In this document: in pieces, positions 1 to 64,000 of the stretch
Layout of the letters: each line of letters begins with the position of its first letter
Position numbering within the stretch: position 1 is the first letter of the stretch
Assembly: GCA_000002445.1 (NCBI GenBank)
Contig: CM000208.1
Coordinates: 2,656,001 to 2,720,000 of the forward strand
Length of the DNA: 64,000 nt
Origin: Trypanosoma brucei
Lineage: Eukaryota
Direction of reading: 5' to 3'
The notes under the pieces: generated by a model
Database searches by the model: none
Told to the model about the DNA's origin: nothing
What the model saw: only the letters and a program-made list of their open reading frames with translations
Made by a program: the position numbers and the translations under genes

Positions 1-669
1 CGGCTCGCTGTGTCTGTTCCACACGTTCACTTCAAATACAACTGGACCATTGACAACCGCAACGGTTGGTTTGAACCTCCAAGCGAGGTACAACGCCGGT
101 TTTGTTGGAACGAACACTAGTCGATAGGGCCGCCCCCATGCTGCAGGCTCACCAGGCGTCAAAGCGCAGCACCCGCCGGTATGACTCGTATCATCGTTGT
201 TATCTCCCCAGAACGAGAGCGTCCTCCCACCACTTTCCTCCGTGTATCCTTCACCTGAGCCACCAAGGACACCGGTGTCTAGCGGTTCGGACACCACGCG
301 TGTGTAACCATCCCATGCGGGATCACGCGGGTCTCGCGGGGCGTACACGTAGTTCCGCGTGGCGTTCATGTTAGTGAGGAGGTTGCACAAGGTGACCCCA
401 GGAAGGGGAATGAGGTGATCCGCAAATGAGCCCATCTCGACAATCAAGACGTAGTTGTGTCCATGATAATCATACTCGACACATGGTTTCATGTAGTTCT
501 TACCTCCATCGAATCCGTTTTGAATATCATCTGTGGTGATTCTGCGGGTACCGTCCAGGTTACCAACTACAACCCCATTTTCGGCAGCTGAAGCAAGTAC
601 GGGCAAAACCGTAAACACAACAATAATGGCTAAAACATTTAAAAAAGTGCCTGGGGGGCTTAGTGCCAT
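1..669 (-). CDS. Partial CDS running off the window start; only the N-terminal 223 aa are visible. Protein with N-terminal secretory signal peptide (MALSPPGTFLNVLAIIVVFTVLPVLASAAE...); function unknown.
   Basis: Manual translation of the minus strand shows an open frame from ATG at 669 to the window edge with no stop. The hydrophobic N-terminus followed by AxA-like cleavage context is typical of an ER signal peptide. It is not in the ORF track because it lacks a stop inside the window. Confidence 0.5.
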   Translation of the reverse strand, partial: MALSPPGTFLNVLAIIVVFTVLPVLASAAENGVVVGNLDGTRRITTDDIQNGFDGGKNYMKPCVEYDYHGHNYVLIVEMGSFADHLIPLPGVTLCNLLTNMNATRNYVYAPRDPRDPAWDGYTRVVSEPLDTGVLGGSGEGYTEESGGRTLSFWGDNNDDTSHTGGCCALTPGEPAAWGRPYRLVFVPTKPALYLAWRFKPTVAVVNGPVVFEVNVWNRHSEP

Positions 670-3034
670 GAAGAATGCATTTCCCCTCCTCCTTTTTGCG
701 CAAGCACACTTCATACTCGTGGCGGAGTACAGGTCTCCCTCCTCACGTTAGTGCGCTTCCCTTTCCACGCACCACCTTCTGCACCGCAGACAACTCACGC
801 CGCGATTCGACAGCTGTGCTGCTCGCTCGGCGTAGGGAACGAGCGGCAGAGTTTTTTCAAACCCGATAAATATAAAATATTTATTTCGGTGCCTTCTCTC
901 CCTTTCAAATGGTAAACCCGTCACTTTATTGACAAAACAAAGGCGCCGTTCCTCTGTCTGTAGCGCCACCTCCTGAGGCGCCTGTACCTTTAGTTCCCGA
1001 TACGTGTAAGGGTCTCCCTTTAAAAAAAAAAATACAGTCGAAGCGGCTAACTGACTTCCAGTTAAAACAAACTGGATACGACAAACTCGAGTGAGTTTGT
1101 TATGCGCACATCCGTGTGTGTTGTGAGGATAAAAGGGGGTTAAAGCAAGCAAAGATCGGGGGAAAGAGGAAAGAAATGGCTCTGGCGCAAGGAGAACTAA
1201 GTGTTTCGCGCGTTGTTAGGGAAACATCCCAGTGAAGAAATAAAAAAACAAAACGTTTCCGTGTGCGTAGCGCAGGTCCCATGTAACGCCTGCCTTACCC
1301 CACATCATGTATCTCGACTAACCTTTTTCCAATGGAAAATATAAGCAAGACGTTATCCGAATGATCGTGTCCTGACACCGGCTACCGGGTGTTGCTTTAG
1401 GGAGGCAGTGGCCACCGGCAATTCTTTTCACGCAACACGAAGGGTGAAGTTCTTCCAGTTACTCTGGCAGAAGGAGCTAACACCGCGTGCAACTTTATCT
1501 CCATTTCCGTCCCCTTCCAGTTACGATCCCCAGGAGCCACCAATCAAGGAATACTTCGGTCCCCACAGGGAAGTCGTTGAATGATGTTATCGTGAACGGT
1601 GCCACCTACTTGTCTTTTACCAAAAGACGAGACCGCCGAGGTATAGGGGGAAAGGTTCTAGTTTCCTTACTTGCATTCCTAGTTCCTTCTATCCTTATCA
1701 GTATGCAGTAAAGGCAAACCCCCTAAAATGGGAAAAGAGAGCAAGAGCTCACAGCGGAATTGTGATGTAGACCTGCCAGAACACACACACACACATACAT
1801 CGTGCACTATGCAGTAGAGTACTAAGTTGGTGTGTCCCCACCCTATGTTCCGCCTTACCGCTCAGTAAATACTGTGTTAATATATATGCTCTGTACGTTG
1901 ATAGAACGTCGTTGTCAGGGGAGCGAGAAATAACGGACCACACCTCCGACTACCACCATCTACCTTACTTAGCACGGATGTTGCTTTAGTCTCATCTACC
2001 CTCCTCCCTTTCACCACTCAAACATCCGTACCCTATGGGCCCCTCACTGTTAATATCAGTATGCCACTAGTAAAAGCTCATCCCCTTCATCCCTCAACCT
2101 CGCACACTGCCGTTACCGAGCTATCGGAGCGGGAGACGGATCGTTGTCGCACGCAGTTGAATAACCATCCACGGGAGATTAGCTTGGTCGATACAACTGT
2201 AAGAAAATCGGGGGAGAAGCCTTCCACAAAGACCAAACAAACGATTCGAGGTAGCAACAGCCACACAGGGAACTCCAAAATTATCTCCGCTCGGATCTCG
2301 TATTATTTTCTCTTTAGCTTTCCTTCTTTTTACCCTGCATGTCCCATTCCACTCCATTTGCTTCCCTTCCTCCTTTATTATATATTTTTTTCACTTTCCC
2401 GTTCGATTGCTTCCCTCGCCCATTTTCGTCGGCATCAGCCTATTTAGACATGCAACTGCTGGAACGAAGGAGTGAAAAGAAAACCGAAAAAGACTGAAAC
2501 GAAACAAGAAACAAAACAAAGGGGAAGGCACTGACCATCATCCCCCTTCTACCACACGCGCCAGCTTACTTACTGGCGAGAGTAAATCCCACATGCTGTG
2601 TAGCGTGCAGTCGATACTGCAAACAAGCTGTATTTTTGCTGGACGACCGAGGAAGGGGGGGATGAAGTGAGTGACTCTAAGAGAGTGATAGGGGGAAAAG
2701 AGTAAAAAAAAAACAACAACACCACAACCATCATCGCCGAGAGAAAAGAGGGGGTTGGAGAAAGAGTCATAGAGATAGCTCGGAATATGGGGCACAGGTT
2801 CAGAGAGCTCAACATGCGGTGGGAATGCGTTCTCAGCCCTTACGGAATGTCACGAAAGCGAAATTCTCACATGTTTCGTTCCAAGTGGAGCCCGTATTGG
2901 TAAGGATTCCCCTCCCGTTTCACCTTGCTCCCTTGCCCCCAAACTTCGACGTGCCACGCTTCCCCTTTCCTTCCTTCAATTACATGGCCTCTATAAACGA
3001 GAACGTCCTTCACTCCACTGCGATTCATATCTCC

Positions 3035-3793
3035 TCAACGAATCAGCCTATACATCTGCGCGATGTCATCCTCGTCAGAGTCTTCCTCATGTTCTTCACC
3101 ATCCTCCACATTAAAGAAGTGATGATTAAGCCATTCTGGTATCAGTGACGAGTACTGTTCTCCGAAGAAGGTAACACTTCCAGGCCCTACCACCTCCAAT
3201 TGCACAAAACCATCCACATCAAATCGTATGTCCACATTGCTGCACAAGTCACTCATGCGGGGAAGCACCACGGTGTACACTCCACCAAGCCGCACCTGCT
3301 CAAGCTGGAAAAGATTGTCAGCGCCGATTGTTCTCTTGCTGCTGCCCTCACTTTCGAGATTGAGGGGCCCCGCAACTGTGCCACAGTTTCCGGGAAAACC
3401 CCACGGAAAGCACGCAACCGTGTGGCTCTCCATCTTCCCTGAAGCACAAAGTGTCGTGAGGTTTGCAAGGGTTATCTGACGCAACGCGGCATCACCGTAT
3501 GTCTTAACTCTTGAGGAGAGCTTCTGCTTCCTTGTTTGTTGTTGCCTTTTCACGTACGATTCAACTTCCTCCACAGTAGGTGGTGTGAAGGCGATGTGGG
3601 TCACCCGCACAGAGCTCCGAACCTGCTGTGCTGCGCACTCTTCAAAAGAGTACGGCCTTTCCTCAAGGACCACAACGCGAAATGACGTCGCCGTTATTTC
3701 ATCACGCTCTTCCATTCGTATAGTTAACTTCTCCCCTCCTTTGTTGATACGCCCTCGCTTGCCCACAGCCGAAGTGTACCTGGTTATACGCAC
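3035..3793 (-). CDS. Hypothetical protein, 252 aa, with acidic C-terminal tail (EDGEEHEEDSDEDD)
   Basis: Long ORF in the same orientation as the surrounding minus-strand gene block. No family recognised from sequence alone. Confidence 0.5.
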   Translation of the reverse strand: MRITRYTSAVGKRGRINKGGEKLTIRMEERDEITATSFRVVVLEERPYSFEECAAQQVRSSVRVTHIAFTPPTVEEVESYVKRQQQTRKQKLSSRVKTYGDAALRQITLANLTTLCASGKMESHTVACFPWGFPGNCGTVAGPLNLESEGSSKRTIGADNLFQLEQVRLGGVYTVVLPRMSDLCSNVDIRFDVDGFVQLEVVGPGSVTFFGEQYSSLIPEWLNHHFFNVEDGEEHEEDSDEDDIAQMYRLIR

Positions 3794-4327
3794 CTTATCG
3801 TTGGTTTTTTCCCAACTGGGTATTTCGTGTCCTTCGGCTCGTCCCCTTCAGTATCTATTGCGTATATTGGTTGTTCAGTTGCTCCCCTACTACACCGCCG
3901 TAATGGGAGCAATAACTTCTTAGCGCAAAACAAGAATGACACGATGCGAACCGAATGCCGAAACCGTAAAGATGTTGTGAGGACGAAAAGCACTACTGTG
4001 GAAGCCTGGTCCTTTGAAATCAGCACGCGAGCAAAAGGAATGACAAGTGGAGAAAGAGATAAGAAATAACACAACGAAAAAAAATAGGGTGCTAAACAAA
4101 CTGACGGAGGTGGCCAATAGTACGCAGTGCACTCAAACCACATTTCCACCCTTTTTCCTTTCACACGATGAAAGTGTCCGCATTACAAAATAAACACCAT
4201 AAACTTAGTAGGTGGAGGCGAGCTGGCATCCCATACCACGGCAACAAACGTGCATGAGATTGTGTGCAACAACCCTTTTCAACAACATTTGCCTCGATGC
4301 TGTTAAATCAATAGGCAACGAAATTAG

Positions 4328-5344
4328 TTAGTCCTTGCCTTGCCGTTGCCTTTCATGCGAGCCCCCGCGCTCCACCTCCTCAACTTTCTGCACTTCTGGT
4401 ACCCAGTGCCGTGTCGTCCGTTCAATCATATCCCTCAGAGTTGTCTTGCTGCTCCTACACTTACGGCACGCTCCCAGCATCTCAACCAGCATCACTGAAT
4501 CCGCAAGCCCAACAAAGCGAATGTCACCACCGTCAGCTTGAAGCTGTGGTCTAATCGTGGTAGAGATAAGTTCTTTCAACACCACCACTACCTCAGAATC
4601 GCCATCCTGTGGGATGGTATCTGGATGCGGGTGAGGAGCATCTGCGTCGATATGAGCCCGACCACTGTACAGGTGATCCGTGAGAAGGGCGCTAACATGA
4701 AGCTTTAGCTCACTCCAATGTGTGCTGCGCACCAGATCACGCAGAGCGGCCTCATCCACTGAGTCTAGTGCAACCCCGCCCTGCGAACCTAGATTATCCT
4801 CGGTGTTTTCGCCGCCACCGTCCACACTTTCGTTAGGGTCATTGCGACCAGAAAGTGTTTTTACCTGCTCGCAGTTTTCTTCCATGGCGTCCATAACCTT
4901 CCGCTGGAGCGCCGCTGACCGTTCGGCCGTTTCTTCCGGTGTCGCGGTGGGATTACCGCCGAGTCTAACAGCGTACTGTCGCACTGCAGCCGCCGTGTCG
5001 TCATCGTCCACACGGCGCACCGTCACAAAATCCCTCCCAATGGTAACTTCCTCCACCATAGGGAGATTGTGGAGAATGTGCTTGGCAAGGGGCGATTGAT
5101 GGCAGTTGTCAAAATCGAAACGAAGTGTATTTCCACTTTGTGGGAGAAATTCGACGCCTTTGACAAAAAACTTATAGCACGCTTCATTTGGCGTTTCGCG
5201 GAAGGAAACGAAGAAGCTCCTCTTGGAATCCACGTGTGCTTTGGGGGTTAGACATCCTCGAGTCAGCTCCTGCGCTATACGCGGGCAGCGGGCAACGTAG
5301 AAAGGACCAGCGCGGTAAAACAACCAGGAACCGACCCGCATCAA
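4328..5344 (-). CDS. NFU: NFU-type iron-sulfur cluster scaffold protein (Nfu_N domain plus NifU C-terminal domain with CxxC), likely mitochondrial
   Basis: N-terminal Nfu_N-like segment (GNTLRFDFDNCHQSPLAKHILHNLPMVEEVTIGRDFVTVRRV) and C-terminal NifU-like segment (IRPQLQADGGDIRFVGL...GACRKCRSSKTTLRDMIE). R-rich N-terminus is consistent with a mitochondrial presequence. Confidence 0.75.
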   Translation of the reverse strand: MMRVGSWLFYRAGPFYVARCPRIAQELTRGCLTPKAHVDSKRSFFVSFRETPNEACYKFFVKGVEFLPQSGNTLRFDFDNCHQSPLAKHILHNLPMVEEVTIGRDFVTVRRVDDDDTAAAVRQYAVRLGGNPTATPEETAERSAALQRKVMDAMEENCEQVKTLSGRNDPNESVDGGGENTEDNLGSQGGVALDSVDEAALRDLVRSTHWSELKLHVSALLTDHLYSGRAHIDADAPHPHPDTIPQDGDSEVVVVLKELISTTIRPQLQADGGDIRFVGLADSVMLVEMLGACRKCRSSKTTLRDMIERTTRHWVPEVQKVEEVERGGSHERQRQGKD

Positions 5345-5704
5345 TTATCACCCGCGCCCACACCCCTGAGAAAGAGCGAAGGGTAGGAAAAAGAATATGA
5401 AGAAGCGAACCTACAAATTTTAAAAGCACACAACTGTCCAGAGGTGAACCGCTCTTTCTCACGTAAAACAAAATGCGCATCGGCTTAAGGGCGAGTTATT
5501 CAGGGTGTCAGAGAGTAAACCGTATATGCACCTATTTGTAGCCATTAATCGCACGGTGCACGGCACATCATAAGAAGGCAGTAACACAAGGGTCGCCATT
5601 CCAGTAGAGACCAGACCCCCCTACCGCTGCACCCATGTCAAAACACATGTTCCGCTTTGTGTCGCCTAGTGGGCTGCAATCGTCCAAAAGCATTCTTCAA
5701 GGCA

Positions 5705-8700
5705 CTACACGAAGTTGTACTGCTGCTGCCTTTCTTCCTCAGCGATGGCCTCGCTTAGCATCGATGGCACCTCCGTTTCAATTTCCTCGTTTGTTGCAAG
5801 CTGTGCTTCATACTTTTGCTTCAATTTCTTTTCCCAAAGTTGAATGTTTTCTTGGGCGCGGTCACGGTGACTTCGCAGTTCCGCTTCCTGTTGGCTTAGT
5901 TGTGCGTTAAATATTTGTTGCTGCCTGTGGAACTCTGATGCCTCCCCTCCTTGCATGGTCTCTAACGCCTCTTTCTGAAGCATTAATTGACCCTTTTTCA
6001 CCGCGATCATAAAGAGCTTCTGTAACCTTTCCTGGGCCTCAGCGGGTAGCTGTTGCACAGGAAGGCTCAGATCAGCATTGACCTCGCCAGCAGTGCGCTT
6101 TTGCATCGCTTCAATTTCCCGCAAGCCAAACTCCTTTGCAACGCGGTTATACAGCGCAACACAACCTTCGCACTCAAGCTCGCCGATAGAAAAGTTTTCA
6201 AACCCCCCACGGGCAACCAAGTCACTGCAGCGCATCGTTAGCCTGGTCTTGCATTGGGGGCAGCGAACCGTCACTTTCTCCTCGCAAGGTTTCGGCTCTT
6301 CCCCACATCGAACCCGTTGGAAGTGATATACAACAGTCATCGTTGGCCCATTGTCATTTACGCCCGTAACCACGCTTTGACCACACAGCAGTCGTTTTAG
6401 ACCGACGAATTCGCACGGAGAGCACGGTTCATAGCAGCTGCGCAAGCACGCGTGGCCACACCGCTGATCCCTTGCGCAGGGGAAGGGGCACCTGTCGTGA
6501 AGCAAGTTCGAGTCACCTTTTACACCACAAGTACAAGATTGTGAAAAACCGGAGGGGACGTGGCATGCGTGAAGACATGCATGCGCTGTGCTTGTGCAAT
6601 TGGTATAGGGGGCGAGGCAAAATGATCGACATTCCCGGACACCGATTACGCGGACCTTGCAACCACAGTAGTCTGCGTATGTTAGAATGGCTAACTGCCG
6701 ACTGCTCGCGTGTTCCGGGCAGCGTAGCGCCAGCGCTGCCCACTTGGCTTCGGTAGGCAGCCAATACTCACCGCGATCGCGTTGCTGTTGAGCAAATCCT
6801 TCTATTCGTTGCAACGGGTCAAGGAAGCGAAACAATTCCTTGCTCCCAATCAATAGCACACCACGGCGCGCACGTGATGCGGCTTTCCACAGCCATCGTT
6901 CCACACACCCAACAAATGTTTTTTCCGCCACCGTCTGTTCCCACCGTTTCTGCCGCTGCAAACCACTAACGTGGCCTATCGACCGCGCCAAACCCGAAAG
7001 GCAGAGCACCGCAACATCGCACTCTTCATCGTGCTCCACAAATGCGTCAGGAAGGAGCGGCAGCGTATAAACAACCTTGGTGAGATCCGCCTGATCCCCC
7101 TCGGCACAAAGCGACATTCCCTCTATGATGACGTCCCGATCGACAGAGGAACTGCAGTAAACAATGACCTCGTACGAGGGAGTAACCTGCTTGATGCGGG
7201 CGCGCGCAAATGCAGCTCCCAGGCCGTCACATGTAACGCCTACATTAATAGGCACAGCGTGCGTCCACAGTTCTACACAAGAGGAAGAGGAAAATCCCGG
7301 GATTTGGACGGGTTGGTGGGTACCCTCCCCCGAGAAGCCGTGATCACCGCTGGCCTCCGCCGTACTGGAGCCCACAACAGGTGCTTCACCTCGTGACGCT
7401 GCATAGTTAACGAGAGGACTATTACGGCACAGCAGGAGACCTTTGTGGAGCTCAGGTGCGCTAAAACGGAGGGCTTCACCCAAAACGGCAGTGGAGAAGA
7501 ATGAAGTTCCTTGAAGCTCCTTCTGGGTAGCCTTGAGGACTGCCAGGGCAATCTGTTGCTCTGATTGCAGCGGGGCGTCCATCTGCCGAGAAAGAACAAC
7601 CACAGACGCCGGTGAAAGCGCAAGGTAGAGTGCATCCTCTACTTGATCATAGTCATCAATCACAAGGTAGCGAGGCTGCCACATCCGGATGAAAAGTATT
7701 TCTCGCAGCAGCGAAACCCTCGTGGCAGTTAGCACAGTCACCTTCGATACCTGTGACGTTGCCGCCACCATATGGACCAGATCAAGAAAGAAGGAGAAGA
7801 TGTATTGCACCTCATTCATGATTCTTTTTTGCAAAAAATTGAGGAACTCGGTCTGCTTTTCGCCGTATACGGCCAGCCACCCAGCGGCCTCAGATTTGCC
7901 ATAATCGCAGAGGCCACGAGCGGCGTTTGGAAGGGTTACCGGTTTGAACGTTCCTCCCATCAAGGGCTTCATACTTCGCCACTCCGGCGCGTCGCGTGCC
8001 CCACTACCCCCGTCTGCTGAAAGGAAAGCAGCAGCATCCACCACTGTTGCGGATTCCCACAGATCCGTACCAAGGAAAGTCATCCACGACTCGCCCCGAA
8101 GCTTCGCCTCAGTGAAAGTGTCGTTTCTCTCTTTTTGTGTCATGATCCAAGATAGGAATTCGGTAAACAATTTCCATTCACCTTCGCCTGCAGCATCCAA
8201 TGACTCTTGCACGACACTAATGAGATTTCCCAAACGCCTGAGGGAACGTAACCACACGTTCAGAACACCTGTCAGGGGCGCCCTCATGGAACGGTCGTAG
8301 CTCTGCTGCAGGGCATCACTCAATGAGTGAAACTTATCCTTAACGTTGGCCTCGTGGAGCACTCGGTCGGTATACTTCGGAGGGTCGTGTTTCAATGCCC
8401 TCGGTCGCAATAGCAACGGCGCGTGGCAGCATTTCAATTTCTCACTCAACTGCACGTGCTCGTTGATGTTTAAAATCGCTTCGCTGGTGAGTTCCTCCAG
8501 TAAGTCACGCCCAGAAGAAGTATCTGCCTCATAAAAAAGATCATCCATATCTTCTACCATCGCAAGCTTGGCCACATAACCCGAAACCGCATGCCCGCTT
8601 TGCTTGATCAACGAGTGCCACAATGGCGCATGCTCTTTCCGAAGTTCCTCGTGTACTCTTCCACGAGCCAGGCTCGCCGCGTGCATTATTACAGTCTTGC

Positions 8701-11200
8701 CGCTTCCAACAGCACCAACGAGTGTACGGACGCCACGGCCCGACGCTGTCAAGGTGTGGATACACTCTACCTGCGAAGGAGTTAGCGCCGTGGCCTCCGT
8801 AAGGTCGTCAAGACAACGCCGTAGGTGCTCTCCGTCGGAGGGAAGTAACGTGGAGGTTACGAACATGTCTTCTACGCTTTCACTGCTGCCAAATGAAGCA
8901 GGTAGGTTAGTGCCTGCTACGTTGCCACTAATGCTGTCGTTTGCATTGTTTCCCCACCAAAGAATACGTCCCTGTGAAGCGCTACCCTTTTCTTGAAGAC
9001 TCTTCAGACGCCCTGGAGCATAAACATCCTTCCGCCCCTCATGCTGCAGGCGTCTTCGCAATGACTGAAGGTGCCGAATGTACAATATATACGAAATTGC
9101 CGAAGTTCCTTTTGGGAAAAACTGTGGAGGCTCCTGTCCGAGCTGCGGGCGCTGTGCGTCGCCCAACTTTTCACCGTCACCGTGCGCGTCTTCGTAAACA
9201 AACCAAGCTTCCGGAAATTTTTCACCTGTGTCTGAAGAAACCGACGCCGCCGCGCTTGCTCCTAAAAGCGAGGGCAGCATGTCTCCGTCACGGAGAACAT
9301 AGGCGTCGACTGTGCAAATGGTCCAACCCACCTCTCCATCAGTGCAGTTTTTGCTGGAGCAGTCGGACACATTGCACACGATAACGGGGAAAACAAAAAC
9401 ATTTCCGTTCAGTCTTACAATTAGATAACCAAAGGTAGAACCCCGTTCACCCAGCCTAGTGAAATCTTTCTTTTCCTTTGCCGCACGCAACGTGGCCGTT
9501 AGCGGCATGCCAAACAAAGCATGTAGCTGAATCTCATCCAAGGAATAACTGGTCAGAGACGAGCGGACCGCCGCTTGATTGACTCTTGTCACTGAGATAT
9601 GTGGCCACCACCGTTCCATTCTGTCCCCAGTACCCTCGCTCAACGGAGGTTCGCTAACGAAATGGTTTACTGCGCGAGCAGCTGGGCCGTACAGTTCCGC
9701 ATACGCTGCCAGTATGGAACTCTCAACAAAACGCGGCGCCTCCTGACGAAGATAGGGCGTGTAAGCACTTGCCATAGCCGCCATCATTTCCCTGACGGTG
9801 CCCCTCTGGAGCCCCCTAAGCTCTCTGATCTCCTGCATGGTTGGTGGGCAGTGAGCATTACCAACAATATTGGAAGACTCAACCATCTGCTCTTTGTGCC
9901 GCACCCAATGTACAAAGTGACGGAACAGACCGGCGCGTGCCAACTCTTCGACAAGCTGTGCAACTGGCTGGTTGCTATCTGCCTTCCCACCGTCGACACC
10001 TCTGCTATCTATCCATATGGATGTGAGGCGATGCAGTACAGCGTGGACACCGCGCTCCGCCTCTGTATGCAACTTTTGCTGCAGTGAATCACAATCCGTT
10101 TTGCCTCCGCAGTTGGTAGGTGCCCGCTCTCCGCACGTATAGCGAAGACCCAGCCATATGGCGTCCAACACCGACTGCTGGGCAGCAACCCACGATGACT
10201 GCGACACTGAGCCCGCCATTTCACTCAACACCAGCGTGAGACCGTCAACAAAAAGGGGTGAGGCGACGAACTGACGTATCGCTTCCCCTAGTATGTGTGG
10301 AAGTGGAGCGACAGTCTCTGCGTTGCTTAATATAGCAACGTAAAGGCGGACCACAGAAAAAATCACCTTCTTCAGTTGAAGCACTGTCCGAGCGGAGACA
10401 CCCGTCACCCTCTTGAGTTGTCGAAGTAGAAGGGGCAGCTGCAGGGAGCGGGACCAACCCGTCGAATTAACGCGGCGACTCGAGGAGGTGCAGTCCGCTC
10501 CGAGCCCTACAAGGGGTTGAACAATGCACGTTACCTGAGCCAAGCCAGGGGGATGTGATAAGATTTCTCGCACCCATTTCGCCGTAGTTACTGCATTCCA
10601 TGAGGCCGCGTGACACCAATCACCGGCATCCGCTAGTGAAGACGGATCGAAGGTTAAAAACTCCAGTAGGTGCTTACTCTCGTGTCCCTCATCACCGGGT
10701 TTACACGACGGACGTGCTCGTTGTAGTATCACGACGTCTCCCATACAGAAGCTCTGCCCCACTTCGGAAGGGACGTTTACGGGATCGATACTATCTGATG
10801 TAAAGAGGAGTGTTGTGTCGTTATTGGCTACAAGCCGAATAACACCCAGTTCCATGGGACCATCAAACACTGCTGAGACAGGTGGAACCAGGAAACTCCG
10901 CGCCACATGACGAAAGGCAGGTGAACTAAGCAATACATCAACGTCGGAAATCGAGCTAACGAGGCCACTGCACTCTAGATAGTCGGCCACGGCCTTTCTT
11001 GTGGTTCCGTTCGTAATCTCTATAGCTGCCGAGTAGGGTGAATGACTTGCGGCCCTCTCGACGATGCCCCCGCCATCACCGTCTCGCTGGCGTTTCGCAC
11101 CTTTGTTTGACACGGATGCTACTGGCATTAGGCGGCGACCCAGCTCAGCTTTCTGTACTTGATCTTTTTCTTCGTGGCGTGTCGGGCAACACAAACACAC
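5705..11200 (-). CDS. Very large (1831 aa) ZNFX1-like protein: superfamily-1 P-loop helicase core followed by NF-X1-type zinc fingers and a C-terminal coiled coil
   Basis: Walker A GAVGSGKT; downstream VLTATR and YLVIDDYDQVED resemble ZNFX1 motifs Ia/II. Cys/His cluster with NF-X1-type spacing (CGHACLRSCYEPCSPC, CLHACHVPSGFSQSC). The C-terminal ~150 aa are heptad-rich. Confidence 0.7.
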   Translation of the reverse strand: MCLCCPTRHEEKDQVQKAELGRRLMPVASVSNKGAKRQRDGDGGGIVERAASHSPYSAAIEITNGTTRKAVADYLECSGLVSSISDVDVLLSSPAFRHVARSFLVPPVSAVFDGPMELGVIRLVANNDTTLLFTSDSIDPVNVPSEVGQSFCMGDVVILQRARPSCKPGDEGHESKHLLEFLTFDPSSLADAGDWCHAASWNAVTTAKWVREILSHPPGLAQVTCIVQPLVGLGADCTSSSRRVNSTGWSRSLQLPLLLRQLKRVTGVSARTVLQLKKVIFSVVRLYVAILSNAETVAPLPHILGEAIRQFVASPLFVDGLTLVLSEMAGSVSQSSWVAAQQSVLDAIWLGLRYTCGERAPTNCGGKTDCDSLQQKLHTEAERGVHAVLHRLTSIWIDSRGVDGGKADSNQPVAQLVEELARAGLFRHFVHWVRHKEQMVESSNIVGNAHCPPTMQEIRELRGLQRGTVREMMAAMASAYTPYLRQEAPRFVESSILAAYAELYGPAARAVNHFVSEPPLSEGTGDRMERWWPHISVTRVNQAAVRSSLTSYSLDEIQLHALFGMPLTATLRAAKEKKDFTRLGERGSTFGYLIVRLNGNVFVFPVIVCNVSDCSSKNCTDGEVGWTICTVDAYVLRDGDMLPSLLGASAAASVSSDTGEKFPEAWFVYEDAHGDGEKLGDAQRPQLGQEPPQFFPKGTSAISYILYIRHLQSLRRRLQHEGRKDVYAPGRLKSLQEKGSASQGRILWWGNNANDSISGNVAGTNLPASFGSSESVEDMFVTSTLLPSDGEHLRRCLDDLTEATALTPSQVECIHTLTASGRGVRTLVGAVGSGKTVIMHAASLARGRVHEELRKEHAPLWHSLIKQSGHAVSGYVAKLAMVEDMDDLFYEADTSSGRDLLEELTSEAILNINEHVQLSEKLKCCHAPLLLRPRALKHDPPKYTDRVLHEANVKDKFHSLSDALQQSYDRSMRAPLTGVLNVWLRSLRRLGNLISVVQESLDAAGEGEWKLFTEFLSWIMTQKERNDTFTEAKLRGESWMTFLGTDLWESATVVDAAAFLSADGGSGARDAPEWRSMKPLMGGTFKPVTLPNAARGLCDYGKSEAAGWLAVYGEKQTEFLNFLQKRIMNEVQYIFSFFLDLVHMVAATSQVSKVTVLTATRVSLLREILFIRMWQPRYLVIDDYDQVEDALYLALSPASVVVLSRQMDAPLQSEQQIALAVLKATQKELQGTSFFSTAVLGEALRFSAPELHKGLLLCRNSPLVNYAASRGEAPVVGSSTAEASGDHGFSGEGTHQPVQIPGFSSSSCVELWTHAVPINVGVTCDGLGAAFARARIKQVTPSYEVIVYCSSSVDRDVIIEGMSLCAEGDQADLTKVVYTLPLLPDAFVEHDEECDVAVLCLSGLARSIGHVSGLQRQKRWEQTVAEKTFVGCVERWLWKAASRARRGVLLIGSKELFRFLDPLQRIEGFAQQQRDRGEYWLPTEAKWAALALRCPEHASSRQLAILTYADYCGCKVRVIGVRECRSFCLAPYTNCTSTAHACLHACHVPSGFSQSCTCGVKGDSNLLHDRCPFPCARDQRCGHACLRSCYEPCSPCEFVGLKRLLCGQSVVTGVNDNGPTMTVVYHFQRVRCGEEPKPCEEKVTVRCPQCKTRLTMRCSDLVARGGFENFSIGELECEGCVALYNRVAKEFGLREIEAMQKRTAGEVNADLSLPVQQLPAEAQERLQKLFMIAVKKGQLMLQKEALETMQGGEASEFHRQQQIFNAQLSQQEAELRSHRDRAQENIQLWEKKLKQKYEAQLATNEEIETEVPSMLSEAIAEEERQQQYNFV

Positions 11201-11480
11201 ACAACAAATTCCTTTACTTAGTTGAGTACACGAACAACGATTAAAGACACATGGGGGAAATGGGAGGTGTACGTTGAGACAAGACCAACTTGTTTCCCAG
11301 AATTTATGAGCATTGAGGCCGAATTATCAACATGCGTTGGAATGTAGAAACGCTATAACACCACCTGAGATAGCCACAAAATCTTGTTTTTCCGGGCCTC
11401 AGCAGACGGTTGCCCGCCAACGAAAAAATGTCTCCCCCCCCAAAAAAAAACAACCACGATGTAACACTCACGCCCTCCTC

Positions 11481-13745
11481 CTACTGATTGTCCACATCAT
11501 CATCCCAGCCGTCGCAACTATCAAGAGCACAACTTTCTTTAAATGCTTTCACCCCACTTACTTCTTCAATGTACATAGGGTCGTTGATACATCGTAGCAC
11601 AAAAGCTGACCCCTCGTCCTTGTATGAGCGTACGATAGGATCGGAGCATGCGGTGCACTGCTCGTAACGGCAACCATGGAGTGTGTAAACGTTGTGGTGG
11701 GCGACGCTACCACGTATTTGCTGTGGGATCGTGCCCAAAGGGCAAACAGCGCCACCTGCAACGGAATCGGAGACCCCCGGTGTCGCGTCCCTCTCACTCT
11801 GGACGTAAGGAGGACAGGCAAATCCCAGAGGGTGGTTGTAAAGTTGGGCAAGCAACTCCACTGCAATAGCAGATGCAATCGCTGAGAGACCAGGCCGAGT
11901 GACAGTGCACTGCTGGTCAAGCGTGCGAGCGGTAATACTGTCCCGAGGGGCGACGGAATCACTGCAGAAGTAGCAACCCAGACGAACGTACTTCGCCCCT
12001 TTGTCACTGCCTTCCGGTGGGTCCAATCCATGGCGCATAACAACATATGTGTCAAATGCAAGTGCAACATTAACGGTTGGTTTACAGTGTGCAGTGGCCA
12101 TTAGTGTAGGTAACCAGCGCGCTTCTCGGCTGTCAGTCAACAAGAACACCACATCGTGTGAGCGTATGAGTTCATCCAGAGCCTCTATTTCTGCCTTTAC
12201 TTCTTCCTCACGGGCCTTGTCCACGCGGTGACCGGGCATGTGTATTGTCAATGGCACACCACGTGCGTTTACACCAGGAAGGATACGTTTCAGTGCCTTA
12301 GCTGCGGCAATGGCTTTATTTCGTTCTTCTTCCCGTGGGTTGTTGACGTCAGACAACTCAAAGAGTGTTTGTCGAACCGGGTTTGAAAATGACACTTTAC
12401 CGCGATCCACAAGTGTGATATGCCTCACACCCCACATGAGCAACTGCCGTGCCACGTTGCAACCGAGCGTTCCTGTCCCTAACAGTAGAGCTTTGCACTG
12501 CGCCAACCTATCGAGGTTAAGTTCAGGCAGCGCGCGCCACTTCATCAAAGTTAAGTTAAGCCCAGCGCTCGCGTCGGCCAGTTTATCCGGAGACATCAGG
12601 GGGCCCAGATCAATAGTGTGAACACTCGAGGCTCCACCGTCGCTTTCCGGATCCACCCAGCCAACTACTTTGGCTGGACTAACACCTTCTACAACCTCCT
12701 CTAAGGTATAGGAAAGCGGCTCGCACATACAGTGAAAGAGGACGCTCTCTGACACATCGTTGTTCCGCACGCAGTATAAAGCAAACGAAGTAATGAGTGG
12801 CTGCGCCAATCGAAGAGCACTAACAATGTTGCGCACAGCCCATCCGGGCGAGCCTTCAGAAGAATAGTCCAGGAAAGCAATCAACGGCATTGAATGATTC
12901 GACGCTGCTTCCATAGACTTGGGCGAGAATGGTAGAAATATAACACACCCATCATCATTGTTTCCTTTACCCTTCACATCAGCAGCGGAAGATCGCACGA
13001 CAATAAAGGGATTGGGTCCATTCTCGGGTCTCTTCTGCAGTTTCTCCAACAAATGCGCATGAACGCGGTCAACAGCAAATTGGTTCGGAAAGTAAACACC
13101 TTTAAATTCAGACCCAGCAGCAGTATAACCACCTTTTACGCGCCGTTGAACAAAGACAGGAGAGCCAAGATCAAAAACAGGAAAGGCAACCGAATAAAGG
13201 AAACGGTGGCTTTTAAGGTCCGCGTACGTGTAAAGCGCCATAATTGAGAAGTTTACGTCCTCCCACGCTAGTTCCTCCGCAGAAGAGTATTCAGTTACGT
13301 TTTCCTCGCGCTTATTTTTGCAACAAGTATACAGAGGAAGAAGAAGTGACTTTTTCAAAATATCCCACAATGCGCTACGACGAGGAAGTTGGTAAAGTTG
13401 CTTAGCCGTATTAAAGTTTTGAATAAAGCCATCGTGTAGTGTGTGCACACACCGCAAACTCGTGCCGGTACCACCAGAATGGTCGTCGATTGGGTCTCCT
13501 TCACTCACCGATGTTTCGTCCCTAAGACGCCTCGTGACATTCACACGGCTCGCGGACAAGCTTTCCGCCCTCAGCGATACTAATGACCGATAGATACCTG
13601 AAGATGAGGAACTCGTAACACCAAATACTGGCGAGCGAATGATGGGCTCGGACAGCCTCCATTCATGTAGTTTCCTCTTTTCCAGTTCATACCAAAAACT
13701 GATCTCAATGCGAAAATCATGCATCAAATACTTCAAGCGCTCCAT
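11481..13745 (-). CDS. ATG7: Ubiquitin-like modifier-activating enzyme ATG7 (autophagy E1)
   Basis: ThiF/MoeB nucleotide-binding motif GTGTLGCNVARQLLMWGVRHITLVDRG and catalytic-Cys motif LDQQCTVTRPG (matches ATG7 LDQQCTVSRPG). N-terminal ISFWYELEKRKLHEWRLSE matches ATG7 N-terminal FWHELTQKKLNEYRLDE. The ORF track extends to 13811 through a poly-T tract; Met at 13745 (MERLKYL...) is the more plausible start. Confidence 0.85.
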   Translation of the reverse strand: MERLKYLMHDFRIEISFWYELEKRKLHEWRLSEPIIRSPVFGVTSSSSSGIYRSLVSLRAESLSASRVNVTRRLRDETSVSEGDPIDDHSGGTGTSLRCVHTLHDGFIQNFNTAKQLYQLPRRSALWDILKKSLLLPLYTCCKNKREENVTEYSSAEELAWEDVNFSIMALYTYADLKSHRFLYSVAFPVFDLGSPVFVQRRVKGGYTAAGSEFKGVYFPNQFAVDRVHAHLLEKLQKRPENGPNPFIVVRSSAADVKGKGNNDDGCVIFLPFSPKSMEAASNHSMPLIAFLDYSSEGSPGWAVRNIVSALRLAQPLITSFALYCVRNNDVSESVLFHCMCEPLSYTLEEVVEGVSPAKVVGWVDPESDGGASSVHTIDLGPLMSPDKLADASAGLNLTLMKWRALPELNLDRLAQCKALLLGTGTLGCNVARQLLMWGVRHITLVDRGKVSFSNPVRQTLFELSDVNNPREEERNKAIAAAKALKRILPGVNARGVPLTIHMPGHRVDKAREEEVKAEIEALDELIRSHDVVFLLTDSREARWLPTLMATAHCKPTVNVALAFDTYVVMRHGLDPPEGSDKGAKYVRLGCYFCSDSVAPRDSITARTLDQQCTVTRPGLSAIASAIAVELLAQLYNHPLGFACPPYVQSERDATPGVSDSVAGGAVCPLGTIPQQIRGSVAHHNVYTLHGCRYEQCTACSDPIVRSYKDEGSAFVLRCINDPMYIEEVSGVKAFKESCALDSCDGWDDDVDNQ

Positions 13746-13773
13746 GGCTACCTTTTCAAACACAGCCGAAGGC

Positions 13774-13803
13774 AAAAATAAAAAAAAAGAAAAAAAGCAA
13801 ATA
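13774..13803 (-). promoter_or_regulatory. Polypyrimidine tract (on minus strand) immediately upstream of the ATG7 start; candidate trans-splicing signal
   Basis: The plus strand reads ggcaaaaataaaaaaaaagaaaaaaagcaa, which gives a T/C-rich tract on the coding (minus) strand ~30 nt upstream of Met 13745. Confidence 0.45.
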
Positions 13804-14096
13804 ACACACAACGCTAACTGAAGGGGGAACCCCCACGGTCCCTACAAGAAGCCACTGCAGTACTCCCCACGCATGCTGTGACCTCACAGCCATCGGTAAA
13901 CACTGTGCCTGGTGGAAAGCAGGCGACAACTAGCAAAAAAAAAAGAGGTTCCTCAAGAAAACACCGTGCAACTGGCTCACCACCGAAAGTAGTGACTGTC
14001 AAATAACAACAGATATTAAGCACGAAGACCGCAAACCACCCCACATATTTAAATTCAACCGCAAAGTGCAATGCCCCAGCTACAGTGCCCCTCGCC

Positions 14097-15557
14097 TTAC
14101 CCCTTAACGCACAACAACTGTCTGAGCACACATACAACCTCCACAAGATCATCCTGAGCACGCATAACGTCGTCAATGTCCTTGTACGCCATGGGTGTCT
14201 CGTCTAGAACGTCAGCGTCTTTTCGGCACTCTATGCCCTTTGTTGCCGTCTTATGCTGCTCCAAGGTGAAACGTCGTTTCGCCTCACCACGGCTGTAACG
14301 CCTGCCAGCTCCGTGGGAGCAGGATGAGTAACTTTTTGGATTACCTTTCCCACGTACAATGTAGCTTCTCGTTCCCATGCTTCCAGGAATGACCGCAAGC
14401 TCGCCTGCACGTGCGGATGTAGCCCCCTTCCTTGTTAACCACACGTGCACTCCAGCACTCAACTCCATACGCTGAACGTAATTGTGATGGCAATTTATCG
14501 CAAGTGCATCAACGGAAAACCCCCTACCTATTGTTTTGCGCACCGCGCGAAGCACGTTGTCCAGCATAATCTCACGGTTCAGCTTTGCGTAGAGTTGCGC
14601 CCAATAAACAGCTTCCACATACTGTTCGAAGTGCTCAGAACCCTCACGCAGATAGGCCAGGTCGGCACTCGGAAGATTTGCTAGGTGGGCCCCCATATCC
14701 TTCTTGGCGAGCTCGAAAAATATTGTTCCGATGCGGTTTCCAACTCCCCGCGAACCGCTGTGCAACATCACCCAGATGTTAGGTTGCCGGGAAACGCCTT
14801 TGGACGTTTCAGATGTGGCACCGCTGCTCCCTGAATTCCCAATTTCAACGTAACTTTCACCCACGTCCACCTTCCTTCCATCATCAACACATAGTTCAAT
14901 GAAGTGATTTCCACCGCCCAGAGTGCCCAAGTGTTCAATGTGGTTGCTAGTTTCAATGTGTTTTTGCATGCAACAGATCTCCTCAAAGCCTTTCTGCAAC
15001 TGCGTCCGCCACACAGCAGCGACGCTCTCTGGGATATTGTTTCGCCAGCTTCCCGCATCTAACCCACTTCTACCATTGTGCGTTCGCCCGTGTGGGACGG
15101 CAACTTCGATAGCCAGTCGGAGGGCAGCCAGTGACGACGGTAAATCTTCTTGTGTCAGGCTCGTACGCACCGCGATCATCCCGCAACCGATATCCACCCC
15201 AACACTCGCTGGTATGATTGCCCGTGTTGTTGGGATGACCGTCCCTACAGTGGCACCGTTGCTAGTATGTACATCTGGCATGGCCACAACGGGGTGCTGA
15301 ATAATATCACCCAACCGTGACAACTGCAGGAGCTGTTCAACTGCAGAGCGCTCCACCTCAACGCCACTCACCCAAGCATGGACATCCACACTACTTCCTT
15401 CCTCCCGAATTACGGTATACGGTTCTACGTCCGACCCATGATCAGTCTCACCTACGGCGCAACACTTCCGTCCCGGAAACACAGCACTGTCGGTGCGTCC
15501 ACCTCCACCTGCACCAGCGGTAGCGCGAATGCATAATTTTGTGACAGCGTGACGCAT
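14097..15557 (-). CDS. rtcB: RNA-splicing ligase RtcB homolog (tRNA ligase, HSPC117 family)
   Basis: RtcB signature motifs MLHSGSRGVGN and SCSHGAGR, the C-terminal His-containing active-site region, and a size (486 aa) typical of the family. Confidence 0.9.
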   Translation of the reverse strand: MRHAVTKLCIRATAGAGGGGRTDSAVFPGRKCCAVGETDHGSDVEPYTVIREEGSSVDVHAWVSGVEVERSAVEQLLQLSRLGDIIQHPVVAMPDVHTSNGATVGTVIPTTRAIIPASVGVDIGCGMIAVRTSLTQEDLPSSLAALRLAIEVAVPHGRTHNGRSGLDAGSWRNNIPESVAAVWRTQLQKGFEEICCMQKHIETSNHIEHLGTLGGGNHFIELCVDDGRKVDVGESYVEIGNSGSSGATSETSKGVSRQPNIWVMLHSGSRGVGNRIGTIFFELAKKDMGAHLANLPSADLAYLREGSEHFEQYVEAVYWAQLYAKLNREIMLDNVLRAVRKTIGRGFSVDALAINCHHNYVQRMELSAGVHVWLTRKGATSARAGELAVIPGSMGTRSYIVRGKGNPKSYSSCSHGAGRRYSRGEAKRRFTLEQHKTATKGIECRKDADVLDETPMAYKDIDDVMRAQDDLVEVVCVLRQLLCVKG

Positions 15558-16042
15558 AGATGCCTTAGGGGTAAAGGGTCTTCCTTTGGTCTGAAGTCGT
15601 ACTATTTCGCGCCGCTACCTCGCTTCGCTCCACATACGAGAAAAAGTGGCGGAGAGTTTTTTCCCACCAGTGAAATTACAAACGGTAAGCGATCAGCTAC
15701 GGGGTGACTAACATTTATTTACGGGTGGCTGCCGTGGAGATGCTTATGCATCCTTATTCTCTGGGTGTTCACCTTCCTTTCAGCCCATTTTATGTGGGCG
15801 TGAGCCCTGTGCACCTGCCTGCAGTGGCACCAGTGTCGATTGCGCAAACCATCATCCAACTTACCAGTGAGTTACACTTGGGATGCCACGGCTGGGAAGA
15901 GGTATCAACCCGCAATCATACCTGTGCAAAACGCGAAAGTCAAGTGGTTTTCCTTTTTTTTCTTAAAAAAAAAATGAAAGTCGCAGTAAGCAGGGGGGAG
16001 GGTTTAAACAGCCACTGCGGCTGCACCTTTTGGACGGAACGG

Positions 16043-16399
16043 CTAATTGGCAACATGGACCTCTGCGGACCGAGTGCTCGACATCATCGACAAGTGCTCT
16101 TTGAGCAGCTGAGAACGCTTAATGGTATACGCTCTTTTCGTACAATCCGGACAACAAGGGTTTCCCCTCAGCAGGTACCGCTCGGGACAACAATGAGTAC
16201 AAAATTGGCGACCGCACCAATCACAATTAGTGCTGGGAGTGAAGTAAAAACAGAATGGTTCTTCACACGACGAGCAGAAGCGGCCATCCCTGGGCCGAGC
16301 ACTTTCCGGAGCGGGTACATATGTTATTGGTTCTACTTTATCCTTCACTTCAGGAGGAACCTCTTCGTGTGTGCGAACGTTGCTAAAAATCGTGCCCAT
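16043..16399 (-). CDS. Small (118 aa) Cys-rich zinc-finger protein with predicted N-myristoylation signal (MGTIFS)
   Basis: Starts MGxxxS (NMT consensus). Eight-Cys cross-brace-like cluster CSSC-x14-CDWCGRQFCTHCC-x13-CCPDC resembles FYVE/RING/zinc-ribbon spacing. Orientation matches the minus-strand polycistron. Confidence 0.45.
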   Translation of the reverse strand: MGTIFSNVRTHEEVPPEVKDKVEPITYVPAPESARPRDGRFCSSCEEPFCFYFTPSTNCDWCGRQFCTHCCPERYLLRGNPCCPDCTKRAYTIKRSQLLKEHLSMMSSTRSAEVHVAN

Positions 16400-16533
16400 G
16401 ACAACAACCTAGAGCAGTACACCTACGGCCGCCGGGTCACAACGCCGGCGCAACAAGGGAAAGGCGATAGGAGGAACAAATGGCTCGTTTAGTCTGGTAT
16501 AATTAGAAGCAAAAAAAAAAGCTATGTGGACCT

Positions 16534-16944
16534 TTAACTCTCACATATTAAATCATCGTCTCGATAAACGTCGTGCCTCCTCGCTTCGTTACATTGTCTG
16601 TACTCCAGTATAGTTGCATTAACGCCATCAGATTCTGTACACCTGGCCGCATTCATTTGGGGTACAAACATTCTCAAAGATGGGCTGCACACTAACCCAT
16701 GGGGAAGACGAACCCACGTAAGGTCATATCGTTCCGTGGACACATAGGCAGGGCGGTGCATAGTCGGGTTAAAAACAACTGAAGAACTGAACTGACACGA
16801 AGTGCCATTGTAATGGATCCAATCAAACTTGGTAGTTGTTTGTGACTGACATCGCTGACATCCATTGAAATGTACGAAGATTATTTCCCTTTCGTGTGAA
16901 CGTGTAGCACCATCGGGGAATGAAAACCTCAAAAAAAAAGGCAT
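16534..16944 (-). CDS. Possible small hypothetical protein (136 aa); weak
   Basis: ORF in polycistron orientation within an otherwise empty 1.1 kb gap. No recognisable motifs. Confidence 0.2.
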   Translation of the reverse strand: MPFFLRFSFPDGATRSHEREIIFVHFNGCQRCQSQTTTKFDWIHYNGTSCQFSSSVVFNPTMHRPAYVSTERYDLTWVRLPHGLVCSPSLRMFVPQMNAARCTESDGVNATILEYRQCNEARRHDVYRDDDLICES

Positions 16945-17513
16945 GTTTCCACACTCCTCAACCCATCGGTTACGGTACTGTAACTACCAACACAGGCTCA
17001 GTCACTAATACACAAACGGGCACGCTCGCGCAATCACAAAGCGACTACGGAATTACACATAACCACAAACCACACCAATACTGTTGAAGGATTCATGATG
17101 AAACGAGCATGCAGGAGGGCTTTTGGAACAAAACATGCTAAACGATACACCCCAACAGAGAAAGAACCAAAAGTAAAGGAAAAGAGCGAAGCTTCCGCGC
17201 CGATTCTTCCCAGCAGGTACCGCGTCGGTGAAGGCAATATCAATATTACAAACACCCATCAAATGACGCGGCGAAGCGCTGGTATTGTTAAAATTAACAC
17301 CATCACCAACTCAATGACCGCAAAAGTTTAAAAGGTCATACTCGACCACCCCCGCAACCCACAACAGCAAATGTATCTCCGGTTGGTAGACCAAAAATGA
17401 TGACAGCACCGCCACCGTATGACACACAGCACAAGACACCATAGCGGCAAATGCGTCGGCAAAGGGTATGGGTTCGCCGCCGGGCACCATCACTGGTCCA
17501 TAACACAGGCAGT

Positions 17514-19010
17514 TCAAGTGCGTGTTTTTTTCATGGCATCGACGGGGCAATCCACCGCGTCACCATCCTCCGTATCCACGTCACCGCCTTCGGAAAAATC
17601 ACTTCTCCCCCGCCTGCGCGTCCGCGGGTCAACAGTGTCATAGTTCCACTGAGAGAAGGGATCGGTGGAACCCAACAGAGCCCCTAACTGGCGCTGGGTA
17701 AGGTTGGACAACCCCCGCAACCACGACTCCTCGCATACACGAGCCGAGACACAAGACTCCGCATACGCCAACCTCACCACCTGCACCCGGCCGCTCCGCT
17801 GGAGCACCATTGCTCTGTCGCCACCGAGGCCCACCATCGCAAGGGGAGGAGACTCTAAGCCTACACGTAAGGCACAGCAACCGGACAGTGACAGTTTGCC
17901 ACCAGTACCATCTTCCTCAAGAAGAACAAACAGCACGTCGCGTGCCCCTTCGTAGGCAACAAGGATGCCCTGGGATAGTGCGACTTCTCCGCGACCGTGC
18001 ACCTCCCCGGCATGTACCGACGCATGCACAACGGATAGCACAGCACCTGCACCGCTGGTTCGTGCATCTTCTTCGATGAAGGAACCGGAAGGGACGAAGG
18101 GTGTCGTACTGGCGTCCCCCACCGCCCCGGTAGCGTTGTCTGCAGTCCACAGGTGCACCCACCCATTCCGGTTACCCACGGCGAAGTGCGAGTACCTTCT
18201 TTCTTCCACCTGGCATTGGATCTCCGCTATGGCGGTTACCACTGATTGTGGTGCTCCAGTCCACAAATACTGTTCGATTCGAAATGTTTCAGGATAGAGA
18301 CTGACTCGTGCGTGACAATCCCTGTCACAAGTAAACAGGCGACGCCTCGGGAACGGATCGGGTGTTGGCCCCTTATTCCCACAACCAATCCACGGAATGG
18401 CCGACGATACAAAGAAGGTAGTCAGCACACTGAAATGTTGAAGTAGGAAGACATGAACCACTTCATCGGATGCCAACGCCAGCCCAGTACCTGTTTTCCA
18501 TACAAGCTGCAGTCGGAACACTTCACCAAACTTGTCTGCAAACAACACAGTTGCACCATCGCAAACGGCTACGTGTGTTATGCGCTTTGTGTGAGGCCGC
18601 GAGCGGAACAGTAGCGTAGCATTGTCAACGGTAGCATTCCCCAGTTGCAAGGAATGAGCATTTGCCCGCCTTGCGGACGATACGTCCTGCACCGCTATAA
18701 ACTTACCGTCGCCACCGGAAACAAGGCACAGACGCTCGTCAGGGGCACGAAGGAACGACATACCACGAACTATCTGGCCACCGCAGAGGACAACTACTGC
18801 TTCCTCTTCAGCACCGTCGCGGATGGCGACGAGAATTTCCGTCTCGACGCAGAGGGCAACAGCGGAACCATCACACAGAGAACAGACTGAAAGTGACCCT
18901 GCCCCACGACCAGCAACACACGAGATCATGTCCTTTACCTTGTCAACAGCAGAAAAGAGCCAACCACAACGAAAGGGGACCAAAAGCAGTGAAACACGGT
19001 GGGCAGACAA
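17514..19010 (-). CDS. WD-repeat protein, WDR4/Trm82-like (non-catalytic subunit of tRNA m7G46 methyltransferase)
   Basis: FADKFGEVFRL matches the WDR4/Trm82 ADKFGDVYSF motif. Downstream LFTCDRDCHARVSLY corresponds to ILTADRDEKIRVSW of WDR4. Repeated WD-like Gly/His-Trp/Asp blocks are present. Confidence 0.6.
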   Translation of the reverse strand: MSAHRVSLLLVPFRCGWLFSAVDKVKDMISCVAGRGAGSLSVCSLCDGSAVALCVETEILVAIRDGAEEEAVVVLCGGQIVRGMSFLRAPDERLCLVSGGDGKFIAVQDVSSARRANAHSLQLGNATVDNATLLFRSRPHTKRITHVAVCDGATVLFADKFGEVFRLQLVWKTGTGLALASDEVVHVFLLQHFSVLTTFFVSSAIPWIGCGNKGPTPDPFPRRRLFTCDRDCHARVSLYPETFRIEQYLWTGAPQSVVTAIAEIQCQVEERRYSHFAVGNRNGWVHLWTADNATGAVGDASTTPFVPSGSFIEEDARTSGAGAVLSVVHASVHAGEVHGRGEVALSQGILVAYEGARDVLFVLLEEDGTGGKLSLSGCCALRVGLESPPLAMVGLGGDRAMVLQRSGRVQVVRLAYAESCVSARVCEESWLRGLSNLTQRQLGALLGSTDPFSQWNYDTVDPRTRRRGRSDFSEGGDVDTEDGDAVDCPVDAMKKTRT

Positions 19011-19377
19011 AAGTAATGGAAAACCCTCCCAAATCCGATGTAGATGGCATGATACTGGTAGGGCTTTAGTTCACAATCTGTAGTGGTAGAGCTGTGCGTG
19101 AGTCGCGAAATATTTACCTTCTTGCCATCAACGTGACGAAATTCATCCACCACGGATACCAACACACATTCGCTAAACAAAAAAAAAAAACTATGACCGC
19201 GTACACCATCCACTACAATCGACTCAACTAAATAGAGTCATACAATACCCGAAAGTTAAACAACAAAGAGTAAAATAAAAAAAAATATCGCTCATCTAAA
19301 AAAAAGAAAACACATTGTCACGCATGGTTCTTGACCACGCTTTGACAATGACAAAAGAACTGTCCTAACCGCGTTAA

Positions 19378-20811
19378 CTACACTGTAGGATTTGGTTGGG
19401 GGCAGGGCGCTTGCCCATAAGAGTGACCCTGTTGTTGCGGTGGTGGCGGTTGGCCGTAAGTATAGCCTCCTTGTGGTGGTGGCGGTTGGCCATACGTGTA
19501 CCCTTGTTGCGGTGGTGGCTTCCCATAAGTATACCCTCCTTGTTGCGGCGGTGGTGGTTGGCCATACGTGTGCCCTTGTTGCGGTGGTGGTGGTTGCCCA
19601 TAGGGATAACCTTGTTGTTGCGGCGGTGGTGGTTGCCCATAAAGGTAGCCCTGCTGCGGCAGTGGTTGGCCGTAGGCATAACCTGGTGGTGGTGGTGGTT
19701 GTGATTGTCCGTATGTATAAGGAGAGCCATCCCCCTGAGGTGTATCAGGATCACTCGTATCATTGGATGAAGAGCCCTTACGCTTCAGACAGAAGCAAAC
19801 TACACACACACACACGGCAATTTCCAGAAGAAGGAGCAGCGATCCGGCCACGATACAAGCGATTCCCATTGTCCGATTCGGAACGCCGAATTCACCCTCG
19901 CCCATCGTTTCACGCTCGAGTGCGATGAAAGGATCTCCCTCACTGTATAACTGCACCTGAACCTTATCCTGGGGTACCGCCTCGTATCCCTGGGACAGAT
20001 GTCCAAAACTGTACAACGCGCTCTGATATTGGGTACTTTCCCTGTACCCCCCTTTTCCATCGCTTGCAGCGACAAGATAGAGCTTGGACAAATACACTTC
20101 CTGCTTGCAGTAGCCGCACTTTTCACCCAACCGACATTTCGAGCTTTGAGTAGTGTATTGGCCACCTTGTGAATAGCACTTGTTCCTAAATTGCTCGTGC
20201 TTCTCTTGACAGTCACATTTTCTGGAATATCCAGAACATTGAGAAGAACTGCAGGAGAACCATCTCTCCCTTGTTGCATGAAGAGGTGACCTCCGCGTGA
20301 ACGGTGCGACGGTGTTAATGTTCACCTTCACTACCAGTTGGCTGCCATCGGTGTTACCGCTAACCGGGACGGTGGCTTCAGTGTAAACGGACGGTATCGG
20401 ACCAAAACCCGCGACGGACAGTGACTGCCGTCTGACGGTGGCCTTCACATCACTGAATGTTCCAGTCCAACTCTCCAGGGGCTTTGGGTCGAATGCACTC
20501 ACCGCCTTCTTGAAATTGTCACGAGGGTCGTCGCTGGAGAGGAAAAGTACGCCAACACCGATGAGGACAGGGCCTCCAATGAGGAGACAACATAGGCACG
20601 CAACCGCGGTCTTGAAGAATTCACCGACAGAGTGCACGAGCTGTTCGATGCACATGAAGCTTTTCCTTGCGACGGCGTTAGCTCTGCACAACGAGTAGGG
20701 AAGAAAGGTGAGAGTAGGGTTTGGCGGTGGAAGCACGCGCGCACACGCATAATCGAAACTTACAACTGAGCACACGAAAAAGCGAGTTACAAGCACAAAT
20801 TTGTCAACCAA
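19378..20811 (-). CDS. Membrane protein: N-terminal hydrophobic segment, Cys-rich lumenal/extracellular domain, a TM helix (GIACIVAGSLLLLLEIAVCVCVVCFCL), then a cytoplasmic tail of ≥8 tandem YGQPPPPQQG(Y/H)T repeats containing PPxY-like motifs
   Basis: Direct reading of the translation. Repeats are encoded at about 19396–19700. An alternative start Met lies at 20655 (MCIEQL...). Confidence 0.6.
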   Translation of the reverse strand: MVDKFVLVTRFFVCSVVSFDYACARVLPPPNPTLTFLPYSLCRANAVARKSFMCIEQLVHSVGEFFKTAVACLCCLLIGGPVLIGVGVLFLSSDDPRDNFKKAVSAFDPKPLESWTGTFSDVKATVRRQSLSVAGFGPIPSVYTEATVPVSGNTDGSQLVVKVNINTVAPFTRRSPLHATRERWFSCSSSQCSGYSRKCDCQEKHEQFRNKCYSQGGQYTTQSSKCRLGEKCGYCKQEVYLSKLYLVAASDGKGGYRESTQYQSALYSFGHLSQGYEAVPQDKVQVQLYSEGDPFIALERETMGEGEFGVPNRTMGIACIVAGSLLLLLEIAVCVCVVCFCLKRKGSSSNDTSDPDTPQGDGSPYTYGQSQPPPPPGYAYGQPLPQQGYLYGQPPPPQQQGYPYGQPPPPQQGHTYGQPPPPQQGGYTYGKPPPQQGYTYGQPPPPQGGYTYGQPPPPQQQGHSYGQAPCPQPNPTV

Positions 20812-20856
20812 CCGCCGAGATATTAGAACCAGCGGGCAGTAGCAGTAGCGGATCCT

Positions 20857-21861
20857 TCACAACTTCTTTACTTCACCCACAGTCCTCTGCCGCATCAGCG
20901 TTAGGAGTGTCTCGACAGTGGCGCTGTCATTTCGCTCGTCCTCCACCTTTCGGAACTGTAAGCGAAGCTTCCGCGCCTCTTTTTCGTGTAGTTTTTGTTG
21001 GATGCTGTCAACATAATGCTGTTTCTCCCGGTTGCGAGAGCCGCTCATAACGTAGCCGAGGGACTCCGCAGCAGCAACGCTCTCCGCATCGTATCCAATC
21101 TCCCCACGACGCGGTGCTCGCTTATACTGTGCAAGGAACTCCTCGCGGGTCATTTGCAGTGGATGCTTTGAAGCAGCGACGCACCCTCGTGGCTCCTCGG
21201 TTTTGCTGTAGTCCGGTTCGTTGCCTTGTTGCAACGACACACCAAACTCGTCACCCCCATCATCCCCCGTCTGTGCACCTACCCGTAGCCCACGGCACTC
21301 ACCGTCGGCGGTGGCGCCGCCGCTACGTGGTGGCGCCGGGCACATTACATGACAGACGCCACTGTCGGTCTTGATAGGCCCTACACCTTCTACAGTTTCC
21401 CTCGCACGCGCTGCCTCGATGAGGGCTGCGAGCGCGCTGGGGGTTGGGGACACCCCTGCCGCGTCAACACGCCTAACCTCATGCGCGGTGCTGGTCGCCA
21501 CCTCTGGTTCGTGGTGGTCATCACATGGTGACGGAGACGCTGCCGACACTTCCCCTGCGCTAGGACTCTCTCCCTCTGCGTCGTAGCCTACACCTGAGGA
21601 GCGCACGAGGAACGCAACAGTTTCGCTCAACGGGCTCTCCCCCGTCCTCGTTCCGTCACCCCGTCCGTTCACCGTACAAGTTCGCTGGGGACGCGACTGT
21701 CCCGGTAGACTCCCTCTCTTTCCAAGCGCGGATAGTTCGTGCACAGCCAACGTGTGATGCGTGCAAAATATGTTTTGCGCAATAACGGAATGCACAACTT
21801 TCTCTAGCTCCCTACCGCGAGGTTCCATTGCAGGGCACCAAAAGGCACCAGTCCCTGCCAT
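20857..21861 (-). CDS. NKAP-family protein (NF-kappa-B-activating-protein C-terminal domain, DUF926)
   Basis: C-terminal GYVMSGSRNREKQHYVDSIQQKLHEKEARKLRLQFRKVEDER matches the conserved NKAP C-terminal block (…YVMSGSRHRRM…IRKENQ…). The N-terminus is low-complexity R/S/E-rich. Confidence 0.7.
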   Translation of the reverse strand: MAGTGAFWCPAMEPRGRELEKVVHSVIAQNIFCTHHTLAVHELSALGKRGSLPGQSRPQRTCTVNGRGDGTRTGESPLSETVAFLVRSSGVGYDAEGESPSAGEVSAASPSPCDDHHEPEVATSTAHEVRRVDAAGVSPTPSALAALIEAARARETVEGVGPIKTDSGVCHVMCPAPPRSGGATADGECRGLRVGAQTGDDGGDEFGVSLQQGNEPDYSKTEEPRGCVAASKHPLQMTREEFLAQYKRAPRRGEIGYDAESVAAAESLGYVMSGSRNREKQHYVDSIQQKLHEKEARKLRLQFRKVEDERNDSATVETLLTLMRQRTVGEVKKL

Positions 21862-22111
21862 TAACGGACCCCTCGAAGCCTAACTTCCTTTATTGAAAGA
21901 GCTGCAAGAGCAGATTAGATGAGTGCTAAGTACGTTGGAGGCACAAAGCACTGCGGCCCAATGGACGTCAGCTTCACATTCACCCGGGAACAAGCAAGTG
22001 CAAAGCAACTCCGATAAAAAGAATAGTCAGGTGTGAAAACACACTGTGTCCGGCGGGTGCGGCGAAAAGGAATACCTTTTTTAAAAAAAAAATGTGGTGC
22101 GCGGTTTTTCT

Positions 22112-23398
22112 TTACTTATCCTCCCTTTTGGCCAGTCCAATCCAGAATGTTTGCCTTAATCTAGACGACACATCAAGAGCTTCCACCATCTCTATAAGTT
22201 CTTCCCTCGATTTCAGTGGTATACTCTGTTGTGGATGGCGATTGTGTTTTATTTTCGGTGACGCGTTGTGTTTCCGATCCTTTCGCACGTTTTTATCGAT
22301 TATTCTGTTTGATTTCTTTGTACTATCTTTTTTCTTCTTCGATTGATCTTGCCGTGTTTTCATTGTTTCAATTTCCGACGCTTCGATGGGGATGTCGTTT
22401 TTATTGTCACTGTCATCCAACTTCTCTTCGAAGTACACTATTTTCCCGTTGACTACCCTAAGGTCACCATCTTTTACCCATGTTGCATTTGGTATCGGTT
22501 CTTGTGGAACAGAAGAGGGCTTGCTGTGTACTGGCTCTGATTGGTCGGTGGTACACTGGGGGTCTGGGGTTGGTGGCGCATCTGGTGCCGACGTTTCTCT
22601 TCGTATTAACTGCGGTGCTGGCCGACTTAACGACGAAGGGACAGCCTTCTTTTCCAACCGTCTTTTTCTCGCTAACTTCTCGTTAAGTGTGTCACGAGAA
22701 TGAACTCGGAGAGCTGGGCCAGCCGTATCTAGTTTTCTCAATAAACCCCTTTGTTCTGCTGGTCGTATGTCTTGGGCCACACAATGCAACGCAGTCATGC
22801 ATGCGGGTAGGTTGTACCTTCGTGAAAATGGTAGCGGATGGCGAGAAAGCCGCGGTTCTCGTTTCGCTGGCAGCAGCGAGAAAGTTCGTCGTACTGCTGT
22901 GGGTGCAACACGAGCACAGCCCTCGTTTTTGCACAACTTATGGAAGTACTCAGTTGCTTCCTGCGTTCGACTGGCTAGAATTGTCAAATGATGTGGCCGC
23001 TGTGTGCCACTGAACGGCAAGAAGGCTGTACTCAGATCCAATACCGACGTATTGATGAAGCTGCCCACTATTTGAGCGGCGAACGTTACCTCATCAACTG
23101 CAGTCACCACCTTTCCTTCCTTTTCACAATTACCAGATTCTCCACGAATTTCAGCGTCGTAGCGCCGTTGTTGAGCGATTGCGAGTCTGCACATGGATGA
23201 GAGGATGTGCAGGGCAGAGGAGCGTTCCGTCTGCTGTATCAGTCGCCGTGAAAACAACGGACACAAAATGGTACGCGAGGCGACATCGGGAAGACGATCC
23301 GCCATCGCGAGTAGTTTGTTCCGGTAATCCGCATCGGATTCGATATTTTTAAATATGTAAGAAACTGACCATGGTACAAGTGCATCCTCAGCACTCAT
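22112..23398 (-). CDS. Hypothetical protein with lysine-rich, likely nuclear/nucleolar C-terminal region
   Basis: 428-aa ORF in polycistron orientation with a K/R-rich C-terminal third (KKKKDSTKKSNRIIDKNVRKDRK). Confidence 0.5.
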   Translation of the reverse strand: MSAEDALVPWSVSYIFKNIESDADYRNKLLAMADRLPDVASRTILCPLFSRRLIQQTERSSALHILSSMCRLAIAQQRRYDAEIRGESGNCEKEGKVVTAVDEVTFAAQIVGSFINTSVLDLSTAFLPFSGTQRPHHLTILASRTQEATEYFHKLCKNEGCARVAPTAVRRTFSLLPAKREPRLSRHPLPFSRRYNLPACMTALHCVAQDIRPAEQRGLLRKLDTAGPALRVHSRDTLNEKLARKRRLEKKAVPSSLSRPAPQLIRRETSAPDAPPTPDPQCTTDQSEPVHSKPSSVPQEPIPNATWVKDGDLRVVNGKIVYFEEKLDDSDNKNDIPIEASEIETMKTRQDQSKKKKDSTKKSNRIIDKNVRKDRKHNASPKIKHNRHPQQSIPLKSREELIEMVEALDVSSRLRQTFWIGLAKREDK

Positions 23399-23710
23399 CC
23401 GGCAAGAATCAAGTCACTCCTTACTATATCCTCCTAAGACCGGGGTGCTCGGACAGGTTAATATCACAAGTTTCGGTATGTGAGTAATGAAAATTCAACA
23501 GGTGATCTAACAAAGGGTAGAACTACCGTGCACTATTTTTGGTTGCAGCCACAGTGCCAGACGAGTTGAAATATTATGTTTTTGCCTCAGAGAAATGTAA
23601 AAGAAAAAATACTGAGACATCATAGCTGGTTGGATCCTCTGGAGATCACTTCAATATACATCACGCACCCATAGTTGCCCATGTGTTACCCACAACTCTC
23701 AAACTGATAA

Positions 23711-26329
23711 TCAGTGCAGAGATGATGCTATATCAGAAAGATCATCCGCAAGTTCAGGGTATTTGTCGGTTAGCTCTCCTAGTATTTCGGCGAATGCCCT
23801 CCGTTTTTCGTTCAGTCTCGATGCCTCAGCTGCCGTATGCTTTAACTCTAGAGCGGACTTGTACGTTCCCTTCTCTGCGTCACGAATGCGCTGGAGACTC
23901 GAGTTCTTCGCGCGTCGCTCGTCCTCTAAACGGTCGTGTTCCTTTTGAGCGACAACAAGTTGTGAGCGAAGCTCGGAAATCTGTTCGTCAAGAGTGTCTA
24001 TTTCCCGCTGAACAGATTCTGCCTCGGCCGTTGTCTTCTCAATGGAAGCAAGACGTTCCTTGATCTGACGCTCTTTTAGCTGCGCCTCTTGTCTTTTTTC
24101 ATTTAACTCCTTAAACATCCTGGAACTTTCTTTTTCAATATCCATTCTCGTCACTCCCCGCTTGTTCACTTTGGCAGCCTCTTGGATCGCCTGGCCTTTT
24201 GCCCTGATGATCTCCCGATGATCAATTGACTTCTGCATTTCTTCAATTAAAAACCGCTGTTCACGCTGCAGGTGACTGACTCGCTGTTCCATGATCCCAA
24301 TCTCTTTTCTCATTTTCTCTACTTCTGCTTTACCAACCGAAGGATCTAACGCCATCTCAGTTTCTTTAGCAACTTGCATTTTCCTCTCCCAAAACAATAT
24401 ATCACTTTCATGATTCATAATTTGTTCAAGGAGTTCGGTTTTCGCCTGTCTAGCTTCCTCCACCTTTTGCTCAAGCACGATCGCCTCACGCTTTTTTTCC
24501 TGGAGTCTACGAATGAGATCATTCTCGAGAAGAAACGCTTCGTTGGCAACGTTCTTCTGATCATCGGAATTTTTGCAAAGTTGAGTGTTTACCCGTTTCA
24601 TCTCTAGGTGCATGGCATTCGCCTTGTTTTCGAGGTTTGCAATGTCCTTTTTCTCGTTTGATATATTTACTAGAAGTCGATCCCTTTTTTGTGTTAGTAC
24701 AGTGCTCTGGGCCTGGAGCTCAAGAATCGCTTCGTTCACTTCATTTGAATTGTTTTTACAGTTAACCAACTCTGTTTGCAGTTTTATCCATTCCTGTTGG
24801 AGAGCCTCATTTTCATTGACTTTTTCCGCAATTGCTTTTGAAAGACTGTTAATGGTGGCCTCCAGGGGCCCTACGTGTTCCCCCTTGTCGGCGCCATAAG
24901 CAGCGACAAGTTGTTCATACTGGTGGTTGAGTTGGTCTAGTTGTTTTTGCTTCCTGTCGATCTCGTCGTGTCGACGGTGAATGTCCATTTGCATGCGTTC
25001 GACCATCAGGCCACGAGCTTGTAGCTCCTTTTCGAGATCGCCCAATGTGGTTTTCAGGGTCTCATTATGTGACTGAGCCTGCAGTGTGTCCACACGAATG
25101 CGAGCAAGTTCGTTCTCCATTTGTGCCACTTGAAGCTCCTTGGATCTAATGGAGCCTTTCATTTTTTCGATATCACTCAACGTACCGTGGCACTCTTGTT
25201 TCAGTGAGGACTGCTTACCAAGTGACTCGAGTATGTCATTTTCCATCAGGACCACCTCCTTAGAAACCTTCAACATCTTCTTCTCGATATCGGCAGCTTC
25301 GGTAGAGTATGTTCTTGCCTCGTATTCCAGCTTTTTGGCTTCTGCATCTGTTTGTTCAATATTATCCTTCAGCATCACGTATTCACGTGCGCCTTTCTCC
25401 TTTCTTTCCACAAGGACATCGATCTGCTTCCCTAGAACGGTAACTTCGTTGTCAACTCGAGACATGAATTCAGCCAATTTGGCAGTCTCTGCTTGAACGC
25501 CTTTAATGTCTTTCCTTGTCCCAATTATCTCGTTCTCGAGCACTTGTAGCTCATCTTTCTGCTGTTGCAGTGCCTCTTCTGTCTTTTTCATGGCTTCGTG
25601 ACGCCGTTGCATCCCAATGAGCGTACCCTTCCACTGTTGAACTAATTGTTTTTTTTCAAAATTAATTGCCTCCATTTCTGCCAAAGCTTCAGCTAATATT
25701 TCCCGAGCCTTCTGGGTTTCCCTTTGCTGGTTCTCGACCTGGGAGTTAACCGTGGATATTTCTTCTTCTAGCAGAACAACACGTTTCTCCAAAGAATCTA
25801 TAAGGTTGTCTTGCTTCAACTTTTCCTTCTCCAAGTTGGTTATATCTTCCTCTGTTTTGAAAGCAGCACGGCGCTCCACTTGAACTTCGTTTTTGAGTTG
25901 TTCATTAAACTGTTGGACTTTCACTAATGTTTCAGTAAGCTTTAAAAGATCCGCCTGCTGACGTTCGTATTGTCGTTGCTGGTCCTCAATGTTTTTCCGA
26001 AGTGTGTCTGCCTGCGCAGCAAGTTCCTCTCGTTCTTGAAGCTTTTCCTCGTGTTTTTGCTTTGTTGCGAGGTGCTTTTCATGGCATTTCTCAAGAGTTT
26101 CCTGCAACTTGGCAAGGTGTTGCTGGGAATTGTAAAGCTCAACACCGCATTGCTCCCTTTCTTTCTGAGCCTTAGATAATTCATTCTTTACTTCATAGAT
26201 CTGCTGCATGACCTCTTCCAGATGCTGTCGAAGTTGCGCTTCAATGCGCTTCTGGACCGGTGCGAGCACCGCAGATTCCGGGTCCAGGTCGGAAACATCG
26301 CTTGCAACATCGTATGGTACGTCGGACAT
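23711..26329 (-). CDS. Long coiled-coil protein (~870 aa), possibly cytoskeletal or flagellar
   Basis: Heptad-rich E/K/Q/L composition almost throughout. The ORF track's first 40 codons (to 26449) are read through an upstream poly-T tract; Met at 26329 (MSDVPYDV) is the plausible start. Confidence 0.65.
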   Translation of the reverse strand: MSDVPYDVASDVSDLDPESAVLAPVQKRIEAQLRQHLEEVMQQIYEVKNELSKAQKEREQCGVELYNSQQHLAKLQETLEKCHEKHLATKQKHEEKLQEREELAAQADTLRKNIEDQQRQYERQQADLLKLTETLVKVQQFNEQLKNEVQVERRAAFKTEEDITNLEKEKLKQDNLIDSLEKRVVLLEEEISTVNSQVENQQRETQKAREILAEALAEMEAINFEKKQLVQQWKGTLIGMQRRHEAMKKTEEALQQQKDELQVLENEIIGTRKDIKGVQAETAKLAEFMSRVDNEVTVLGKQIDVLVERKEKGAREYVMLKDNIEQTDAEAKKLEYEARTYSTEAADIEKKMLKVSKEVVLMENDILESLGKQSSLKQECHGTLSDIEKMKGSIRSKELQVAQMENELARIRVDTLQAQSHNETLKTTLGDLEKELQARGLMVERMQMDIHRRHDEIDRKQKQLDQLNHQYEQLVAAYGADKGEHVGPLEATINSLSKAIAEKVNENEALQQEWIKLQTELVNCKNNSNEVNEAILELQAQSTVLTQKRDRLLVNISNEKKDIANLENKANAMHLEMKRVNTQLCKNSDDQKNVANEAFLLENDLIRRLQEKKREAIVLEQKVEEARQAKTELLEQIMNHESDILFWERKMQVAKETEMALDPSVGKAEVEKMRKEIGIMEQRVSHLQREQRFLIEEMQKSIDHREIIRAKGQAIQEAAKVNKRGVTRMDIEKESSRMFKELNEKRQEAQLKERQIKERLASIEKTTAEAESVQREIDTLDEQISELRSQLVVAQKEHDRLEDERRAKNSSLQRIRDAEKGTYKSALELKHTAAEASRLNEKRRAFAEILGELTDKYPELADDLSDIASSLH

Positions 26330-26394
26330 AGATTCTCCTGCGGAATAACTGTAGTGAGCAAGATCAGTTGTGAAAAAAGCACAAATAAAGGTAC

Positions 26395-26436
26395 ACGCAC
26401 AAAAAAAAAGGAAAGCAAAAAAAAAAAAAAAAGAGC
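26395..26436 (-). promoter_or_regulatory. Polypyrimidine tract (minus strand) upstream of the coiled-coil gene start at 26329
   Basis: Plus-strand purine run aaaaaaaaaggaaagcaaaaaaaaaaaaaaaagagc. It explains the ORF over-extension to 26449. Confidence 0.45.
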
Positions 26437-26526
26437 ATAGTCGATACATAAAGCACCAGCTCGGACACCGTTTGCACGACCTAGCGAAGGAAAGTGGTCA
26501 GAGGGGAACCCCAAAGCCCATATTGC

Positions 26527-27162
26527 TCACACTGTCTTTTTACTCTGTCGTCGCTCTTCGCACTCTGCCCACTGAGGCATCTTGTTAATTTCCCGATAAT
26601 CGGGCAACGGTGCCTGGTCAATACCACTCTGATGTGGTCGATACTTCTCAGGAAGCTCCGGTATAACGCGATAACTGTAATCAACTGTTTTGAATTGCTT
26701 ATAGTATAACCACTCTTCTTTCGTATCAAATCTCTCAGGTGGATTTCCATTCTGAAACGCCTGAACAGCCGTTCGAATAGCGTCTCGAGTCATCCGTGGG
26801 ATTCCCCTTACACGTAGTTGTCGTTTGTCGCAAGTAAATAAATCATTCCAGTCCTTAAACGATGCCTTGAAGTCACTCGTGGGCCTCAAACGGTGTATAT
26901 CAGCTCTTTCTAGAAATGTCTCGTGGTTTGGTACATAAGATGTAGGAGGACGTATGGACTGTGGAACAATTTCCGATCGCTGTGTGGTTTCTATTGGTGC
27001 CAACTTGCGTGGATCCGGCATGTACGTATACTTGTACGACTTGTGTGGCCCATATGTTTGATCTAAAACAGTTAACGTTCTTTTCAGCATCCTTAGACCA
27101 CCCTTTCTCAACAGGCTCAAAAAAAGTGAGAGTTTTGAGGGGGCATGCGTAGCTTCTGACAA
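26527..27162 (-). CDS. Hypothetical protein, possible mitochondrial (alternative start MLKRTLTV at 27090)
   Basis: ORF in polycistron orientation. Internal Met followed by a basic/hydroxylated segment typical of kinetoplastid mitochondrial presequences. Confidence 0.45.
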   Translation of the reverse strand: MSEATHAPSKLSLFLSLLRKGGLRMLKRTLTVLDQTYGPHKSYKYTYMPDPRKLAPIETTQRSEIVPQSIRPPTSYVPNHETFLERADIHRLRPTSDFKASFKDWNDLFTCDKRQLRVRGIPRMTRDAIRTAVQAFQNGNPPERFDTKEEWLYYKQFKTVDYSYRVIPELPEKYRPHQSGIDQAPLPDYREINKMPQWAECEERRQSKKTV

Positions 27163-27344
27163 CTTATCTGCTTAAAGCGAGATCTAGGGAAACTTACCAT
27201 AACACACAACACATTACCCGCTCCCCTTACCCGACGTTTCACAAGTTCATATTAGAGAGTTGGAAGCAAACAGGTCAAAGGATCATGACGACTTCTCTGG
27301 TACCGTGCTTCGCTTTTTATTCGACTACTTAATTTATCTAGCTT

Positions 27345-28073
27345 TCAGTTGTGGACTTGCACCCCCACCACTGCTGCTAATAGTCCCGGGATTGTTATTG
27401 CTCCACTGCTAACGGTGATAATTTTCCCCTTCACAGTCTTTCCGTTTAGTTGTTGAATACACTTTAGAACAGAATCAGGCGACCTGTAGAACACCATTGC
27501 CATGGTCTCATAACGGCTCAGATCGATTAACTCTCCAAACGGCGAAAATAATCGGGCTACCTGATCGTTAGTCATGTTAAAAGGAACGTTGTCTACCAAT
27601 GCTACGCTGGCCCGCGCGGGTGGCGTAAATGGATGGTGTCGAATTGCATTATTCCCTTTGTTACTTGTTCGCTCGCTGCCGCTACCTGGGCCTATCACGC
27701 TTGGGTGGCGTCGCCGGTTCCCTTCGCGTTTTCTTTCATTGAATGTGACGTCCCCTTTATCAGTCGCCCCGAAGGAAAAAATTTCCATTGCAGGATCAAT
27801 TAACATATTCTTTCCCATTTTGCGCATCCTTTGCTTAGCCTTTGGTTCTTCAATCTTTCGTACTAGCCCCGGAACGGCATCTATCCGCGAAGTGGCATCC
27901 CTAGCAGCCTCCTTGTCGCTAAACTTAATGAAAACGCTCGTCGTATTTTCTTTACCTTCTTTGGTTCGTAGAGAACCCACCGCCTCCACGCCAGGCCACT
28001 CGCGGACAACGGCTTCAATACGTTGAAAATCGTGCGTGGGGCAATATGCCAGCAGCACAGAAGGATCCACCAT
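27345..28073 (-). CDS. RNA-binding protein with RRM-like domain(s)
   Basis: RRM-like segments (SVFIKFSDKEAARDA; ALVDNVPFNMTNDQVARLFSPFGELIDLSRYETMAMVFY). The ORF-track start at 28094 reads through a (TA)8 microsatellite (HIYIY), so Met at 28073 is preferred. Confidence 0.55.
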   Translation of the reverse strand: MVDPSVLLAYCPTHDFQRIEAVVREWPGVEAVGSLRTKEGKENTTSVFIKFSDKEAARDATSRIDAVPGLVRKIEEPKAKQRMRKMGKNMLIDPAMEIFSFGATDKGDVTFNERKREGNRRRHPSVIGPGSGSERTSNKGNNAIRHHPFTPPARASVALVDNVPFNMTNDQVARLFSPFGELIDLSRYETMAMVFYRSPDSVLKCIQQLNGKTVKGKIITVSSGAITIPGLLAAVVGVQVHN

Positions 28074-28086
28074 ATATATATATATA
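28071..28086. repeat. (TA)8 microsatellite overlapping the annotated start region of the RRM gene
   Basis: atatatatatatatat is seen directly. It causes the ORF to extend to an upstream ATG (MPHIYIYM). Confidence 0.9.
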
Positions 28087-28094
28087 TGCGGCAC

Positions 28095-31000
28095 TCCCTT
28101 AAGATGCGCAGTACGTGCGTTCGCGGGAAATAATAGGCTAGAATGCTGGTGGATTGTGTGTGCTACTGTCGTGTGTAATTTAAAAAAAAAGTATTAGTTA
28201 TATTACAAGGGGCATAATAACTTTAAAAGTACCAGCGAGGACCTGCTGCGGCTCTAAAAGGGGCAAATACAGACGCAGCACGAAATCAACGGGGCCTCAA
28301 AACCGAACATGGTCGTGCCAAGACACACTCATTCAACTGTATATCGCGGTTTGCGGCATCCATAGTGATGCGGCAAGAGCCCCCGCGCATATGAGAAATG
28401 TCAACTGGACAGAGCTCCGTCCACATAAAAGTTGGAGGGGATCACTGAGAAGCAAAATTGGAAGACAATCAAAAACATACTTAGCAATGGCAAGGACTTT
28501 CAACCGAGTCAGCATCAGTGCATATGCCACAAATGACGTTACGGTGTAAAAATCGATACGCTACACCCATTTTTTTTTTGAGCACGAAACAACGATGCGG
28601 CAGTAGACGTGTCGACAGCCCCCTCAGCGCAGACGCATCGGCTTTACCACGGCCCTCCGCCGTCACGAGTCGCCGGCAACAACACCAGTGGAAACCGCAT
28701 TAACAACACGAATTGGATAAGGAAGACAAAAAGATCGGGGTCTGAGGAGGCAGCAGGAAGCATTTGATGTCCTCCAGCGACCCTGAGAAGCTCCCGACGC
28801 TACAGGGAAAGGAGAATCGCAGTGGCCAGCCACACCGTTTACCAAACGTGAAAGCAGATGCCGGGGCTTTCAGCGCCGAGTTGCGTCAACGCCATCCACA
28901 AGCACCAATCCACTAGGCCTTGAAAGAAGTTTCCACACATGTCGGGGTCACAGTACCCGAAGCACACCAAGAATAAAGCACCAAAGCGGGAGGCGAACGT
29001 AGGAAGTGATAGACTAGGTGAAGTAAACGATCGAAGGCATGTAACGCAAACGCCCACAAAAGCAAACTGCCGGCCTGCGAGGGGATCTGCGCCACACACG
29101 TGCCTACAGACCAGCGCAGTGTCAGATCAGAGACCGGCTTAGGGGCAGTAGAACCCGACCCCTCCACAAGGAAGGAGCTACCGCACATCCGCCGCCACGT
29201 CTTCGGCAACGAGAGGGCTTCGTCCAGGAACTATGGGACGGGTTGCTGTGGCAGAAACGCTAAGGCGGAACAGACGGCTTCTATTGGATGTGAGTGAAAA
29301 CGAAGGGTCCTCATTTGTCTGCTCCACAACCCCTCAGCTGTATGTTATGCTTCGGTCGATGAGAAAGAGACGGGGTGGGCGCGATCCTACTTCAGAGCCA
29401 CCCGCTTCTCAAGGGCAACTGCAGCCCTTTAGGGGGGGGGGCCCAACACTCTACGCCACAGTTCCGACCCATTTTTCTGGTAACAAAGTAAGAGCACTAG
29501 GATCATTGATGTCGAAGGTCAGTATCAGGTTTCGTTCCCGAACAGCCCAATCGCCAGTGCAGGGGCTGACTTACCTTCAAAGATACGACCGTAGGAGAGA
29601 TGCAGTCTGACGCTGCGTTCCAAATCATTCTCCATCAATGACCTAACGGCCGATATATGTCGAAGGCACGGGGTGTCCCCACTTTTAATTCTATCACAAG
29701 ACGATGTGCCGTCAATAGAAAAGGGCCATGTGTTCCGCGTTTAGGTCAACCAAGCGTTGGGGAGGGCTGACCGAGCCGGCGAAGCCCCAGTTTCCATGAG
29801 TAGGTGAAGGATTTTCTCTTATCACCTACACTGACTCCTCAGACACACTGCACTAGCCACCAGACGACCGGAAAAGACACATTCCGCTAAGCTGGTAACC
29901 AAAACTTCCTGATTTAGGCTTTTTCGGACTAGCGCGACCATTTTTTTTTTTTCTAAAGGTGCTTCCTGTGAGCCTTTTAGATTTTCCAACTCTCGAAATC
30001 GACTAATACCAGCCAGTAAACAAGTCCAGAACAAACCTAGATTTGCTGAAGCTCTGCGCGGCACTGTTGTAAGTAAAAAAATGCAGGGGGGGACGCACAC
30101 CCACAACTAAGGGAACGCGGTATATTCGGTGTCTTGGTAGTCTCACATTATGCACTATCCAACTTCCTGGCAGCGCCACGTCGCGAGGACGCCACAGCCA
30201 TCTCTCAGCAAGTTGTCAGGGTTGGCCGTTGGAGTTCAAACCCAGGCACATAGGCGGCTCCTCCCGTAAGGGACCGGTTGACAATCCCCACTTTTCGTAA
30301 TGAAGTTAGAGGTGCTTCGGGTTCTAGTAGATTTATATAAGAAAATTCTTTGTTTTCATTGAGCTCCACAATTCTAAAGTAAAAACTACATCTGAGAAGA
30401 AAAGGTTTATCCTAAAAGTTTTTAGAAGAATATTTTCCCTTCATACCCATGAAAACCTCCTGCCACACGGGAAGGCATCAGTAAATGCATAAAACTTTTG
30501 CCATAGTTGTACGACATTCGGTGCTACCGGTAACTTGGTCGCATATTCCCAGAAACTTCAGCGGAATTAGCATACCACAGCACTGCAACAAGGTACTGCT
30601 CACGTTTGCCTAATGCAGTTGAATTTCCACACCAGAAACCATAGAAGAGAGGGAACAGTAATTGCTTTCGTCCATCACCCGGAGCTGATACTGAACCTGC
30701 GTTGCTCCTCATAAGGAGCCAGAACGAACCGCGTGGGAAACCTTCGAATTCTCACAGGAGACGAACCCAACAAACCGAAGCCACAAACCTATAGTGTGGG
30801 ACGTGCCGTGACGCCACAAGACAGACCATTCTAGGGATTATTTGTGTTGTCCACGTGAACTCAGGAGGGGTCTCGGATTCCAGCCATTTCAGGAGAGTTG
30901 CAGGTACAGGCTTCGCCGTTATCCGCGCCACCCGTGAAATTTCAGTTCATCAACGTGTGTCCGAACACTATGGAAGTCCCCATCCAGCACGACTTAGTTT

Positions 31001-33135
31001 GAGTGTGGGGGCAAAAGCGGTGTCAGAGGAATGACATGCTACACCCAAAGCAACGGTTTTACTCCCCGAGTAGCAAAAGTGTGTTTGAGGGGGTGGTTCA
31101 ACCTCTGGGTCATTCTTGTGTTTTTTCTTATTTGGTCTCATGGTGAAGTTTTGGTGTTTTTGTGGTTGCTTGATCATGTGCGACTACCGCTTATAATCAA
31201 TCAGACATTGTATCGGAAAAATATCACATTTCCCGTACTCTTCCAAAGATTTACTTTCCCTGCCGACGATCCTTGCATTTCATGGAGCCGGCCAGCACAA
31301 TATATCTCAAATGTCTTGGAACGCACGCCAACACCATTCTCTATTTTTTTTCCCACCAAAACGCGGCCTTGCGAGGCCGCTATTTTCCCCAGCCGGCTTT
31401 ATTTACCCTACTCAACTGCGTAGATGGTTGTGTTCTTTCCACGGTAAAAAGCGAGATCGAGCGGGAGAATGCTTTTTGCGCGTGTATACAGGCACGCATT
31501 TGCTTATTTTCTTAATGTTCGGACATATTTTAAATTCAGTGCTAATTAAATATACAACGCTTTCCCCTGTTCATTTTCCCGCTACCCAATGTTCTTGTTT
31601 CGTCTACCCTCGAGGAAAAGGATGTTTCCCCCCTCTAGTCCACACATGTCAAGACCAGGTTCTCCAGCGGGGGGATGTCACCCACGTTCTACCAAGTTCC
31701 TTCAACAATCAAATCAGGATTCTGCTTAACATTTCCGCTGTACACTCGGAGGGGGTGGAACACATCGTTCCGTAGTGCACAGCGCAGGGTTTGGCACAGT
31801 CGGGAGTATTTTTCATCGAAGGTATGGAAAGGCTTCGTGCCTCTGACGTGGTCCCTGAAAGACCATCGCTAACACCACCTCGGTATCAGAGGGGATGTGC
31901 TGAGGTTTAGTTCTTCATCCGTGCAGTGCCGAAAGGCCCCTATGGTCGCACGGTGATTCTCTTCGCAGTAGCGCTCACTACTAGTCGGAGTGTCCCCGAA
32001 CTTCTAGATGTCACCATGGGCCATTCCCCACTTTGTCAGGGTATTGGGGGTCAGCATATTAATACGAAACGTATTAGCGCCCGTTGCAAGAACACTCCGC
32101 TCGCGAAACAGGTGGAGGAATAATGGGTTTAGCACTCCGTCCATCCGCAGACCCCTGTTGGGTTTAATGCGCCACACGCGTCTTGATCAAACGCTTCAGA
32201 GCCCCGAGTGTTTACATCGCAACCTGTTCGTTTTCGGGCGTTTGTGGTGATGGCAAAAATTGAGGTCGTTGCAACCAAGTGCTTCGAAAGGGTCCTGAAC
32301 TTTAGAGTCGCTGCTGGCTGTTGGCGGCGTTCCCAGCGGGTTGGCCGTCGGAAACTCTTTCGCTACCGGCGGGAAAGGTGTAAAAAGAGAAGTTAGAGAG
32401 GAAGTGCGTGGTGCTCGTCCCACGGTCGCTGGCAACCCTGTAAGTTTTGTGAGCTGAGTGCTACTTGATGGTTGCCCGTTTCCTCTGGACCTTTCCTTAC
32501 GCCTCCGTAAAGCATCCGCACATCGGTTGCGTCTCGGTTGTTTTCCCCAGAAGTGGGACGGACCCTCGGGTGTCGTTCGTCTTCGGGAGGCATGCGGGGG
32601 GTGAGCCGCTGGGCGGCTGGTGGGGGGTGTCGGGGTTCGCGGCCGGTGCCTCTCCTCCCGGGCGTGAGGTTCTTGAGTTTTCGACTACGGTTTCGACTTA
32701 CCTCGTTTGTTTGTGCAGCGTCCGGGGTCTGGGGGATCGGGCGTATTTCCGGTTCCGGTGGGTTTCATATCCTTGTAAAGGGAAACGGTATTGGCCTTCC
32801 GTGGGCAGCCCGTGGCCTGAAGCACCGCTTTCCACTATCTGGAGCTGTTGCGCCCCCACCGTGCCACGTCCCTTGACACCTGTTGTGCATGATCGCCAGC
32901 TGCTTTGTTAGGCATTCGTTCTTCTGGCTTGCGGTCCGTTGATCGCCCCCTCTTCACCAGCGTCATGCGTGTCCGCATTTATTTATACGTATATACATAT
33001 GCTTGTGTGTATGGGCTCCTCTTTTTCCCCTCCCCTTTGTGATATGCATGTGTTCGTATGCGTGTGTATGCACCCCTGATGGTATTTCTTTGAGTCTCTC
33101 ACGCACAATTTGAAGCCCAAAGACAGTTATGGTAG
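28095..33135. promoter_or_regulatory. Divergent strand-switch region between the opposed gene blocks; probable bidirectional RNA Pol II transcription initiation zone
   Basis: Minus-strand genes end their run at 28094 and plus-strand genes begin at 33136. The 5 kb between has no ORF over 155 aa. The left flank (28.5–29.4 kb) is A+C-rich on the plus strand, so G+T-rich on the minus strand. The right flank (32.4–32.9 kb) is G-rich on the plus strand. Each GT/G-rich tract therefore lies on the coding strand of the block it faces. Confidence 0.55.
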
Positions 33136-34437
33136 ATGCAACGGTATGGTTCCCTGAAGCCGTCTTTACCGCTGCTGTGCCAGGCCACTTGCGCATGGCA
33201 CGCGGCTCTTCAACACTACTGGCGGGCACTGGTTGAATGTGGATCCTCCCTCACACTGGAGCATTCTCAAAGGATAGGATTGTTATATTTAAAGCATGGT
33301 AAACAAAGCCAACTCTACTACTGGACGAAGCTTTTTAGCTCGGAAGGTGTGCCCGCTTGCGCTCTTTTGTTGAAAGCCCTTGTTAGACAAGATATGTGGC
33401 GGTGCGCTATTGGCCTTTGGGTGTGGAATCCAAGTGGGACTCTCTGTGACTCTCTGGTGGGTGAGTTGATGGCGGAATCAATGTGGAAACAGTCTCTGCA
33501 AGTGGTAAATCACCTTTTGAACATTAGGAAGCTGAGTTGTGGGGATGCGATATCTATCGACGACCACGTTGGAGAACCTGATGGAACCACTGAAAGGTTC
33601 GTAGTCGGTCCTAGCGACACTATGCGGGTGGCATACGACCCAACTTTTGTGCCGGTGGAGGAATGTGGGATGTCCAGTGGATTATGCCACCTCATTACCA
33701 GTTTGTACCCTACTAGGTCTCAGTGGCATCAGGCTGTTTGCCTCCTGGTGCAGCTTAGTGAAAGCGGGACTTCGGCAGACACAGCAAAAGAATTATTGGA
33801 ACTCGCTGCTGCCAGGTCGGCCTATCAAGGGCGACGATTTGAAGATGTATTTAAATGGTCTTTAAGATGTCGATATGTTCATACTTCCTGTTCGCTGCAG
33901 CGCACCCTTTTGCGTGCGGCGATCGCTGTGTCCTGTTGGGAGGAAGCATTTGCAACGTTGGACAAACTGGTTATGCGTCGGGTGGAGGAAGTTCCTGTGA
34001 TTACCCTGTGTGAGCTTTGCAGGGGTTTTATGAAAGAGTACGGGCAGGGAAAACATGTAAACCTATTGGATAAATTTTCTACTATCATAATGAAGTGTTG
34101 GGAGCTTTTCCGTACCGAAATGAAGTTGGAGATTAAGAGTTTTTTTGAGTTTAACGCCGTTGACACAGGTGCGTTGGAGGTTGATTCGTTTAGTAATGAG
34201 TTCGTTGTTTCTGGGGCGGATGGGAAATCACTTTGTGGGAGCCGATACCCCATAAGTGTGACTGACATGGATAAGCTAACTAGTTTGTTGTTAAATAAGG
34301 GACATTGGAAGGCGGCGCTGCACCTGTTAAGTAAGTTTAGTGAATCTGAATGGTCAAACGAGAGAGAAAAAGTGATCGTCAATGCCGCACGAGCCTCGAT
34401 GAGGTGTTGGGAGACTGCACTGTTATTTGTCAGCTAG
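33136..34437 (+). CDS. Hypothetical protein (433 aa), helical-repeat-like
   Basis: First long ORF of the plus-strand block. No family recognised. Confidence 0.5.
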   Translation: MQRYGSLKPSLPLLCQATCAWHAALQHYWRALVECGSSLTLEHSQRIGLLYLKHGKQSQLYYWTKLFSSEGVPACALLLKALVRQDMWRCAIGLWVWNPSGTLCDSLVGELMAESMWKQSLQVVNHLLNIRKLSCGDAISIDDHVGEPDGTTERFVVGPSDTMRVAYDPTFVPVEECGMSSGLCHLITSLYPTRSQWHQAVCLLVQLSESGTSADTAKELLELAAARSAYQGRRFEDVFKWSLRCRYVHTSCSLQRTLLRAAIAVSCWEEAFATLDKLVMRRVEEVPVITLCELCRGFMKEYGQGKHVNLLDKFSTIIMKCWELFRTEMKLEIKSFFEFNAVDTGALEVDSFSNEFVVSGADGKSLCGSRYPISVTDMDKLTSLLLNKGHWKAALHLLSKFSESEWSNEREKVIVNAARASMRCWETALLFVS

Positions 34438-34535
34438 GTTTGCTGTTATCGTAATTAATGTTACTAATAATATTACACTTAGTGTTACAGCTATCACATG
34501 CACGTATGTACTCGACAGCATCGCTGCACCTATTA

Positions 34536-34540
<5 letters not shown>

Positions 34541-34568
<28 letters not shown>
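34541..34568. repeat. (TA)14 microsatellite in the 3' flank of the 33136–34437 gene
   Basis: tatatatatatatatatatatatatata is seen directly. Confidence 0.9.
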
Positions 34569-34574
<6 letters not shown>

Positions 34575-35566
34575 TTTACATGCATACATATTTTCAAATT
34601 CGCTCCCTTTCGATACGACATCATGAATATTTCCGCGGCGTTTCATCCAGATGTTGAAGACATTTTCAAAACTTTTACCATTTTCCTTCGTGTACTTCTA
34701 TCAATGCGATCTAATTTAACTGTCTATTGGTTTTCCCTCTATGCTAGCATACCGAGGAAGGCATCCGGTGAGTGAAACAGCTAAATAATTCTAAGACAAC
34801 AAGTGTTATATTCTTTAAGGGGGTGGAGAACGTTACTCAAGCAAATTTAATGTCTCACTACCTTTTGGTCACTTTCACGTTCAACTGTCCTGAGATACGT
34901 ATTTTGGGCCCCATCAAGGAACAAACAATTGAAAAGCTGAATGATGTGATCCCCAACGCTACCACGACGTCGAGGAGCAACAGAACTGCATTGCCCAAGT
35001 TTGAGTACCTTCCCAACCCCAACCACTGGTACATTAAGCTTGACAGACAGTTTTGCGACGAGGATGGAAAGTCCCACCTGATGGTCCTTTTGTTGGATGC
35101 ACTTTCAGAGGAAGGGTCGTGGCGATTGGTTTCGTCATTTGTTACGAAGGAACCCAGTGGAACTGGTTCTAAGGAAGGCACAGAAACGCATACGCTGTTT
35201 CTAAATAAACTTCTTGCTGAGGATAGCTGATATTTTGCTCCTTTCGCTCCCCTATTTTTTACTCAAAGAAAATACGAGTCAAAAATGATGAAAGGGGAAA
35301 GGAAAAGCAACAAAGAGATTGAAGAAAAGTCAATGTATTTATACATGTTATGTGGGATATTATATGGTAGGGAAGTGATGTATTGAGGACGCTTTTTTTT
35401 TCTTTGTTTTAATGAGGAGCTAAAAAGATAGAGAGAAAAGAAAAAAAGGAGGAATTGCCTTCGTTAGCTCAATTGGGCATGATTTATGTTCCCATTTAGT
35501 TGACATAAATTTGCACCTTATTTCTTACCACCGGGAGGCGAGTGAGGATGCGAGGGACATGAATGG

Positions 35567-35620
35567 TTTTCTTCTTTTTCCTTTTCTTAACTGCGCCTTT
35601 TCTTGCTTTTCGTCTTATTG
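35567..35620 (+). promoter_or_regulatory. Polypyrimidine tract with downstream AG dinucleotide: candidate trans-splicing signal for the IFT57 gene
   Basis: The sequence ttttcttctttttccttttcttaactgcgccttttcttgcttttcgtcttattgg, followed by ...aaatag, lies about 30–80 nt upstream of the ORF. Confidence 0.45.
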
Positions 35621-35646
35621 GCGTGCGTCAGTCTGAAAATAGTTAG

Positions 35647-36912
35647 GTGGGTAAAAACATTAATAAAAAAATGAGCGAAGAGACACAACCCCAATCTACA
35701 GAACCTAAAGGTTCTGGAAGTGGTGTCATCATTGATGATGGTACAATGGATGATCTGATCGATAAACTCAGGATTTTACGATATGAAACCGAATTTTGTC
35801 CCCGTGTCAAGCCCCCATTCAAACCCTTGAGCAAGTATTACTTTTCGGGACCCTCTACCATTGATAACCCTAACGCCCAGTTCTACTATTTCACGTCTCT
35901 GTGCTCCTGGTTAATGGGTTTATCCGGTCGTAATTTTGAACCTCCGGGGCAGTTTGACGATCCGAATGCTACGGCTACCAATATATTAATGGAGTTACGT
36001 GGGATGAACATAACAGCACCTAACCTTGCGCCTAATCGGTTGCGCCAAGCAAGTGGTGAAGCAGTTCTGACTGTGCTTTCGCTTCTCGCTGATCACGCTA
36101 TCCTCAGTAAAGGTTTAAGCATTCGTGCTATTGACTACAGTAATATTGAAAAGTTCGATGAGTTGGAAGGGGCCACGGATGGTGACGAGAATTATGGAAT
36201 TGGTGATGAGGTGGAGGATAATGTGATGATCGATAGCGACGATGACGATGAGTTATACGTTCGTGCTGTTGGGGGGAAGTCAGGGAAAGAAGACACAGGG
36301 ATACCTGTGGAGTCAGAAATTAATGCAGATGAATGGAATCTGGAAGTGGAGCGCGTTGGACCTTTGCTTCATGTAAAGTCAGAGGCGATACAAGATTGGC
36401 GCTCTCGCATTGAAAACGCCGCAATTCTTTTGAAAGCTGTTGAGAAAATGTATCCAGAGGTAAGGCAAATGCTTCAGAGGATGAGTGATGATTTAGAGAA
36501 ATCCAAAGACCGCATTCAGAAACGTGAGCAGACGCTCGCTCAGCAGTTTTCCGATCAAGTTGAGGATTACCGTGTGAAGCTGCGGGAGCTGAACTCTTCT
36601 CAAGATGCCGCAAATATAGCAAGTCAGAGCGTTCAACAACTTTCAGCTGAGTTAAATCAAGTAAGTGGATTGCTGGACCAGGTAAAGCGGGATATCGAAG
36701 AAAGAGAGGCGAAACTATCAGATACATCTCCATTGATGCAAGTAAAGGATGCTGCTGTGAAGGTAAGGGCCGAAATCAAGCAAATGTCTTTAAGAATTGG
36801 TATTTTGCAACACACAGTCCTCCACTACGTAATGAAACAAACAAAGGCAAAACGAGAGGGTACAGCCAATACCTCTGGTGGTGATGAGTGGGAAGAAACG
36901 GATTATATGTAA
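35647..36912 (+). CDS. IFT57: Intraflagellar transport protein 57 (IFT57/HIPPI)
   Basis: N-terminal block MDDLIDKLRILRYETEF...FKPLSKYYF...QFYYFTSLCSWLMGLSGRNFEPPGQFDDPNATATNILMELR aligns closely with human IFT57 (MEDLVEKLKLLRYEDEF...PSRHYF...QFYMFCTLAAWLINKAGRPFEQPQEYDDPNATISNILSELR). DEWNLEVERVGPLLHV matches AEWSLEVERVLPQLKV. The C-terminus is coiled-coil. The true start may be Met at 35671. Confidence 0.85.
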   Translation: MGKNINKKMSEETQPQSTEPKGSGSGVIIDDGTMDDLIDKLRILRYETEFCPRVKPPFKPLSKYYFSGPSTIDNPNAQFYYFTSLCSWLMGLSGRNFEPPGQFDDPNATATNILMELRGMNITAPNLAPNRLRQASGEAVLTVLSLLADHAILSKGLSIRAIDYSNIEKFDELEGATDGDENYGIGDEVEDNVMIDSDDDDELYVRAVGGKSGKEDTGIPVESEINADEWNLEVERVGPLLHVKSEAIQDWRSRIENAAILLKAVEKMYPEVRQMLQRMSDDLEKSKDRIQKREQTLAQQFSDQVEDYRVKLRELNSSQDAANIASQSVQQLSAELNQVSGLLDQVKRDIEEREAKLSDTSPLMQVKDAAVKVRAEIKQMSLRIGILQHTVLHYVMKQTKAKREGTANTSGGDEWEETDYM

Positions 36913-37031
36913 TATACATACATATTATTGCTACCTGCTTCGAGCGGTGACGAACTGACATCAAGTTTATATGATTGGTCGTTTTGGTTGGATAGAACCG
37001 TTCCCATTTGTGGGCAAGACATTGCTTCTGC

Positions 37032-37051
37032 GGGGGGGGGGGGTGGGTGGC
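37032..37051. repeat. G11 homopolymer followed by TGGGTGGCGG (G-rich, potential G-quadruplex) in intergenic region
   Basis: cgggggggggggtgggtggcgg is seen directly. Similar G10 runs occur at 29432–29441 and 44721–44730. Confidence 0.85.
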
Positions 37052-39152
37052 GGTCAACAAACCTGGGAGGCTATTAGAGATTTGAACAAAGACACAAGGA
37101 ATAATCTGAAACGTGAGAATGTGTCCGTCATAATCATTTGTCGCTCGGGGACGCCTACCCTTTTTATGTTATTTCTTTTTCTCTGTAGCTTTTGCTTTGG
37201 TGGAAACAAAAACGCTAACACAAGATTAAGTATAAATGTACTTTTTTATCAGCTTGTAGACGTCGAATATTTCCTTGTTTTTGCTGATTTCTGTTATGGG
37301 TGCCACTATGCATCAACAACTGAGAAGGAGAGGATGCTGGACATAGTGCTGGCGGAGGAGGGCAAATACGGCAGCGACGAAAGACAGCCATATTATCGTT
37401 GTTGGGCATTTTCATTCTCCCTTGAAGCGTGGATGAGATGGTTGACGTGGCGTGTGCCGACGGTTGAAGGGAAAGTACGCTTTGGCGCATCATAAGCGAC
37501 CACAATTTGTAGGGCATGGGTCCACTTGCGTGGTGCCCCGATGAGCTTTTGCTTTATGCGTGTGAGTTTGGTGGTGCGCTTGTTGCTTGTAGATATAGCG
37601 TTTCTGTATCGGTCGAGTATTTGTGTTTGTGCGTGTAGGGGGTGTGGAGGGTGTCAGCTCCTGGCTGAAGCCAATGCTCTAAGCAACCGAACGCATGCGC
37701 ACACGCATATACACACTCAGGGATCCCTTAAAAAAAGGTATGCAGTCCGAAGGCATTGATATAGTAGACGGTGGACAGGGGGTTGGTAAACTGCAGTTCA
37801 CAAAGAAAACAACGGGGAAAATGCTTTTTATCTTGCGTATGATTCTAGAACGTGTTATTTTTCAGTGGACAAGCTGACGTAGGATCTCGGGCAGCATGTT
37901 AACGCCCGCGGGTAAATGCAATGGACAAGCGAGGAAAGTGACGATTCAAGAATGCAAGGGGATTCTGCTTAATACCCAACGGTGTCCGCGCCGGAGACTA
38001 CTTGTTTCTGACAGAGGTGCTGCTCCTTTCCTACTACAACACCAAACATCCTTAAACTCTTCAGGAAAATGCACTATTTTTGCGTGAGGCACTTATAGCC
38101 ACTTTCATAGTACATCGGTGAATGAGTGACTACATATATCTTTCGATAGTGGTGGGAAGGATTTTCTAAGCCTGTTTTTTTATTTTCGGAACTTTCATAG
38201 TTTTTCTGTTCGATCGCGACCTTTCAAGCTGGGTCAAAAACTTTACGAGTTTTTTTTCTTTTTCGTAAGAGTGACCTGTTTTTAGCGAGGAGTAAAAACG
38301 GTCATTGCGATCGTGGTTTGTGTGATATAGGAAACCCAAGACCACTGCGATATTTTAGTCACCTTTGCCGTGTTAGCGCTTCGACGGTGTGGTGCATCAC
38401 TGCCGTTGCGGCAGGTGTGAGGGTATGATTTTTTTACCTTTCAAACGATGTATGTGCGTCCTTGGTATTATGCCGCCCTTCCTACCATTTTGGTTTGGTT
38501 TCCCGTCCGTTACCGAGTAGGCGCCGGTGGTAGGTTAATGTGGTGGCAAGGAAAGACTACCCGTTACAAAAGTGTGAGTTGGTGAAGGGTAATAACACCC
38601 TGTTAAATCCATCGATGCACTCATTTCCATTAGGTGTGGTCTTTTAGAGGGGTAGGGAGAGCCTTTAAATGTTTTATTTGCTTATTTTTGTTCGTGCTCC
38701 GGCAACCAGTTTTCCGCATGTTCCTTCTGGAGGTGTTTACACGGGCCGGTAATCATGTAGCCTCTTGCGTCTGGAAAACATTTGCATGTTTGGGATTGGT
38801 TCCTGTTTTGTTTTGTTTTGTTTTGAGCTTCTTGGTCGTCCGCATTGTTGTTTGGGGTACCCGGGTGCTGTAAGTGGAGGAGTTTTGGTATTCCTTCCGT
38901 GTATGATGGGTTATATTTACCTGGGGTTTTGTGGGTGTACAGCAGTATCCCATGTCGGTGCACTGGGTATCACTGCGGTTATGCACGCCAGGGAAAGCCT
39001 TTTTCTTCTTCAGCTGGATATTTTCATAATGTGTTGCTGCGCATAAGGACTGAGCTTGGAGGAAACAAATGTTGGGTATCTGTGTATTGTGAACTTTTTT
39101 GTCTTCTGCTGTGTTCATACATCACCTGTGGTGTTCCATTAGGAGGGGTGTG

Positions 39153-39839
39153 ATGTCCAAAAAGGAAGCAATATCGACACCTCGAAAAAGCAAGAAGGCT
39201 GAAGTTGTCATTGAGGGGTGTGTGACAATCGGGTCGAAGCAATTGCTACCGTCGGCCCTGGATGAATCAAGACGTGAACAACTTTCTAAGCAGTTTGACG
39301 ATATCATCGAGGCCCATGTGGCCATAGATGGTGGGATTGCTGATCCGGTCGCTGCTAAGATAAAGGAGCTGCCTACGTTATCCGTTGGGTTCATCGCTCG
39401 AGCCATGGGGCTCAACCTGTCAAACGATCAGGTGCTTAGCTTGGTTGAGATGGTGGAGGAGAGAGACACTGTTTCCAGGGGTTGTGTGCCTGTGGGTCCA
39501 TTGAAGGAGATAATTGTGGGAGCGCTCATGAGCGGCGTAATCACCCGTCAGGATTCTGTAGCACCAACAAGTAACCGGAAGAAGCGCCACAGTGTCTCGG
39601 AAAACCGTCCCCTGATGCACGTTTCGCGCGACAGCGAAGAGCTCATATATGCAGCTTTCCGAACTCTGGACGTCGGTAATCGTGGCTACATGGAAGCTGA
39701 GGAATTGCGCCACCTCTTTCGCAGCGGCTTGGAGCCATTCACTGATGAGGAAATGGAAAATATGATCGCGGCAGCCGCCGATCCACAGAATGGTCTTATC
39801 TTCTACGAGGATTTCGTCGACGTCCTAGCCAATGAATAG
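39153..39839 (+). CDS. EF-hand-like (calmodulin-like) protein, ~228 aa
   Basis: C-terminal EF-hand-like helix-loop-helix pairs (EAEELRHLFRSGLEPFTDEEMENMIAAAADPQNGLIFYEDFVDVLANE). Start refined to MSKKEAIS at 39153. Confidence 0.5.
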   Translation: MSKKEAISTPRKSKKAEVVIEGCVTIGSKQLLPSALDESRREQLSKQFDDIIEAHVAIDGGIADPVAAKIKELPTLSVGFIARAMGLNLSNDQVLSLVEMVEERDTVSRGCVPVGPLKEIIVGALMSGVITRQDSVAPTSNRKKRHSVSENRPLMHVSRDSEELIYAAFRTLDVGNRGYMEAEELRHLFRSGLEPFTDEEMENMIAAAADPQNGLIFYEDFVDVLANE

Positions 39840-40161
39840 TTTTGTGCGTGTGCAATTCATCAACCACAATACCTGCCTCGCGTACATGTTTCTGAACGTA
39901 TCAAGTGGCTGCCTTGCTATTTTTTTTTTGTTAGAGGAGTATCCTTTTGGTGCAACCAAGGGACCAAATAGGTTGCGGCACATGCCCTCGTAAACATTTT
40001 TTTTTCTGGTCGACTGTATGTCACGAGACCCATTTGCATCACAGGTTCACTGGGCTTTTTGTGTGCCCAGTTATCTTTTTTCACATTTAGTCTTTCCCTC
40101 CTCTATTTTGTGACCTAAATAAGAAGTTACTGATTATAGGGATCTGGTAAGGGAGGGCCGT

Positions 40162-43100
40162 GTGAGTGTTTTGCCGTACAAAACCACTCCGCACAGTATA
40201 GAAGCGGCAGCCGCCACTTGCCCATCGTACCGACAGGACGAACTCGGCAGGATGATGCGTCGTATGACTGCAACTGCCGTGGTTCCGCTCATACCGAGAG
40301 CGCAGAGTCGTGCCACAAGCTGTTTCACTGGGAATGGCGATAATCGGAACGGCAATAAGGCCGGAAGAAATGACGTTTCCAAGGGGCCGTACGGGGGACG
40401 ACCGTATGATGATATCGTGTCCAGTGTTGATGTGGATGGGGAGCGGCTCCGAGGGTCAGTGAGTTGCACCTTGAAGAAGGCGCAAACTGGGCCGTCCAGG
40501 TCGAAGTATGTACTCTCAGATGCGCGAGGAGGGGTGCTACGCGAGTGTGGGACAAAAACTGAGGCTAGTAATGAACTGGGCCGCGAAAACCTAAGGGAAG
40601 AAAATAAGAAGGAGGAGCGGATGCTTTCGAAAATAAAGAAAAAGTGCGACGTCATCAGTCAGCCTAAGCGGAAAACCTTTATCCTTACGAGCAATTTTTC
40701 TAACCGATATGCCATAGAAAACGATAACAAGAACCATTCTGATAACGATGAAGATGTTACTCGCATTTACAGCTATAACGAGGTGGAGCAGGCGGGTAAC
40801 AAGTGCCGTCCGAGGCAGGGGGATGCGACATTCTCCAAATCATCTCCTTCACCCACTGTGGGTGTAAACTCTGTCGTCAAGCGCGAGATGATGAGGGAAA
40901 GAAGAGGGAAGGAAAAACATTGTGGCGATTCGGCAGTGCTCTCCGATGCTGGCGCGGTTGCGGACCGGGGTCCCGGATGGGGGAATGCAACATCATCTGA
41001 GAACGACAAGATCACCGAGATGCAAAGGTACGAAGGATATGTTGGCAAGAGAAGCTCTGGTAGCATTGTAAAAGACGCTGATGAATCGCACTTAAAAGAC
41101 AACGGCTACGAAGAAGACGATGATGAATTTGCGGCCAGCTCTGCAGTTTCTGTCGACAAGTTCAGAAGGGTAAAGAACCACCCCTTTTTCGATGACTTGC
41201 TGCGCCGCATCGAAAAAAATGCTGCACGGCAGCGGCAACAGATTAGGGCAGCGGGTCATTACAACTTAGATGCCGTTAATCTGTGCGTACGACCTCTATT
41301 ACAGCTCACTGACTATCCGTTCACCCTCGCAGAGTTGCATCAAATGGCCCCGTTCATATATCCCAATCTTCTCAAGGGCTCTCTGTCGGATTTAAAGGCG
41401 TGTCGCCGCCTTCACCTGTTTCACTCAGCCGATACCGACGTTATCCTAGATTGGTCCGTGGAGGATTTTCTCCGCCGACGATATGAAAGTATTCACCTTT
41501 CGTGGGAACCTGTAAAGATAGTCATGATGAGATTTGGGTGGGACCATGAGATCATGTCAGACCGTGATTGTCTTCTTTATCTTTCCAAGTTTATGGAATA
41601 CATCGAGCTTGCACAGCTAGAGCTAAGCGCAGGAGACGAAAAGCCTAGCGCCGTCGCTATCGAGGATCCTGTGCGGACGGCGGAGCAGCGCCCCATCCCC
41701 GTGTCACGACTTTTGGTGCGACGTAAACCGTCCGAAGAAACGGAGCCATCCGTAACTGAAGCGATTAGGCTTATGGGTACCCCCGCGCTTTGGAGCCCTT
41801 CAAGATCAAAGAAGGCGAGGACAGTCGACAAAGAAAGCGTTGAGGGCGTATTTGAGTGTATCCAACGAGAGGCTGCAGACGTTGACGGAGACGAGGGGTC
41901 ACGACTACGCCACGGTGTGGAGGTGGTTGCACCCTTGCAACAGGCAAGGAACCCGTCGGGGCGCAGCATCAGGGATTTCTCACTTGGCAAAAGAAGAGCC
42001 ACAATGATTAATGATGATGTCCCGAAAAGTTTTGGTATCGCGGGAGGGAAGCCATTTGATGGCGACAACCACATCTACACTCCGGAATCGTACGAGGCAC
42101 TCAGCAATGCTTATCACAAAAAAAAAGTGGAGGCATCTTTGCTGCGTCGTCGCCTCCTTGCAACGAGCAGCATTGACTGCGCTAGTGAGTTGCAGGAGAA
42201 ATTGTTTCAAGTGCAAAAAGATCTCTCTCGCCTGAAGGACCGCCTGGAAAAGATGCGGCAGTTGCGCCGAATGGAAGGGGGAGATGTTGAGCGTCACGCT
42301 TCTGTGGAGATTGAGGGTGATGATCATGGTGCAAACGCTCGCTGGATGGAAAGAAAGAACTGTCCGATCCCAAAGGTTGCAGCAGCCGGAGTGGGGGTGG
42401 GGGATGAAATCAGTGCCGGTGATGAACCTGTTTCGGTTTTTACCGGTGAGTTCGAAGCAAATCAACTAAACACAAGCCAGCAGAGGGGAAAAAACTGTAA
42501 TGTCGCTGGAGATAACTTCGAGGAAGAGGGTTTCACAACGCTACCGGTGTGTGTGGCTGAAAAGGGTACCAAACGTGTGGTGCAAGCCAGATTGTCGGAT
42601 GGGCGTGAAATCCAATCGTTATCTTCAGCGGCGATCCAACTGAAGCGAGAAATAGAATTAGCCCGTGAAAAGCACCGGCGGGAGGAGGAGAGTCTCATGA
42701 AAAAAATGGATGAGGCTTTGTCGACACTAGTCAAAATAGAGATGACCATGAAAAACCTTGCTGAGCGTGAAAAGGAGGAAGCATTGATGGAGGAGGAGCG
42801 ATGCCGACTGGAAAAAGAGCGAAAGGATGAAGCAATCAAAAGGATGAGACGAGAAGAAGCTGAAGCGCGTGCTCGAGCCATGGAGCACGAACTTCTTCGT
42901 AAGCACGAAGAACGCTTGAAACTCCTAAACATGCGGCGCGAGAAGGCACAGCAAGCGCAGCGTGATGCAGAACTCGAACTGGAGCGTCAAAAAAAGGAAG
43001 AACAGGAGGCCTTGGAGGCTGAGGCCGAACTTCAGCGGAAACTGGATGAGGCTAAATCCATGATATGGAGTGACAAAGCAGCGGGCGAGATGCCCGTTAA

Positions 43101-44412
43101 GGACCAAGTCGTACATGCTGTTGAGAGGGAGTGTACCCCCGTTTTCTCCGGCGACGCAGACGGTGAGGGCTGCTGTCGTGTTGCATCAGAGGAGATGAAA
43201 CATGAATCGGCGTCGCTATCTTCGGCAGAACAAGGATCACCGTCTGAATTATCCTGCACTCCTGAGCAGTACGACGGTTTACACCTGGCATCCAAGCGGT
43301 TGCGGAAGGAAATTGCCGAGCTTGAGCGTCAAATGGACGTTGAGGGAGATGAGGATGACATGACGCTTATGGCGGTTCTCGCGGTTTCGAGGGCCGAACT
43401 GGAGGAGTTAGATGAATTTATCCGCATGGTACAACTTAAGGAACCGTGGGCCACAGCGCGTGACAGAGCTCGAAGGGAAGAGGAGATGAAGGAGGCGAAA
43501 AGCAGGGGTGACTCGCCCTGCGATATACAGGAAAAAATAAGTGACATCCGCTTCCAGATTACCTTGATGGAGAAGCGGCTTCAGCATGCCACGGAGCGTC
43601 GGGTGATAACGAAACTCGAACAGGGAATCATCAATGGGAGACGAGAAATTAATCGTCTGCGGGTGGAACAGGACCGGCTGCGCCGTTCGGGGAGGCCGGC
43701 GGATGCTGGTGGCATTCAGGTTCCCCCCTTCGTAAGTGTTGCAGAAGCATTGGCTGAGGCCGAGGCCGAAGATATCGAAGCTTCCGCCGTTGCCGACGAC
43801 GATCTCTATCGTGAGGCACTGGAGGCTCCCGTTGGGGCGCATGGATCTGATAATGTTGCTTCTGTTGGTGGAATGAACCGCCCGCAACCGGGTAATGTTT
43901 TGGACCCCCTTGTCCCCGCCGATCATGTTACGGACTCTGCTAATGACAACTCTGCTGAGTGTGCGGAAAGCACGCCACAAGAGGATGAGAGGGAGCTGCA
44001 GCAGCTAATGGTTCGGTTGAAGGCAGTGTTGGCAGATATCAAGCAACTGGAAGGACGCCTTGACGAGCAGGAAGATGGGGATGATGCCGAAGCCATCGCC
44101 AAATCTCTCATTCAGTTACAAGGGAAGTTGCAGCAGCTCCTCGAAATGCGCGAAACGCTTAGGAAGCGCACGGAACGGGTGTCTTCGAGAGGGAAATCAG
44201 ATTTTCGGGGGCCTGCTTTTGACGAATCTGAGGAGGCGACTACGACGCCAACGCCAGCTGTTTTGACCCCGTTGTCCGGTCGGCCAATTTCAGGTTATGC
44301 ATTATATAAAGACGTCGGAGCCGTGCGTTCAGGTTCAGAAGAGTTTAAGCAAAGCGGTGCCGCGGGAGGGAAGAAGCAACAGAGGGTGAAGTCAAGAAAG
44401 GTCCGCAACTAA
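40162..44412 (+). CDS. Large hypothetical protein (1416 aa) with long C-terminal coiled-coil/charged region; likely kinetoplastid-specific
   Basis: Continuous 4.25 kb ORF. The C-terminal half is E/R/K/L/Q-rich heptad-like (EKHRREEESLMKKMDEAL...). No catalytic motifs recognised. Confidence 0.6.
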   Translation: MSVLPYKTTPHSIEAAAATCPSYRQDELGRMMRRMTATAVVPLIPRAQSRATSCFTGNGDNRNGNKAGRNDVSKGPYGGRPYDDIVSSVDVDGERLRGSVSCTLKKAQTGPSRSKYVLSDARGGVLRECGTKTEASNELGRENLREENKKEERMLSKIKKKCDVISQPKRKTFILTSNFSNRYAIENDNKNHSDNDEDVTRIYSYNEVEQAGNKCRPRQGDATFSKSSPSPTVGVNSVVKREMMRERRGKEKHCGDSAVLSDAGAVADRGPGWGNATSSENDKITEMQRYEGYVGKRSSGSIVKDADESHLKDNGYEEDDDEFAASSAVSVDKFRRVKNHPFFDDLLRRIEKNAARQRQQIRAAGHYNLDAVNLCVRPLLQLTDYPFTLAELHQMAPFIYPNLLKGSLSDLKACRRLHLFHSADTDVILDWSVEDFLRRRYESIHLSWEPVKIVMMRFGWDHEIMSDRDCLLYLSKFMEYIELAQLELSAGDEKPSAVAIEDPVRTAEQRPIPVSRLLVRRKPSEETEPSVTEAIRLMGTPALWSPSRSKKARTVDKESVEGVFECIQREAADVDGDEGSRLRHGVEVVAPLQQARNPSGRSIRDFSLGKRRATMINDDVPKSFGIAGGKPFDGDNHIYTPESYEALSNAYHKKKVEASLLRRRLLATSSIDCASELQEKLFQVQKDLSRLKDRLEKMRQLRRMEGGDVERHASVEIEGDDHGANARWMERKNCPIPKVAAAGVGVGDEISAGDEPVSVFTGEFEANQLNTSQQRGKNCNVAGDNFEEEGFTTLPVCVAEKGTKRVVQARLSDGREIQSLSSAAIQLKREIELAREKHRREEESLMKKMDEALSTLVKIEMTMKNLAEREKEEALMEEERCRLEKERKDEAIKRMRREEAEARARAMEHELLRKHEERLKLLNMRREKAQQAQRDAELELERQKKEEQEALEAEAELQRKLDEAKSMIWSDKAAGEMPVKDQVVHAVERECTPVFSGDADGEGCCRVASEEMKHESASLSSAEQGSPSELSCTPEQYDGLHLASKRLRKEIAELERQMDVEGDEDDMTLMAVLAVSRAELEELDEFIRMVQLKEPWATARDRARREEEMKEAKSRGDSPCDIQEKISDIRFQITLMEKRLQHATERRVITKLEQGIINGRREINRLRVEQDRLRRSGRPADAGGIQVPPFVSVAEALAEAEAEDIEASAVADDDLYREALEAPVGAHGSDNVASVGGMNRPQPGNVLDPLVPADHVTDSANDNSAECAESTPQEDERELQQLMVRLKAVLADIKQLEGRLDEQEDGDDAEAIAKSLIQLQGKLQQLLEMRETLRKRTERVSSRGKSDFRGPAFDESEEATTTPTPAVLTPLSGRPISGYALYKDVGAVRSGSEEFKQSGAAGGKKQQRVKSRKVRN

Positions 44413-45791
44413 TATGATTGTGCCAGCCGAGGAAGAATGGTCTCCCTGTCACACGAGGGTCAATGTTACATAATAGTGACCAAAAGGTAGATCCTCCGTT
44501 GGGTTCGCGCACGCCTGCGCCCGTATTACGGCCACTGTGTGTGTGTGCGCTGCCAACGCTAAGAGAGAATTGAGGACACAAGTAACGTTAACGTTAGAGG
44601 CAGGGCAGGTGCGTGTAGGTATAAGGTCCAAATAGTTGCAGGTGACAACGTGCGTGCTTTGGTAAGTATACTGCCTTCTTTCCCCCTCACTTTGTTTCTT
44701 TCTCCAGCACTGCTTTGAGAGGGGGGGGGGCGAGGGCACGTGGGATCTGCTGGCCACGACAGTGGGGCCAGTGATGAAGTTGGAGATGGAGGCAAAATTT
44801 GAGTGATTTTACCTAGTGGGCGTTGAGCATAGACAAATGAGCAGTTAAATGCTGTCGTTAATTTCATACTGCTTAGAATAGAACAATTGTATTGGCACCC
44901 CCCTCTAATGTGAACAATCGCGGCGTTGTGGAAGTGACGACGTATGGGAGTCGTGCCTATCCCCAAGGCAGCTTTCCCCCGCTCCTTTGCTCAACTGGGG
45001 GTCACAAGCACTGTCGGTGCTGTTTGAGGGTAGCAATTCTCCGTTTACTTGAGCATTTTTTCCCCTCTCCGCTGTGCACGGGTAAATAGGGGATGGGAGG
45101 TGGTGTAAAAGAAAAGAAAGTGCGTGCGTCCCGATGCATCTACAATGAACACGGAGGTATAGGAGGCAGTGACTGTGTTTTGGAAGGTACAGTAACAAAG
45201 AGCCAAAACATAAGCAATCAATTGAAAAAGGATGCGTTGCCCTGGGGGAAACGGGTCGTGTGTCGGTTCGTCATAGAGTACACACTTTATCCTTCTTTTA
45301 ATCGTTATCTTCTGTAGTGCAATCGTAGGGTGTGAGGTTGGAAGGGAGGAGGGATGAAAGCTAGGTAAAGTTCCCGGAACTACCGACGTGTGAGCACAGA
45401 GAGAGCGTTCTACGAGACATAGAACGAGCTGAAAGCACGATAAGTTTTGTTTGAGATTTTGTTAGTGCTCGCTAACGCTTCCGAACCGCGAGTAGTGTGG
45501 GTTCATCACGTTTGCCTGAGCTTTCCCCGTTCTCAGGGCTGTGGAGGGGCATCTTCCGTGTCGTTTACATTTTTTTCTTTCGTGAGTGCGTGTGTCTGCA
45601 CTTTTTTTAAACCGACTTCTGCTCCGTTTACTCCATTCGTGAAAAAGTCCTTGCCTGGTGCTCCGGGGCGTTTTCCCCTCGTATATCACCTTCCGGCCTC
45701 GAATTGGCTACCGGTGGTGCACGCTGAAGGATTTGTCGTTATTGCCGATCCATGCCCTTTTTTTTTCGTGAGGTCAAAAAAATAGTACGTT

Positions 45792-46253
45792 ATGTTTCGA
45801 GTGACTGGCTTGCAACTTAAGAACCCTGTGGTGTTCAAGCAGGGCCAGGGCATGTTTTCCCATCAGCTCAAGCGGCTGCTGCAGAAGAAGTCGATACACC
45901 GTTACAATTGGGATCCTTTACCGATGTACGATCCTCGCAAGCTCGTGCATGCTAGTCGTCATATGGATGTTGAAACGTGGCGCGAGGTACCCGACCCACA
46001 TTGGGATGAACGGTCTTATTTGGTACCGGATCAGATGTTTTACAACATTCCCGTGCCTCCAGAGTATAAAGATGCGTATTGGTGGAGGGAGCTGCAGGCG
46101 CGGCGCGTGCAGTGCCCAGTGGAGTGGGTGAGTCATCGCATGTACAACAAAGGGGACAGACAACGATACGACTTCCAGGATTTGGCGTTCCGCAAGAAGT
46201 TCGAGTTTTCATATGAAGAGGTAGTGAAGAACGCAAAGGATATGCGAAGTTAG
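45792..46253 (+). CDS. Small hypothetical protein (153 aa) with MFR-type N-terminus; candidate mitochondrial protein
   Basis: The N-terminus MFRVTGLQLK... is basic and amphipathic; a polyY tract lies upstream. Compact, W/Y-rich. Confidence 0.45.
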   Translation: MFRVTGLQLKNPVVFKQGQGMFSHQLKRLLQKKSIHRYNWDPLPMYDPRKLVHASRHMDVETWREVPDPHWDERSYLVPDQMFYNIPVPPEYKDAYWWRELQARRVQCPVEWVSHRMYNKGDRQRYDFQDLAFRKKFEFSYEEVVKNAKDMRS

Positions 46254-46919
46254 TGCTGAGCAATTGGTGTGTACTAGTTCACTTCGCGCCGGTCCGGCGA
46301 GTCTCTCCCTTTACTTTTGCTTGCCGTCGCAAAGGATGGGGAGGGATGGTGGTGGTGCGGTGTAGGAGTGGTAAACGTTCTTTTGTTACGTATCGCTGCG
46401 AGTGCACGTGCCTTTGCTTACGTGATACTATTGGGTCTCTTTTGTTTTGTTGTGCTGAGTGTTTTCGATCTGTTGGCGTCCTCTGTGTGTGCATTTTACT
46501 CCCCATATTGTCTGTGCCTGCTCACCTTCACATGTTAATGTGCGTGTTTGAGTGTAATATTCTTACCTGACAATGTTATCGCGCTGTTGTGCACATAACC
46601 AGTGACCTCATACGAAAAACAAATCCTCTTACTGGCGCTCTTCCACCATGCCTTTGCTTCTCCCTCGCACCTCATCGTCTCTCAGAGCCACTTCCACTAC
46701 GATATCACCCCACGTCGTTGTTCTGATCCGGCAACCGGTGCAGGAGGACGGTAGAAGGGGAACAGGGAGAAAAGGGGCCAGAAACGAGGCAGAAGTGGGT
46801 GCGGGGTGTTCTGCTCTAGAGGAGGTGCTGTATATTACGTCTAATAGGTTGAAGCACAGAGTTGTTCCGCAGGTGGGGGGAAAAAACGGCGTTGGCAACA
46901 GGACGGGACAGAGTACACT

Positions 46920-48953
46920 ATGTCCTCCAAATTAGGGACCGCTTCGGAAAGTACTGGGCGTGGTGGAAGCACTCAAAGATCCTCTGGAACTGCTGTGCCG
47001 GGGTGCTTCTCGCCCCGGCCAACTCACTCACGGAACTTGAGCACGGAAAGCAGCACGTTCCTTAGGGAGACACCATCAAAGGGTGTGGCCGAAACTCCCA
47101 CTGGCAAGCAGCAAGTTTCCTCAGTTTCGAAAGAAGCTGGTGAGAAGTTCAGAAGTACGCGGTCCAAATCACAGACGCTTGATTCCTCCCCCCCATCGCA
47201 CACACGAGTCTCCTCCACAGGTGGGCTTTCCCCCAGTCGGGGGTCGTCCTCTGCGATGTCCAGGGGCAAGGCAGTACGGCGTAGGGAGCGCGCGCTGCGC
47301 CATTCCTCTCCTCTAGAAACGTTGCTCGAGCACCAGCGTTTTAGGTGCTCTTCCTCTGTGAAGGCACTCGAAGGTGCCAGCGCTTCCTCACCCGATGAAA
47401 AGACGCGGGGAGCGGCAACATCTTCACGGGGTTCGTTGGCCGGCTCTCAGATGGGACGCGGAAGGTTTACACTGCTTGAGTCGTATGCGTCCGGGAAACC
47501 GTGGTCTGTGGTTGCCGAGCCACATGGAGACATATGTAGGAATTCGTCACGGAACGTATCGTCTCTCGCGGTGAGTAGTTCGGGGGAGCATGTGGCTTTC
47601 GGTGACCGTTCTGGCCGAGTTTTCGTCATGCAGCAAAGGCGACTGGACGAGGAAAGCGGTGACGTGGAAGGTGGGAGGGAGGACCCCGCAGGTGCCTCTA
47701 CTACTTCTCGTGCCCACCGTCCTTACGAATTTGCCGTGGGTCGTCAAGCCTATACTTCAATTATTGACCCCCTGAACAATGTTGAGGTGACACCCAACAT
47801 TCAAGCCGTATGCTTTCTACCCCAGATAGGAGCTTCGACGTATCTGCTCACTGCAAACGAAAAACTCCCAAAGTTGTATAAGATCGTGAGGGTACGGGAG
47901 TCGCCCTCCTCCTTTTCAGCGGTGGACTGCTTAGGAGGCAACCAAACTTCATCTCTAACGTTGAACCCTCCCCATGGAACTATGGTAAATGCAATGAAGC
48001 AGGTCACTCGATACGCATTGAACCACGAGTACAACATCAATTCACTGTGTCCACAAGCGGATGGGACACAGTTCTTCTCTGCCGATGATTTAACTGTCAA
48101 GTTGTGGTGCGTAGAGTATCCTGAAGCCTCAATTGAGACGTACAGCGTTAAGCCCCCTTGTGATGAAGAGGCACAAGAAATGATTTGTTCCGTTCAAAGC
48201 TTTCCCCACGAACCATTTTTGCTATTTGTGGTAAGTATATCTGGTACAGTTCGTGTTGTGGACACAAGGCAAACAATCAAGTTGCTTCACCGATCTCCGC
48301 TCACTTTCAGAAGCACCTTGCGTGAAAATGACATGACGTACAACAGCATGCTTTTGGATTGCACACTCAGCCCATGTGGGCGTTATGTGGCCGGGCGCGA
48401 TACCACGGGCGTTTGCCTTTGGGACGTCAGGCGTCCTGGAGCATCTGCGGGCGGCTTCCAAGGAGGTTTGGTGTCGTCAAAATTAGCACACAGTGAGGAG
48501 CACGACGTGGTGCAGCGGTGGGAGGTTCATCCGCATCTGCGGCGCGAACTTGACCAGTTCTTCCAGAGCAGTGCTGTTGAGCGGTTCCACCTCCGTTTTT
48601 TGAATTGTCGCGAGATATGCACCGGAGGGTTCGCTAACACACTTCATCTCATTGACATCTTAGACAGTGATGGCGCAGTCATTGACAAAACTTTCACCGC
48701 GCAGCGGTACGGAAATGTAAAGTCGCTTAGGCTTCCCAAATTGCAAGACTCAAGTGATAGAGGACGTGGCTCGTTGCAGGTGTCTTCAGCCAACTCGGTA
48801 TCACTCCCGACAGCTGGTGAGGGAGAAGGGTTATTCAGCACCGCTGTGACACATCTATCGTCCCCTCTTACTTCCCACAATGGTGACTGCTCGATACTGG
48901 CATCTTGTGGTTCAGCTCTATTTCAGATTGGCTATCCCAGCCTCCGCCTGTAA
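46920..48953 (+). CDS. Protein phosphatase 2A 55-kDa regulatory subunit B (B55/PR55) with ~230-aa Ser-rich N-terminal extension
   Basis: [26 protein letters not shown] matches B55 [52 protein letters not shown] matches [40 protein letters not shown] matches the ADDLRINLWHLEI block. Confidence 0.8.
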   Translation: [677 protein letters not shown]

Positions 48954-49305
48954 CCTACGTTCGCGGTAGTTGTTTCCTGTCTCTGACCACGGATGTCACA
49001 GAACCACGCCGTCTTTTTTTCGTTTGCTTAGTATTTTGTTGCTTCCTTTTTGATCTGTTTGGCGCCCTTTGGGGGAACGACACCGACAACATCGGTTCCT
49101 TTATGGCTTTCCTCTTTTTCCCTTTCTTTTGCTTTGAACGGCTGAGCGCGCATCATTTACCGTGCTTGGTTTTACTTGCAATTCTGTATAATACAGGCGA
49201 CCGCAGTATAGAGTTTATCGTTAGGTCTTTCGCAGGAACTTGTTGCAACTGCGTGTTTATTGTTTATCGGCTTGTGTCCCCTGAAGTTTGATTATCCTGT
49301 TAACA

Positions 49306-49309
<4 letters not shown>

Positions 49310-49347
<38 letters not shown>

Positions 49348-49348
49348 G
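49310..49348. repeat. (GT)n microsatellite (~17 units with one interruption) between the PP2A-B55 gene and the next ORF
   Basis: gtgtgtgtgtgtgtgtgtgtgtgtgtgtgtgtgcgtgtg is seen directly. Confidence 0.9.
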
Positions 49349-49377
49349 ACTAGTTTGTTAGGCAGGAGTCGGGGCGA

Positions 49378-49818
49378 ATGTTTCGTCCCACCACCGCCAT
49401 CGCTGACAGCTTCAAAGAACACTACCACCGCGTGCACCTTCCGAGGCGCTTGGCATTGCAGCGTTACGCACGACAACAGAGCCTCCGAAATGCTGCAAAG
49501 GGGAATGTAAAAGCGGAAGAGGTACCTTACAAGTACAACCGCTGGTGGGTTAATGAGGAGCACGAGTTTGTACACCAGTACGCGTTCGTAGAGGACCCTG
49601 AGGTGACGAAGGCAAAACGGGAGACGCTGCCCCCTGTGACAAGGGAGAACATCTGGAAGGAACCACAGCAAACTTTCTTCTTGCCATTCGCGCCGTATGT
49701 CCGTGTAGTTGACTACCCGAAAGATCCCGATGCAAAGTTCTTAAAGCCAGTTAACATTCCCCGCTGGAAGGATTATATGCAAAGGACCAAACCAGTGATA
49801 CCGCGGACGTGGTACTAG
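49378..49818 (+). CDS. Small hypothetical protein (146 aa) with MFR-type basic N-terminus; candidate mitochondrial protein
   Basis: MFRPTTAIADSFKEHYHRVHLPRRLALQRYARQ resembles a kinetoplastid mitochondrial presequence. The ORF is in polycistron orientation. Confidence 0.45.
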   Translation: MFRPTTAIADSFKEHYHRVHLPRRLALQRYARQQSLRNAAKGNVKAEEVPYKYNRWWVNEEHEFVHQYAFVEDPEVTKAKRETLPPVTRENIWKEPQQTFFLPFAPYVRVVDYPKDPDAKFLKPVNIPRWKDYMQRTKPVIPRTWY

Positions 49819-49830
49819 TGAGAACTTTGG

Positions 49831-49875
49831 TTCTGCTGTCGTTTTTTTTTTTTTTTGCGTCGTTGTGTTGCTGTG
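49831..49875 (+). promoter_or_regulatory. Polypyrimidine tract (T16-containing), candidate trans-splicing/polyadenylation signal between genes
   Basis: The tract ttctgctgtcgtttttttttttttttgcgtcgttgtgttg lies immediately downstream of the 49818 stop and upstream of the TTC4-like gene. Confidence 0.4.
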
Positions 49876-50161
49876 TGGTTGCGGTCTGCATGTGTTGCTC
49901 AACTTACTGCCTTCGTACGCAGCTTATCCAAGTGCCTCTTTGCCCTGTGTCGAGCACCCAAGAGGAGAGAGGTTCAGTCTTTTCTCTGAATTGTGTTGTT
50001 TACTGGGAACGACGCTGGTAGAACTGGGTGCTGGATGGATGAGGCAACCCCGACTGTGTGCACACCTTTGCATTTGTGCATGCGTTACACCCTTCTTTCG
50101 ATCTGTAATTAATCTTCCCACCGTGCCTTGTTTTGGCTCTCAGTGGTGCATAGAATCAGTA

Positions 50162-51334
50162 ATGGATTTGTCCGGCCTAGTGCCCACCAGTAAAGAACTG
50201 ACGGAGGGGCAAAGGGAACACATCAGGGACCTACAATATGAGATTGACGAGATATGGAATCGCCGTGGTGACTACAAAATTGATTCCTCTGCGTGGGAGC
50301 AGATGCCATTATTCATGGAGAATATTACAGAAGAGGATTTACAGCGTAACGCAGATTGCGCCGCTCTGGCCAGCATCGCGTATGATGACGTCCCACCCGA
50401 GGAGGTCGCCGAGAGTAGGAAACAACACGGCAACAGAGCAATTCAGTTGGCTCTCGACCCGAAGCAAGTGAACAAGGAGAATCTCGCTCGCGCCACTGTT
50501 CACTGCTACACAGAAGGATTAGCTGCCAAGTGTAAAGACCCCGTTCTGAATTCGCAGCTGTATGCGAACAGGAGTTTGGCACAATACATAATCCATAACT
50601 ATGGGCATGGCTTGGAGGATGCTCAGCGTGCCATCATTCTGGATCCAGATTATTACAAGGCATACTATCGTGCCGCTCGATGCGCGGAGCGCATCGGGAA
50701 ATACGATCTCGCACTGGACCTCCTTGCCAAAGGTCGTCGAACGAACCCCGCACCGGTTGGGCGCGCGTTGGAAGACTTCGTTGACATCGAGCGTGTTTGT
50801 CGTGAGGGAAAGGAGAGGGCTGAGTCCAAAAAGAAGAAAGAAAACCTCAGCACGCGTGTGAAAGCGGCGCAGACCTCGAGCACACTTCGCTGTGTTACTT
50901 CCAGTGGTGTTCGCTGTTCGCCCAGAGCCGAGGTATCAAGTGAACAGATGGGGGTGTACGGGCACCACGAGCCCTACTTCGATTCTGAGGGTCTGTTACA
51001 TGTGCCCATACTTTTCATGTATGATGAGTATCAACAGACCGACTTTATGCAAGATGTGAGTTGTGATGTGTGTGTAGGGGAGCTGCTGGACGAGTTGATG
51101 CCCTTTCCATGGGACGACAGGGGACGTTACCAGCGCATTGACGATATTCTCGTCGTTTACAAAATTGATGGTGGTGTAAAGGACCCTAAGTATTACGAAG
51201 TGGACCTTTCGCTGCCGCTTATGGAAGTGTTCCGCTCGGAATCATATCAAATGCCTGCGCTTTTGCCTGTGCTGCACATTATTTGCAAACACTCCGATAT
51301 GTTGACGGAGTGGGATGTTCAGATGTTAAGGTAG
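50162..51334 (+). CDS. TPR-repeat co-chaperone, TTC4/Cns1-like
   Basis: MPLFMENITEEDLQRNADCAALASIAYDD... resembles the TTC4 VPLFMTRAPSEIDPRENPDLACLQSIIFDE block. Downstream TPR-like helices (YTEGLAAKCKDPVLNSQLYANRSLAQYIIHNYGHGLEDAQRAIILDPDYYKAYYRAARCAERIGKYDLALDLLAKG). Start refined from ORF-track 49865 to Met 50162. Confidence 0.65.
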   Translation: MDLSGLVPTSKELTEGQREHIRDLQYEIDEIWNRRGDYKIDSSAWEQMPLFMENITEEDLQRNADCAALASIAYDDVPPEEVAESRKQHGNRAIQLALDPKQVNKENLARATVHCYTEGLAAKCKDPVLNSQLYANRSLAQYIIHNYGHGLEDAQRAIILDPDYYKAYYRAARCAERIGKYDLALDLLAKGRRTNPAPVGRALEDFVDIERVCREGKERAESKKKKENLSTRVKAAQTSSTLRCVTSSGVRCSPRAEVSSEQMGVYGHHEPYFDSEGLLHVPILFMYDEYQQTDFMQDVSCDVCVGELLDELMPFPWDDRGRYQRIDDILVVYKIDGGVKDPKYYEVDLSLPLMEVFRSESYQMPALLPVLHIICKHSDMLTEWDVQMLR

Positions 51335-51739
51335 GTGTGGCGGTGGTGGAGTCGTGTTGTGCGAATACACTGCGTTCACGTTTGTGTCCTTTAACTTTCA
51401 CCCTAAAAAATTGTTTTGGAACTTCATTCGAGTGTGGGTGGGCCACGGTGGAGAGGGAAGAACGCAAAGGAGAACAACGGCTGTGTGTAGATGATATTGT
51501 CCCAGCCTTTCCTGCTCGCGTATACGATCTAATAACGCCCATACTTTCGTGTAAATGTGAGTGGTTATATTTTCACTTTTCCATTTTTTCCTATGTTCTT
51601 GTGAGGCAATGATTTTGTTCTTTACTGGTTCTTCTTTGTGGCATGACTTATTCTTCTTTCCTTCCAACCTCATTCCTACCGTTGCGTTTAATTTATGCCT
51701 CTCACGTGAAAGATCTAAAGCTCTTCACGTATCACTAAA

Positions 51740-52318
51740 ATGCCCGCTGCCACAAAGAAGGCTGTCGAGAAGAAGGCGAAGAAGGTGAGCCGCAAGAGCC
51801 CCGAATACTCGACGGTGCGCAAGAGTTGCAAGCCCGGGACCATTGCCATCATTCTTGCTGGTCGTTTCCGTGGCCGCCGTGCTGTCATTCTGAAGCAGCT
51901 GCCCAAGAATGGGCCACTGGTGATCTCTGGGCCGATGAAGTACAGCGGTGTTCCTATTCGTCGCATTGACTCGCGCTACATTATTGCGACGTCGACGAGG
52001 GTGGACCTCACGGGTGTCGACACGAGCGCCATCACCCCTGAAATCTTCAAGCGTGAGAAGAAGGAGAAGCGGGTGAAGTCTGAGGGCGAGTTCATGGGTG
52101 ACAAGGACAAGAAGAAGGCGGAGAGCAAGGCGAAGAAGACTTCCAAGGCCGCACCGAAGGGAACCGTCAGCGATGAGCGTGCCCAGCTGCAGAATGCGAT
52201 CGACACTGCGCTTATTCAGGCGATCAAGAAGGATCCACTGGGTAAGGAGATGGCCGGGTACTTGCACTCCGTCTTCACTATCAAGCCGGGTGATGCTCCG
52301 CACCGCCTGAAGTGGTAA
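51740..52318 (+). CDS. RPL6: 60S ribosomal protein L6 (eL6)
   Basis: Lys/Ala-rich N-terminus and KOW-like core (GTIAIILAGRFRGRRAVILKQL). C-terminal YLHSVFTIKPGDAPHRLKW matches eL6 C-terminal YLRSVFALTNGIYPHKLVF. Confidence 0.9.
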   Translation: MPAATKKAVEKKAKKVSRKSPEYSTVRKSCKPGTIAIILAGRFRGRRAVILKQLPKNGPLVISGPMKYSGVPIRRIDSRYIIATSTRVDLTGVDTSAITPEIFKREKKEKRVKSEGEFMGDKDKKKAESKAKKTSKAAPKGTVSDERAQLQNAIDTALIQAIKKDPLGKEMAGYLHSVFTIKPGDAPHRLKW

Positions 52319-52675
52319 TGTGATGGGGAGTTGAGCTTTTCGATCAGCACTACGGTGCACTCATTTTTGTTTTTGTTTAATTTTTTTTAAAAAAAACTGT
52401 ACTCTTAAACAAGGGGAAAGAATTGTGGTAAAAGCTGTGTGTGCCCCAGGTTCTTTCGTGTGGCACGTTACTCTTTTGGGTGCACCTTGACACGTTCAAA
52501 ATTTGTACCTGTGCCGAAAGGTAGCTTATACTTCTGTCTTCTCTTCCCTTACCATCTTTTTTTTCCCGTTCGCTTTCGTTACACCTTGCGATGGCAACGG
52601 GAGGAGGTACATAGACTCCCCCAACGGCGCTGCGGTTTTTTTGGTAGTATTTGCGGTGTGTTTTGCGCATGAGCC

Positions 52676-54193
52676 ATGAGTGACAGTGACACTGATTCGT
52701 ACGACCCGTCAGAGAACGCTGTTGTGGAAACCATCTGTGTCCCCGAGGCTCCGCGGCGGGGATGTGCTTCTGCCGCTATTGAAGCTTCGCGTTCTTCCCA
52801 TGTTGTTGGTCAGACGGCATTCCCTTCGTTGTCAGTGTCAGCTGATGCAGCGTCAGGCGCGACCGGTTCTAAGATAGGTGCAATCTCTCCTCTGGATGAA
52901 ACTTTTCTGCTTCGTGGTATTGGTGGACGTGTACGCTCCGTGTGCATTAATCCCATGGGGTCTATTTTGTGCGCTGGTGGTGAGTGCGGCTCTCTCTGTT
53001 TTTGGGATTTTGCTTCTCCCTTGAAGAGTCGCTCGGTGAACCCCACGCGCATTCTCACCCCCTTTCCCAACAGGATTTCAGGATTTCAAGCTGTCATTTC
53101 TGTGCACTCAGCGTGTGATGGGTCATATTTTGTTGCCTGTCAGGACGGAGATTCCCCTGTTCTCGTTGCCGCCAATGGAAAGCAGTTGGGATACTGCTCC
53201 ATGGGTGAACGGGGTATGGTGGATGTTGTCAAATGCAAGGGTCATCGGGGCCCTGTTACGTCCTCCGCACCATCTCCAACGCTGGCCTCACGTTTTTTCA
53301 CTGGTTCGCAGGACAGCACTGCCCGTGTGTGGGACGCTGCTTCGTTTGAGACTAATTCCGTGTACGCTGTGAAGCACGGGTCTGGCCAGCTCCTGGAGAA
53401 TGTCGTTGTGGAGAGCGTCCTACCTCTTCTCAGTGTTGGCAGTGACAAAACATGTGTGTTTGCCTCCGGTGGGGAGGACGGACTTGTACAATTATGGGAT
53501 TCACGACTGAAGTACCGACCTGGCGGTGTATTTAGCGTACTCGACATGTATGGCAGCGGAGGTTTGAGCAGCTCGTCGTGTGGATCTTCACATGGAAGGC
53601 GAACAGCGCATGATACGTTCAGTGAAGAAAGGCACGTTGGTGGTATGGCAGAACCTGACCCCACGTACCCCACATTATGTGTGCGCTGTGGGCCACTGGT
53701 GCGCATTGTGGACTTGCGCAATCCGGCCAAGAGTGGCACTGTAGTGGACGTGTGCCCGCCCCTTACCGGCCTGCCCTCTTCTACAGATACAGGACCGCTG
53801 GTGACGTGCACGAGTGAGTCCTTCTCTAAGGGGAAGCCGTCGTTCATCGCGTGCACGAGCCGTAGTGGTTACCAACATATAGCCGGAGGCCATATTGTGC
53901 AGTTCACCTGCACAAGCGGGAACTATGAGCCGTCCATGGTCTGGCGTCCGGCCTCTGCGGATGCTGACGTAGTGGCCGTAGCTGTCGATGCCACACAGCA
54001 GCAGCTGTTTGCAGGAACACAAAATGGCACCGTTGTTGCGAGAATCAAGTGTACGGGGACGGATGTTGCCGTCGCTGGACCGAACGTACAGACGTGGTTT
54101 GGGTCGCGACCAATGTCGGAGCCCGGTATGGTGCGGCAGAAACGTGGGAGGGCTGAGGGCAATTGTGACGACGGAGATGAGCTGAGATTGTAG
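52676..54193 (+). CDS. WD40-repeat protein (505 aa), function unknown
   Basis: Multiple WD-like units (LCFWDF, ARVWDA, LVQLWDS). No additional domains recognised. Confidence 0.55.
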   Translation: MSDSDTDSYDPSENAVVETICVPEAPRRGCASAAIEASRSSHVVGQTAFPSLSVSADAASGATGSKIGAISPLDETFLLRGIGGRVRSVCINPMGSILCAGGECGSLCFWDFASPLKSRSVNPTRILTPFPNRISGFQAVISVHSACDGSYFVACQDGDSPVLVAANGKQLGYCSMGERGMVDVVKCKGHRGPVTSSAPSPTLASRFFTGSQDSTARVWDAASFETNSVYAVKHGSGQLLENVVVESVLPLLSVGSDKTCVFASGGEDGLVQLWDSRLKYRPGGVFSVLDMYGSGGLSSSSCGSSHGRRTAHDTFSEERHVGGMAEPDPTYPTLCVRCGPLVRIVDLRNPAKSGTVVDVCPPLTGLPSSTDTGPLVTCTSESFSKGKPSFIACTSRSGYQHIAGGHIVQFTCTSGNYEPSMVWRPASADADVVAVAVDATQQQLFAGTQNGTVVARIKCTGTDVAVAGPNVQTWFGSRPMSEPGMVRQKRGRAEGNCDDGDELRL

Positions 54194-54480
54194 AGTTTTG
54201 GATTGTTGGTGAAAGTGTCACTCCAGTTGGGATGTCTGTTGGTTTGCTGTCACTTCGCCTCTTTAATCTTCGTTGCTCTGGCGCCGACGGTGAATCGGTC
54301 GTGATTCGTAATCTCCCACTTCTCACTTGGGATTGCGTGTTTGGTGTAAAGTTATCTCTCCAATTCTTCTTTTTTACTGCTTACAGTTGCGACATTTTTT
54401 CCTTGTAGAACCAGCGGGTTCTTCCTGTTCGTAGATTTTCCCCTCGGGGACTTTTCTTTCTACCCGCTTGCTTCCGTTTC

Positions 54481-55602
54481 TTGGAGATGTTGCAGGGGGA
54501 AATGGCTTGCCACAGCAAGACCAACAACGTGAGAGGCAGCGATGATTCTAGTGGCACCAACAAGTTGGACACTAGTCGTTCCCCTGAGGTGGATTTTGGC
54601 CCACCGCCGAAGTATGACGATATATTTCAGTTTATCGCTGAGCATGCTGGGCGGCTTCCACGAAATGCTTACACAGGTACATCCCCGTACGAATACACTG
54701 GATGTGACTATGCTCTCGTTCTATACGCCATAATGCCCAGCAAATGCATTGACCTTTCCCGTCTCTGCTGGTCCACAGCACCACTTTCTTCCCAGTTGGA
54801 GGGGAACCTTGTTGCTTTTTGTGAGGGTGCTCTTGGCTTGCAGCTGAGTGACGCTCCGGTCAGTTCTCTAACGCCACACAGTTTACGTACGTCTCCGTCT
54901 TGCATTATGCACCACATGAAGGTACAGCACTGGCTCTATAACTTATCACTGAGGTTCCCCCCTGACGAAGGCTTTGACGCGGCGACAATTCGCATGAAAT
55001 ATCGCCATGCGCAACTTGGTGAGCCACATCTAACGGCAAAGCAGTCAATGATTCCTGCGACTGCGTCATCTTCGCCCCTTCCCACTCCTGAGATGCACCT
55101 ACTGCGGCCAAATGTGTCGGGGCAGCGGAACCCTCCTTATGCACACTGCCAGTCTTTATGGGAGTCGCCGTTACTCGAGGTTGAGGGTTTCGCGTCCACC
55201 CGTGGGGAGGTAGCGGCGCTGGCAGCTTCTTGTGTAGAAGATATTAAGTCTCAGGAGAGACCACCAAAAGGTTATGAAAGGCGCTGGAGGTCAGGCGTTC
55301 CGGATGCCGGAGGCCCCGTAGGTGCGGGAGGCAGAGCGAGAAACGTACGGCAAGAACACGGGAAGGTCACTTCTATGACCGTTAACTCTGTGACATCTGG
55401 CGCTGCGAAAGGTGCACCACCCAATAACTTGGCGGAGCAGTGGTGCGAGTCGGAGTCACGCCGGTTACATCTGAAGGATACTCTGCTGCGCGCTCGACGT
55501 GAGGCCCACAGCACGCTTTTTGGCGACGGGGTGATCAATTTTGATAGTGTTCTTTCAATATTACAGGGAGGAATTCCTGCGTTTTCGAACGCGGCGCAGT
55601 GA
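54481..55602 (+). CDS. Hypothetical protein (373 aa)
   Basis: ORF in polycistron orientation preceded by a polyY tract (54360–54480). No family recognised. Confidence 0.5.
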   Translation: MEMLQGEMACHSKTNNVRGSDDSSGTNKLDTSRSPEVDFGPPPKYDDIFQFIAEHAGRLPRNAYTGTSPYEYTGCDYALVLYAIMPSKCIDLSRLCWSTAPLSSQLEGNLVAFCEGALGLQLSDAPVSSLTPHSLRTSPSCIMHHMKVQHWLYNLSLRFPPDEGFDAATIRMKYRHAQLGEPHLTAKQSMIPATASSSPLPTPEMHLLRPNVSGQRNPPYAHCQSLWESPLLEVEGFASTRGEVAALAASCVEDIKSQERPPKGYERRWRSGVPDAGGPVGAGGRARNVRQEHGKVTSMTVNSVTSGAAKGAPPNNLAEQWCESESRRLHLKDTLLRARREAHSTLFGDGVINFDSVLSILQGGIPAFSNAAQ

Positions 55603-55920
55603 CTCCATTCGGTAATAATGAGCAATGCTTCGCCGGATTATTAGAAAGGGGGCGCGGGTTTTGTTTTCGGAACGTACCTGTGTTCTCGCCAAGTCACATA
55701 CTGCATGGGTTACGCACACAAATCTATTCTTTACCCTATCAGGAACCAGATACCCCTTTGTATTTGGTCATTGTCACGGAACATGCACTACGTGCTTGTG
55801 GGCACCGGAATCACCCTCGATGATACCTTGCTTGCATGCAAGCAATATACCTATACTCCATTTTTGCCGTTAATATTACCACGAATTTCTAATTAACAGT
55901 TTAACTGTAGTAAATGGAAT

Positions 55921-58101
55921 ATGCGAGGCCGATTCTTGTCATCGACTTTTCGGCTGGGATTATATCGAACGAAGCAGCATGTGCGTGCCGGTTCGAAGGG
56001 TCAAGAAGATCAGTTCTCCTCTCGCGCATCACATATCATAAGCAGACGCGTTCGTGCTGTGGACTGGCTTTATATGGATCCTGTTGAAAAGTGGACAATA
56101 CTCGTCGACCTTGGAAGGAGGGCTCCGATGTTGCTTGAGGACGCCCTCTCTGGAGCCCCTCCAGGAGGGGAGCAAGGTGTCAAGGCAGAGATGAATCTAT
56201 TAGGAAGGTTGCTGTGTTATTGCCCTTGTGTTTCCAGGAATGGAAAGCGTGCGGCTGCAGCTGTGAGTGAGGAGCACCTTTGTGGTGTGTCTTCGCAGAA
56301 GCACAGAGGTTTGATTGATGGGCTACCTTACTGCGTCCGCCTGCAACTGTGTTTGTCGTTTCTTATGTGGGTACGATCACTCCGAGACGTACAGAACACA
56401 CTTGCACACCTACGAATGCCATTTGCCACCACGCGTCGCTTTAAACGTGGAGTTGTTGCCGATGTTTTCCCAACTTGTCTATCGGAGATGTGCGTTGATC
56501 CCTTTACTACTGTAAGTCTGATGATGGACGAGTCCCTCAACAGCACCGCCGAGCAGGTGCCCGCCCCTCATGCGTGGCGTCCTGACGGTTACTACGAGGA
56601 CGAGGAGGAACGGAGAGCTTGGAGCTTCGCATCGAGATTAGGAAAGAGGAGGTCCTCCTGTATTCCTAGCGGTGGTGGTACGGCCGACAGTGGTGTTGCT
56701 AGTGGTCAGTCACGTCGCCGGCGTTCGTGTGTGGGTCTCACCGGTCGGGATATGGTAATGCTTCGCGAAATACAGGGAATGCGTCCAGTTCCCAGTGATG
56801 ATGATGTGCTGGCAGGCCGATCGGGTCTACATGTTGGCCGGCTGCGGTTGCAGGCCCCTCCTACAAACCTGGGACAGTCGTACACAAATGGCCTGTCGGC
56901 TTCATCATATGCGCTAAGCGACGCTCAGCGAGGTGCACTCCCTTCCCCGCTTGCGGTTGACAATGAGGAGGATGAAGTTTACCATCATAACATTCATCGT
57001 GGTGAGGGATGTCCACTAGACGAAAGTGGTCAGTTGGAGTGCACGCCTATTCACATACCCGTTTCGCTTGCTGCGGACAGAGTCGTCATCACGCGTCACT
57101 GTGCTATGGCACACGCTGCTATATTGACATCACTTTTTGTCGAGGGACGAACCGTACAGTTTACCACAAACCATCCACTACTGCTAGATTACGTGTCTTT
57201 CCTTTTTGCTGAGCTTGTTGAGGCTGGGTGGGTAAGTGCGGCGATATGTGAGGAAAGCCTGCGTCCATATGTGCCTTTGTGGGCGGTAGCGGAGAGCGTG
57301 CTGGTATTGGTCCCACCGAAGGATACCGAGGTATGTCGTACCCATGACGTCCGGGGCACGGCGGACATGATCGTTCAGTGCGCCCCATGCTCCGTTCTTA
57401 CCGAGGATGTAGGACAAATCTCTGGGAGCCGCTTTTACCGAGATTTGAGAGAAGAGGTACAGAGGCTACAAGCCACTTTAATTTCTCGAGGAAATGATGC
57501 GAGTTGGCGGGTGTCGTGGGTTCCGGTTTCGAAATCAACATCACTTTATGCAACTCCTCAGAAAGTCGATTGCGGTGATGCGGGGGAGTTCCAGACTTCA
57601 GTGAACGAGGTACTCCGCCACTGTCACACAGTCACGTTTCTTTACACACCGCGCAACTGTAGGTTTACCCCTCGTGAGATGGAGGGCTGGTGGTGGAACG
57701 GCCTCCCCAGAAGCGTGCTTGTGGTGGGTGTGAACAGTCACCCCTTGGACATTGTTTACTTCTTTCCACAGGCACCATTTTTACATAAGAAGGTTGGTAA
57801 CGCGTTCCGGTACCGTGCCGTACGGCGTGTGCTTTTAAGAAAGAACGTACACGGCGGGAGGGAGGGCATTGTGCGCAACTGGCTATACCGCAGTCTTTGG
57901 TGTCGTGGGTTGGCACGCACGGGCCTTCAGGGACAATTGGCCGTGAAGGACAAGATGCGTGTATTGCCCGGCGGGGATGTTACCAAAGGTGGTGAGCATG
58001 CTGTAGACGCTCTGAAGTGGGAGCGTACGGTTGATTACCTAGCCAACCCTGGAAAGATGACGTGGATGGCTCTCGTGGCTGCGAAGCTGCTTCATATTTA
58101 A
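55921..58101 (+). CDS. Hypothetical protein (726 aa)
   Basis: Long ORF in polycistron orientation. No family recognised. Confidence 0.55.
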   Translation: MRGRFLSSTFRLGLYRTKQHVRAGSKGQEDQFSSRASHIISRRVRAVDWLYMDPVEKWTILVDLGRRAPMLLEDALSGAPPGGEQGVKAEMNLLGRLLCYCPCVSRNGKRAAAAVSEEHLCGVSSQKHRGLIDGLPYCVRLQLCLSFLMWVRSLRDVQNTLAHLRMPFATTRRFKRGVVADVFPTCLSEMCVDPFTTVSLMMDESLNSTAEQVPAPHAWRPDGYYEDEEERRAWSFASRLGKRRSSCIPSGGGTADSGVASGQSRRRRSCVGLTGRDMVMLREIQGMRPVPSDDDVLAGRSGLHVGRLRLQAPPTNLGQSYTNGLSASSYALSDAQRGALPSPLAVDNEEDEVYHHNIHRGEGCPLDESGQLECTPIHIPVSLAADRVVITRHCAMAHAAILTSLFVEGRTVQFTTNHPLLLDYVSFLFAELVEAGWVSAAICEESLRPYVPLWAVAESVLVLVPPKDTEVCRTHDVRGTADMIVQCAPCSVLTEDVGQISGSRFYRDLREEVQRLQATLISRGNDASWRVSWVPVSKSTSLYATPQKVDCGDAGEFQTSVNEVLRHCHTVTFLYTPRNCRFTPREMEGWWWNGLPRSVLVVGVNSHPLDIVYFFPQAPFLHKKVGNAFRYRAVRRVLLRKNVHGGREGIVRNWLYRSLWCRGLARTGLQGQLAVKDKMRVLPGGDVTKGGEHAVDALKWERTVDYLANPGKMTWMALVAAKLLHI

Positions 58102-58933
58102 CGCTACATGTGCTTTGCCAAAGGAAGGGAGGGAGTAACTGCTCTCAGACCTCCATTTTCCCCTTGTTCTTTTTTTTTCCGTGTGTACGTTATCTGTGGT
58201 CCTTGGAGTCTAGTACTATTCCATATTGTGTCTGTGTAAGTGTGTAGTGGGGTATCGTACACGTTATATTCTATATATCGCCCTTCATAACATTTTTAGG
58301 CACTTATTGTATATATTGCATTGTGTTTGTACGGTGCCGCTTTCTGCATTTCACTTACTGGCAGTTACACTGGCCAGCTTTGCGCTGAAGGCACCCCGAC
58401 TCACCAGACATTCAATCCACAAGTCTCCGTCGGGCCTGCCAATTCTGCGGTACCTTCTGAACCTCTGCTGTGTTAACTTAAGCGTGGTGGCGGTCAAATC
58501 TACTTATCCCTTTACATCGGTTGGGCAAACATCGCGTTCACAGAAAGAATGAAAGTTTCTACTGGTAAGTGTGGTGTCATCAGCAGGGCCCTGCTCAGTG
58601 GAAGCGGTGTAAGGTCCCCACCGAAAGGAAGCTCGTAGATGTGCATGGAGACCCCTGGCGGCACCGAGAAAAAAAATGTACTTTCTATGCCGAGCGCGTG
58701 CTTTGCAGAGCGTCCGTTTTTTAAAGATTTGAACACGGCAGGCACCGCTTCAACTCTATCAAGTTAACGTGGAGTAGGTATTCTTTCGGCAACCGTACGC
58801 TTCAGCGTGTCCCCTTTAAGAACAGACTGCATATACGGCGTTGTCGGTTGGGCCAGTGGCAAATTTTATCCCTGCAGCCCTATCTCGCAACTCCTAGAAC
58901 CCCTATTTGTTACATTGCATTAAATATGTAGCC

Positions 58934-59031
58934 TTAACATGACGAGTGAGGAGCGCTATATCTTCTTCACCAAGTGCAGAATTAACCGTCTGAGTACTTT
59001 ATCACTTTGAAGTGAAGCGCAACCTGATTTA
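58934..59031 (+). ncRNA. Box C/D snoRNA (copy 1 of type A)
   Basis: C box AUGACGA (58939–58945), internal D' CUGA (ccgtCTGAgt), C'-like UGAAGUGA and terminal D box CUGA (59024–59027). Length ~95 nt. Confidence 0.6.
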
Positions 59032-59107
59032 CCGGTTACATGCTGTTTCCTCCCTTTGTTTCCACTTAAGCCTCCTCTCTCGTATACCCGGAAGTTTGTT
59101 ACGTAGC

Positions 59108-59179
59108 CGTTGCTCAGGGAGTTCTGTACGCCGCTGAGTGGTATTGCTCGCTTAGTGGAGCGATTTACTCCCCAGATTT
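59108..59179 (+). ncRNA. Probable single-hairpin H/ACA-like snoRNA with 3' AGA box (copy 1)
   Basis: Stem between GGGAGT and ACTCCC flanks an internal loop. An AGA trinucleotide lies 3 nt from the predicted 3' end, the trypanosomatid H/ACA-like architecture. Confidence 0.4.
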
Positions 59180-59192
59180 GTTATGTGAGGAG

Positions 59193-59270
59193 TGATCGCT
59201 GATGAAGTTGATATGGTCCGTGTTTCAGATCGCTGAATTGACGCACAATAGCATATCTTCTGAGTTCTGC
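59193..59270 (+). ncRNA. Box C/D snoRNA (copy 1 of type B)
   Basis: C box UGAUGA (gcTGATGAag), D' CUGA (cgCTGAatt) and terminal D box CUGA (cttCTGAgtt). Length ~78 nt. Confidence 0.6.
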
Positions 59271-59408
59271 ACTGCCCCCCTGTACTATCGCTGTTTTGAA
59301 TGCTGTTGTCAGGTGTTGTTAGTTGGGCCAGTGGCAATTTTTATTCATTCGGCCCTCTCCCACAACTCCTAGAACCCCTATTTGTTACATTGCATTAAAT
59401 ATGTAGCC

Positions 59409-59506
59409 TTAATATGACGAGTGAGGAGCGCTATATCTTCTCCACCAAGTGCAGAATTAACCGTCTGAGTACTTTATCACTTTGAAGTGAAGCGCAACCT
59501 GATTTA
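59409..59506 (+). ncRNA. Box C/D snoRNA (copy 2 of type A)
   Basis: Same elements as 58934–59031 shifted by 475 bp. C box at 59414–59420, D box at 59499–59502. Confidence 0.6.
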
Positions 59507-59582
59507 CCGGTTACATGCTGTTTCCTCCCTTTGTTTCCACTTAAGCCTCCTCTCTCGTATACCCGGAAGTTTGTTACGTAGC

Positions 59583-59654
59583 CGTTGCTCAGGGAGTTCT
59601 GTACGCCGCTGAGTGGTATTGCTCGCTTAGTGGAGCGATTTACTCCCCAGATTT
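59583..59654 (+). ncRNA. Probable H/ACA-like (AGA-box) snoRNA (copy 2)
   Basis: Same hairpin as copy 1. AGA at 59649–59651. Confidence 0.4.
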
Positions 59655-59667
59655 GTTATGTGAGGAG

Positions 59668-59745
59668 TGATCGCTGATGAAGTTGATATGGTCCGTGTTT
59701 CAGATCGCTGAATTGACGCACAATAGCATATCTTCTGAGTTCTGC
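59668..59745 (+). ncRNA. Box C/D snoRNA (copy 2 of type B)
   Basis: UGAUGA at 59675–59680; terminal CUGA at 59735–59738. Confidence 0.6.
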
Positions 59746-59883
59746 ACTGCCCCCCTGTACTATCGCTGTTTTGAATGCTGTTGTCAGGTGTTGTTAGTTG
59801 GGCCAGTGGCAATTTTTATTCATTCGGCCCTCTCCCACAACTCCTAGAACCCCTATTTGTTACATTGCATTAAATATGTAGCC

Positions 59884-59981
59884 TTAACATGACGAGTGAG
59901 GAGCGCTATATCTTCTCCACCAAGTGCAGAATTAACCGTCTGAGTACTTTATCACTTTGAAGTGAAGCGCAACCTGATTTA
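59884..59981 (+). ncRNA. Box C/D snoRNA (copy 3 of type A)
   Basis: Same elements at +950 bp from copy 1. Confidence 0.6.
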
Positions 59982-60057
59982 CCGGTTACATGCTGTTTCC
60001 TCCCTTTGTTTCCACTTAAGCCTCCTCTCTCGTATACCCGGAAGTTTGTTACGTAGC

Positions 60058-60129
60058 CGTTGCTCAGGGAGTTCTGTACGCCGCTGAGTGGTATTGCTCG
60101 CTTAGTGGAGCGATTTACTCCCCAGATTT
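60058..60129 (+). ncRNA. Probable H/ACA-like (AGA-box) snoRNA (copy 3)
   Basis: Same hairpin/AGA elements at +950 bp. Confidence 0.4.
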
Positions 60130-60142
60130 GTTATGTGAGGAG

Positions 60143-60220
60143 TGATCGCTGATGAAGTTGATATGGTCCGTGTTTCAGATCGCTGAATTGACGCACAATA
60201 GCATATCTTCTGAGTTCTGC
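60143..60220 (+). ncRNA. Box C/D snoRNA (copy 3 of type B)
   Basis: UGAUGA at 60150–60155; terminal CUGA follows at the conserved spacing. Confidence 0.6.
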
Positions 60221-60544
60221 ACTGCCCCCCTGTACTATCGCTGTTTTGAATGCTGTTGTCAGGTGTTGTCGGTTGGGCCAGTGGCAACTTTTATCCCTGC
60301 AGCCCTATCTCGCAACCCCTAGAGCCTGTAGTCGTTAGGGTTGTTGTGACGGTGTTTTAACTTTGTGGATGTGTGATTCTTCATGTGGTGGCGGTCGTAG
60401 TTGACTTTTTGGTCTTGCCTTGAGCTATTGATATCGAGCGCCCTGTTATAGTCTTTGACCGGCACAGTTTACTTAAATTTCTTTTGTTTAATATGAATGC
60501 TAAGTAGGGAATAGCGAGTCTGCGCCCTTTGGCCCTTCTCGGAC

Positions 60545-61546
60545 ATGTCATTGTTTGATGATGATGATGATGTGGGGTCTTCAGTTTCGTCCACTGAGGG
60601 CGATCTTAACGAGAGTGTTGTACCCATGAGCACAGTAAGGACGGGCGGGGTTTGTGTGAAGACTGAAGCTAAGACTAATGGACCTCGCACAGGACTTGAG
60701 GATGTGCACCGGTTTACGCTTAGCGTTGAGGAAACGCAGCGGGCAGAGGAGCGGAGGCGTGTAGAGGCGAGTAAAAGACTTTTACTATCAACTGACGGTG
60801 GCTTAATTCCGAATTCGTGCGGCGGTCCTTCATCTCAGGAGCGGAGTCGGTTCGGGTCCTCTATAGCGGAGGCTCTCCGTCTTCGTAGTGAAACACGGGA
60901 GAGGGTGCTACTACAACGCATTCTGAGGCAGCGGCGAGAAGAGGAGGGCAATGAAGAGTTGGCGGAGAAGGATATGGAGGTTGGTGTATTTATCACTCCG
61001 CAGTACCTTAGTGCTCTCAAGCGTCAGAGAAGTACGCGAGCGACATCCCCCGGAGGTCTTGCAAAGCAAACAGAAAACACGGAGGATATGGACCCACTGG
61101 AGTTGTATGTGCAAGAGTTGGAGGAAAGACGTCGGGTGGTGGGAAAAAAAGATCATGACTCGTCTGATGTTGGCACCAACAGGAACGATGGGGGTAGGGA
61201 CCAAGATATGGGGCTGAGAGTGCACTCGGCACAGGTTGTTTCAGGAAATAAGCAACCGGAACATGTGGAACGAAGTGGTGTGACGGGCATTCCTTGCGGC
61301 CACGATGTTGTCTATTCTGTGAAAGCAAGTAGTGGCGCGTGGGTCCCCACTGGTACTAACGGCGCTGTAATTGATGTTTCCGGCGCGGCCGCACCAGCAT
61401 CTCCGAGTCCGACGGCGAACTCCGCGACCCCCCAGGAGGCGCTGCAGGAGGTTAGATGGAGACGGCAAAAGCCGCGTGCGGACCGTTCGTTTATAGAGTC
61501 CGCAGCCACACGGTTTAATAGACGATCTATGGACCGTTTTGTGTAA
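60545..61546 (+). CDS. Hypothetical protein (333 aa) with acidic N-terminus (MSLFDDDDDVGSS...)
   Basis: ORF in polycistron orientation immediately downstream of the snoRNA array. No family recognised. Confidence 0.5.
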   Translation: MSLFDDDDDVGSSVSSTEGDLNESVVPMSTVRTGGVCVKTEAKTNGPRTGLEDVHRFTLSVEETQRAEERRRVEASKRLLLSTDGGLIPNSCGGPSSQERSRFGSSIAEALRLRSETRERVLLQRILRQRREEEGNEELAEKDMEVGVFITPQYLSALKRQRSTRATSPGGLAKQTENTEDMDPLELYVQELEERRRVVGKKDHDSSDVGTNRNDGGRDQDMGLRVHSAQVVSGNKQPEHVERSGVTGIPCGHDVVYSVKASSGAWVPTGTNGAVIDVSGAAAPASPSPTANSATPQEALQEVRWRRQKPRADRSFIESAATRFNRRSMDRFV

Positions 61547-62731
61547 ATTAGGACTTCTTGAAATGGAAAGGGCATGCAACGGATTGTTTTGTGCTGTTGG
61601 GCTTGACTACCTGACGATCTCCTTCCGCCTGTGTGAGTCGTTCGGGACCGGAAGGAAGTGCGTGTGCATTAGTGATAGGGGTCGTGCTTCGCCGCTGTTG
61701 TGCTTGTGTAAACTAAGGTGGGAAAGATAATTGTGGAGAAGTAAAATTTTCTGTCATTACCACTGCGTGTGCTGCCTCATCTTCCTCATTACCTTCTCAA
61801 CTCATACGCGCTTATCTACTAACATTTTGTTTGTTTGCAAAACGAAACACCAAGAAACAAGTGCCTGAAGAGGACCAGGGTGCGTCGCCGACTCGAATAT
61901 AACCGGTTACACCGTACTGGGAAGAGTAGAGAAACTGTACGGTTGCGCCACAGCCTCGCAATCCTGTTTACCTCGGTGGCTAAATCCCATCCTAAAGGGG
62001 GGGCGAGGAGGACACAAAGAAGCAGGAAATAGCGCAGGGTTTCGAGAGTAACTTATCACCTTGTCCTCGTTGAGCACAAAGTTTCGTTTTCTTTTACTTC
62101 TCTGTAAGGAGTTAGTCTAAGAAAACTTGCAAGTGGAAGGGGGGAACACAGCTTGTGGCACTTGTCGGGCCTTGTCGGTCTCTCCGTGTTGCTTCTTATC
62201 TTCGCTTGGTTGCTGAAGGACCCTCTAGCTCCACCTCCGGTATATTCGGGGGTGTGTGCGTACTCTATTCACTACTCTTGTTTGTGTGTGCGTCTCCGTT
62301 GCCTGATTTGTAAGCGGCGGCGGGTGCTGGTGACGGATAGAAGCACCAATAAGTCGAGGAAGTGTAAGGGTCCCTAAAGAAGATTGGTGTAAATTGACGG
62401 ATCAGTTGTTAGCGATTAAGGAGCTTGGAGCACGTTGCAGGTGGGGCAGTCAACGTACTCACTGTAGGCTCGTCGGTGGCAGTTTTCTCCACACAAAGCG
62501 TGCATCACTTTGTGCATCTTTTTTCCTTTCCGAGTGGTTGTGTACCCGTGCCTTTATTACCCTTGTCCGTGCTGCCGTTCGGAGTTGTAGAAGAACCGAC
62601 TGTGTGATTGCGCTCGTAGGAATTATAGGTTGCTGAGTAAGACGAGGGGCGCGAACAAGTTGGGTGAGTCAAGGTGTGATATATAAAGAGTGTGTGTGCG
62701 TACAATCCTTTTCCCGTCATCCACAGTTATC

Positions 62732-64000
62732 ATGACATTGTCTGTCGACACCGCGATTGGGGACACCGCCATATGCATGGAGAGGTCATGTGATGCTCCT
62801 ACACCTACTTACGCAGTCAAAACGCGGGCCATGGTGTTGAGCGGCGGTAGTGGCTGTACGCTCTCCAGGTGTCGTCGACTTGGGCGCTCCGCCCGCCAGA
62901 GATCGCCTTCGAATAAACGGTTCTCGGGAAGGATGTCAGCGGCATCCGTGACGCCCTCAGGGGGCCCAGTTATGGACAGGAGCGGCACTGGGTATGTTGA
63001 TGTTTGTCGTGGTGGTGAATGTGCTCCGATGCTTTGCAGGTCAGGGGGATGCGATCACGGTGTTTCCATTTTTGCGGCGGCCGCGACGCCGGCTGCCGCG
63101 GTACCGTTACTCGACGGTACTGTTGCAGCGGAATGCACGAATGGTGCCGGTGGGATGCCAGCTGATGGTAGTCGTTGTGTGACTCAGTTGTACGACGCGG
63201 GCGCAAGCTTGAGGAATGAATCTGGTCGACGGTATCGAAACAACTATTCTTGCCATTACAGCAACAGTGGTGGTAGTGGTTATTGTTGTTGCAGTGCGTC
63301 TTATCGTGGCCAGAAGGGTCACAAGGGCGGTCAAAGCCAGGTGTTTCACAATTCACCGCTTTTCATGGGGAACGGTGGCAATCTGCCTCCCAATCGTGGT
63401 GTAATTTCGAACTATCACTATCACCATCACCCGCCCTGTGGAGCCTCGCACCATCACCACCAAAGGTGTGCTGTGCGTTCCCATCGTCGTCGTGGATTCG
63501 GTGCCGCTGCTGTGGAGGCGATTCGCAGTAGGTTTCAGGCAGGGGCTACCATGTCGCATCACGCACCACCACTTTCCGCTGTGAAATGCAATAGACAAAC
63601 TAAGCAAACTGCTAGTAACGGGGATCAAGAGCCACGGCAGGCATTTCAGGTCCCCCTCCCAAGGTCGAAGGCGGCTGCCGGAGTAACCCAACCCTCCGCG
63701 ACGTCATGTGATGCTGGTGTTGTGAGGCCATCGAAGGGCGATTTCAGAATTGAGATGGATACTCCTTTTTCAGCCACAGACTCAATGAATGACCCTGTAA
63801 ACGGTTCTTCACGGCTCTCTGGCATTGCACCACTTTTCGACCTTGCGATACAGCAGCTCATCCTTGAGTGCGATCGACGGGTTGCCAACGCTTCTGGGAC
63901 GGCGTGCGCCAGTGCGCACAGTCCCTCTAACTCGTGCAATTCTCAAAAGCAGTCTTCAGCGCATTTCTCCGTTAACACTCATTCCTTTGATATGCCAACG
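62732..64000 (+). CDS. Partial CDS (≥423 aa, runs off window end): Cys- and His-rich hypothetical protein (…HYHHHPPCGASHHHHQRC…)
   Basis: Manual translation of frame 2 from ATG 62732 finds no stop codon to position 64000. It is absent from the ORF track because it is unterminated. Confidence 0.5.
   Translation, partial: MTLSVDTAIGDTAICMERSCDAPTPTYAVKTRAMVLSGGSGCTLSRCRRLGRSARQRSPSNKRFSGRMSAASVTPSGGPVMDRSGTGYVDVCRGGECAPMLCRSGGCDHGVSIFAAAATPAAAVPLLDGTVAAECTNGAGGMPADGSRCVTQLYDAGASLRNESGRRYRNNYSCHYSNSGGSGYCCCSASYRGQKGHKGGQSQVFHNSPLFMGNGGNLPPNRGVISNYHYHHHPPCGASHHHHQRCAVRSHRRRGFGAAAVEAIRSRFQAGATMSHHAPPLSAVKCNRQTKQTASNGDQEPRQAFQVPLPRSKAAAGVTQPSATSCDAGVVRPSKGDFRIEMDTPFSATDSMNDPVNGSSRLSGIAPLFDLAIQQLILECDRRVANASGTACASAHSPSNSCNSQKQSSAHFSVNTHSFDMPT

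What the first reader, a model, noticed from the sequence alone, without database searches (positions are those of the whole stretch)
19378..19760. Membrane protein with a cytoplasmic tail of ≥8 tandem YGQPPPPQQG(Y/H)T repeats
Downstream of the TM helix, the C-terminal ~110 aa are almost entirely tandem repeats of about 12 residues (PPPPPGYAYGQ, PLPQQGYLYGQ, PPPPQQQGYPYGQ, PPPPQQGHTYGQ, …). They are encoded by a near-perfect DNA repeat at 19396–19700, which also generates spurious overlapping ORFs in other frames. The P/G/Y/Q-rich units contain PPxY-like motifs (WW-domain/NEDD4-type ligase ligands) and resemble the N-terminal low-complexity regions of penta-EF-hand proteins and annexin A7/A11 (ALG-2-binding PxYPxnYP type). 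This suggests a cargo-sorting or ubiquitin-dependent endocytic signal array, or a phase-separating tail on a surface or endosomal membrane protein.
Basis: seen in the sequence. Interest (0 to 1): 0.6.

Follow-up and report, generated by a model that had tools for sequence, protein, structure and literature searches.

The report
PSSA-2 surface protein's repeat tail
This is the already published Trypanosoma brucei insect-stage surface protein PSSA-2, whose proline/tyrosine-rich "YGQP" repeat tail was described in 1993 and shown in 2009 to be cytoplasmic and to lie in the domain needed for the protein to reach the cell surface, so the finding is real but not new.

Summary
A minus-strand gene (ATG 20655, stop 19378-19380, 425 aa) ends in nine YG[Q/K]-initiated units of 11-13 residues (residues 315-425, window 19381-19713), far beyond chance. 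The DNA repeat is degenerate (about 72% between units), not near-perfect.

The protein is 100% identical to T. brucei TREU927 "procyclic form surface glycoprotein", that is PSSA-2 (Tb927.10.11220). Already in the literature:
- the cytoplasmic location of the tail;
- ER retention when the cytoplasmic domain is deleted;
- phosphorylation of T305;
- repeat-number differences between strains;
- crystal structures of the ectodomain (5KLH, 5KMX, 6Y0D).

The specific mechanisms are not supported. There is one strict PPxY motif, and it is absent from T. rangeli, T. vivax, T. theileri and T. melophagium. No ALG-2-binding motif occurs in any homologue. What is conserved is an aromatic-x-Tyr-Gly-Gln-Pro core in a tail predicted to be disordered.

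My best reading is a multivalent disordered docking or self-association tail that supports forward trafficking. The role of the repeats themselves has never been isolated. Novelty: already known. Interest is low.

The parts
19378..20655 (-). PSSA-2 coding sequence (425 aa plus stop codon at 19378-19380). The ATG at 20653-20655 is the likely start. The mechanical ORF extends to a TTG at 20811.
   Evidence: 100% identical to XP_823331.1 / EAN78503.1, 'procyclic form surface glycoprotein [T. brucei brucei TREU927]', 425 aa.
20542..20607 (-). N-terminal hydrophobic segment (residues about 17-38). It is either a signal peptide or an uncleaved signal anchor.
   Evidence: Hydropathy peak of 2.58. 69% mean identity among Trypanosoma orthologues, equal to the C-terminal transmembrane helix and above the ectodomain's 50%. 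Predicted to be a signal anchor in PMC4643927. Drawn as a signal peptide in PMC2739429.
19867..20541 (-). Extracellular domain (residues about 39-263), Cys-rich, with a bilobed fold.
   Evidence: phmmer against PDB: 5KLH E=1.2e-148 (T. brucei ectodomain), 5KMX 2.5e-98 (T. congolense), 6Y0D 5.7e-95 (T. cruzi TcSMP). AF2 pLDDT is mostly above 90.
19786..19866 (-). Transmembrane helix (residues about 264-290). Its cytosolic end is Cys-rich (CVCVCVVCFC) and is partly encoded by an (AC)7 run at 19802-19815.
   Evidence: Hydropathy peak of 2.86. AF2 helix 260-294. AC run.
19714..19785 (-). Non-repetitive juxtamembrane cytoplasmic segment (residues 291-314, KRKGSSSNDTSDPDTPQGDGSPYT). It holds T305 (19741-19743), the only Thr-Pro in the tail.
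   Evidence: T305 phosphorylation and its dependence on MAPK4 are published (PMC2739429).
19381..19713 (-). Repeat array (residues 315-425): eight full units of 11-13 aa with consensus YGQPPPPQQG(G)Y(T), plus a degenerate terminal unit ending -NPTV.
   Evidence: AF2 pLDDT is below 50 with no secondary structure over 298-425. The [YF]xYGQ core is conserved in all Trypanosoma orthologues.

Best explanation
The region encodes the C-terminal cytoplasmic domain of PSSA-2 (procyclic-specific surface antigen 2, Tb927.10.11220), a minor surface protein of tsetse-stage T. brucei.

Architecture: an N-terminal hydrophobic signal or anchor, a bilobed Cys-rich ectodomain, one transmembrane helix, a short juxtamembrane segment carrying phospho-T305, then about nine degenerate Pro/Gln/Gly/Tyr units.

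Shown by others:
- the tail faces the cytoplasm;
- removing the whole cytoplasmic domain traps the protein in the ER;
- T305 phosphorylation (MAPK4-dependent) is needed for surface delivery when no wild-type copy is present;
- the null mutant colonises tsetse salivary glands poorly.

Inferred here: the repeat array is an intrinsically disordered, polyproline-II-prone, multivalent module. Its selected feature is a regularly spaced aromatic-x-Tyr-Gly-Gln-Pro core (nine Y/H-x-Y pairs, 11-13 residues apart). It most likely offers many weak, equivalent contact sites. These would serve a cytoplasmic partner (ER-export or surface-retention machinery, or a signalling adaptor) and/or self-association of PSSA-2 molecules. 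Copy number can drift by a unit without loss of function. No experiment has yet separated the repeats from the T305 segment.
For: Identity:
- 100% identity over 425 aa to the TREU927 protein.
- PDB ectodomain 5KLH, E=1e-148.
- Gene ID and name from PMC2739429 and PMC4643927.

Topology, ER retention, T305, inferred multimerisation and the fly phenotype: PMC2739429.

Disorder: AF2 pLDDT is 35-43 over residues 301-425, with no secondary structure.

Selection acts on the peptide rather than on the DNA:
- Between units there are 113 synonymous against 64 non-synonymous codon differences. Amino-acid identity is 80% against 75% nucleotide identity.
- [YF]xYGQ occurs 4-8 times in every named Trypanosoma tail. 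P/Q/G/Y composition is kept even in homologues of 24-31% identity.

Tolerance of copy number: alleles of 412, 424, 425 and 436 aa.
Against: - The published deletion (292-436) removed T305, the juxtamembrane segment, the repeats and the C-terminal residues together. The ER-exit requirement therefore cannot be assigned to the repeats.
- No binding partner is known.
- No phosphotyrosine was detected despite 16 tyrosines in the tail.
- Candidate linear motifs are not conserved across orthologues: PPP runs number 7-9 in T. brucei, T. rangeli and T. vivax, 0-1 in T. theileri and 2 in T. cruzi. YxxPhi motifs are absent.
- The distant homologues lose the strict period. Composition alone might therefore suffice.
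Confidence: 0.6

Rival explanations
1. One reading: the units are PPxY-type ligands for WW-domain (NEDD4-type) ubiquitin ligases and form a ubiquitin-dependent endocytic sorting array.
For: - One strict PPxY exists (PPGY, residues 323-326).
- T. cruzi-clade tails have 2-4 PPGY.
- Three lysines in the tail could accept ubiquitin (K291, K293, K379).
- WW-domain proteins exist in T. brucei: ZFP2 and ZFP3, with a Nedd4-like flanking motif (PMC2873481).
Against: - Eight of nine T. brucei units lack PPxY. They read PPPPQQGY, which has the wrong spacing.
- T. rangeli, T. vivax, T. theileri and T. melophagium have no PPxY, while keeping 6-8 YGQ units.
- The published phenotype of tail loss is ER retention, not surface accumulation.
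- The known trypanosome WW proteins cited are RNA-binding zinc-finger proteins, not ligases.
Confidence: 0.04
2. One reading: the tail is an ALG-2 / penta-EF-hand-binding region like the N-termini of annexin A7/A11 and penta-EF-hand proteins.
For: Only the overall Pro/Gly/Tyr/Gln composition.
Against: - There are no ABM-1-type (P.YP.{1,6}YP) matches in the 30 family sequences scanned, and no ABM-2-type (P.PGF) matches in the T. brucei tail.
- The tail alone matches only the T. cruzi orthologue among PDB chain sequences at E<=10.
- It matches nothing among 5.8 billion proteins at E<=1e-3. That search was also blind to true orthologue tails, so it is a weak negative.
Confidence: 0.02
3. The tail works mainly through homotypic, sticker-and-spacer self-association (clustering or condensation). 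Regularly spaced Tyr pairs act as stickers and P/Q/G as spacers. This would drive PSSA-2 oligomerisation at ER exit sites or on the surface.
For: - Nine aromatic pairs at 11-13-residue spacing, in a predicted disordered region with low net charge.
- Genetic evidence that mutant T305A is carried to the surface by wild-type PSSA-2, which the authors interpret as homodimers or multimers.
- An extra band of about 70 kDa for the T. cruzi orthologue.
- Tyr content is held at 9-15% in all homologues with a PSSA-2-type architecture (P0001-P0026), even where the repeat period is lost.
Against: - No direct test exists.
- Oligomerisation could equally come from the ectodomain or the transmembrane helices.
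- 29% proline disfavours many condensate-type contacts.
Confidence: 0.2
4. The repeats have no specific function. They are a slippage-prone low-complexity spacer, and the trafficking information lies in T305, the juxtamembrane segment and/or the C-terminal residue.
For: - Copy number varies between strains.
- Column identity in the repeat region (46%) is slightly below that of the ectodomain (50%).
- The only site demonstrated to be functional is T305, upstream of the repeats.
- Most family members end in a hydrophobic or aromatic residue. From memory, that is a known type of ER-export signal in other eukaryotes.
Against: - An array of 4-9 YGQ units is kept in every Trypanosoma species examined. 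A P/Q/G/Y tail of 90-160 aa is kept in the distant homologues.
- The excess of synonymous over non-synonymous differences between units argues for constraint on the peptide, not recent DNA homogenisation.
Confidence: 0.14

Closest known systems
PSSA-2 of Trypanosoma brucei (Tb927.10.11220 / Tb10.26.0790; Jackson et al. 1993 J Biol Chem 268:1894; Fragoso et al. 2009 PLoS One 4:e7074)
   Same: It is this gene. The 425-aa TREU927 protein is 100% identical. T305 is at the same position and the YGQP repeats are the same.
   Different: Nothing. Other strains differ by about one repeat unit: 412 aa for the 1993 clone, 424 aa for T. b. gambiense, 436 aa for AnTat 1.1.
TcSMP family of T. cruzi and T. 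congolense ISA (PMC4643927; PDB 6Y0D, 5KMX)
   Same: These are orthologues with 41-50% identity. They share the N-terminal hydrophobic segment, ectodomain fold, transmembrane helix and C-terminal YGQ-centred repeats.
   Different: T. cruzi has a tandem gene family, whereas T. brucei has a single copy. T. cruzi has fewer units (4-6), with PPGY rather than PPPPQQGY spacers. It is expressed in all T. cruzi stages and implicated in host-cell invasion.
ISG65 and CRAM of T. brucei (type I membrane proteins whose cytoplasmic domains are needed for ER exit)
   Same: The behaviour is the same: deleting the cytoplasmic domain gives ER retention. The PSSA-2 authors draw this comparison themselves.
   Different: There is no sequence relationship. 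From memory, those tails are short and not Pro/Tyr repeat arrays.
Synaptophysin C-terminal tail (YG[P/Q]QG pentapeptide repeats) and cephalopod rhodopsin C-terminal PPQGY repeats. Recalled from memory and not tested here.
   Same: Both are cytoplasmic C-terminal tails of membrane proteins built from short tandem Tyr-Gly-Pro-Gln units and presumed to be disordered.
   Different: The unit length differs (5 against 11-13 residues) and there are no polyproline runs. No homology was detectable: the tail matched no such PDB chain at E<=10. This is an analogy only.
Plant extensins (Pfam PF04554 Extensin_2)
   Same: Pfam scores the tail above the family cut-off: 26.9 bits against 20.8, E=5e-6. The precomputed annotation carries the same family.
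   Different: The match is compositional. There is no SPPPP motif in the T. brucei tail. The region is cytoplasmic rather than a secreted cell-wall protein. It is not an extensin.

Membership tests
PSSA-2 / TcSMP family (trypanosome surface membrane proteins) | Sequence identity to the reference PSSA-2 protein | tested here: met
   100% identity over all 425 residues to XP_823331.1 / EAN78503.1.
PSSA-2 / TcSMP family (trypanosome surface membrane proteins) | Bilobed Cys-rich ectodomain, as in PDB 5KLH / 5KMX / 6Y0D | tested here: met
   phmmer E=1.2e-148, 2.5e-98 and 5.7e-95. The AF2 ectodomain is mostly above pLDDT 90.
PSSA-2 / TcSMP family (trypanosome surface membrane proteins) | N-terminal signal or anchor, a single C-terminal transmembrane helix, and a cytoplasmic tail with YGQ(P)-centred Pro/Tyr repeats | tested here: met
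   Two hydrophobic segments and nine YG[QK] units. The same layout is seen in all 24 aligned sequences, PSSA-2 included. Cytoplasmic location is from experiment.
WW-domain class I ligand arrays (NEDD4-type targets or adaptors) | Multiple [LP]PxY motifs | tested here: not met
   One PPxY and no LPxY in the 135-aa tail.
WW-domain class I ligand arrays (NEDD4-type targets or adaptors) | Motif conserved in orthologues | tested here: not met
   No PPxY in T. rangeli, T. vivax, T. theileri (x2) or T. melophagium; 2-4 in the T. cruzi clade and T. conorhini.
WW-domain class I ligand arrays (NEDD4-type targets or adaptors) | A WW-HECT ligase in the organism that binds the tail | not testable with these tools
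   The literature seen mentions only WW domains in ZFP2 and ZFP3. No binding data exist.
ALG-2 (penta-EF-hand) binding regions of annexin A7/A11, Alix or PLSCR3 type | ABM-1 (PxYPxnYP) or ABM-2 (PxPGF) motif | tested here: not met
   No ABM-1 matches in the T. brucei tail or in any of the 30 family tails scanned. No ABM-2 match in the T. brucei tail.
Extensin (Pfam PF04554) | Ser-(Hyp)4 / SPPPP repeats in a secreted cell-wall protein | tested here: not met
   No SPPPP in the tail. The tail is cytoplasmic. The Pfam hit reflects composition.

The most novel reading that the evidence does not exclude
The repeats, rather than T305 or the C-terminus, may be the ER-exit or surface-retention determinant. 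They would act as a polyvalent ligand. One option is that the PPPP runs bind the COPII inner coat, as triple-proline motifs of TANGO1/Sec31 bind Sec23 in other eukaryotes (recalled from memory, not tested). The other is that the periodic Tyr pairs drive clustering. Copy-number variation between strains would then tune surface delivery and fly transmission. This would give a first mechanism for a conserved kinetoplastid tail type.
Probability: 0.12. Interest if true: 0.45.

Novelty: already known. Interest (0 to 1): 0.1.

Why it matters
PSSA-2 is one of the few membrane-spanning surface proteins of tsetse-stage T. brucei, and it is needed for efficient salivary-gland colonisation. Its gene, repeat tail, topology, phosphosite, strain polymorphism and ectodomain structure are all published, so the scan has rediscovered a known feature. 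The one open point is what the YxYGQP repeats do, as distinct from the rest of the cytoplasmic domain. That is a modest question for specialists. The analysis here narrows it: PPxY/WW and ALG-2 motifs can be set aside, and the conserved element is the periodic aromatic-x-Tyr-Gly-Gln-Pro core in a disordered tail.

Tried and rejected
- Searching 5.8 billion proteins with the tail alone returned nothing at E<=1e-3, not even orthologue tails. Composition-bias correction removes everything, so the test says nothing about the penta-EF-hand/annexin resemblance.
- The tail alone against PDB sequences returned only the T. cruzi orthologue (E=0.022) and one chance hit.
- The Pfam Extensin_2 hit was rejected as compositional.
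- I considered PPP runs as conserved Sec23, profilin or SH3-type ligands. I rejected them as the conserved feature: T. theileri has 0-1 and T. cruzi has 2.
- YxxPhi endocytic motifs are absent from the T. brucei tail.
- A broad literature search for PSSA-2 with ubiquitin, WW, endocytosis or palmitoylation was badly specified and gave irrelevant papers. Narrower searches found no work on the tail after 2015.
- The paper on the ectodomain structure (PMC5119560) is not held.
- I tried to trace the source organism of the distant homologues. This gave only short anonymous metagenome contigs.

Full report
**Observation**

The finding lies at the 3' end of a minus-strand ORF, 19378..20811. The first in-frame ATG is at 20655 and gives a 425-aa protein ending at the stop codon 19378-19380.

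Hydropathy shows two hydrophobic segments, at residues about 17-38 and about 264-290. KRK follows the second directly.

Residues 315-425 (window 19381-19713) split cleanly into nine units that each start with YG[Q/K]:
- YGQSQPPPPPGYA
- YGQPLPQQGYL
- YGQPPPPQQQGYP
- YGQPPPPQQGHT
- YGQPPPPQQGGYT
- YGKPPPQQGYT
- YGQPPPPQGGYT
- YGQPPPPQQQGHS
- YGQAPCPQPNPTV, a degenerate terminal unit

Aromatic/His-x-Tyr pairs recur every 11-13 residues with no exception. None of 100,000 shuffles of the tail reached nine YG[QK]; the maximum was five. Tandem Repeats Finder reports a 36-nt period array at 19411-19666 with 72-, 75- and 108-nt superperiods.

The overlapping ORFs in other frames are real. They also have a practical consequence. 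One database entry for T. b. equiperdum (P0030, 475 aa) is frameshifted inside the repeat and runs on in another frame past the true stop.

The claim of a "near-perfect DNA repeat" is overstated. Tandem Repeats Finder gives 72-84% matches, and pairwise unit identity averages 71.5%, range 58-86%.

**Identity**

The protein is 100% identical over 425 residues to [quoted passage not shown] (XP_823331.1), which lies on a 4.05-Mb contig. This is PSSA-2, gene Tb10.26.0790 = Tb927.10.11220.

The ectodomain has been crystallised:
- 5KLH, T. brucei, E=1.2e-148
- 5KMX, T. congolense, E=2.5e-98
- 6Y0D, T. cruzi TcSMP, E=5.7e-95 (PMC8781870)

**What is already published**

- Jackson et al. 1993 (cited) cloned PSSA-2. 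[quoted passage not shown]
- Fragoso et al. 2009 (PMC2739429) reported the following:
  - The C-terminus is cytoplasmic: the HA tag is seen only after permeabilisation.
  - Deleting residues 292-436 retains the protein in the ER with BiP.
  - T305, the only Thr-Pro, is phosphorylated in a MAPK4-dependent way.
  - T305A is mislocalised only when no wild-type copy is present, so the authors proposed multimers.
  - No phosphotyrosine, sulphotyrosine, O-GlcNAc or N-glycan was detected.
  - The null mutant colonises salivary glands poorly.
  - AnTat 1.1 carries an extra 30-bp repeat, giving 436 aa against 425.
- Martins et al. 2015 (PMC4643927) described the T. cruzi orthologues (TcSMP). [quoted passage not shown]

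T305 in the window protein sits exactly where the paper places it, at 19741-19743.

PPxY:
- There is one strict match in the T. brucei tail, PPGY at 323-326. The other units read PPPPQQGY.
- Across orthologues, PPxY occurs zero times in T. rangeli, T. vivax, both T. theileri paralogues and T. melophagium. It occurs 2-4 times in the T. cruzi clade and T. conorhini.
- All named Trypanosoma orthologues nonetheless keep 4-9 YG[QK] units.

ALG-2-binding motifs:
- The ABM-1 type (PxYPxnYP) has no match in any of the 30 family sequences scanned.
- The ABM-2 type (PxPGF) has no match in the T. brucei tail.

Other candidates:
- YxxPhi motifs are absent from the T. brucei tail.
- PPP runs are abundant in T. 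brucei, T. rangeli and T. vivax (7-9). They are nearly absent in T. theileri (0-1) and number two in T. cruzi.

The element that survives across the genus is the [Y/F]-x-Y-G-Q-P core. In the 24-sequence alignment, Y328, Q330, Y339 and Q402 are invariant and Y315 is nearly invariant.

Unannotated metagenomic and transcriptomic homologues at 24-31% identity keep the whole architecture and a P/Q/G/Y-rich tail of 90-143 aa, but they lose the strict period.

**Nature of the tail**

- Composition is P 28%, Q 19%, G 16% and Y 12%.
- An AlphaFold2 model built from the 24-sequence alignment gives the ectodomain mostly above pLDDT 90. It gives residues 298-425 a pLDDT below 50 with no secondary structure. 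That fits intrinsic disorder.
- Between units, synonymous codon differences outnumber non-synonymous ones, 113 to 64. Amino-acid identity (80%) exceeds nucleotide identity (75%). The peptide is under constraint; the array is not simply a young DNA repeat.
- T. brucei-group alleles of 412, 424, 425 and 436 aa differ by about one unit, so copy number is tolerated within limits.

**Mechanism**

Shown:
- The tail is cytoplasmic.
- The cytoplasmic domain as a whole is required for ER exit.
- Phospho-T305 gates delivery to the surface.

Inferred: the repeats form a disordered, multivalent array of equivalent YxYGQP(P)n sites. These would dock a cytoplasmic partner and/or mediate self-association.

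The published deletion removed T305, the repeats and the C-terminus together, so the contribution of the repeats alone is unknown. The rivals, in order, are:
- sticker-and-spacer self-association, which is plausible but untested;
- a functionless spacer, argued against by conservation;
- a WW/NEDD4 ligand array;
- an ALG-2 ligand region.

The last two were tested at motif level and the motifs are not there.

**Comparison with known systems**

Membership in the PSSA-2/TcSMP family is certain. The Pfam Extensin_2 hit is compositional: there is no SPPPP and the region is cytoplasmic. The functional parallel with ISG65 and CRAM (tail needed for ER exit) is the one the original authors draw. Synaptophysin YG[P/Q]QG tails and cephalopod rhodopsin PPQGY tails are analogies recalled from memory, not tested relationships. 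The tail alone matched no such chain in the PDB sequence set.

**Verdict**

The proposed WW and ALG-2 mechanisms are not supported. The feature is already known, and interest is low.

Noticed in passing
window 20542-20655 (-), residues 1-38 of PSSA-2: The N-terminal hydrophobic segment is about 22 residues long. It is as conserved among Trypanosoma orthologues as the C-terminal transmembrane helix (69% each, against 50% for the ectodomain). Cys2 is conserved in most homologues and G28, P29 and G35 are invariant or nearly so. That fits an uncleaved signal anchor, and hence a two-pass hairpin topology, better than a cleaved signal peptide. The literature is split: signal peptide in PMC2739429, predicted anchor in PMC4643927. 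Neither has been tested.
   Followed up: partly
window 19802-19815: An (AC)7 dinucleotide run lies inside the transmembrane-coding segment and encodes CVCVC. The cytosolic end of the helix carries five cysteines (CVCVCVVCFC), just before KRK. These are candidate palmitoylation sites. The C-x-C near the membrane edge is partly conserved in orthologues.
   Followed up: no
P0030 (T. b. equiperdum RHW69133.1), corresponding to window about 19378-19560: This database protein is frameshifted within the repeat array. It reads through in an alternative open frame to 475 aa. The frame-open repeats can therefore mislead gene models, or reflect an assembly error.
   Followed up: no
P0016-P0026; L001 1369-2733, L002 1293-2657: Unannotated homologues from metagenomes and transcriptomes (24-31% identity) share the full PSSA-2 architecture, including a P/Q/G/Y tail. 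The family therefore probably extends beyond the named Trypanosoma species. The source organisms could not be identified.
   Followed up: partly
window 19381-19383 (C-terminal Val) and the C-termini of homologues: Most family members end in a hydrophobic or aromatic residue: V, L, F or Y. From memory, a C-terminal hydrophobic residue is a known ER-export signal type in other eukaryotes. It could account for part of the ER retention seen in the tail-deletion mutant.
   Followed up: no
window 1-64000; switch at about 26450-33135: All large ORFs left of about 26.4 kb are on the minus strand, and all those right of about 33.1 kb are on the plus strand. GC skew changes sign at the same place. This is a divergent strand-switch region typical of trypanosome polycistronic units. 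Neighbours of PSSA-2 include RtcB (14097-15557), ATG7 (11481-13811), an Nkap_C-domain protein (20857-21861), a BRE1-like protein (23711-26449) and IFT57 (35647-36912).
   Followed up: partly
window 19170-19310: Several A-runs on the plus strand (T-runs on the coding minus strand) lie just downstream of the PSSA-2 stop codon. They look like the polypyrimidine tracts that direct polyadenylation of PSSA-2 and trans-splicing of the next gene (17514-19010).
   Followed up: no

What the first reader, a model, noticed from the sequence alone, without database searches (positions are those of the whole stretch)
28095..33135. Divergent strand-switch region with mirrored GT/G-rich tracts: probable bidirectional Pol II start zone
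All 16 ORFs left of 28.1 kb are on the minus strand and all ORFs right of 33.1 kb are on the plus strand. The 5-kb gap lacks long ORFs. Its left flank is G+T-rich on the minus strand, and its right flank (32.4–32.9 kb) is strongly G-rich on the plus strand (e.g. ggggggtgagccgctgggcggctggtggggggtgtcggggttcgcgg). The enrichment is therefore on the coding strand of each diverging unit. In kinetoplastids such regions are the sites of Pol II initiation, marked by histone variants/acetylation rather than by classical promoters. GT-rich elements have been reported to drive initiation and variant-histone deposition.
Basis: partly seen in the sequence, partly recalled or inferred. Interest (0 to 1): 0.55.

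Follow-up and report, generated by a model that had tools for sequence, protein, structure and literature searches.

The report
Known trypanosome divergent transcription start region
This is the already catalogued spot on Trypanosoma brucei chromosome 10 where two multi-gene transcription units start back to back; about 62% of the supposedly empty 5-kb gap is covered by a published 3.1-kb, probably non-coding transcript, so the finding is right in kind but ordinary.

Summary
The window is T. brucei TREU927 chromosome 10, v4 positions 2,656,001-2,720,000. The gap at 28,074-33,135 lies between RBP23 (Tb927.10.11270, minus strand) and the conserved 433-aa gene that starts the rightward unit (plus strand).

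The anatomy needs correcting.
- The gap is not empty. The published trans-spliced, polyadenylated transcript Tb10.NT.128 runs on the minus strand from 31,434 to 28,286. It has an AG acceptor and a polypyrimidine tract at exactly the predicted site.
- Leftward Pol II must therefore start right of about 31.48 kb. Both start sites probably fall in the roughly 1.5 kb between 31.5 and 33.0 kb. The base-skew switch (31.08-31.75 kb) lies at and just left of that zone's left edge.
- The right tract (32,384-33,124) is strongly G/T-rich and A-poor. The left tract (28,573-29,314) is T-rich and A-poor but not G-rich, and it lies inside NT.128.
- G+T-richness alone is matched by ordinary intergenic regions. 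Sense-strand A depletion is the distinctive, mirrored signal.

Orthologous gaps in four other Trypanosoma species measure only 505-741 bp and show the same mirrored composition. Interest is low.

The parts
27345..28073 (-). RBP23 coding sequence (Tb927.10.11270 = Tb10.26.0740), the first annotated gene of the leftward transcription unit
   Evidence: RRM_1 Pfam match. Published RBP23 qPCR primers match exactly at 27478-27497 (-) and 27229-27248 (+). The protein is 100% identical to the TREU927 protein.
28074..33135 (.).
   Evidence: (no Pfam match in six frames).
28182..28190 (-). T9 polypyrimidine run on the minus strand, followed by AG dinucleotides. Probable trans-splicing signal of RBP23, 96 nt downstream of the NT.128 poly(A) site.
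   Evidence: Sequence. The role is inferred.
28286..31434 (-). Tb10.NT.128: published trans-spliced, polyadenylated transcript of 3,148 nt at 1.59 RNAs per cell. The longest ATG ORF is 91 aa, so it is probably non-coding.
   Evidence: Kolev 2010 Table S7, Tb927_10_v4 2687434->2684286, minus strand. The coordinate offset of 2,656,000 is validated because an AG sits immediately upstream of the 5' ends of NT.127, NT.128 and NT.129.
28573..29314 (-). Left A-poor, T-rich tract. Sense-strand A is 0.13-0.16 and G+T 0.58-0.59. It lies inside the 3' third of NT.128.
29432..29441 (+). G10 run on the plus strand, antisense to NT.128. It is length-polymorphic (G9 in T. b. equiperdum). Its role is unexplained.
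   Evidence: G10 is the top coding-strand 10-mer in Wedel 2017 Dataset EV1.
31435..31475 (-). AG acceptor (31436-31435) and polypyrimidine tract of the NT.128 trans-splice site
   Evidence: The minus strand reads ...ttctcccgctcgatctcgctttttaccgtggaaag|AACAC.
31078..31747 (.). Polarity switch of base skew. The cumulative T-A minimum is at 31,078 and the cumulative G-C minimum at 31,747.
31476..33015 (.). Inferred zone that probably holds both Pol II start regions: upstream of the NT.128 splice signal on the minus strand and upstream of the first plus-strand splice signal. About 1.5 kb.
   Evidence: Inferred. Start sites were not mapped here.
32384..33124 (+). Right A-poor, G/T-rich tract. A is 0.11-0.14, G up to 0.42 per 100 bp and G+T up to 0.69. 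Best candidate for the dispersed GT-rich promoter of the rightward unit.
   Evidence: The promoter role is inferred from Wedel 2017.
32585..32635 (+). Potential G-quadruplex sequence (G4Hunter peak 2.2). One of four in the 64 kb, all on the plus strand.
32468..32911 (+). Tb10.26.0700, an annotated 147-aa 'hypothetical protein'. Probably an artefact of stop-codon-poor (A-poor) sequence.
   Evidence: Listed as producing no detectable transcript in Kolev Table S2. No Pfam match and no similarity in other trypanosomatid loci. A second ORF overlaps it in another frame. 11% of shuffles of the tract give a stop-free run of at least 148 codons.
33016..33038 (+). Polypyrimidine tract (ctcctctttttcccctccccttt) followed by AGs. 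Probable trans-splicing signal of the first rightward gene.
   Evidence: Sequence. The role is inferred.
33136..34437 (+). First gene of the rightward unit: a conserved 433-aa kinetoplastid protein, Tb10.26.0690 / Tb927.10.11290 by gene order
   Evidence: alignment from residue 1 in five Trypanosoma species. Searches give the numbering context. The identifier is inferred from gene order.

Best explanation
The region is the divergent strand-switch region of T. brucei chromosome 10 between RBP23 and Tb927.10.11290. Here Pol II starts two polycistronic units in opposite directions.

Shown:
- The two units are head to head.
- The locus is in the published catalogue of Pol II unit starts.
- No Pol I or Pol III gene, repeat or protein-coding relic lies in the gap.
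- A 3.1-kb trans-spliced, polyadenylated minus-strand RNA (Tb10.NT.128) covers 28,286-31,434.

Inferred:
- NT.128 has to be spliced out of a longer precursor, so leftward initiation lies right of about 31.48 kb.
- Rightward initiation lies left of the polypyrimidine tract at 33.02 kb.
- Both start regions therefore probably sit within about 1.5 kb (31.5-33.0 kb), and the base skew changes sign at and just left of that zone's left edge.
- Rightward initiation is most likely driven in a dispersed, orientation-dependent way by the 740-bp G/T-rich, A-poor tract at 32.38-33.12 kb. This is the type of GT-rich element shown by Wedel et al. 2017 to drive directional transcription and H2A.Z deposition.
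- Leftward initiation comes from compositionally neutral DNA at 31.5-32.4 kb, presumably through a sequence-specific or chromatin-defined promoter.
- The left A-poor tract is part of the transcribed start-region body, inside the 3' third of NT.128. At most it adds internal initiation ahead of RBP23.
For: Organism and locus:
- Rfam finds the snoRNA families TB10Cs2H1 and TB10Cs2H2.
- The RBP23 protein is 100% identical to the TREU927 protein.
- The gap is 98.9% identical to T. b. equiperdum chromosome 10.
- An offset of 2,656,000 to Tb927_10_v4 fits Tb10.26.0700 exactly and puts an AG before three published transcript 5' ends.

Pol II start region:
- Kolev Table S14 lists both units as 'Divergent'.
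- RBP23's identity is proven by primer matches.
- RBP23 is described as the first gene of its unit.

NT.128: Table S7, described by the authors as trans-spliced and polyadenylated.

Composition:
- The skew switch is at 31,078-31,747.
- The right tract is extreme in A depletion and in G.
- The 31.5-32.2 kb stretch is compositionally neutral.

Mechanistic background:
- GT-rich coding-strand elements drive directional transcription.
- Two oppositely oriented core promoters lie within 5-10 kb divergent regions.

Comparative:
- The same RBP23 | 433-aa-gene junction exists in T. grayi (505 bp), T. cruzi (592 bp), T. rangeli (691 bp), T. melophagium (741 bp) and Leptomonas (1,484 bp).
- The four Trypanosoma gaps have a sense-strand A-poor, GT-rich third on each side. 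Three of them (T. grayi, T. cruzi, T. rangeli) also have a GC-rich centre (GC 0.62-0.73); in T. melophagium it is 0.53.
Against: - No start site, H2A.Z, H4K10ac or Pol II ChIP profile for this locus could be read here. The 31.5-33.0 kb placement is an inference.
- Kolev's data are from procyclic T. b. rhodesiense mapped on TREU927, and transcript ends were defined computationally.
- Start regions in T. brucei are broad, and every 1.8-kb fragment of two tested regions had promoter activity. Additional initiation inside NT.128, for example at the left A-poor tract, is therefore not excluded.
- The published coding-strand 10-mers are not denser in the gap than in ordinary spacers.
- The G10 run at 29,432 is on the 'wrong' strand for the leftward unit.
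- Wedel's tested chromosome 10 region is a different locus.
Confidence: 0.85

Rival explanations
1. The whole 5-kb gap is an untranscribed spacer, and the two mirrored GT-rich tracts at its ends are the two promoters, each just upstream of its first gene.
For: - The two most A-poor, longest tracts of the window lie about 0.5 kb upstream of RBP23's start codon and directly upstream of the 433-aa gene's, with mirrored polarity.
- GT-rich elements act directionally.
- Orthologous short gaps show the same mirrored composition.
Against: - Tb10.NT.128 is a spliced, polyadenylated minus-strand RNA whose 5' end is at 31,434. That is 2.1 kb upstream of the left tract, with a proper AG and polypyrimidine signal.
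- The skew switch is at 31.1-31.7 kb rather than mid-gap.
- The left tract is not G-rich.
Confidence: 0.1
2. The mirrored composition is not a promoter signal. It is a by-product of RNA-processing signals (polypyrimidine tracts, UTR-like sequence) and of transcription-coupled mutational skew. Initiation is set by chromatin or by short sequence-specific core promoters. This partly overlaps the best explanation.
For: - Intra-unit intergenic regions reach equal or higher sense G+T (0.64-0.66) and share the A-poor character.
- Wedel's 10-mers are strand-biased across the whole 64 kb and are not concentrated in the gap.
- The left tract sits inside NT.128, 290-1,030 nt upstream of its poly(A) site at 28,286 and of RBP23's splice signal.
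- The SPARC study found no shared motif under Pol II peaks, which suggests heterogeneous promoters.
Against: - The two tracts are about 740 bp, against 355-530 bp for all other A-poor runs, and they are the global extremes of the window.
- Synthetic GT-rich DNA is sufficient for directional initiation and H2A.Z deposition in T. brucei.
Confidence: 0.3
3. The region is mainly, or additionally, a DNA replication origin or ORC1/CDC6 binding site.
For: - Transcription start sites are reported to be ORC1 binding sites in T. brucei (abstract of PMC6344857; Tiengwe 2012 as cited).
- The A-rich-left, T-rich-right arrangement and a nearby G4 resemble the origin topology described by stranded SNS-seq (abstract).
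Against: - Origins mapped by stranded SNS-seq are not enriched at strand-switch regions.
- Only a subset of such regions fire as origins (my own knowledge of Tiengwe 2012).
- No locus-specific replication data could be read here.
Confidence: 0.15
4. The gap hides protein-coding genes (for example Tb10.26.0700 or the 154-aa ORF) or the relic of a mobile element.
For: - T. b. equiperdum and GeneDB v4 annotate the 147-aa ORF.
- The gap is 7-10 times longer than in other Trypanosoma species.
Against: - No transcript was detected for Tb10.26.0700.
- There is no Pfam match in any of six frames at E<=0.1. The single reported match, DUF7797, has E=0.54.
- There is no tblastx or blastn similarity to eight related loci or to the rest of the window, and no repeats.
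- The ORF length is expected from the A-poor composition in 11% of shuffles.
Confidence: 0.03

Closest known systems
T. brucei Pol II transcription start regions at divergent strand-switch regions (Siegel 2009; Kolev 2010; Wedel 2017)
   Same: - Head-to-head polycistronic units in a gap of about 5 kb. The literature gives 5-10 kb as typical.
- Catalogued from 5'-triphosphate RNA-seq for this very locus.
- Coding-strand G>C and T>A skew.
   Different: Nothing essential. The locus-specific detail is a 3.1-kb processed, probably non-coding RNA between the start zone and the first conserved leftward gene.
GT-rich dispersed promoters (Wedel et al. 2017, EMBO J)
   Same: - The right tract is G/T-rich on the coding strand and carries G6 runs.
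- It lies at the 5' edge of the rightward unit.
- Strand bias of the published 10-mers inside the gap is 10 plus against 3 minus.
   Different: - It is much less pure than the synthetic GT_210 and GT_416 elements printed (by eye; their composition was not computed here). G+T is 0.60-0.69, with 25-29% C.
- The 10-mer density is not above that of ordinary spacers.
- The left tract is not G-rich and is not upstream of the first leftward RNA.
- This locus has not been tested in a reporter; Wedel's regA is at 0.80 Mb.
Sequence-specific 75-bp core promoters in T. brucei divergent regions (Cordon-Obras et al. 2022, Cell Rep)
   Same: Two oppositely oriented, unidirectional promoters inside one divergent region. 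This fits a compositionally neutral leftward start zone at 31.5-32.4 kb.
   Different: The paper is not held, so its motifs could not be scanned. The SPARC study did not find those motifs under other Pol II peaks.
Orthologous RBP23 | Tb927.10.11290 strand-switch regions in T. cruzi, T. rangeli, T. grayi, T. melophagium and Leptomonas
   Same: - Same flanking genes in the same head-to-head order.
- In the four Trypanosoma gaps, a mirrored sense-strand A-poor, GT-rich third on each side; three of them also have a GC-rich centre.
- T. cruzi divergent regions carry H2B.V at their edges.
   Different: - They measure 505-741 bp (1,484 bp in Leptomonas) against 5,062 bp.
- There is no primary sequence similarity.
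- There is no room for a 3-kb transcript.
Leishmania major chromosome 1 strand-switch region (Martinez-Calvillo 2003) and mammalian CpG-island divergent promoters
   Same: Divergent Pol II initiation without a TATA box or classical promoter, with G/C-tract or GC-skewed DNA on the non-template strand (my own knowledge).
   Different: A different organism and scale. This is a resemblance only and was not tested here.

Membership tests
Kinetoplastid divergent strand-switch region / Pol II transcription start region | The source organism is a kinetoplastid with polycistronic gene clusters | tested here: met
   Trypanosomatid snoRNA families TB10Cs2H1 and TB10Cs2H2. The RBP23 protein is identical to the T. 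b. brucei TREU927 protein. 98.9% DNA identity to T. b. equiperdum chromosome 10.
Kinetoplastid divergent strand-switch region / Pol II transcription start region | Two gene clusters head to head, with every real gene on the minus strand on one side and on the plus strand on the other | tested here: met
   The opposite-strand ORFs were shown to be spurious. Kolev's units span the whole window on each side.
Kinetoplastid divergent strand-switch region / Pol II transcription start region | Primary (5'-triphosphate) transcripts or a catalogued Pol II unit start at the locus | tested here: met
   Taken from the literature, not from raw data. Kolev 2010 Table S14 lists both units as 'Divergent'. The link to the window rests on primer matches and coordinate validation.
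Kinetoplastid divergent strand-switch region / Pol II transcription start region | Enrichment of H2A.Z, H2B.V, H4K10ac, H3K4me3 and BDF3 | not testable with these tools
   No ChIP-seq tracks are available here.
Kinetoplastid divergent strand-switch region / Pol II transcription start region | The boundary is not caused by a tRNA, snRNA or rRNA gene | tested here: met
   No tRNA. No Rfam match in 28.0-33.2 kb, even at E<=1.
GT-rich dispersed promoter (Wedel 2017) | G/T-rich sequence on the coding strand at the 5' end of the start region | tested here: inconclusive
   Right tract: met (G+T 0.60-0.69, G up to 0.42). Left tract: G+T 0.58-0.59, not G-rich, and 2.1-2.9 kb downstream of the first leftward RNA's 5' end.
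GT-rich dispersed promoter (Wedel 2017) | Over-representation of the published coding-strand 10-mers (Dataset EV1) | tested here: not met
   There are 13 hits in the 5-kb gap (10 plus, 3 minus), a density equal to or below intra-unit spacers. For comparison, 11-12 hits fall in single 2-kb bins at 0-2, 10-12 and 38-40 kb.
GT-rich dispersed promoter (Wedel 2017) | Orientation-dependent reporter activity and induced H2A.Z deposition | not testable with these tools
   This needs an experiment. Wedel's tested chromosome 10 region is another locus.
Sequence-specific core promoter (Cordon-Obras 2022) | Presence of the functional motifs of the 75-bp promoter under a Pol II peak | not tested
   The paper is not held, so the motifs are unavailable.
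Protein-coding gene (Tb10.26.0700, 32468-32911) | A transcript, homologues or a domain | tested here: not met
   No detectable transcript. No Pfam match. No similarity in related loci. The ORF length is compatible with the composition.
Replication origin / ORC1-CDC6 site | ORC1/CDC6 binding or an MFA-seq/SNS-seq peak | not testable with these tools
   Only general statements were found.

The most novel reading that the evidence does not exclude
The RBP23 | Tb927.10.11290 start region is ancient and compact: 0.5-0.75 kb in T. cruzi, T. rangeli, T. grayi and T. melophagium. In the T. brucei lineage it has acquired about 3.1 kb of unique DNA. This DNA is transcribed, trans-spliced and polyadenylated as a probably non-coding 'leader' RNA (Tb10.NT.128), placed between the start zone and the first conserved gene.

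That RNA, or the 740-bp A-poor tract in its 3' third, could have a lineage-specific role. Possibilities are a second internal promoter, a buffer that keeps the H2A.Z start domain off conserved genes, or a regulatory long non-coding RNA. T. vivax may show an independent or shared expansion, since no RBP23 lies within 7.5 kb there.
Probability: 0.15. Interest if true: 0.4.

Novelty: already known. Interest (0 to 1): 0.15.

Why it matters
It matters little as a discovery. This strand-switch region has been in the published list of T. brucei Pol II unit starts since 2010, and the GT-rich-promoter idea dates from 2017.

Three practical points come out of the check.
- ORF-free gaps in trypanosome genomes are not necessarily untranscribed. 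Here 62% of the gap is a processed RNA, which moves the likely start zone by 2-3 kb.
- Sense-strand A depletion discriminates the start-region flanks better than G+T content does.
- A-poor sequence generates spurious long ORFs that have been annotated as genes.

The seven- to ten-fold size difference from the orthologous gaps in other Trypanosoma species is a modest comparative observation that may be worth a genome-wide look.

Tried and rejected
- Hidden genes or mobile-element relics in the gap: six-frame Pfam, Pfam on the four longest ORFs, and tblastx/blastn against eight related loci and the rest of the window. Nothing found.
- Non-coding RNA families: Rfam at gathering threshold and at E<=1, and tRNA scan. 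Nothing in the gap.
- Repeats and palindromes: only short matches at chance level.
- Scoring with Wedel's 157 coding-strand 10-mers: the strand bias is right but there is no local enrichment, so they do not work as a locus-specific test.
- Mirrored G-quadruplex potential: present only on the right side.
- Within-species divergence against T. b. equiperdum as a footprint: 2-7 differences per 500 bp over most of the gap, too few to show constraint.
- Exact-protein look-ups for the window's own RBP23 and 433-aa proteins, and for TREU927 RBP23: not on record.
- RBP23 orthologues in T. vivax and T. congolense: none returned, so the size of the gap in the other salivarian species could not be measured.
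- Cordon-Obras 2022 and Siegel 2009: not held.
- The opposite-strand ORF 15704-16492 as a refuting gene model: rejected.
- The T. theileri orthologous gap contains an assembly gap, so its length is unusable.

Full report
**Identity of the window.** Rfam finds the trypanosomatid H/ACA snoRNA families TB10Cs2H1 and TB10Cs2H2 at 58.8-60.3 kb. The RRM protein encoded at 27,345-28,073 (minus strand) is 100% identical to a T. b. brucei TREU927 protein. The published qPCR primers for RBP23 (Tb927.10.11270 = Tb10.26.0740) match exactly at 27,478-27,497 and 27,229-27,248. IFT57/55 at 35,647-36,912 is Tb927.10.11310. The annotated ORF Tb10.26.0700 (Tb927_10_v4 2,688,468-2,688,911) has exactly the length and position of the ORF at 32,468-32,911, giving an offset of 2,656,000. 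With that offset, the 5' ends of three published transcripts (Tb10.NT.127.128 and .129) each fall immediately after an AG preceded by a polypyrimidine tract. The window is therefore chromosome 10, v4 positions 2,656,001-2,720,000.

**Check of the observation: what holds.**
- ORF polarity is as described. Left of 28.1 kb there are 12 non-nested ORFs of at least 150 aa on the minus strand. Right of 33.1 kb there are 14 on the plus strand.
- Two opposite-strand ORFs do not stand up. ORF 51,725-52,360 (minus) overlaps the real RPL6 gene on the plus strand. ORF 15,704-16,492 (plus) has one relative in 1.8 billion representatives, and that relative is frame-shifted after an A-run.
- The gap 28,074-33,135 has no ORF above 154 aa, no Pfam match in six frames, no tRNA, no Rfam match and no repeats.
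- The quoted G-rich string is at 32,596-32,642.

**Check of the observation: composition.**
- The right flank is truly extreme. G is 0.33-0.39 and A 0.09-0.12.
- The left flank is T-rich and A-poor on the minus strand (G+T 0.58-0.59) but is not G-rich.
- Against the empirical background of the same 64 kb, sense-strand G+T of 0.59-0.62 is only the 95th-99th percentile. Ordinary intergenic spacers exceed it, reaching 0.64-0.66.
- What is unique is A depletion. The lowest plus-strand A of any 500-bp window is at 32,453-32,952 (0.108), and the lowest plus-strand T is at 28,719-29,218 (0.130).
- The two A-poor runs are 28,573-29,314 and 32,384-33,124. At about 740 bp each they are the longest in the window; all others are 355-530 bp.
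- Only the right side has a potential G-quadruplex.
- The 157 coding-strand 10-mers of Wedel et al. are strongly strand-biased over the whole window but are not concentrated in the gap.

**What is in the gap.** Kolev et al. 2010 Table S7 lists Tb10.NT.128 at 2,687,434 -> 2,684,286, minus strand, 3,148 nt, at 1.59 RNAs per cell. The authors describe the transcripts of that table as trans-spliced and polyadenylated. In window coordinates it runs from 31,434 to 28,286. The minus strand just upstream reads ttctcccgctcgatctcgctttttaccgtggaaag|AACAC, a textbook polypyrimidine tract plus AG acceptor. Its 3' end lies 96 nt upstream of the T9 tract that precedes RBP23. The longest ATG ORF is 91 aa, and the transcript is absent from the tables of conserved or peptide-supported novel ORFs. 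About 62% of the 'empty' gap is thus a processed, probably non-coding RNA of the leftward unit. The annotated 147-aa ORF on the right tract (Tb10.26.0700) produced no detectable transcript. It is overlapped by a 112-aa ORF in another frame. Its length is expected from the stop-poor composition in 11% of shuffles, against 1.6% for average composition.

**Where transcription starts.** This locus is already in the published catalogue. Table S14 of Kolev et al., derived from 5'-triphosphate RNA-seq, lists 'Tb10.26.0740 -> Tb10.329.0030, minus, Divergent' and 'Tb10.26.0690 -> Tb10.389.1460, plus, Divergent'. A 2022 paper calls RBP23 the first gene of its unit. NT.128 must be spliced from a longer precursor, so leftward initiation lies right of about 31.48 kb. 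Rightward initiation lies left of the polypyrimidine tract at 33,016-33,038. Both start regions therefore probably fall within about 1.5 kb. The cumulative T-A curve has its local minimum at 31,078 and the cumulative G-C curve its global minimum at 31,747. The polarity switch thus sits at the 5' end of NT.128, not at the middle of the ORF gap. The 31.5-32.2 kb stretch is compositionally neutral, so nothing GT-rich on the minus strand precedes the first leftward RNA. The right tract remains a good candidate for a dispersed GT-rich promoter of the kind shown to act directionally and to attract H2A.Z. Start regions are broad, and all fragments of two tested regions had activity. Extra initiation inside NT.128, for instance at the left A-poor tract, cannot be excluded.

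**Comparative evidence.** The junction RBP23 | 433-aa gene | 126-aa gene | IFT57 is conserved. The distance between the two start codons is:
- 505 bp in T. grayi;
- 592 bp in T. cruzi;
- 691 bp in T. rangeli;
- 741 bp in T. melophagium;
- 1,484 bp in Leptomonas pyrrhocoris;
- 5,062 bp in T. brucei.

The four short Trypanosoma gaps show the mirrored pattern very clearly. Sense-strand A is 0.07-0.20 and G+T 0.61-0.79 in the outer thirds. The centre is GC-rich (0.62-0.73) in T. grayi, T. cruzi and T. rangeli and 0.53 in T. melophagium. There is no primary sequence similarity to T. brucei. With NT.128 set aside, the T. brucei start zone (about 1.5 kb) is within about 2-3 fold of these. In T. vivax no RBP23 or mS41 lies within 7.5 kb upstream of the orthologue, and no T. 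vivax or T. congolense RBP23 was retrieved. T. b. equiperdum is 98.9% identical across the gap, with differences spread evenly.

**Rivals.**
- A pure by-product reading (processing signals plus mutational skew) is partly compatible with my explanation and cannot be excluded for the left tract.
- A replication-origin or ORC1 role is possible but unsupported at this locus. The recent SNS-seq study finds no enrichment of origins at strand-switch regions.
- Hidden genes or mobile-element relics are excluded as far as sequence searches can reach.

**Verdict.** The useful additions are a corrected anatomy, a better compositional descriptor (sense-strand A depletion) and the size contrast with the orthologous gaps.

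Noticed in passing
window 58836-60326 (+): snoRNA cluster TB10Cs2: H/ACA snoRNAs TB10Cs2H1 and TB10Cs2H2 alternating in tandem units of 475 bp, with three H2 copies and four H1 copies.
   Followed up: no
window 37032-37043 (+), 37189-39027 (+), 44721-44730 (+): A G12 run lies inside the 174-aa ORF 36971-37495, 146 nt upstream of the splice acceptor of the published novel transcript Tb10.NT.129. A G10 run lies at 44.7 kb. Both are coding-strand G runs and potential quadruplexes well inside the rightward unit.
   Followed up: partly
window 29432-29441 (+): The only G10 run of the gap is on the strand antisense to NT.128 and the leftward unit, and it is G9 in T. b. equiperdum. G10 is the most coding-strand-biased 10-mer in published start regions, so its strand here is unexpected.
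   Followed up: partly
window 15704-16492 (+): A 262-aa ORF on the 'wrong' strand inside the leftward unit. Its only relative is a 119-aa protein that is frame-shifted after the A10 run, so it is a chance ORF.
   Followed up: yes
L001 10001-11044 versus window 33136-34437: The T. b. equiperdum annotation starts the first rightward gene at a downstream ATG (347 aa). The full 433-aa N-terminus aligns from residue 1 in T. cruzi, T. grayi, T. melophagium, T. theileri and T. rangeli, so this is probably a mis-annotated start.
   Followed up: partly
L003 1-7500 (T. vivax): Upstream of the T. vivax orthologue of the 433-aa gene there is no RBP23 or mS41 within 7.5 kb. Instead there is a GC-rich stretch (GC up to 0.68) carrying three annotated plus-strand ORFs with no Pfam domains on record. 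This could be an expansion or a synteny break.
   Followed up: partly
window 28072-28087 and 34540-34575: An (AT)8 repeat overlaps the RBP23 start codon, and an (AT)18 repeat lies downstream of the 433-aa gene. Indels against T. b. equiperdum cluster in the two 500-bp bins that contain these repeats; inside the gap they fall in A/T homopolymer runs.
   Followed up: no
window 1259-1747 (-): The published novel transcript Tb10.NT.127 (488 nt, 3.34 RNAs per cell) maps here, with a (TG)n tract and an AG acceptor upstream.
   Followed up: no

What the first reader, a model, noticed from the sequence alone, without database searches (positions are those of the whole stretch)
58841..60320. Tandem 475-bp snoRNA cluster (2 C/D + 1 AGA-box H/ACA-like per unit, 3.1 copies) embedded in the plus-strand gene block
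An exact 475-bp period with near-identical copies accounts for the three identical 61-aa minus-strand ORFs as artefacts. Within each unit there are two canonical box C/D architectures (AUGACGA…CUGA…CUGA and UGAUGA…CUGA…CUGA). A single hairpin (GGGAGT/ACTCCC stem) ends in AGA 3 nt from the 3' end, the trypanosomatid H/ACA-like format. The guide regions upstream of the D/D' boxes would define 2'-O-methylation targets on rRNA/snRNA that cannot be assigned here.
Basis: partly seen in the sequence, partly recalled or inferred. Interest (0 to 1): 0.6.

Follow-up and report, generated by a model that had tools for sequence, protein, structure and literature searches.

The report
Known trypanosome snoRNA gene cluster TB10Cs2
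This is the already described tandem snoRNA gene cluster TB10Cs2 on Trypanosoma brucei chromosome 10, with four small guide RNAs per 475-bp repeat that direct known chemical modifications of ribosomal RNA; the only possibly new detail is that the inner repeats carry a re-targeted version of one guide.

Summary
In detail: there is a 475-bp tandem repeat with 3.1 copies at window 58836-60326. The interpretation as a snoRNA cluster is right in kind but incomplete. Rfam names the locus: it is the published T. brucei cluster TB10Cs2. Each unit carries four genes, not three: H/ACA-like H1, C/D C1, H/ACA-like H2 and C/D C2. All four targets can be assigned and agree with published maps: C1 to SSU Um36 (mature U8), C2 (a U18/SNORD18 counterpart) to LSU-alpha Am746, H2 to LSU-alpha psi1009, and H1 to LSU-beta psi490. 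The cluster is syntenic and its guide elements are conserved from Leishmania to T. brucei. One detail is absent from the literature I could reach. Twelve of the 14 differences between units 1 and 2 lie in H1. The two inner H1 copies (H1b) carry four pocket substitutions that abolish pairing to the psi490 site and create perfect pairing, in the same register, to H69 psi518. Overall this is already known, of low interest, with a modest testable side lead.

The parts
58836..60326 (+). Whole array: H1a-[C1-H2-C2-H1b]-[C1-H2-C2-H1b]-[C1-H2-C2-H1a'], period 475 bp
   Evidence: TRF; unit comparison; Rfam
58836..58901 (+). H1a, H/ACA-like snoRNA TB10Cs2H1 with the conserved pocket (5' strand CGGUU, 3' strand UAUCUC), AGA box at 58896-58898; guides LSU-beta psi490
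   Evidence: RF01525 at 84 bits, threshold 35; pocket invariant across Trypanosoma and Leishmania apart from one C-to-U change in T. cruzi that keeps pairing as G:U; 5+4 Watson-Crick pairs around U490 of T. brucei LSU-beta; published assignment
58934..59031 (+). C1, box C/D snoRNA TB10Cs2C1, copy 1 (ends approximate): box C ATGACGA 58939-58945, guide GCAGAATTAACC 58976-58987, D' CTGA 58990-58993, D CTGA 59024-59027
   Evidence: Sequence; guide and boxes conserved in 5 aligned species and also visible in the L. donovani unit; 12 guide-core pairs (one G:U) plus a further G:U at guide position 2, with SSU U36 at position 5; published Um36
59113..59179 (+).
   Evidence: RF01863 at 103.4 bits, threshold 50; fold z-score -2.76; 7+5 pairs around U1009; published assignment
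59194..59267 (+). C2, box C/D snoRNA TB10Cs2C2, copy 1, U18/SNORD18 counterpart: box C TGATGA 59200-59205, guide TGGTCCGTGTTT 59214-59225, D' CAGA 59226-59229, D CTGA 59260-59263
   Evidence: SNORD18 at 27.4 bits, below its threshold of 41, with guide and D' aligned; 12 Watson-Crick pairs with LSU-alpha 742-753 and A746 at position 5; guide invariant in 6 species
59311..59376 (+). H1b, variant TB10Cs2H1 copy with altered pocket (5' strand UAGUU, 3' strand UCUCCC); candidate guide for H69 psi518
   Evidence: RF01525 at 55.9 bits; differences from H1a; 9/9 Watson-Crick at U518 and 5/9 at U490; fold z-score -2.81
59409..59506 (+). C1, copy 2 (ends approximate)
   Evidence: 475-bp offset from copy 1; box positions
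59588..59654 (+). H2, copy 2
   Evidence: RF01863 at 103.4 bits
59669..59742 (+). C2, copy 2 (D' CAGA 59701-59704, D CTGA 59735-59738)
59786..59851 (+). H1b, second inner copy, identical to 59311-59376
   Evidence: RF01525 at 55.9 bits
59884..59981 (+). C1, copy 3 (ends approximate)
   Evidence: 475-bp offset
60063..60129 (+). H2, copy 3
   Evidence: RF01863 at 103.4 bits
60144..60217 (+). C2, copy 3
60261..60326 (+). H1a', terminal H1 copy with the conserved (a-type) pocket; this is the 0.1 copy of the array
   Evidence: RF01525 at 78 bits; alignment
55921..58101 (+). Upstream flanking protein-coding gene (conserved hypothetical, identical to T. brucei TREU927 XP_823350), same strand as the array
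60545..61546 (+). Downstream flanking protein-coding gene (conserved hypothetical), same strand
59152..60287 (-). Span containing three identical 61-aa TTG-start ORFs (59152-59337, 59627-59812, 60102-60287): repeat artefacts antisense to H2, C2 and H1
   Evidence: no Pfam match

Best explanation
The array is the Trypanosoma brucei chromosome-10 snoRNA gene cluster TB10Cs2. It lies between two protein-coding genes on the same strand. By established knowledge of trypanosome snoRNA clusters, it is inferred to be transcribed by RNA polymerase II as part of a polycistronic precursor, from which the small RNAs are cut and trimmed. Each 475-bp unit encodes four guide RNAs. C1 is a box C/D RNA whose D' antisense element pairs with nucleotides 5-17 of the mature small-subunit rRNA and places U8 (published numbering SSU_36) at the methylated position. 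C2 is the trypanosome counterpart of U18/SNORD18. Its D' element UGGUCCGUGUUU, followed by a CAGA D' box, pairs with LSU-alpha 742-753 and places A746 at the methylated position. H2 is a single-hairpin AGA-box H/ACA-like RNA whose pocket brackets U1009 of LSU-alpha. H1 is a second such RNA whose conserved pocket brackets U490 of LSU-beta, 28 nt upstream of helix 69. Shown here: the genes, their boxes, folds, cross-species conservation and the guide-target duplexes. Taken from the literature: that these positions are modified and respond to NOP1 or CBF5 depletion. Inferred: transcription and processing, and RNP assembly. A side inference is that the two inner H1 copies (H1b) have been re-targeted by four pocket substitutions from psi490 to H69 psi518.
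For: Rfam hits far above threshold: RF01863 TB10Cs2H2 three times at 103.4 bits (threshold 50) and RF01525 TB10Cs2H1 four times at 55.9-84 bits (threshold 35). Flanking proteins are identical to T. brucei group chromosome-10 proteins with consecutive accessions. Synteny: the orthologous gene in T. b. gambiense, T. vivax, T. grayi, T. cruzi and L. donovani is followed by the same cluster, with 1 to at least 14 H1 copies. Guide cores are invariant across species: GCAGAATTAACC in C1 and TGATATGGTCCGTGTTTC in C2. The H1 pocket strands are conserved while the apical stem varies with two compensatory pairs. The H2 upper helix is 87.5% paired, against 36-47% for the whole structure when partners are slid. 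Duplexes against published T. brucei rRNA sequence: C1 D' has 12 guide-core pairs (one G:U) plus a further G:U, with U36 at position 5; C2 has 12 Watson-Crick pairs with A746 at position 5; H2 has 7+5 pairs at U1009; H1a has 5+4 at U490. In both H/ACA RNAs the first paired nucleotide of the 3' pocket strand lies 14 nt from the AGA box. The same two C/D sites are hit in every environmental kinetoplastid rDNA that covers them: 10 loci for SSU and 56 for LSU. Published maps name exactly these guides for SSU_36, LSU5_746, LSU5_1009 and LSU3_490. Um36 falls on NOP1 silencing (0.75 to 0.42), Am746 is 93%/91% by mass spectrometry, and psi490 and psi1009 fall on CBF5 silencing. Gene organisation and processing are described. 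For H1b.
Against: No C/D family in Rfam reaches its gathering score: C2 scores 27.4 against 41 for SNORD18, and C1 has no Rfam match at all. C1's box C is AUGACGA, one mismatch from the consensus. With free register and G:U allowed, neither the C/D nor the H/ACA target searches beat shuffled guides on the redundant rDNA set, so the target assignments rest on conservation, on a fixed-register test and on agreement with published maps. The MFE folds of C1, C2 and two of the three distinct H1 sequences (H1a and H1a') are not significantly more stable than shuffles. Expression and ends of the RNAs were not measured here. The naming paper (Liang et al. 2005) could not be read.
Confidence: 0.95

Rival explanations
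1. One reading: three snoRNA genes per unit (two C/D plus one H/ACA-like), with the remaining sequence being spacer.
For: The three elements it names are real.
Against: A fourth gene, H1, scores 55.9-84 bits against RF01525 in every unit and at the array end. It is conserved from Leishmania to T. brucei and has a published target.
Confidence: 0.02
2. H1b (the inner H1 copies) is a drifting, functionless duplicate of H1a rather than a re-targeted guide. Psi518 would then be made only by the published guide TB9Cs2H1.
For: H1b scores lower against the family model (55.9 against 78-84 bits). Psi518 already has a published guide. No expression data distinguish H1a from H1b. With free register and G:U allowed, the H69 hit is not better than shuffled pockets (139 of 300 shuffles). 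Only the T. brucei group has H1b, so it has no deep conservation.
Against: The substitutions are not random. Twelve of the 14 differences between units fall in this 66-nt gene while 409 nt of flanking repeat differ at 2 positions. All four substitutions at pairing positions of the pocket convert a 9/9 Watson-Crick match at U490 into a 9/9 match at U518 in the same register. That is the only 9/9 site among 1,423 U sites of a complete rRNA, and the only one of 81 possible four-position variants with a perfect site. The remaining substitutions keep or strengthen the hairpin: U9:G52 becomes U9:A52, C19:G41 is gained, the fold is -21.0 against -19.3 kcal/mol, and the z-score is -2.81. The AGA box and the 14-nt spacing are intact.
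Confidence: 0.45
3. The array is a non-coding satellite, or the minus-strand 61-aa ORFs encode a repeated small protein.
For: Three identical ORFs exist.
Against: The ORFs have TTG starts and no Pfam match, and they lie antisense to three RNA genes that have strong covariance-model hits. The repeat unit is conserved as RNA genes, not as an ORF, in other species.
Confidence: 0.01

Closest known systems
T. brucei snoRNA cluster TB10Cs2 (TB10Cs2H1, C1, H2, C2; nomenclature of Liang et al. 2005; Rfam RF01525 and RF01863)
   Same: It is this locus. The H2 copies match the RF01863 consensus at every position and the H1 copies match RF01525 above threshold. The chromosome-10 flanking genes, targets and tandem organisation all agree.
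   Different: Nothing for H1a, C1, H2 and C2. The tables I could read treat TB10Cs2H1 as one RNA with targets psi490 and an unmodified U1229. They do not separate the H1b variant found in the inner units.
U18 / SNORD18 (Rfam RF00093), the guide for the yeast 25S A649/C650 and human 28S equivalent (site numbers from my own knowledge)
   Same: C2 carries the same antisense element, UGGUCCGUGUUU, directly upstream of D', and targets the homologous GAAACACGG site.
   Different: It scores below the family's gathering threshold (27.4 against 41). Its D' box is CAGA rather than CUGA. It is encoded in a tandem polycistronic cluster rather than an intron. The rest of the sequence is unrelated.
TB8Cs2H1A / TB8Cs2H1B, a named pair of T. 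brucei H/ACA-like isoforms with different rRNA targets (LSU3_1300 and LSU3_1210)
   Same: A precedent for paralogous copies of one H/ACA-like gene within a cluster guiding different pseudouridines. H1a and H1b would be the same kind of pair.
   Different: The TB8Cs2 pair is named and assigned in the literature. The H1a/H1b split is not, in what I could read.
TB10Cs2'C1 = snoGRUMPY, in the neighbouring cluster TB10Cs2' upstream of RBP7
   Same: Same chromosome and same cluster series. It is a C/D snoRNA processed from a longer Pol II transcript.
   Different: It is not in this window: primers for snoGRUMPY, grumpy and Tb927.10.12080 find no match with up to 3 mismatches. Nothing here suggests a role in mRNA regulation.

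Membership tests
Rfam RF01863 TB10Cs2H2 | Covariance-model score at or above the gathering threshold (50 bits) | tested here: met
   103.4 bits for each of 3 copies, full-length match 1-67
Rfam RF01525 TB10Cs2H1 | Covariance-model score at or above the gathering threshold (35 bits) | tested here: met
   84, 78, 55.9 and 55.9 bits, all full-length matches 1-66
Trypanosomatid single-hairpin H/ACA-like snoRNA | A single hairpin with an internal pseudouridylation pocket | tested here: met
   Rfam structure lines; folds; H1 stem pairs kept in 10 sequences with 2 compensatory pairs; H2 upper helix 87.5% paired
Trypanosomatid single-hairpin H/ACA-like snoRNA | AGA box 3 nt from the 3' end | tested here: inconclusive
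   The AGA is present and invariant at the expected place, but the 3' ends of the RNAs were not mapped here.
Trypanosomatid single-hairpin H/ACA-like snoRNA | Bipartite complementarity flanking a U, with about 14-16 nt between pocket and box | tested here: met
   H1a 5+4 at U490, H2 7+5 at U1009, H1b 5+4 at U518; 14 nt to AGA in all three
Trypanosomatid single-hairpin H/ACA-like snoRNA | Association with CBF5, and target pseudouridine dependent on CBF5 | not testable with these tools
   Literature only: psi490 and psi1009 scores fall on CBF5 silencing
Box C/D snoRNA | Box C (RUGAUGA) near the 5' end and box D (CUGA) near the 3' end | tested here: met
   C2 has a UGAUGA core preceded by C, and CUGA. 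C1 has AUGACGA (one mismatch; AUGAUGA in T. cruzi, T. grayi and T. vivax) and CUGA.
Box C/D snoRNA | Antisense element of at least 10 nt ending next to D or D', with the modified nucleotide opposite position 5 | tested here: met
   C1 D': 12 guide-core pairs plus a further G:U, U36 at position 5. C2 D': 12 Watson-Crick pairs, A746 at position 5. The D-box elements of both RNAs show no convincing rRNA target.
Box C/D snoRNA | Association with fibrillarin/NOP1, and target 2'-O-methylation dependent on it | not testable with these tools
   Literature only: SSU_36 falls from 0.75 to 0.42 and LSUa_746 from 0.92 to 0.86 on NOP1 silencing; Am746 is 93%/91% by MS
Rfam RF00093 SNORD18 | Covariance-model score at or above the gathering threshold (41 bits) | tested here: not met
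   27.4 bits, E = 0.0016 on 151 nt. C2 therefore works like U18 (same guide, homologous site) but is not filed as a member of the Rfam family.

The most novel reading that the evidence does not exclude
The inner repeat units carry an unrecognised isoform of TB10Cs2H1 (H1b). Four pocket substitutions switch it from LSU-beta psi490 to psi518 in the loop of helix 69, a functionally critical, developmentally regulated pseudouridine currently credited to a single solitary snoRNA gene (TB9Cs2H1). Only inner units carry H1b, so its dose would scale with array copy number: one H1b in T. b. gambiense, two in this window. That would make array expansion a way to tune H69 modification.
Probability: 0.4. 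Interest if true: 0.4.

Novelty: already known. Interest (0 to 1): 0.2.

Why it matters
The cluster itself adds nothing new: it is a named, expressed and functionally mapped T. brucei locus. The correction matters for annotation: four genes per unit, the true D' box of C2, and explicit targets. The H1a/H1b split would matter modestly if real. It would add a redundant or dose-variable guide for an H69 pseudouridine whose known guide could not be knocked out. It would also give a clean natural example of an H/ACA guide being re-targeted by a handful of point mutations to a site 28 nt away.

Tried and rejected
1. Primers for snoGRUMPY, grumpy and Tb927.10.12080 were searched in the window because the sister cluster TB10Cs2' hosts snoGRUMPY. 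There were no matches, so that biology is not in this window.

2. The naming paper (Liang 2005) and the L. major comparison (Liang 2007) are not held. Targets were taken from later papers instead.

3. A first pure-Python complementarity scan timed out.

4. Scans allowing G:U freely were dominated by low-complexity spacer hits and did not beat shuffled guides. Stricter scoring recovered the two conserved C/D targets, but a shuffled-guide maximum over 285 kb of redundant rDNA is a poor control.

5. A free-register H/ACA target search on one rDNA was not significant for any pocket. It became informative only after the register was fixed from the validated H1a-psi490 pair.

6. I considered baiting T. 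brucei rDNA through spurious ORFs in the LSU, but no ORF spans H69 in L020, so I dropped the idea. The T. brucei rRNA sequence came from a paper supplement instead.

7. The TREU927 and T. congolense loci could not be fetched, so the copy number in the reference strain and the age of H1b remain open.

8. The D-box antisense regions of C1 and C2 found no convincing rRNA target. The published second C1 site (SSU_16, in the 5' ETS) pairs only as 6 bp, a 1-nt target bulge and about 5 bp.

9. One line, the alternative CUGA D' box for C2, was set one register off. The conclusion rests instead.
Full report
**Observation.** The window holds a single tandem array at 58840-60323 with period 475, 3.1 copies, 97% matches and no indels. 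A base-by-base comparison puts the limits of homology at about 58836 and 60326. Three identical 61-aa ORFs lie on the minus strand exactly 475 bp apart and match no Pfam family.

**Identity.** A scan of the whole window against Rfam gave seven hits above gathering thresholds, all in the array. RF01863 'TB10Cs2H2' hits three times at 103.4 bits (threshold 50). RF01525 'TB10Cs2H1' hits four times at 84, 55.9, 55.9 and 78 bits (threshold 35). The names follow the T. brucei nomenclature: chromosome 10, cluster 2, H/ACA 1 and 2. The protein encoded just upstream (55921-58098) is identical to T. brucei TREU927 XP_823350. The downstream ORF's product is identical to a T. equiperdum protein, and the TREU927 member of its 90%-identity cluster (XP_823351, annotated at 306 aa) carries the next accession number; both TREU927 genes lie on a 4.05-Mb chromosome. 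The window is therefore Trypanozoon chromosome 10, and the array is the published cluster TB10Cs2.

**Anatomy of a unit.** Each unit holds four genes, not three.
- H1 (66 nt) sits across the repeat junction. This is why there are four H1 copies and '3.1' units.
- C1 (about 98 nt) has box C AUGACGA, D' CUGA, a degenerate C' box and D CUGA.
- C2 (74 nt) has box C UGAUGA, D' CAGA and D CUGA.
That tetramer is CTGG, ATGG or CGCG in the other species, while GTGTTT-CAGA (CTGA in T. vivax) is invariant. The SNORD18 covariance model also aligns its own D' box to the CAGA.

**Comparative evidence.** Orthologues of the upstream gene were found throughout trypanosomatids and their loci were fetched. Rfam finds the same cluster downstream in five of them:
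- T. b. gambiense: H1a-H2-H1b-H2-H1a', which is 2.1 units
- T. vivax: one H1
- T. grayi: two H1
- T. cruzi: at least 14 H1, period 486 bp
- L. donovani: 14 H1, period about 638 bp

Reading the units shows C1 and C2 in all six species, and H2 in the Trypanosoma species except T. grayi, where that stretch is masked by Ns. The C1 antisense core GCAGAATTAACC and the C2 core TGATATGGTCCGTGTTTC are invariant. The H1 pocket strands (CGGUU and UAUCUC) are conserved from Leishmania to T. brucei, with one C-to-U change in T. cruzi that keeps pairing as G:U, while the apical stem changes with compensatory pairs. The H2 upper helix stays 87.5% paired, against 36-47% for the whole structure when the partners are slid.

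**Targets.** Environmental kinetoplastid rDNA was fetched using a 5.8S primer sequence I recalled from memory, and one complete unit was annotated. The C1 D' element pairs with the SSU 5' end in all 10 loci that cover it. The C2 D' element pairs with GAAACACGGACCA in 56 loci.

The actual T. brucei rRNA sequence around each site was then read from Supplementary Data 10 and 11 of PMC10662448, and explicit duplexes were computed:
- C1 D': 12 guide-core pairs (one G:U) plus a further G:U at guide position 2, with SSU_36 at position 5. SSU_36 is U8 of the mature RNA, because SSU_29 is the mature 5' G.
- C2 D': 12 Watson-Crick pairs, with LSU-alpha A746 at position 5.
- H2: 7+5 pairs bracketing U1009 in CAAAUCGC-U-CGUACGA.
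- H1a: 5+4 Watson-Crick pairs bracketing U490 in GACGAGAU-U-CACCGACG.
- In each H/ACA RNA, 14 nt separate the first paired nucleotide of the 3' pocket strand from the AGA box.

These are exactly the published assignments. TB10Cs2C1 is named for Um36, whose RiboMeth score falls from 0.75 to 0.42 on NOP1 silencing, and cryo-EM density is recorded for it. TB10Cs2C2 is named for Am746, which is 93%/91% by mass spectrometry; C747 is listed by sequencing methods but is unmodified by MS. TB10Cs2H2 is named for psi1009. TB10Cs2H1 is named for psi490, which is 2.4-fold higher in bloodstream forms.

The D-box antisense regions of C1 and C2 have no convincing rRNA partner and are not conserved as guides. 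In C2, the conserved CAUAUC before box D is complementary to the conserved GAUAUG before the guide, and the two pair in the predicted fold. This suggests an internal stem.

**Mechanism.** By established knowledge of trypanosomes, snoRNA genes lie in clusters that mix C/D and H/ACA-like genes. They are transcribed polycistronically by RNA polymerase II and processed from the precursor. The H/ACA-like RNAs are single hairpins with an AGA box 3 nt from the 3' end. The array here sits between two genes on the same strand, which fits. Transcription, processing and RNP assembly are inferred, not shown here.

**The one detail that may be new.** Differences between copies are not spread evenly. Units 1 and 2 differ at 14 positions. 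Twelve are inside the 66-nt H1 gene and only two are in the other 409 nt. The first and last H1 copies (H1a, H1a') have the pan-trypanosomatid pocket. The two inner copies (H1b, identical to each other and to the inner copy of T. b. gambiense) differ at pocket positions 10, 11, 47 and 50, at the closing pair (52) and in the apical stem.

Using the register of the validated H1a-psi490 duplex, H1a matches the U490 site 9/9 and the U518 site 5/9. H1b matches U518 9/9 and U490 5/9. In a complete kinetoplastid rRNA with 1,423 U sites, H1b has one 9/9 site, the H69 U equivalent to U518, and the next best score is 7/9. The chance that a random 9-nt template has any perfect site is 0.0054. Of the 81 possible four-position variants of the H1a pocket, only the H1b combination has a perfect site. 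The other substitutions keep or improve the hairpin: U9:G52 becomes U9:A52, C19:G41 is gained, the MFE is -21.0 against -19.3 kcal/mol, and the z-score is -2.81.

U518 is a real pseudouridine in the H69 loop, credited to the solitary gene TB9Cs2H1. That gene could not be knocked out. The tables I could read list TB10Cs2H1 as one RNA, with psi490 and an unmodified U1229 as its targets. I therefore rate H1b as a plausible second guide for psi518 at about 0.4.

Against this, there are no expression data, no conservation beyond the T. brucei group and a lower family score. The free-register search was not significant. I also could not read the original 2005 description.

**Verdict.** This is a known, well-characterised locus. 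It needs three corrections: a missed fourth gene, a misplaced D' box, and targets that can in fact be assigned. Novelty is 'already known' and interest is low, with a modest testable lead in the H1a/H1b dimorphism.

Noticed in passing
window 58836-58901, 59311-59376, 59786-59851, 60261-60326: H1 exists as two sequence types. The outer copies have the pan-trypanosomatid pocket. The inner copies carry four pocket substitutions that move perfect complementarity from LSU-beta U490 to H69 U518. Twelve of the 14 differences between units 1 and 2 fall in this 66-nt gene.
   Followed up: yes
L121 12917-13937 (T. b. gambiense); L128 1-404 (T. equiperdum OVI); window 58836-60326: Copy number is polymorphic within the T. 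brucei group: 2.1 units in gambiense against 3.1 here. Only inner units carry H1b, so the number of H1b copies appears to equal the number of units minus one. The T. equiperdum OVI contig begins inside the array, so that assembly breaks at the repeat.
   Followed up: partly
L122 15665-22052 (T. cruzi); L127 13120-21490 (L. donovani): The orthologous cluster is amplified to at least 14 tandem units in T. cruzi (period 486 bp, running to the end of the fetched locus) and 14 in L. donovani (period about 638 bp), all with uniform a-type H1. No H2 hit is found in the L. donovani unit. In T. cruzi, T. grayi and T. theileri an extra zf-MYND/SET gene lies between the upstream orthologue and the cluster.
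   Followed up: partly
window 59483-59498 (C1 D-box antisense region, unit 2) versus T. brucei pre-rRNA SSU_12-27: A published table lists a second C1 target, Cm at SSU_16, which lies 13 nt upstream of the mature SSU 5' end, in the 5' ETS. Pairing is imperfect (6 bp, a 1-nt bulge, about 5 bp) and the RibOxi columns are negative. If real, the two C1 antisense elements would bracket the 5' ETS/SSU cleavage site.
   Followed up: partly
window 59210-59215 and 59252-59257 (and the same offsets in units 2 and 3): In C2, GAUAUG just 5' of the U18-type guide and CAUAUC just 5' of box D are both invariant in six species and complementary to each other. Neither pairs with the rRNA target. This looks like a conserved internal stem, possibly occluding part of the guide.
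   Followed up: no
window 58938/59413/59888 and 58967: These are the only copy differences outside H1: C/T/C one nucleotide 5' of the C1 box C, and T (unit 1) against C inside C1 (CTTCTTCACC against CTTCTCCACC). Neither is in a guide or a box.
   Followed up: no
L069 about 6685 (-), L080 about 6858 (-), L092 about 7519 (-): In three environmental kinetoplastid rDNA contigs the LSU sequence departs from the conserved sequence immediately after the H69 loop (after ...ACTATGACTCTC or ...CTCTTAA). This suggests an insertion, an intron or a mis-join at that point.
   Followed up: no
whole window: The neighbouring cluster TB10Cs2', which hosts snoGRUMPY (TB10Cs2'C1), a regulator of stumpy differentiation, is not within this window. 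Four published primers find no match with up to 3 mismatches.
   Followed up: yes
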